Origin: a virus
DNA length: 25,123 nucleotides
Virus record (IMG/VR): IMGVR_UViG_2799112911_000001
Reading direction: 5' to 3' (one strand)
Made by a program: the position numbers and the translations under genes. The notes below the pieces were generated by a model. The model searched no databases. It had not been told where the DNA came from and worked only from the letters and a program-made list of their open reading frames with translations. This document shows, piece after piece, positions 1 to 25,123 of the stretch (positions are counted from its first letter, which is position 1; each line of letters starts with the position of its first letter).

Positions 1-12
1 TTTATTAAAAAA

Positions 13-1142
13 GGTCTCAATATCAGTAAATTTAAATATTATGTGTTACATATATTTATTTGGAGATAAAAATGAAACACAGATTAAATTTAGATATTAG
101 AGACCCAAATTATACTTTGTTGAAAGAAATATTTAAAATTATGGATTCCAGAGAAACCTTTGAAATTTTAGCCTCATTTGGCTTTAAAAACTTGGATAAA
201 CAAGTATTTACTTTTAAAATTATATTTATCAGTATGTTCTTTGGTTTGGATATTCCATTCATCTTGAGTGAGCTTGAATCTAAAGAAAATCTTCGTAAAT
301 ACTTTAATATTTCTGAAGTTTTGAGTGCCGATCAAGTTTATAAAATTTTTTCACTTCAAAACCCAGAAAAATTGATGAAAACATTAAATCGTATTTTAAA
401 TTCAAGAAATCGCGTTAAAAGAAGAGGAAAAAAGACTTTTATTGTTGATGCAACACCAGTGGACTTAGATTTTAATTTTCACCGAAATAAAAAGACAAAA
501 GAACATCTCAAATCATTGAATTTAAAATGGAGTTATTCATCCTCCAAAGGATTTTATATTGGATTTAAAGCAACAGTAGTCATTGATTTCGATAGTATGA
601 ATCCCGTTTGCATTTTAATCCATTCTGGAGCCCCAAATGATGCCAAACTTTTTGACGAAATTATGGAAACTCTACAAAAAAGACGAATAATAAAAAAAGG
701 AGACACAATAATTTTTGACAAGGGATATTACGGCTATAAAAACTACCAATTGGGAATTAGCAAATATAAAATTGTTCCTTTCATTTTCCCAAAAGAAAAT
801 TTCAACAGAACAAAGCTTGATGACCAATTATCCTACCCACTACAAGTATTCAATCAAACAAAGAAAATAATAAAGGAAAAACATTTCTACAACAATCTAA
901 AACATGAATTATTCAAAAAACTAGACAATTGGAAAAAATTCAAACCGATTCGAGGAAAAATAGAAGATTTCTTCAAATTACTCAAACAAGGACTCAACAT
1001 GAGAGAAATACACAAATACACACCAAAATCAGTTGAAAAAACAGTATATTTAAATGTATTTTTAGGATCACTAATCATATCACAAGGATTTTACTCAAAA
1101 ACAGCCATACAGCAATTATCTGAGAACTAAAAAATTCAGACC
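13..1142 (+). mobile_element. Insertion sequence (IS4/IS5-like DDE element)
   Basis: A single transposase ORF lies between imperfect inverted repeats: GGTCTCAATAT (13-23) and the reverse complement of 1132-1142, GGTCTGAATTT (9/11 match). Exact ends are uncertain and no clear target-site duplication was seen. Confidence 0.75.
72..1130 (+). CDS. DDE transposase (DDE_Tnp_1-like, IS4/IS5 superfamily)
   Basis: Catalytic triad-like motifs FIVDATPVD, IIFDKGYYG and RGKIEDFFKLLK. ATG at 72 follows a GGAGAT RBS; the ORF track starts at 60. Confidence 0.9.
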   Translation: MKHRLNLDIRDPNYTLLKEIFKIMDSRETFEILASFGFKNLDKQVFTFKIIFISMFFGLDIPFILSELESKENLRKYFNISEVLSADQVYKIFSLQNPEKLMKTLNRILNSRNRVKRRGKKTFIVDATPVDLDFNFHRNKKTKEHLKSLNLKWSYSSSKGFYIGFKATVVIDFDSMNPVCILIHSGAPNDAKLFDEIMETLQKRRIIKKGDTIIFDKGYYGYKNYQLGISKYKIVPFIFPKENFNRTKLDDQLSYPLQVFNQTKKIIKEKHFYNNLKHELFKKLDNWKKFKPIRGKIEDFFKLLKQGLNMREIHKYTPKSVEKTVYLNVFLGSLIISQGFYSKTAIQQLSEN

Positions 1143-1146
1143 CCTA

Positions 1147-1434
1147 AATTTCTTATTGGCGTCAATTTTCAAAAGTTATAATTTTAAAAAACATATTTTA
1201 GGTTATGTTAATGGAACTACTGTTTTACATTTAGATAAAAAAGGAATTAAAAAGTTTAAAATAGCATTGCCAAAAGATTTATCGGAACTAAAAAATATTT
1301 CTGAAAGATTTGAACTCATCTATGCTGAAATTCAATGTAATCAAAAAGAAATTAATAAATTAACTAATCTTAGAGATACATTACTCCCAAAATTAATGTC
1401 TGGAGAAATTGATGTATCAAAAATTGAGATGTAA
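1147..1434 (+). pseudogene. hsdS: Type I RM specificity subunit, C-terminal fragment (end of TRD plus terminal conserved helix), 5' part cut off at the IS end
   Basis: GTTVLHL...KFKIALP motif and the classic HsdS C-terminus KLTNLRDTLLPKLMSGEIDV. The frame is open back to the IS end and has no proper start or RBS. Confidence 0.85.
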
Positions 1435-1653
1435 CATATAAACGTATACATATAATAAAGATAATAATTGCAAAATTATTTTTATTAAATCTTTCTTTAT
1501 GTCAATATCATATAGTTTACTTAATTCGGTTATCATAAAAATAAGGATTAAAAATCCATTAATTAAATTAAAATTAGTAAAATTCATAGTAATTCGGAGT
1601 ATAAACAAAAATATATCCATAATTTTAATTAATAAGACACATACCACTTTAAA

Positions 1654-1685
1654 ATCTAAACTCAAATTTAACTTTGAGTTTAGAT
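1654..1685. repeat. Perfect 13-bp inverted repeat with 6-bp spacer (ATCTAAACTCAAA-TTTAAC-TTTGAGTTTAGAT)
   Basis: Read directly from the sequence. The two divergent ORFs at 1665 and 1674 both begin MSLD because they start in the two arms. Confidence 0.9.
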
Positions 1686-2261
1686 AAATCTCATGGATTA
1701 ACAGAGGATTGGGAATGGGTTAAAGCTAAAGATTTCATGTTATTTAATCCCAGAGAATCTGTCAAAAAAGGGACTATTGTAAAAAATGTTCCAATGGATA
1801 AGATTGAACCTAAAACAAAAGAAATTCCAAGCTATGAAATCTCTGAATATAACGGTGGAGTTAAATTTAGAAATGGTGATACTTTAATGGCTAGAATCAC
1901 ACCATGTCTTGAAAATGGTAAGATTTCACAGGTGTCAATTTTAGATAATGATGAAGTAGGTGCTGGATCTACAGAATTCATTGTATTGAGAGAAAAAGAA
2001 GGAGTTAGTGATAAAGATTTCATTTATTATCTTTCTAATAGCGAATACTTTAAAGAACCTGCAATAAAATCTATGGTCGGTTCATCTGGACGGCAAAGGG
2101 TTCAAAGAGATGTTGTTGAAAATCTAGACATACTTGTTCCACCATTAGATACACAAAAGAAAATAGGTAAAATATTATCCCTTTTTGACAAGAAAATTAC
2201 ATCAAACAAAGAAATAAATAGAAATTTATCACTCCTCTTTAAAAAAAATTCTAAACTCTAG
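1674..2261 (+). CDS. hsdS: Type I RM specificity subunit, single-TRD (half-size, probably truncated) HsdS
   Basis: W..VK...F start, GDTLMARITPCLENGK, GSTEFIVLR, GSSGRQRV and PPLDTQKKIGKILSLFDKKI...N.EIN.NL conserved helix. HsdS similarity ends near 2228. TTG start is uncertain. Confidence 0.85.
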   Translation: MSLDKSHGLTEDWEWVKAKDFMLFNPRESVKKGTIVKNVPMDKIEPKTKEIPSYEISEYNGGVKFRNGDTLMARITPCLENGKISQVSILDNDEVGAGSTEFIVLREKEGVSDKDFIYYLSNSEYFKEPAIKSMVGSSGRQRVQRDVVENLDILVPPLDTQKKIGKILSLFDKKITSNKEINRNLSLLFKKNSKL

Positions 2262-2262
2262 T

Positions 2263-3765
2263 TCAGAATTCAAATCCAATCTCCTTTAAACTTTGGCGAA
2301 TTTTACTTTCAAGTTCATTAGATTCTTTAAATAGCTCATCTAACTCAGATGTTAATGTTTTCATTTTTTCTTCAAATGGTATTCCATCATCTTCTTCTGG
2401 TTTGAATCCTACATAACGTCCAGGAGTCAATATGAAATCATGCTTTTTAATTTCTTCCAAATCACTGACTTTACAAAATCCTTTCTCATCTTCCAAACTT
2501 CCTTCTTCAAATTTAGTAAAAGTATCTGCAATTAATTCAATGTCATCATCAGTTAGCTCACGTAATTTACGGGATACCATTGTTCCCATTTCACGGGCAT
2601 CAATAAACAAAGTTTTACCTTTTTGTTTTTTATTTCTGTTTAGGAACCATAAACAAACTGGAATTCCAGTAGTATAGAATAATTGTGTTGGTAATGCAAC
2701 AATACATTCTACCAAATCATCTTCAACAATAGCTTGTCTTATTTTTCCTTCACCAGATGTTGTTGAAGATAGGGAACCATTAGCTAAAACTAGACCAATT
2801 TTTCCTTTTGGTGATAAATGATGTATCATGTGTTGCATCCATGCGAAGTTTGCATTTCCTTTTGGAGGAATTCCATATTTCCATCTTACATCATCTTGTA
2901 ATTGTTCTTGTCCCCATTTTTTAAGGTTGAATGGGGGATTTGCCATTACAAAATCAGCTTTAAGTGTTGGATGTAAATCCTTTAAGAATGTATCTTCTTG
3001 GTGTTCTCCAAGGTCTGCTTCAAGTCCTCTTATAGCTAAATTCATTTTTGCCATTTTCCAAGTTGTAGGGTTGGATTCTTGACCATAAATTGATAAGTTA
3101 TTTATATTTCCACTATGGTTGTCAATGAAGTTTTTGGATTGGACAAACATTCCTCCTGATCCACAACATGGGTCATAGACTCTTCCATCATATGGTTTTA
3201 GGACTGAAACTAATGTTTTTACAACACATGCTGGAGTATAAAACTCTCCTGCTTTTTTTCCTTCAGTTTCTGCAAACATACTTAAACAATATTCATAGGT
3301 ACGTCCAAGAATATCTTTTTTATCTCCTTTTTCTGACATTTGAACATTAGTAAAAATATCAATTACAGCACCAAGCTTCTTTTTATCTAACTCAGGTCTT
3401 GAGAAGTTTTTAGGTAATATTCCTTTAAGTGATTTGTTATTGTCTTCAATGGCTTTCATTGCATTATCGATTGTTAAACCATTTTCTTCAGTGTTTGCTT
3501 TTTTAGCAATTTCTGACCAACGAGCTTCAGGCGGAACAAAGAACACGTTTTTATAAGTGTATTCATCAATATCTTCTTCAAATCCTTCTCCTTCCTCAAC
3601 TAATTCCTGATATCTTTCTTCAAATTTATCAGATAAATATTTTAGAAAAATTAAACCTAATACTACATGTTTATATTCCGCTGCATCCATTGAACCTCTA
3701 AGTTCATCAGCGGCATCCCAAATTTGTTTTTCAAAACCTATTTCACTTATATTTTCATTTGTCAT
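2263..3765 (-). CDS. hsdM: Type I RM N6-adenine methyltransferase subunit M
   Basis: IWDAADELRG N-terminus, GEFYTP, motif I VYDPCCGSGGMF, motif IV NPPF, LTPGRYVG. An AGGTGA RBS precedes the ATG. Confidence 0.97.
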   Translation of the reverse strand: MTNENISEIGFEKQIWDAADELRGSMDAAEYKHVVLGLIFLKYLSDKFEERYQELVEEGEGFEEDIDEYTYKNVFFVPPEARWSEIAKKANTEENGLTIDNAMKAIEDNNKSLKGILPKNFSRPELDKKKLGAVIDIFTNVQMSEKGDKKDILGRTYEYCLSMFAETEGKKAGEFYTPACVVKTLVSVLKPYDGRVYDPCCGSGGMFVQSKNFIDNHSGNINNLSIYGQESNPTTWKMAKMNLAIRGLEADLGEHQEDTFLKDLHPTLKADFVMANPPFNLKKWGQEQLQDDVRWKYGIPPKGNANFAWMQHMIHHLSPKGKIGLVLANGSLSSTTSGEGKIRQAIVEDDLVECIVALPTQLFYTTGIPVCLWFLNRNKKQKGKTLFIDAREMGTMVSRKLRELTDDDIELIADTFTKFEEGSLEDEKGFCKVSDLEEIKKHDFILTPGRYVGFKPEEDDGIPFEEKMKTLTSELDELFKESNELESKIRQSLKEIGFEF

Positions 3766-3773
3766 TTAATCAC

Positions 3774-6700
3774 CTAAGCTGTTTCATCAACCCACAATTC
3801 ACATTGTGCTATAACTTTATCTAAAGCGAAATCCATATCCTCTGGAGGATATTTATATTTTTTAAGTAACCTTTTTACGGTTCTACGCATGTTTGCTCTT
3901 GCAGATTCTTTCTTCTGCCAGTCAATTGTCCTGTTTCTTCTTAAAGAATCAGTTAGTTCTTGTGTAATTTTTATTAAAGTTTCATCATCATAAAAATTAT
4001 GTATATTTTCTGGAAGAGCTATCGCATTATAAAATGCTAATTCTTCTTCAGATAATCCTAATTTTTCCCCTTCCAAATGTGCTTCACGTAAAAGTTGTGC
4101 AATTCTAATTAATTCTTCAATAACTTCATCATTTGTAATGTGGCCATTAATATAATCATTACGTGTTTTTTTCAAAAGGGTTGAAAATTCTTCAGCTTTA
4201 ACAAGATTTGTTGTTGTATAAACTCTTACTTCATCATCCAGTAATTTTTCTAAAATAGTTCTGGTTAGATTTGAAGATTCCAATGCCCTTACCTTATCTA
4301 AAAATTCTGGATCAAATAGTGATACCTCTTCACTCACATTAATAACATGAATTACACCAGTACTTTTAATTGATTGATTTAGTAATTCTGTAATCTGTTT
4401 ATTGATTTGGGGTAGAGATAATTTTCCGTCTGAAGTAACTTTAACAAGGACTGTTCTTACTGCTTCAAAGAATGCCGCTTCAAATCTTTCATGTTCCTTA
4501 GCTCTACTACTGCATAATGACAACCATTTTTTAAGTAGTAGTGATTGTTTTAAATATTCTTTTTTGGTTTCTTTGCGTGATAAGTCTTCCATGAAGTTTA
4601 CTCCGCCTGAAATAACTTTTGACCTTTCTAAATCACTATCACCAAAGAAATTTGAGTAATCAAATCCATGGAACAAGTCACGACATATTTCTAATTTTTC
4701 TTGGAATTTTGGATAGGCCACCTTATCAACGTCAGGATCACCGTATTTCTTTTTGTCCTATCAGTGTATTCACTCATTGCTTTTTTGAGTTCTGATGCTA
4801 TTCCAATATAGTCAACAATGAGTCCTCCTTCCTTTCCTTTGAATACTCTGTTTACACGTGCTATTGCCTGCATTAAATTGTGCCCTCTCATAGGTTTGTA
4901 GATATACATTGTTGAAAGGGAAGGCACATCAAATCCGGTAAGCCACATATCTACAACAATAGCTATTTTCATTGGATCATCGTCATCTTTAAATTTGTTT
5001 TCAAGTTCTTTTTTATATGATTTATCACCAATTATTTCAAACCATTCATCTGGGTCTTTATTAGAACCACTCATTACAACTTTAACTTTTTCATCCCAAT
5101 CGGGATGCAGTTCCAATATTTTCTCATACATATTTATAGCTATTGGACGTGAATATGCAACAATCATTGCTTTACCACTTAATTCATGTGCCCGATTATC
5201 TTCATAGTGATGTACAATATCTGTGCAGATATCATCAATAATTTCTGGAGCTCCAAGCAATTCTTCCATTTTACTTAATTCTCTTTTACTTCGCTCAATA
5301 TTATATTCTTCAGCTTCTTCACTTAACTCCCAATATTTATCATCAATTTGTTGTAAAATGGATTCATCCAAGTTTATGTCAGCAATACGACTTTCATAAC
5401 ATATTGGGACTGTTGCTCCATCTTCTACTGATTGAGTCATATCATAAATATCAATATAATCTCCAAATACTTCCCTAGTGTTTCTGTCTGCTTTTGAAAT
5501 TGGTGTTCCTGTAAAACCAATAAATGTTGCATTTGGAAGAGCATTATGTATTCTTCGAGCAGCACCGATTTTTATTTTACCTGTTTTAGGATCTACTTTT
5601 TCTTCAAGCCCATACTGGCTTCTGTGCGCTTCATCTGATATTACAATAACATCTTCTCTATCTGTTAGTGATTCATCATAATCATCGAATTTTTGCATTG
5701 TTGAAAAGAATATCCCATTGGCTTTTCGATCATTCAGCAATTCTTTTAGGTTTTTCATGCTTGTAGCTTGTTTTGGTGTTTGTCTTAAAAAGTCACTGCA
5801 CTTAGCAAATTGCGAATATAATTGATCATCTAAATCATTACGGTCAGTAATGACAACAAAAGTAGGGCTTTCAAGTTTTTGTTGGAGTTTATTAACATAA
5901 AATACCATGGATAGACTTTTTCCACTTCCTTGTGTATGCCAGAATACACCTGCTTTGTGGTCGCTATTAATAGCTTTGACAGTTGAGTTTACTGCTTTGT
6001 TAACAGCAAAATATTGGTGGTATGCACCCATAATTTTAATTTTAGTTGTTGAATCATTTGAATAAACAATGAAATTTTGTAATATATCAATGAATCTTTT
6101 TTTATCGAATATTCCTTCAAAGAATGTTGTAAAATCTGCCCATTGTGTTGATTCATAGCTTCCATCTGTTGTTTTCCATTCCATGAATCTGTCCTCAGAA
6201 GCAGTGATTGTACCTGCTTTTGAAATTGACATGTCACTCATTACACAAAAAGCATTGTAATTAAAAAGAGTTGGAATAACTTGCATATATTTTTTAAGTT
6301 GGTTATAAGCTTCAGATGTATCTGTATTCTCTCTGGATGGAGATTTTAGCTCACATACCACTAATGGAAAACCATTTACAAAAACAACAATATCTGGTAT
6401 TTTAGTCTCTTTATCAACTACTGTCCATTGGTTAATAGCAGTAAATAGGTTATTGTCAAGATTATCATAGTCAATGAGTTTAACATGAGTAGATTCTTCT
6501 TTTCCATCTTTCCAATAGTTTACATTGATACCATTTTGAAGATAGTCCATGAATTTATTATTTTTTTCCTCCAGCGAACCAATATCAAAATCTTGAATAA
6601 CTTCAATAGCTTTATCAACAGCCTCTTTATCTAATTGATTATTAATACCATATAATATATCTATATCATCCATATAAAGAGGATTTTTATAATCTCTTTC

Positions 6701-6799
6701 AATATTTGGACCATAAAAACTGTTATAACCTAAATTCTGAAACATTTCCATCAATGACTTTTCATAAGCCTCTTCATTATAAAATGAAATACAAACCAA
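3774..6799 (-). pseudogene. hsdR: Type I RM restriction subunit R, split by a 1-bp frameshift near 4757 (ORFs 4691-6799 and 3774-4721)
   Basis: PD..ELK nuclease motif, Walker [22 protein letters not shown] and QAIARVNR in the first ORF; C-terminal EELAFY..DW..KESARA domain in the second. Adding one base at CC 4757-4758 gives continuous [23 protein letters not shown] and about 1008 aa. Confidence 0.92.
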
Positions 6800-6910
6800 C
6801 TCCTTGAAACAATATTCTAAGTTAACAACAATATTGTAATAATGTTAGTTATATAAAAGTATACTATTAAGTTTTACTAAAATTATATATAATAGTAAAG
6901 AGTTGATACA

Positions 6911-7414
6911 ATGGCTTATATTATTGATGGTGCTTTTAATATTCCTTATGATTTAATTACCATTAAAGATTTATTAAAAAAGTTTAATTTGGAATTGTTA
7001 TTGCCTAAAAAAATTTTAGAATTAGAAGTTCCTAATGATTTTACATCATATCAATATATTAAATGTCTTGATGATCTTCCGGAAGATGAGCAGGAAGATT
7101 ATCATGATTCATATGATTGTGATATTGTTGATGGACTAATTGAATCAATTGATGATGTTTTTGAAAGTTTTCATAGAATCATAGGAAACTTTCATATGAT
7201 TGAAATTAAAGAGTGTCCATTAGATGGATTATCTGTTGATGATTTTAAGGATGGTAAAGATATTGGAGAATTCTTTTTGAACATGGAAAATCTTGATTTT
7301 GCTATGAGCTCTTGTTTAATGTATTATGAGTTTCCATTACCAAATTTAAATGGCTTTCCACTTATCATAGAATATGAATGGTCAGGTTATCAATCTCCTA
7401 TTATCTATAATTAA
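6911..7414 (+). CDS. Hypothetical strongly acidic protein (167 aa)
   Basis: Clean ORF divergent from hsdR with TATA-like elements upstream. About 35 D/E versus 10 K/R by hand count. No family recognised. Confidence 0.7.
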   Translation: MAYIIDGAFNIPYDLITIKDLLKKFNLELLLPKKILELEVPNDFTSYQYIKCLDDLPEDEQEDYHDSYDCDIVDGLIESIDDVFESFHRIIGNFHMIEIKECPLDGLSVDDFKDGKDIGEFFLNMENLDFAMSSCLMYYEFPLPNLNGFPLIIEYEWSGYQSPIIYN

Positions 7415-7438
7415 TAGATATTGAATTATTTAATTTAT

Positions 7439-8710
7439 TCATTTAACATTATCCTGCTTCTGCAATCTATTAATTTCATTATTAAATTTATAATTAATAG
7501 AAATACTATCAAGTAAAGCAACTCTAACATAGTGAGCCAATATTTCTAAATTTTCTTTTGAAATATAATCAATTCCAGAATGAACAATACTTGATCTTAT
7601 ACCATATATGTCTTTAAGAAATTTTTTAATTTCATTTTCACGCCCCGGCTTTGCTATTAATGTTGATACTTTAGAAGAAACGGCTTCGGATATGGATTCA
7701 TCATTATCAAATACAAATACAGTTTCTAGTGCAATAACTAAATATAATAATTTGGGATATGCATTAAAAAATTCAATATTATCTATTAAAGATTGATGTT
7801 TATTACCTATTTTTTTATATTCATTCATTTTAATAGACATTGCTTCACCAAACCAATAAATTGCGGTTATTAATCTATTTTCAAAATCAGATTTATTTTT
7901 TTTATTAAATAAAATAGATAAGACATTTAATACAATGCTAACGTCACCAACTTTTTCTTTTGTAAATTCACAATGAAAGATAGAACCTTCTAATTTAACA
8001 CCTGAAGCAATTTCATCGTTAGATGTGAACATTGCATATTGCCTATAGTTAGGTGAGAATACATCTCCATCTAAATTAAAATTACATTGTTTATCTGGCA
8101 ATAATAATTTTAACATGTTTAATGCAATTTTAATATTGTTCTGCGCTTTTGAATGGGCAAATTCTTTTGAACCATAAATTCGTGTTTTTGCGTAAACTTC
8201 TTTTTCTCTAAAGAAATCACCACCAAAAATTTCTTCATTATATCTATTTAATTTATCATTCATGTTTTTAATTGGAAATAATGTAACATCGCCGATAGTA
8301 ATGGGTTTTATTAATTCCAAATTTGTAATATGGAATATGCATAGATAATTATCAAAATCTTCATCAATAATATTTTCAATTTCATTTTCAAAATTATTTA
8401 ATAAATCTTCACAAAGATTCTTAAAATCTTGTTTTGGCAATGTTAATGCACCCCTTGAATTTAAATTTTCCAAAATAGATATAACATTCTCTTCAATATA
8501 TTTTTTTGAAAAATTATTGTGAATTATCTCAATTCCCATAATTTCTGAAACTATTGAATTAATACAATTATCCACATCTTTATTTCGTGGAAAAATTGTT
8601 TCCATTAAAGTAAATTTTACTTTTTCCCCTTCTTGTATATGTTTTGATGCTTTCAGTGCACGTTTTAAATTTTTTAGGATTGAATTGGATTTAAAATTAA
8701 TTAACTTCAT
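7439..8710 (-). CDS. ApeA-like HEPN domain protein (putative antiviral RNase)
   Basis: C-terminal AIYWFGEA...LVIALETVF...IYGIRSSIVHSG (RxxxxH). Full-length paralogue of 22845-24116. Confidence 0.75.
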   Translation of the reverse strand: MKLINFKSNSILKNLKRALKASKHIQEGEKVKFTLMETIFPRNKDVDNCINSIVSEIMGIEIIHNNFSKKYIEENVISILENLNSRGALTLPKQDFKNLCEDLLNNFENEIENIIDEDFDNYLCIFHITNLELIKPITIGDVTLFPIKNMNDKLNRYNEEIFGGDFFREKEVYAKTRIYGSKEFAHSKAQNNIKIALNMLKLLLPDKQCNFNLDGDVFSPNYRQYAMFTSNDEIASGVKLEGSIFHCEFTKEKVGDVSIVLNVLSILFNKKNKSDFENRLITAIYWFGEAMSIKMNEYKKIGNKHQSLIDNIEFFNAYPKLLYLVIALETVFVFDNDESISEAVSSKVSTLIAKPGRENEIKKFLKDIYGIRSSIVHSGIDYISKENLEILAHYVRVALLDSISINYKFNNEINRLQKQDNVK

Positions 8711-8741
8711 TTTAATGCCTTATTTATTGCCATATATTAGT

Positions 8742-9008
8742 TTATTCTAAATTTCCAACTATTTCTTCCCCTTTATCAGTCAAGCGGTACAACCTACCTT
8801 TCCTAACTTCAGGATTAATACATTCAACAAGTTCATGTGCTTTTAATTCAGCAAGAACTTTTGAAATATGATTTGTTCTAATCCCGGAATCATTAGCTAT
8901 TGCAGTAGGTATTTTAACATCACCATCTAAAGACTTCATCACTTTTTCCCTATACTTTGAGATTTGCACATAGCTAATTTCTGTTAACATTTCGTCTGAC
9001 AATTCCAT
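8742..9008 (-). CDS. Winged helix-turn-helix transcriptional regulator (ArsR/MarR-like)
   Basis: KIPTAIANDSGIRTNHISKVLAELKAHELVECIN...GRLYRLTDKG is a helix-turn-helix plus wing, typical of a small archaeal wHTH family. Confidence 0.85.
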   Translation of the reverse strand: MELSDEMLTEISYVQISKYREKVMKSLDGDVKIPTAIANDSGIRTNHISKVLAELKAHELVECINPEVRKGRLYRLTDKGEEIVGNLE

Positions 9009-9016
9009 ACTATCAC

Positions 9017-11000
<1,984 letters not shown>

Positions 11001-11009
11001 ATTAACACC

Positions 11010-12996
<1,987 letters not shown>

Positions 12997-12997
<1 letters not shown>

Positions 12998-13596
12998 TAA
13001 ACACTCACCTCATATATGTGATTGCCTTTAACGTCTGGATTGCATTTAATATTCATTCCGTATTTTCTAGCTTCTGTGCAGAAATACAAGTCTTCTGACA
13101 GTACTGTGTCATTGTCATATATAACGTATTTGAAATATGGATATGCCATTTTCTTGAATACATTAACATTAACGAGAGCGATTCCAAGGCCGCCACCCTT
13201 AATGTCAAATGGATTGTTAGCTTTCCATAATGTTTCGCCATAAATCATGTTTTTGTCAGTGTAATCCTTGCCAAAATCAAAGATGACAGTTTGATTTGTT
13301 GTTGTTCTTTTCTTGTAGTACCAGCCTAAAGCAATGTCTGTTTCACATTCCAATAGCTTATTGATTGTTTGTCTAGGTACATTAACGTCTGAATCTATCA
13401 TTAACACATAGTCAAAGTTGTATTCGATTGCTAGCTTTGCTATTTCGTTTCTTGCACGTGCACAGTCATATCCTTTGACATAATCAAAATACAAAAGGTA
13501 ATCTTTAGGATTTATCAGATTGTAAATGCTTTTGAAGCATTCAGGTTTGATATTTTCGAATGTTGGAATGGCAATCAGAATTTTACCTTTCATCAT
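12997..13596 (-). CDS. Glycosyltransferase, GT2/GT-A fold
   Basis: ILIAIPT first strand, [16 protein letters not shown] (DxD) and SEDLYFC. Likely start is ATG 13596 after GGAGG (ORF track starts at 13632). The stop overlaps the collagen gene start (TAATG). Confidence 0.85.
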
Positions 13597-13846
13597 TGCC
13601 CTCCAATTTCTTGATTCTATCTTCAAGTTCATTCAAATTAATCTGGTCTTCACGCTCACATCTATACTCATAAATGTCAATTAGTGCAACAATGACAATG
13701 GCTAATGCAAATGGCAATAGTCCTTCGATTAAAGCATACTTTGTGGCGTTGGTCATTATGATGTTGATAGCTATCGCTGTTAAAACAGCACTGGAAATTG
13801 TTTTGGTAAAGTTGCAAATAAATATCTTCTTTTTTAATCTGTTCAT
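13583..13846 (-). CDS. Small two-TM membrane protein (holin-like candidate)
   Basis: Two hydrophobic stretches and a charged C-terminal tail; overlaps the glycosyltransferase start. Confidence 0.55.
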   Translation of the reverse strand: MNRLKKKIFICNFTKTISSAVLTAIAINIIMTNATKYALIEGLLPFALAIVIVALIDIYEYRCEREDQINLNELEDRIKKLEGNDER

Positions 13847-13870
13847 GATAACAGTATCCTCCAGAGAAGC

Positions 13871-14122
13871 CTATTGTTTTTCAGAGTAACCCAAAACTCT
13901 TTTAGCTTTTTGTTTTGCGTCTTCAACATCTCCTTCGCCTCTTATCCTGCTTGCATAATGGCTGGCTACACCTAACACTATCATAAGGATACAGTAAGGA
14001 ATGGTATTTTCACTAATACCTAATGCTTCTGAGTATAACATGACGATTGGAATGACAGTGCCTAGAAATGAAGTCAATATGTCAATGTCCTTTCTGTTTT
14101 TCTCTAAGAATTCATAAATCAT
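13871..14122 (-). CDS. Small two-TM membrane protein (holin-like candidate)
   Basis: 83 aa with two hydrophobic segments and a basic C-terminus (KQKAKR); GGAGGT RBS upstream. Confidence 0.6.
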   Translation of the reverse strand: MIYEFLEKNRKDIDILTSFLGTVIPIVMLYSEALGISENTIPYCILMIVLGVASHYASRIRGEGDVEDAKQKAKRVLGYSEKQ

Positions 14123-14282
14123 TCTTGTTTACCTCCTCTTCATAATTTTTGTATGTATGGCTTAAGATTACACCATCAACGCAAATCTTTTCTTCAGTTC
14201 TGTAAACCTCTTCGGCGTTTTCTTTTATGTTTATCCAGGATTCGTATTCTTCCAACGTTTCAAAGTATTTTATGTATTTCAT
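14112..14282 (-). CDS. Small hypothetical viral protein (56 aa, MKYIKYFETLEEYESW...)
   Basis: GGAGG RBS; ATGA overlap with the upstream ORF; overlaps the downstream ORF start. Confidence 0.6.
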   Translation of the reverse strand: MKYIKYFETLEEYESWINIKENAEEVYRTEEKICVDGVILSHTYKNYEEEVNKNDL

Positions 14283-14470
14283 TGTGCCTCCCAAGTTATT
14301 GAGTAGTATAAGATTCCATCTTCGATTTTAAATGATATTATAGGTTTAACAGCATAAGGATAACCACTATCGACGTATCTAGTACCATTCCAGTAAAACC
14401 AATGGCCTGTTGAAGCGTCAATGTATGGTCCTTTATTTTCCAAAGTTCCTACGAGTTTCCTTATTGTCAT
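14279..14470 (-). CDS. Small hypothetical viral protein (63 aa)
   Basis: GTGAGG RBS and its own promoter motif upstream. GPYID..TGHWF...DSG resembles the PYIG.NGNW..DTG motif of phage fibre proteins. Confidence 0.6.
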   Translation of the reverse strand: MTIRKLVGTLENKGPYIDASTGHWFYWNGTRYVDSGYPYAVKPIISFKIEDGILYYSITWEAQ

Positions 14471-14522
14471 GCCATAACCTCACTTTAATATTATATATTT
14501 TATTATGTAATTTATTATATAT

Positions 14523-14544
14523 TTTATTATCTATTTTATATAAA
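14523..14544 (-). promoter_or_regulatory. Conserved viral-module promoter, copy 1 (TTTATATAAAATAGATAATAAA)
   Basis: Archaeal TATA box plus conserved downstream TAATAAA, upstream of 14470. The TATA box is formed by the last codons of the upstream gene. Confidence 0.6.
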
Positions 14545-15312
14545 GTATATATCTTTGCCATCATCACAGCCATCCCATTCCATGTACAGTTTGTTATCTT
14601 CCCAAACGAACCTGACATCATTGACAATAGCTACGTCGGGAAGCTCACAATATGTTACTCCATCTGCATCTTTAACATAATTGGCCTGTGCCATGATGTT
14701 TGATTCTGAAGGTATGATCATATTAACGACATGAGTTATTTCATCCTGTTCAAATGAGCAGTCCCCAAGATCAATACAGTTCTGGGATTCAGGATACATT
14801 TCGATTTCTGACATTTGCCTATAGACTCTAATGAACTGCGTATCCTCATTTTCCGTTAGATTAACGATTGAAAGTAATCTTAAATCATGACCTTGAACCG
14901 GATTGCATTCACCGTCACTGTCAATGTAGATTCTAGTGTTTGGCAATATATCTGCAGGTGCCGGTCTTTTTAATTTCAATCTGAAAACATCGCCCAATAC
15001 GGCCACTGCTACTAAAGTTAATCCTGAAGTTTTGACTTGTACTTTACCTAATAGATATCCGAATGCGAGTTCGCCTGCTTTAGCTTTTCTGACTATAGTA
15101 TGCTCCATTGTGGATGATTCATCTAACGTTACCATTTCACCAACTGCACACTGGTCGGAACAAATCCAAGCCGTATGTTCTTCATTAACATAGCTTCTGT
15201 CTCCTTCATCAAGTAGACAAGCTATTACATCCATTTTTTCTGAATGTTCCAATCCTGTTGGATATCCACGTCCATGTCCAATTGTTGAGTTTACATCATA
15301 ATCTATTATCAT
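14536..15312 (-). CDS. Capsid decoration/cement-like domain protein, paralogue of the 11876-12997 N-terminus
   Basis: Shared motifs LLDEGD/LLDDGD, AFGYLL/PIGIVV and [24 protein letters not shown]. The decoration function is inferred from context. Confidence 0.5.
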   Translation of the reverse strand: MIIDYDVNSTIGHGRGYPTGLEHSEKMDVIACLLDEGDRSYVNEEHTAWICSDQCAVGEMVTLDESSTMEHTIVRKAKAGELAFGYLLGKVQVKTSGLTLVAVAVLGDVFRLKLKRPAPADILPNTRIYIDSDGECNPVQGHDLRLLSIVNLTENEDTQFIRVYRQMSEIEMYPESQNCIDLGDCSFEQDEITHVVNMIIPSESNIMAQANYVKDADGVTYCELPDVAIVNDVRFVWEDNKLYMEWDGCDDGKDIYFI

Positions 15313-15313
15313 T

Positions 15314-16504
15314 TTAAAACACCCAATCCCAATTCTTGTTAATTATTTTATCTGGAATATGAAGTCCAGTATCTTCCATATCATCATCTTCAGCATCCCA
15401 CATTAACGTTGAGCCTCTGTATGCCTTAGTGTATTCGTGACTTCCTTTATATAAACGAATTCCAGTTTTTGTTCTTTCTGTTACTGTTACTGTTGGAATT
15501 CCATTAGCTGCAAACAATGGTGATGGAAATATGAGTAACCATTTTAGATCGACATAATTGAAATCTTCAAAGTCTGTTGTGGCGTAAAATGTTGGGGAGA
15601 TTTGAATTTCAGCATAGTTGGTTTCATAAATTTTGCCGGGATTGTTTCTGCTGAATCCTTCCAGGTAATCTGAGCTATTTGAAGTTCCAGTTCCTACACG
15701 GCCATGACGATGATATTGTTTATAATTTCCTTCCCCATCACTGCCTGAAGCATAAGCATCAAAGGAACTGGCCATTACTAAAGTTTTAGCACCATTAAAC
15801 ATGCAATAGTCCTTTTCCTCATCAGCCCAGTAGCATGTTGTACCTTTCGTATCTATTCCATATGTTGTGAGACTGCCATCAACTTGCATCATGACATTTC
15901 CAAAAGTTGAACCATGATATGTTGCATTGTCATTAACATCAACATTGCCCCCAATACGTTTAAATCTGGCTACAGTAACACGATTGTTACTTAATGATTG
16001 ACTTGAAGCAAATGTTGTAATTAAATCAGATGGAGAAGTTCCGTCAAGGTTAGGAACGAATCTAGCTCTGAGAAATCTGCCTCCGTCTGTTGAGTCATTG
16101 TTGATACTTAATCCTGAGTAGGTCATGAAAAAGTTTGAGTATGTATCATTATTTGCATCAAACATTAACACATCATTACCAGTTGTTAAAGTGCTGCTGA
16201 AGGTGGTTGAAGTATCATAAACATCAAGCAATAGCTTTGTGGTTTCTGAGATCTGGCCAACAGGAACTCTTGCAAGTATTGCTGCTGGTTGTGACCCATA
16301 AGCTGGAATGTATAATACTTGACATTCTGTATTGTTTGAGGTTTTGATCTTTAGGTTTTTCAAATCACTTCTGAAATAATTGGAGAAAGAACTGCTGGCT
16401 AAATTATCTAGGAAGATATAATCATAGCTGGATGAATAGCTACTGCTCCGTTGATTGTAATTGCTCATGACAATATTGATTTGTAATTTTTTCTGTAATG
16501 TCAT
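15314..16504 (-). CDS. Hypothetical virion-associated protein (S/T/G/N-rich, beta-rich)
   Basis: Long clean ORF. Likely start is ATG 16504 just downstream of the promoter motif (ORF track starts at 16552). The C-terminal LYKGS.EY.KAYRG..L.W motif resembles phage fibre termini. Confidence 0.6.
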   Translation of the reverse strand: MTLQKKLQINIVMSNYNQRSSSYSSSYDYIFLDNLASSSFSNYFRSDLKNLKIKTSNNTECQVLYIPAYGSQPAAILARVPVGQISETTKLLLDVYDTSTTFSSTLTTGNDVLMFDANNDTYSNFFMTYSGLSINNDSTDGGRFLRARFVPNLDGTSPSDLITTFASSQSLSNNRVTVARFKRIGGNVDVNDNATYHGSTFGNVMMQVDGSLTTYGIDTKGTTCYWADEEKDYCMFNGAKTLVMASSFDAYASGSDGEGNYKQYHRHGRVGTGTSNSSDYLEGFSRNNPGKIYETNYAEIQISPTFYATTDFEDFNYVDLKWLLIFPSPLFAANGIPTVTVTERTKTGIRLYKGSHEYTKAYRGSTLMWDAEDDDMEDTGLHIPDKIINKNWDWVF

Positions 16505-16513
16505 GATTAATAT

Positions 16514-16535
16514 TTTATTATCTCTTTTATATAAA
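16514..16535 (-). promoter_or_regulatory. Conserved viral-module promoter, copy 2 (TTTATATAAAAGAGATAATAAA)
   Basis: Near-identical to copy 1 and placed immediately upstream of ATG 16504. Confidence 0.6.
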
Positions 16536-16629
16536 ATATATAATAAAAACAATAATATTATTTGACAAAAAATTTTATAAAATTTAATTTATAATATATT
16601 ATTTTACCCTAGTTCTGTGAGGAAGTATA

Positions 16630-18225
16630 ATGTCAGAATATAAAATACCAATAATACCTAATTTAAATCTGGAAAAAAATGAAAAAGAACATTACGAATT
16701 TAATGTTAATGTTGGAAAAATTAAATCTAAAAAGACGGGACATATTTCCGAAATTTATAATATTAAAATAGAAATTCATGATAAAATTGATATTTATTTT
16801 GAGATAGATTGGTTAGCTTATAGTAATTTATTTATGGAGGAAGTTCCCTCAGATAATGGTAGAAAATTCATTGATAGTTCTGAAATTAGATTTTTTGATA
16901 TTGAGTGTGATTCTAATGGATATAACATATCTTTATTAAATTTTAATTTAAAAAATTATACTCATGAATCTAAAAATGGAATGGTGAAAGATTTTATTTT
17001 AGGAGAATGTGATGAATGTATTTTAGTAAAGAATAACAATTTCATAAATGATGATGAAAATGTTCGAGTATGGAATATTTTGGAATGTTCCAATACATCT
17101 CATGTTGGTTTTCTTGAATTTGAATCAGATAATCTAAGTAATGTATTTCTAAAATCAAGTAATACTCATGATTATTATAGTGAATATGAAACTGAACAAG
17201 ATTTAGAAATAATGTATAATCTTCGAGAAAATCAGAATAATTCTTTTAATCAACTTTTAGGGCAAGATTCATTTTTATATTATGAAGAGGTATATGGGGA
17301 AATTTCTAATGATATTATTAATAATATTAATAAACTATTGATGTTTTATGATTCTAATATTATCCCCTCCAGATTTGTAATTTTTGAATCAATAGATACA
17401 AAAAAATTGGAAATTAAAATAAAATCTAAAAATAATTATAAATTAAATGGAAGGTCTATTTTTAAAGATTGGCCTAATAATTTATTTAATTTTATTAATT
17501 CATCTTATGATGCTTATATTAATGCAAAAAATAGCAATATTGACATTGATTTATTATTTCATTATTATGTTTGGATAAAAAATGAACAATATGCTGAAGT
17601 TAAATTAATGTTATGTTCTGAATTTTTAGAAGTATTAAAAAATGATAAACTTAACCCCCATAAAAATGAAGAGGGTTATTTTTATGAAAAAATAGTTTAT
17701 AGGTTTAGCTCTGCTAAATTAGATACTTATAAATTATTAAAAATTTTACAACCAGAAATCATTCAAATAATTACTGATTTAGAAAAAGAGTATATTGACC
17801 AAGGTTATAAAAGAAAGGATGTAATAAAAATTTGCAAGAAATATAAAAAAGAATATTTATTGAGATGTATAGAACGTTATAGAAATAAAATTATCCATTC
17901 AGGAAAATTTGAATTACATCCAGAAGATATTAATAAAATTCTAGAAAACTTAATAACAGATTTTAAAAATGATTATACTATAGATAGTCAAATTGAACTC
18001 ATTGAAAAAATTGGAAATGATATGAAATTTGAATTAAATAATGTGGATGGCATATTTGATATTTTTAAACAAGCTAAACTTTTTGAAAGTATAATTGAAA
18101 TTTTTCTATTGAATCTACTTAATGTTGATTGTTTGTTAATCAATAATCATAGTTTAAGATCCAAAATACCTAATGAGGATGATTTCAATTCTAAAAATTA
18201 CGTTGACAAATTTATTAAAAAATAA
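16630..18225 (+). CDS. ApeA-like protein with C-terminal HEPN domain (531 aa)
   Basis: LLFHYYVW...LMLCSEFLEVL helix followed by IERYRNKIIHSG (RxxxxH). Very AT-rich and opposite in strand to the surrounding viral genes. Confidence 0.7.
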   Translation: MSEYKIPIIPNLNLEKNEKEHYEFNVNVGKIKSKKTGHISEIYNIKIEIHDKIDIYFEIDWLAYSNLFMEEVPSDNGRKFIDSSEIRFFDIECDSNGYNISLLNFNLKNYTHESKNGMVKDFILGECDECILVKNNNFINDDENVRVWNILECSNTSHVGFLEFESDNLSNVFLKSSNTHDYYSEYETEQDLEIMYNLRENQNNSFNQLLGQDSFLYYEEVYGEISNDIINNINKLLMFYDSNIIPSRFVIFESIDTKKLEIKIKSKNNYKLNGRSIFKDWPNNLFNFINSSYDAYINAKNSNIDIDLLFHYYVWIKNEQYAEVKLMLCSEFLEVLKNDKLNPHKNEEGYFYEKIVYRFSSAKLDTYKLLKILQPEIIQIITDLEKEYIDQGYKRKDVIKICKKYKKEYLLRCIERYRNKIIHSGKFELHPEDINKILENLITDFKNDYTIDSQIELIEKIGNDMKFELNNVDGIFDIFKQAKLFESIIEIFLLNLLNVDCLLINNHSLRSKIPNEDDFNSKNYVDKFIKK

Positions 18226-18336
18226 ATATTTCAAGTTTGAATCTACAATTACAATTCTTGAAGTTCCTAAAGATAAATAAACATCCTAGAATTATAAGTG
18301 TAGAAAAAATCAATGTAACTAATTAATAAAATTAAG

Positions 18337-18552
18337 CTATTGCTTGAAAAACCAACCATCAACGAAATCCATTAAATATTTATTAGATTTAACAATAATG
18401 GCTTTATCAAAATTAAGGAACAGGATATTGGATCCTGTTCCAGGGTTAAGTTTTTGAACATGTTTATTTATCAGCTCTGATAATGAATAACAACCTTGCT
18501 CTATAAGCATCAATGGTTTCAATGCACGATATTTAATGGGAAGTGAACACAT
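18337..18552 (-). CDS. Small hypothetical protein (71 aa, MCSLPIKY...)
   Basis: GGGGAGTG RBS directly before ATG 18552 (ORF track extends to 18627). No recognisable motif. Confidence 0.4.
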   Translation of the reverse strand: MCSLPIKYRALKPLMLIEQGCYSLSELINKHVQKLNPGTGSNILFLNFDKAIIVKSNKYLMDFVDGWFFKQ

Positions 18553-18629
18553 AACACTCCCCAATGAATAACGAGTTTTCCTACATATTAGTTTTAGCTC
18601 CGGTGGAAAAAGCAAAAACACCATCATAG

Positions 18630-19598
18630 CTAGATTCTGGTTCTATTGAATCCCATATCCTTTAAGATTTTATTATATTCCTCACGGGTCGTAAATGAAG
18701 GTTTATCTTCATCTCCTATTGAATCGGTTTCCCTGGCTTCACCATCATCACCAGAGTTAGAAGGATTTCTTCCTCCGGGAGTTGAACCATCATTACTGGC
18801 TTCAATTTTAATTCTTCTTTCAGCCAATTTTTCCATAAGTTCCATATCTACATCGCCGGTGAGTAGCTTATCAATTATCTCTTTATCCTGAGCGTTTTCA
18901 TTATAATTAAAGTTGTACTTTGCCTCGTACTCTTTTATTTTTCTTTCATTTTCAGCTTTACGAAGTTCAGACAATTCCTTTAAGATATCATCTTTACTGT
19001 CAATGAATTCCTTATTCTCTTCAATAGCTTTCTTAATCTCTTCATATTTTTCAGATTCTTCTTTTAAAGCATTAATTTCTTCCTGAAGCTTTCCGATTTC
19101 TGCATCCTTTCCCTGAAGTTTCTCCAACAATAAACTAGTTGCTACATTAGCTTCCTTGTTTTGAGGAGCAGGTGCCGCCTGAGGTTGTGGTTGAGGATTT
19201 CCTGTCTCACCAGAATCTCCGGCATTATCTGAATTCAACAAAGTAATTTTTCTAGGGCTTTTGGTTACACCAACATCAATCAAACTCATAGTATCAATTC
19301 CAAATGAATCTCCGTTATCTTTTAACAAGACATCAACTTTAGGGGACAATCCCTTTCCTTCCATATCCAGTTCATCAGGGATTTCTATGAATAGCTTTCC
19401 TTCTTCATAGCTTATTTCATTTCCAATTCCCACATAGATATTGTCATGCTCTGAAGTCAGCGGAATTCCTCCACGGTAGTTTTCAGCTATCAGCTTTAGA
19501 TCATCTTCAGTCCACTCAACAGGTTTGGTCAGGCGATTGTCCAGATCGGAGTAGTCATATGATCCGACTTCAAAAAGTTCATGTCTCATTATCATCAC
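18630..19598 (-). CDS. Prohead protease/scaffolding protein (Mu gpI-like)
   Basis: N-terminal domain with SEHD, GLSPK and LIDVGVTKSPR resembles the Mu-type protease pattern (H..., SP, vaLTn.P). It is followed by a QP/AP linker, an E/K-rich coiled coil and a short C-terminal helix typical of scaffolds. Directly downstream of the portal; start may be 19589. Confidence 0.65.
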   Translation of the reverse strand: MMIMRHELFEVGSYDYSDLDNRLTKPVEWTEDDLKLIAENYRGGIPLTSEHDNIYVGIGNEISYEEGKLFIEIPDELDMEGKGLSPKVDVLLKDNGDSFGIDTMSLIDVGVTKSPRKITLLNSDNAGDSGETGNPQPQPQAAPAPQNKEANVATSLLLEKLQGKDAEIGKLQEEINALKEESEKYEEIKKAIEENKEFIDSKDDILKELSELRKAENERKIKEYEAKYNFNYNENAQDKEIIDKLLTGDVDMELMEKLAERRIKIEASNDGSTPGGRNPSNSGDDGEARETDSIGDEDKPSFTTREEYNKILKDMGFNRTRI

Positions 19599-19622
19599 AC
19601 TTTTTTATTATATTAATTATTA

Positions 19623-19649
19623 TATAATTTATTACTTATTTTATATAAA
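19623..19649 (-). promoter_or_regulatory. Conserved viral-module promoter, copy 3 (TTTATATAAAATAAGTAATAAATTATA)
   Basis: TATA box plus TAATAAA upstream of the scaffold gene; perfect 27-bp inverted copy at 21044-21070. Confidence 0.65.
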
Positions 19650-19655
19650 CTTTTA

Positions 19656-20957
19656 TTATATTTCAACTCCGCTATCAGTTAGGATTCTCTCACCGACAGG
19701 CTGTTCCTCTTCAAAGTTACTTAGATAATTCTTATAGATTTCATCACCTTCAGAAGACAATTCCATAATGTATCGGAGTACATCATCTCTTGAATAGCTG
19801 AAGTAAATGTCTAAAGTTTCACTGATGCCCATTAGCTCCAACTGCCTATTCAATAGCTCATTACAGTACTTTAACACCCATTTCTGATCATTTGCAACAT
19901 TAACAATGAATCCTGTAATAGCCGAATCATTAATGTATTCTGCAACATTCTGATTAGATTTTTCATTACCTGCCTGTGACTGAGGAGTTACAAAAGTCCT
20001 TAAAATATTATTCCTGAAGATTTCAGTCTGTCTTGTATAATCTGACTGGTAGTTGTTACCCCCTAATATTTTAGATTCGATTCCAGGAGGTACAATAGCT
20101 ACATTACTGCCCGCAGTTGTGCCGTAATCAGCATATAGGTTTTCCTTAGCTGTGGATGAAAGTTCAGTAATGTAAGGCTGGCCGTTGGCATCCATTGCAG
20201 GTTTAACTTCAATAATATTATCCTTATTAATACGCTCTACCTGATTTCTTTCAAGATTGCATTTATGATAGATATCATCCAAGCAGTTTAAGATAATGCT
20301 TTGAGCTTCACAGTAGATTTCATTATACATGAAGTTAATGACCTCTTCAGGTTCATACTTAACCGTCAATGTTCCTTCTTCAACACTAACATAATTATTG
20401 AACTCTTCAGGAGATCCGTTAACAATATCTTTAGGCATCTCATGCAGGAATAACTGGACTTCATTATCATCATTGAATTCTTTTTTTAATCCGTAGCCGT
20501 GTGCGCCGATTTCTAAAAATATAGGTTTGAGGTATTTGCCAATCTTTTTATCCCATCTCGCCACAGGTTTAATTAATCCTTCCCCATCAACCATTCCACC
20601 CTGCAATATATTTTTAGCTACCTGGCTGATGTCAATTTTTCTGGCCCATAAAATCAAAGTTAATTTCTGCTCTTGAGATAATTTATTGTCCTTATCTACA
20701 AGCACAATATTAACATTAGCTTTATCAATTCTGTTTTTCAAAATACCTGAAGTATAACCGTCAAGTTTAACGGCATATCTAGCATTAGCTATTGTCTTGT
20801 TGATTACCGGAGGGAGTGCATCTGGAAGATCAAGGCCAGTATTTATTCCATCAGTTCTAGGTTGTCTTTCATCTTCACCCCAATAGCTGCGTTTAGTGTT
20901 GTACTGCTCTACACGGTTGTTTAATAATCTAGTTTTAATATAATCTGTTAATCCCAT
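19656..20957 (-). CDS. Portal-like protein
   Basis: 433 aa. YEPEEVINFMYNEIYCEAQSIILNCLDDIY resembles the portal 'EviH...yG.S.i' region, and AIVPPGIESKILG...NILRTFVTPQSQAG resembles the portal clip/stem. Upstream of the protease/scaffold gene, as in head modules. Confidence 0.65.
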   Translation of the reverse strand: MGLTDYIKTRLLNNRVEQYNTKRSYWGEDERQPRTDGINTGLDLPDALPPVINKTIANARYAVKLDGYTSGILKNRIDKANVNIVLVDKDNKLSQEQKLTLILWARKIDISQVAKNILQGGMVDGEGLIKPVARWDKKIGKYLKPIFLEIGAHGYGLKKEFNDDNEVQLFLHEMPKDIVNGSPEEFNNYVSVEEGTLTVKYEPEEVINFMYNEIYCEAQSIILNCLDDIYHKCNLERNQVERINKDNIIEVKPAMDANGQPYITELSSTAKENLYADYGTTAGSNVAIVPPGIESKILGGNNYQSDYTRQTEIFRNNILRTFVTPQSQAGNEKSNQNVAEYINDSAITGFIVNVANDQKWVLKYCNELLNRQLELMGISETLDIYFSYSRDDVLRYIMELSSEGDEIYKNYLSNFEEEQPVGERILTDSGVEI

Positions 20958-20995
20958 ATTATCATCCTAACATTTTTAAGTTTCATAAATATATA

Positions 20996-21043
20996 TTTAT
21001 TATATTATTTATTATATTATTTATTATATTATTTATTATATTA
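20996..21043. repeat. Four perfect tandem 12-bp repeats (TTTATTATATTA)x4
   Basis: Units start at 20996, 21008, 21020 and 21032, between a palindromic TATA (TTTATATAAA, 21044-21053) and the portal start. Confidence 0.9.
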
Positions 21044-21070
21044 TTTATATAAAATAAGTAATAAATTATA
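21044..21070 (+). promoter_or_regulatory. Conserved promoter motif, copy 4 (inverted; palindromic TATA possibly bidirectional)
   Basis: Exact reverse complement of 19623-19649. Confidence 0.55.
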
Positions 21071-21396
21071 AAGGTTAACTAAGTCTCAATACATTAATTA
21101 CTGGCAATTATACAAAATCACCTCATTCATTTTCTTACGAACAATTGTAACCTTTATTTGCCAAAAAGTTCAGATTATTAGTTGTAAAAATACGGCGAGA
21201 AAAAGAGTAAGTATACAAAAAGCAACTACAAAGATATTTATGATTTTATATGGAGAAAACTCAATTAATCCAATATCACCAATTGATCTTTTTACATGAA
21301 TGTAATCATTTTTATTTAGGATTATTAAAAATCTGAAATATTACTGTTCACATGCTCTCTAAATCCATTTATATTATCATTTACAAAAATTGAATT

Positions 21397-22734
21397 ATGG
21401 TTTTTGAAAAATATGTTGATGAAATTACATTATTAATTGAAAAAAATATTAAACGTTTATCTTTAAAAATTAGGCCAAAAATGGCTCATTATTCAATGAG
21501 TACAGAAAACTTATTTGAATTGACCTACGAAGAACATGAAAGATTATCTGAAATAGTTGAAGAGATTTCACATGAATTAAATCTTGAAAACAAATTCCCC
21601 CAAAAGTTTATTTTTGATAAATTAGTTAAAGAAGTTATAATCAAATCATATAACTATTCTTCCACGACTTCTGAAATTAAATCCAATTTAAAAATTAGAT
21701 TTAAAGAATTTGAAAAAATATTAATGGAAGAACTTAATGACTGGACATATTTTATTCCAATCACTGGAATTGATATTAAACAAATCCTCAATTTAGGCGA
21801 AATGTCAATTTATCCATTTAACTCGTTTTTAGATGAATTTTTAGATTATTTACAAAATGTTAAAATGTTGTCTTGTGATGATGAAGAGTATAAAATTCTT
21901 CATGATGAATGTATGGATTTAAAAAATTATTGTTTTGTCAAATTAACCGCTAACGGCACTAAAGAAACCTCAAGAGACAAGGCATTAAGCAAGACCAACG
22001 AGCTTCTGTCAATTTTTAGTTTATATAAGCCTTATAATTTCAATGCTTTTGGGATTATGGGTGGAATTTCACCTTTGAATTCTGAGATTATTACATATTC
22101 TATTAATGAAGATAAATTTAATATTTCTATGAGAATGACTAAAAGTGGTTGGAATTTAAATTTAACTGAAAGTATTGAACATATGAAAAAAAATCATTTG
22201 GACTATTTAATTAGTTTATTGGATAAAACTGAATTGAACTATGTCGAAGAATCGCTATTGCATTCAATACAATGGTATTATGAATCAGTTCAAACTGAAA
22301 CAGATTATGATGAAGATGTTGTCAAAGTAACCTTGGGTTCAGGAGATTATTTTGAGCATTACAGTTATTTTAAACTAGGTATTAGATTAATTAATTTAGT
22401 TTCATCTTTAGAATCTTTATTGATTTTTAATGATAGTACTAATAGGGATACCAGAAAAGAACGGTTTAATTTGATAATGAACTATAGAAATAAACAGCTA
22501 TATGATTATTCTAATGATTTAGATGATCTTTATGATCTTAGAAATGATATTGCCCATAGCAATAAGTTAGAAAAATTATTGCAATTCAACATTGAAAAGA
22601 ATACTAATTTATTAAATATATTTATAATTAAGTTTGTTGAACTCATATTGGACTTTAAAAAAGATTCTAGTAAATCTTTAAATAGTAAAGAAGATCTGGT
22701 TAGATTTTATTCTGGACAAAATAGATTGAATTAA
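21397..22734 (+). CDS. ApeA-like HEPN domain protein (445 aa)
   Basis: SIQWYYES...LVSSLESLL...LYDLRNDIAHSN (RxxxxH). The N-terminal YFIPITGI...LGEMSIYPF motif is shared with the two 423-aa proteins. Confidence 0.75.
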   Translation: MVFEKYVDEITLLIEKNIKRLSLKIRPKMAHYSMSTENLFELTYEEHERLSEIVEEISHELNLENKFPQKFIFDKLVKEVIIKSYNYSSTTSEIKSNLKIRFKEFEKILMEELNDWTYFIPITGIDIKQILNLGEMSIYPFNSFLDEFLDYLQNVKMLSCDDEEYKILHDECMDLKNYCFVKLTANGTKETSRDKALSKTNELLSIFSLYKPYNFNAFGIMGGISPLNSEIITYSINEDKFNISMRMTKSGWNLNLTESIEHMKKNHLDYLISLLDKTELNYVEESLLHSIQWYYESVQTETDYDEDVVKVTLGSGDYFEHYSYFKLGIRLINLVSSLESLLIFNDSTNRDTRKERFNLIMNYRNKQLYDYSNDLDDLYDLRNDIAHSNKLEKLLQFNIEKNTNLLNIFIIKFVELILDFKKDSSKSLNSKEDLVRFYSGQNRLN

Positions 22735-22844
22735 ACAGTTATTATCAATTATTTCATGATTCTTAAAAGAGACAATGACATGTTTTTAATAGATTATTGA
22801 AATTTGAATAGTTGAATGGTTAAAATTATTTTTTTAGTGATATT

Positions 22845-24116
22845 ATGAATACTATAAATTTTAAAAAGAAATCATTAATGAAAAACTTTAAAAAAGCATT
22901 AAAGGCAGCTAATCACATACAACCTGGCGAAATGGTCCGTACAAGTAGTGGCGGCAATCATAAAATGGCGTTCCCTCGAAATAGTAAAGTAACAAAATTC
23001 ATAGATTTAATTATTAATGAAATTATTAAAAACCCCATTATTCATAATAATTTTTCTAGAAAATATCTTGAAGAAAATATAATATATGTATTAGAGGATT
23101 TGCAGTTAAGTAACGCATTAAATTTAAAAAATAATGATTTTGAAAAACAATTTTATTTTTCAATAAGTACTTTTGAAAATAAAATTAAAGACATTATCAA
23201 TAATGACTTTGAAGAATTTGAATGTATTTTTCATGTTGATAATTTAAAGTTAGATAAGCCTATTAATCTAGGTAAAGTGACTTTTTTCCCATTTTCTGAG
23301 AAAAATTCTAAATATTCTAAAATTAATGATAAAATTATAGGTCCAAATTTCTTTAAAAAAGATGATGTATATGCAAAAATAAAAATTTATGGATCTAAAC
23401 AGTATGCCCTTACACAATCACAAGTAGAAATAAAAATAGCAATAAATTTATTAAAAATATTATTGCCAGAACAGTATTGTAATTTCAATTTAGACGGGGA
23501 TACATTGATGCCCTCTCCAAGACATCATATTATATTAACTTCTGATGAACAGATTTTTGGAGGATGGGAAAATCAGAATATCCACTTTGGATGTAATTTT
23601 AATAAGGAAGTTGATGATGTGGATTATGAATTGTTTGTTTTATCAATATTATTTAATACAAATCCAAAATCTGATTTTGAAAATAGATTATTAACTGCAA
23701 TTTACTGGTTTAGTGAAGCATTATCTCTAAAAAGAAATTCGTATTCTAAAACTGAGAAAAAACATTTGACACAACTGAATAATCTTGAATTTTATGATGT
23801 TTATCCTAAATTATTGAATTTGGTAATCTGTTTAGAAACCCTTTTTGTTTTTGGCGGCGAAAAAAAATCTGAGGCAATTTCAAATAAAGTATCTCTGTTG
23901 ATTGCTAAACCTGGTTTTGAAAAAAAAATTACACATTTTTTAAATAAAATTTATGACTCTCGGTCTAAAGTGGTTCATTCAGGAAATATTTATGTATCTA
24001 AACATGATTTGAATTTATTAATTGATTATACAAGAATTGCATTGTTTAATACAATATCCATTAATTTCAAATATTCTGAACAGATAAGGCATTTAAATAA
24101 ATTAAATTGTAAGTAG
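22845..24116 (+). CDS. ApeA-like HEPN domain protein (423 aa)
   Basis: AIYWFSEA...LVICLETLF...IYDSRSKVVHSG (RxxxxH). Colinear paralogue of 7439-8710. Confidence 0.75.
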   Translation: MNTINFKKKSLMKNFKKALKAANHIQPGEMVRTSSGGNHKMAFPRNSKVTKFIDLIINEIIKNPIIHNNFSRKYLEENIIYVLEDLQLSNALNLKNNDFEKQFYFSISTFENKIKDIINNDFEEFECIFHVDNLKLDKPINLGKVTFFPFSEKNSKYSKINDKIIGPNFFKKDDVYAKIKIYGSKQYALTQSQVEIKIAINLLKILLPEQYCNFNLDGDTLMPSPRHHIILTSDEQIFGGWENQNIHFGCNFNKEVDDVDYELFVLSILFNTNPKSDFENRLLTAIYWFSEALSLKRNSYSKTEKKHLTQLNNLEFYDVYPKLLNLVICLETLFVFGGEKKSEAISNKVSLLIAKPGFEKKITHFLNKIYDSRSKVVHSGNIYVSKHDLNLLIDYTRIALFNTISINFKYSEQIRHLNKLNCK

Positions 24117-24270
24117 AAAAATAGAGTTGCAATAAAAACGATTTTGATGAGGATTTGTCTATCAACTGTAAAAGTTAAGATTTACTGTATCTTAAAGATT
24201 TATTATTGTTGTCAAGATAATTTCAAGATGTAGTTTCGTAGAATATTATATATTATAACAAATAAATAAT

Positions 24271-25122
24271 TTAAAAATCAAATAATGTAGTCTGTTTTGG
24301 TTCAATATATCTTATTATTTTTGTATCTATTAACTTATCATTTTCTTTTAGATGCCGCAATAATAATGGTGATTTCACATCATGCAGTTTAATAACATTT
24401 TTAGGAATTTCCGGTTTTTGATTAGCGTAGCAATATTTACATTCACTTAAACAGGAATTATATGCTCCTATATCTCTTGACGGAATGCAGTGACAGTTCT
24501 CTCTAATTCCACTAGCTTTAACATTATTATAGACTACACCATGTGCCTGTTCTAAAATTTCACGAGTTGTACAACCTGCAGAGTGTATACCATATTTTTC
24601 ATAGCTTTCGTTTGTTGCACATGATTGAGTATATAGATTATATTTTTTTGATATCTCCCCAATTCCTTTCAATATCTTTTCTTTATCATCTTCAGTGAAT
24701 GGAATTATCTCAGGCATGTTCTCTTCTACTTTCTTATACATATCAACAAAGCTGAATATGCATCTGTAAACAAATGGAGAAATCTTCTCAGCCATATATT
24801 CAAATGTTTCAATATGTTTTTCAACAGTATATTTTTCTGTTAGAAGAATTGGATCATATCTCCAGAGAATCTTATTTCTACCAACAATATCAGATAATCT
24901 TTTCAACGTTTTAATAGATTGATTTATTGATGGTACTTTCGGTTCTATGTCCTTACCATATGCAGTAATCGTGTAGTTGCACAATATATTGTACTTTTCA
25001 TCAATAGCTCCTATATGTTTCAGTATAGGTTGGTAGTTTTTGGAGCAGAACAGAAGACAATCAACATCTTCAGGCTTTAAGCTTAACTTGTATACATTCT
25101 CCCTTGCAAATGGATTTCTTGA
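24271..25122 (-). CDS. DUF1848 family (radical-SAM/SPL-like) protein, 5'-partial
   Basis: The frame stays open to the window edge (SRNPF...VDCLLFCSKN). Contains YTITAYGKDIEP.VP, WRYDPI and DIGAYNSCLSECKYCYAN (CxxxCxxC). Confidence 0.88.
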   Translation of the reverse strand, partial: SRNPFARENVYKLSLKPEDVDCLLFCSKNYQPILKHIGAIDEKYNILCNYTITAYGKDIEPKVPSINQSIKTLKRLSDIVGRNKILWRYDPILLTEKYTVEKHIETFEYMAEKISPFVYRCIFSFVDMYKKVEENMPEIIPFTEDDKEKILKGIGEISKKYNLYTQSCATNESYEKYGIHSAGCTTREILEQAHGVVYNNVKASGIRENCHCIPSRDIGAYNSCLSECKYCYANQKPEIPKNVIKLHDVKSPLLLRHLKENDKLIDTKIIRYIEPKQTTLFDF

Positions 25123-25123
25123 A

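Follow-up and report, generated by a model that had tools for sequence, protein, structure and literature searches.

A truncated virus fragment in a Methanobrevibacter genome with four AT-rich genes, most likely for HEPN-type defense proteins

The window analyzed here, a stretch of 25,123 nucleotides recorded in IMG/VR as IMGVR_UViG_2799112911_000001, is part of a Methanobrevibacter genome in which a truncated virus fragment has, at its ends and in its interior, four AT-rich genes, most likely for HEPN-type defense proteins that cut RNA (Table 1). As the first-pass annotation described, four AT-rich ORFs are open here, with intact RxxxxH motifs after an "LE.L" helix; each protein contains one Rx4H, 42–84 residues downstream of an L-E-x-L/V helix (E329, E334, E339, and E331 in genes 1 to 4, respectively). 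Since 0.22–0.28 RxxxxH motifs per protein are expected by chance from composition, the significance of the motifs rests more on their conservation. The GC content of the four HEPN-type genes (0.21–0.25) falls 10–20 points below that of the viral ORFs (0.33–0.45). Genes 1, 3, and 4 form one family, with genes 1 and 4 being 50% identical and mutually inverted, and gene 2 represents another. The concentrated four-gene array that had been proposed stands as to its density, which is unusual (3 + 1 copies in 17 kb versus 0–2 per genome in 121 related species), but the genes encode two unrelated architectures rather than four alike.

Table 1. Positions of the HEPN-type genes, their motifs, and the surrounding features in the window
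Feature	Positions	Strand	Details
Type I RM genes	2263..6799	-	hsdM 2263-3765; hsdR in overlapping ORFs 3774-4721 and 4691-6799
Gene 1, HEPN-type	7439..8710	-	423 aa; key residues E329, R372, H377
Gene 1 Rx4H motif RSSIVH	7580..7597	-	aa 372-377
Left provirus part	8742..16552	-	wHTH, collagen-like tail fibers, glycosyltransferase-like gene, hypothetical genes
Gene 2, HEPN-type, separate family	16630..18225	+	531 aa; key residues E334, R418, H423
Gene 2 Rx4H motif RNKIIH	17881..17898	+	aa 418-423
Right provirus part	18630..20957	-	prohead protease homolog (86% aa) and portal (95% aa) to vir323
Gene 3, HEPN-type	21397..22734	+	445 aa; key residues E339, R382, H387
Gene 3 Rx4H motif RNDIAH	22540..22557	+	aa 382-387
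Gene 4, HEPN-type	22845..24116	+	423 aa; key residues E331, R373, H378
Gene 4 Rx4H motif RSKVVH	23961..23978	+	aa 373-378

The virus fragment and its complete relative

Positions 8742–20957 are collinear, gene for gene, with vir323 (BK063679.1, positions 143–13686), 16630–18627 excepted, and correspond to 40% of this complete virus, from the portal through the wHTH gene that follows the fibers. The left part of the fragment is collinear with vir323 positions 4443–13686 at 45%–82% amino acid identity. The genes annotated in vir323 as HK97-like major head protein and terminase are absent from the fragment. Genes 1, 3, and 4 begin directly beyond the collinear block, with gene 1 lying 31 nt past the last virus-collinear gene, on the same strand, at a place where vir323 has a variable or methyltransferase region. 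Gene 2 occupies the slot between the protease gene and the next conserved gene, in which vir323 has an unrelated 1.8 kb. With collinearity broken at gene 2 and the other three genes outside the block, the earlier description of HEPN genes that both surround and interrupt a viral module is borne out.

None of the four HEPN-type genes is present in vir323, and no homologs of either family were found in IMG/VR (2.9 million contigs) or INPHARED (50,697 phage and virus records). The same gene arrangement recurs on many metagenome contigs, all of which may belong to one lineage.

Two HEPN-type families and their distance from ApeA

The family of genes 1, 3, and 4 is large, includes bacterial and archaeal members, and has no curated description. 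A profile of the three genes retrieved 1,976 clusters (50% identity), 436 of them at E ≤ 1e-10; most are full-length proteins of 400–460 amino acids. Gene 3 is a full-length member of the superfamily of genes 1 and 4 (hhalign of genes 1 and 3, 97.9%, E = 4e-13, 328 aligned columns). Across 94 distant members (16%–50% identity), no columns other than E329, R372, and H377 are invariant; G140, W286, and Y369 are near-invariant in the family, and an alignment of the gene 3 family has invariant E339, R382, and H387. The R and H vary little or not at all in each family alignment. The HEPN domain is compact and HepT-like, a predicted four-helix up-down bundle with an E-to-R spacing of about 43 amino acids, and gene 1 is modeled as an N-terminal helical bundle (1–118), an alpha/beta middle domain (120–250), and a C-terminal HEPN-like bundle (258–419). 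Given the HepT-like fold, the invariant E, R, and H, and the RefSeq name of bacterial plasmid homologs ("HEPN domain-containing protein"), genes 1, 3, and 4 likely encode a HEPN-type catalytic domain.

Gene 2 (GC 0.21), which has a TATA-like box and GAGGA upstream, belongs to a narrow Methanobrevibacter family, in which E334, R418, and H423 are invariant among 24 homologs. These residues lie, with an E-to-R spacing of 84 amino acids, in a helical C-terminal domain that is likely also HEPN-type and catalytic, on weaker evidence than for genes 1, 3, and 4, and that resembles Apea-like HEPN only remotely. The N-terminal domain (about residues 1–270) is beta-rich and predicted to form an Hcp/tail-tube-like barrel; since flavin-reductase-type split barrels match as well, the barrel is generic. 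Of the earlier designation of all four proteins as HEPN RNases, the catalytic domain is thus likely to stand, and "RNase," like "ApeA-like," is an interpretation rather than an observation.

The accompanying label "ApeA-like" fared less well. None of the four proteins matches the Pfam models HEPN_Apea (PF18739, cut-off 24.4 bits) or ApeA_NTD1 (PF18862) even at E ≤ 1, no PADLOC family matches any of them at E ≤ 1 (we take an ApeA model to be among the families of that library), and NCBIfam has no match for any of the four. HEPN_Apea matches none of the 94 large-family members at E ≤ 0.01, none of the 24 gene 2 homologs at E ≤ 0.1, and only one of 25 gene 3 homologs (E = 0.011). As a positive control, nine true ApeA proteins, all from the same archaeal family, scored E values of 1e-20 to 1e-57 on the Pfam models, with nine of nine matching HEPN_Apea (down to 2e-34) and eight of nine matching ApeA_NTD1 (down to 1e-57); their genes occupy genome positions that differ from those of both window families. 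Since matches in Pfam, PADLOC, and NCBIfam are absent while true archaeal ApeA proteins match strongly, any relationship to ApeA appears, by sequence, to be remote at best, and the four do not appear to be true ApeA genes.

It is very unlikely that the four nevertheless belong to the genuine ApeA family, which consists of dinucleotide-activated, doughnut-forming tRNA anticodon nucleases, and are simply too diverged for the Pfam models to detect. In the cryo-EM structures of ApeA (9HXI among them), a ligand pocket lies between the N-terminal and HEPN domains, and the proteins form decamer or dodecamer rings. Such membership would fit the UniRef label "Apea-like HEPN" on one gene 3 homolog, the single match at E = 0.011, the order of domains in gene 1 (helical, alpha/beta, HEPN), which parallels the three-domain layout of Ec2ApeA, and the beta-rich N-terminal ∼270 amino acids of gene 2, which resemble the described ApeA-NTD1 (PMC3710099). 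In a language-model search with gene 2 residues 280–531, HEPN_Apea was present in 23 of the 30 nearest clusters (score 0.95). Domain-trimmed hhalign against HEPN_Apea also gave similarities that are weak but exceed shuffles: gene 2 scored 26.3 against the archaeal profile (P = 0.004, probability 7.9%), above 60 of 60 column shuffles (z 5), over 168 collinear columns in which E334 pairs with QALE and RNKIIH with RNYYTH, and genes 1, 3, and 4 scored 19.2 (P = 0.026), likewise above 60 of 60. Against membership, besides the failed Pfam and PADLOC searches and the control that worked, full-length hhalign with ApeA was not significant (probability <1%), and the gene 2 N-terminal domain scored 14.8 against archaeal ApeA_NTD1, inside the shuffle range (12.3 ± 1.8).

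Defense neighborhoods and the origin of the locus

Because type I RM genes adjoin it, the left flank of the locus is itself a defense locus. Elsewhere, the genes around a gene 2 homolog (69% identical) include SLFN_AlbA_2, AAA_14/DUF4143, and RM genes of the MmeI, DpnII, and type I kinds; AAA_14/DUF4143 and DUF4238 accompany a gene 1 homolog in an integrase island, and a gene 3 homolog adjoins an MmeI-type RM gene. Among 116 neighbors of 13 loci from 12 species genomes, the commonest Pfam family is Methylase_S; N6_Mtase, ResIII, HSDR_N, SLFN_AlbA_2, and a TIR-TPR protein also occur, and six ORFs match the PADLOC type I MTase model. Both families are patchily distributed as single genes at scattered loci in the genomes of 121 Methanobacteriaceae species, with the family of genes 1, 3, and 4 in 13 species (two copies each at most) and that of gene 2 in five. 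These neighborhoods of homologs (RM, Schlafen/AlbA_2, TIR-TPR, AAA_14/DUF4143, integrase island) fit a defense role. They agree with the defense half of the first-pass proposal of an antiviral hotspot or abortive-infection system; its viral half gains no support, as the homologs compared lie near defense genes and occur without viral genes around them, and no relatives were found in the virus collections.

We consider it fairly probable that all four gene products act as stand-alone HEPN effectors of abortive infection and that their genes lie in a defense island that also holds a decayed provirus. The RNase activity, dimerization, trigger, and defense phenotype that we infer would be as follows. 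The four proteins would combine N-terminal sensor or regulatory domains with a C-terminal HEPN ribonuclease. HEPN dimerization would unite two copies of the Rx4H motif with the conserved Glu in a composite, metal-independent RNase site that stays closed until the N-terminal domains sense an infection cue; once opened, the site would cut tRNA or other RNA and the infected cell would stop growing. As for the locus, a vir323-like provirus may have integrated in a chromosomal defense island beside type I RM genes, and about 60% of the virus genome may later have been deleted. As AT-rich accessory DNA, the HEPN genes would mark the two places of deletion or junction and fill the fragment's one variable slot, making them neighbors, not partners, of the viral genes.

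Could the HEPN genes instead have arrived as morons of the vir323-like virus, serving in superinfection exclusion or as addiction toxins that keep a now defective provirus in the chromosome? The slot of gene 2 varies in vir323 too, gene 1 lies close behind the last viral gene, on its strand and at vir323's variable or methyltransferase region, the arrangement recurs on metagenome contigs, and M. smithii virus MSTV1 has a putative HEPN toxin-antitoxin module in a hypervariable region of defense and counter-defense genes, with ORF4 as the HEPN toxin (PMC11375127). We nevertheless regard such an origin as unlikely, given that neither vir323 nor the virus collections contain a homolog, that homologs reside in non-viral, RM-rich islands, that GC is so far below that of the viral genes, that no small antitoxin-like gene adjoins, and that the recurrent contigs may share one lineage. 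There is only a slight chance that the HEPN proteins recognize structural proteins such as portal or protease, with the fragment as trigger, bait, or regulator. The functional link to portal and capsid suggested earlier is not supported: homologs of all families occur without viral genes nearby, as scattered single genes in the 121 genomes, no relatives were found in IMG/VR or INPHARED, the fragment lacks the head and terminase genes, and the gene 2 barrel is generic.

That the four are not nucleases but HEPN-like proteins without catalysis, or unrelated helical ones, in housekeeping or regulatory roles is highly improbable, since exact conservation of E, R, and H in 94 members as little as 16% to at most 50% identical is hard to explain without catalysis, and the patchy, island-linked distribution speaks against housekeeping. 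Quite unlikely, too, is a bolder scenario in which the family of genes 1, 3, and 4 is a new antiviral class of single-protein HEPN RNases with its own sensor, and in which three paralogs and a second family were recruited around a retained, ORF-intact fragment, nucleases and fragment cooperating, for example as guard and decoy against vir323-like viruses. The sensor module of such a class would be the helical bundle and alpha/beta domain, with a ligand pocket possibly formed by G140, W286, and Y369.

Beyond CRISPR and RM, archaeal antiviral defense has been little mapped, and gut and rumen methanogens are of practical interest. If the proteins are active abortive-infection RNases, the 430-amino-acid family, which escapes Pfam, NCBIfam, and PADLOC 2.0, would be a widespread, unannotated single-gene system for defense catalogs, with new sensor domains and triggers open to study as for ApeA and DARNA. 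The locus also suggests that a virus fragment and defense genes can interleave without the virus as carrier, a caution for calls of "provirus-encoded defense" made from adjacency alone.

Comparison with known HEPN systems

HepT, a minimal HEPN toxin (SO_3166; PDB 5YEP, 7AE8, and 8XDJ), has 130 amino acids, whereas the window proteins have three times that length. HepT is paired with an MNT antitoxin, which adenylylates the Tyr in its RX4HXY motif; this Tyr is missing from the window motifs, which continue with S-G or S-N (RSSIVHSG, RNKIIHSG), and no small co-oriented MNT-like ORF adjoins any of the four genes. We therefore rejected a HepT/MntA toxin-antitoxin identity. MSTV1 ORF4 (PMC11375127), likened here by description only, is also a HEPN gene tied to a Methanobrevibacter provirus, but it belongs to a proposed three-gene toxin-antitoxin operon on an intact, inducible virus, whereas the window genes are solitary, accompany only a fragment of a virus, and yielded no relatives in the virus collections.

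DARNA (PD-T7-3), a stand-alone HEPN abortive-infection tRNase of about 450 amino acids, has a large non-catalytic sensor domain and shows gating by an infection cue (bioRxiv 10.64898/2026.02.22.705581). However, its HEPN domain is N-terminal (R117/H122) and its sensor C-terminal, the reverse of the order in the window proteins, and we saw no sequence relationship between them. Like E. coli Ec1–Ec4ApeA (bioRxiv 10.64898/2026.01.26.701840), the window genes are single genes for proteins of 420–580 amino acids, with non-catalytic N-terminal domains before a C-terminal Rx4H HEPN and with RM systems as neighbors. They differ from ApeA in lacking a Pfam or PADLOC match, in N termini without detectable similarity to ApeA_NTD1, and, for genes 1, 3, and 4, in a compact HepT-like HEPN (∼43 amino acids from E to R) in place of the split, insertion-rich HEPN_Apea. 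Genes 2 and 3 share the RN-x3-H form with ApeA, and gene 2 has a weak collinear similarity to the HEPN_Apea profile and a similar E-to-R spacing (84 versus about 92 amino acids).

Two families of motif-bearing genes

In an inventory of 39 window ORFs of at least 80 aa, the four motif-bearing ORFs reported by a first-pass annotation (genes 1–4, listed in the table below) open exactly as described, which confirms that observation. Each encoded protein contains a single Rx4H motif near its C terminus, downstream of a helix with a conserved Glu, where about 0.25 such motifs per protein are expected by chance. The GC content of the four genes is 0.21–0.25, compared with 0.33–0.45 for the intervening ORFs.

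Coordinates of genes 1–4 and of the left-flank features
Feature	Coordinates	Strand	Rx4H motif	Conserved Glu	Remark
Gene 1	7439-8710	-	RSSIVH, aa 372-377	E329	
Gene 2	16630-18225	+	RNKIIH, aa 418-423	E334	
Gene 3	21397-22734	+	RNDIAH, aa 382-387	E339	
Gene 4	22845-24116	+	RSKVVH, aa 373-378	E331	
IS-type transposase-like ORF	60-1130				Left flank
hsdS, two fragments	1156-1434, 1674-2261				Facing against hsdM
hsdM	2263-3765				Left flank
hsdR, two overlapping ORFs	3774-4721, 4691-6799				Left flank

The four had been taken for one array of like genes; they instead fall into two families. Genes 1 and 4 are paralogs (50% identical), and gene 3 is distantly related to both over its full length (hhalign probability 97.9%, E = 4e-13, 328 columns). 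Similarity of gene 2 to these three is limited to ~30 residues, and it was rejected as a relative, its alignments being confined to 26–34 residues around the motif.

Close homologs of all three groups (genes 1 and 4, gene 3, and gene 2) derive almost exclusively from Methanobrevibacter-type metagenome contigs, and include one protein named "HEPN domain-containing" at NCBI and one named "Apea-like HEPN" in UniRef. When 1.84 billion cluster representatives were searched with a profile of genes 1, 3, and 4, 1,976 proteins matched at E ≤ 1e-3 and 436 at E ≤ 1e-10, the majority of them 400–460 aa in length and covered from end to end. In an alignment of 94 members of this large family (16–50% identity to gene 1), E329, R372, and H377 are the sole invariant columns, with G140, W286, Y369, and G379 near-invariant. 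None of the 94 matches the Pfam model HEPN_Apea at E ≤ 0.01 or has a sequence relative in the PDB. The language-model neighbors of gene 1 are bacterial clusters without a name, ~450 aa in length, and homologs on bacterial plasmids carry the annotation "HEPN domain-containing protein"; one of these adjoins a restriction endonuclease, a DUF87 ATPase, and a TPR protein, and another an AAA ATPase, an IS3 transposase, and a recombinase. This family of ~2,000 clusters, which has an invariant E...Rx4H signature and lacks a curated model, is the most useful by-product of our analysis.

Predicted structures and the HEPN assignment

Scans of the four proteins with Pfam, PADLOC, NCBIfam, and PHROGs gave no meaningful match, and PDB sequence searches with profiles of the window families returned no HEPN protein. 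As modeled by AF2 (pLDDT 84.7, pTM 0.80), the gene 1 protein starts with a helical bundle, continues into an alpha/beta domain, and ends in a further helical domain. A Foldseek search with the full-length model gave no match at E ≤ 0.001, the rows returned being noise. When the model was aligned exhaustively to 48,161 PDB representatives, the N-terminal bundle gave only generic TetR-C-like matches, and HEPN proteins ranked at the top for residues 272–411, among them 1wwp, 4nqf, 1ylm, 1jog, two Cas13 HEPN domains, sacsin HEPN, AF_0298, Csm6, and AbiA. HepT is, according to the authors who described ApeA (a single-gene antiphage HEPN protein), the structure nearest to the ApeA HEPN domain (bioRxiv 10.64898/2026.01.26.701840). 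Residues 276–405 of gene 1 align to HepT 1–133, which puts R372 at about HepT residue 97. R372 would thereby fall at the HepT RX4HXY motif, as placed through Y104 (PMC7641770), a positional match rather than a residue-level alignment.

The gene 2 model (pLDDT 86.4) combines ~270 N-terminal residues that form a beta-rich domain with a helical C-terminal domain, in which R418 and H423 are predicted to sit where a long helix ends, as in gene 1. Foldseek with the full-length model gave no match at E ≤ 0.001, its rows showing only an Hcp-like N-terminal barrel, and a second-look VIA search likewise returned this barrel alone. That the C-terminal domain is also of HEPN type is suggested by three observations. 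The E/R/H triad is invariant in the gene-2 family; HEPN_Apea is present in 23 of the 30 language-model neighbor clusters of residues 280–531 (score 0.95); and a domain-trimmed hhalign comparison with genuine archaeal HEPN_Apea yields 168 collinear columns (score 26.3, P 0.004), pairing E334 with the Glu of QALE and RNKIIH with RNYYTH and exceeding 60 of 60 column shuffles.

A vir323-like fragment among defense genes

The ORFs at 8742–20957 have counterparts, in the same order and with 45–95% amino acid identity, at positions 143–13686 of vir323 (Caudoviricetes sp., BK063679.1; circular, 34,179 bp; host Methanobacteriales), whose annotated portal is 95% identical to that of the window. The exceptions are gene 2 and a 96-aa ORF (18337–18627). 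Both lie in the slot bounded by the prohead protease gene and the next conserved gene, where vir323 has 1.8 kb of unrelated sequence containing small ORFs. Searches around gene 2 for direct or inverted repeats, as an insertion signature, yielded none that was convincing in this AT-rich DNA. Since the two HK97-like major head genes, terminase, methyltransferase, and pseudomurein endopeptidase annotated in vir323 have no window counterpart, the block is a defective fragment of ~40% of the virus. It is contiguous and all its ORFs are still open, and many metagenome contigs show the same arrangement; the deletion could be recent, or the fragment could have been kept and domesticated. The 412-aa ORF at 15314–16552, which comes after the protease slot, was considered as a major capsid protein and set aside, its vir323 homolog being annotated as hypothetical. 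Replacement of a capsid gene by a HEPN gene is also not supported, since the vir323 "major head protein, HK97-like" genes sit elsewhere, at 17941–19822 of that record. Collagen-repeat fiber proteins are encoded at 9017–9976 and 11876–13632, one with a Phage_tail_C tip domain, and the second fiber gene is overlapped at its start by a gene resembling glycosyltransferases (weak Anp1 match), a layout identical in vir323.

Genes 1, 3, and 4 start just beyond either end of the collinear block. Farther out lie type I restriction-modification (RM) genes on the left, which may form a disrupted or phase-variable system, and DUF1848, thiolase, and HMG-CoA synthase genes on the right. A 167-aa acidic ORF without a family match (6911–7414), between hsdR and gene 1, is conserved on every contig with the same arrangement.

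Do the HEPN genes belong to the virus? Carriage of genes 1 and 2 by a provirus is a live minority reading: gene 2 lies inside the viral fragment, gene 1 is on the same strand as the last viral gene and 31 nt downstream of it, and the putative HEPN toxin of the Methanobrevibacter smithii virus MSTV1 offers a precedent (PMC11375127). However, searches of IMG/VR and of 50,697 phage and virus records gave no relative of either family, and their homologs adjoin RM and other defense genes rather than viral families. Among the 116 neighbors at 13 loci in 12 species genomes, the type I specificity subunit is the most frequent Pfam family, accompanied by N6_Mtase, ResIII, HSDR_N, SLFN_AlbA_2, and a TIR-TPR protein; six neighboring ORFs match the PADLOC type I methyltransferase model, and no viral family is in the top 25. 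A gene-1 homolog shares an integrase island with AAA_14/DUF4143 and DUF4238, a gene-3 homolog adjoins an MmeI-type RM gene, and a 69%-identical gene-2 homolog sits among MmeI-type, DpnII, and type I RM genes, Schlafen/AlbA_2, and AAA_14/DUF4143. The contigs of the latter form a dense archaeal defense island, with several MmeI/Eco57I-type RM genes, Fic, MrcB_N, DUF2326, and HNH genes, and unannotated 382- and 437-aa genes. The 437-aa gene, upstream of a gene-2 homolog, and a 536-aa gene near a gene-3 homolog proved unrelated to the window families.

Both families are patchily distributed, the large family occurring in 13 and the gene-2 family in 5 of 121 Methanobacteriaceae genomes, with at most two copies per genome; pattern scans of species genomes gave one partial cyanobacterial and one Methanobrevibacter match. 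The 3+1 copies within 17 kb are a real local concentration. We consider genes 1–4 most likely to be HEPN-type abortive-infection nucleases in a defense island, and infer their RNase activity, dimerization, trigger, and phenotype. The first-pass interpretation was half right: HEPN defense nucleases are likely, but the proposed functional tie to portal or capsid finds no support, and membership in ApeA does not hold. On this reading the virus is a decayed neighbor.

Comparison with ApeA

Although all nine archaeal ApeA proteins used as a positive control match HEPN_Apea and eight of the nine match ApeA_NTD1 (E down to 1e-57), none of the four window proteins matches these defining models. Because the control works, the zero matches are not an artifact of AT-rich archaeal composition. 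Full-length profile comparisons of the window families with ApeA were not significant, and ApeA_NTD1, considered for the N-terminal domain of gene 2, has no similarity to it at the profile level. Of 121 Methanobacteriaceae species genomes searched with PF18739, 7 contain genuine ApeA-type genes, at positions different from those of both window families; nine of the encoded proteins formed the positive control. One genome carries two (ApeA_NTD1 plus HEPN_Apea; 464 and 477 aa) on opposite strands, ~2 kb apart (G026:C1:1111478-1117351), and a single contig of a second genome (G053) carries two or three; true ApeA thus also clusters in this archaeal family.

A remote kinship to ApeA at the level of the HEPN domain is plausible, and would be closest for gene 2. 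As a functional analog of the window proteins, ApeA would be the best: it is a single protein in which N-terminal domains gate a HEPN tRNase, and its activation by an infection-derived ligand leads to abortive infection.
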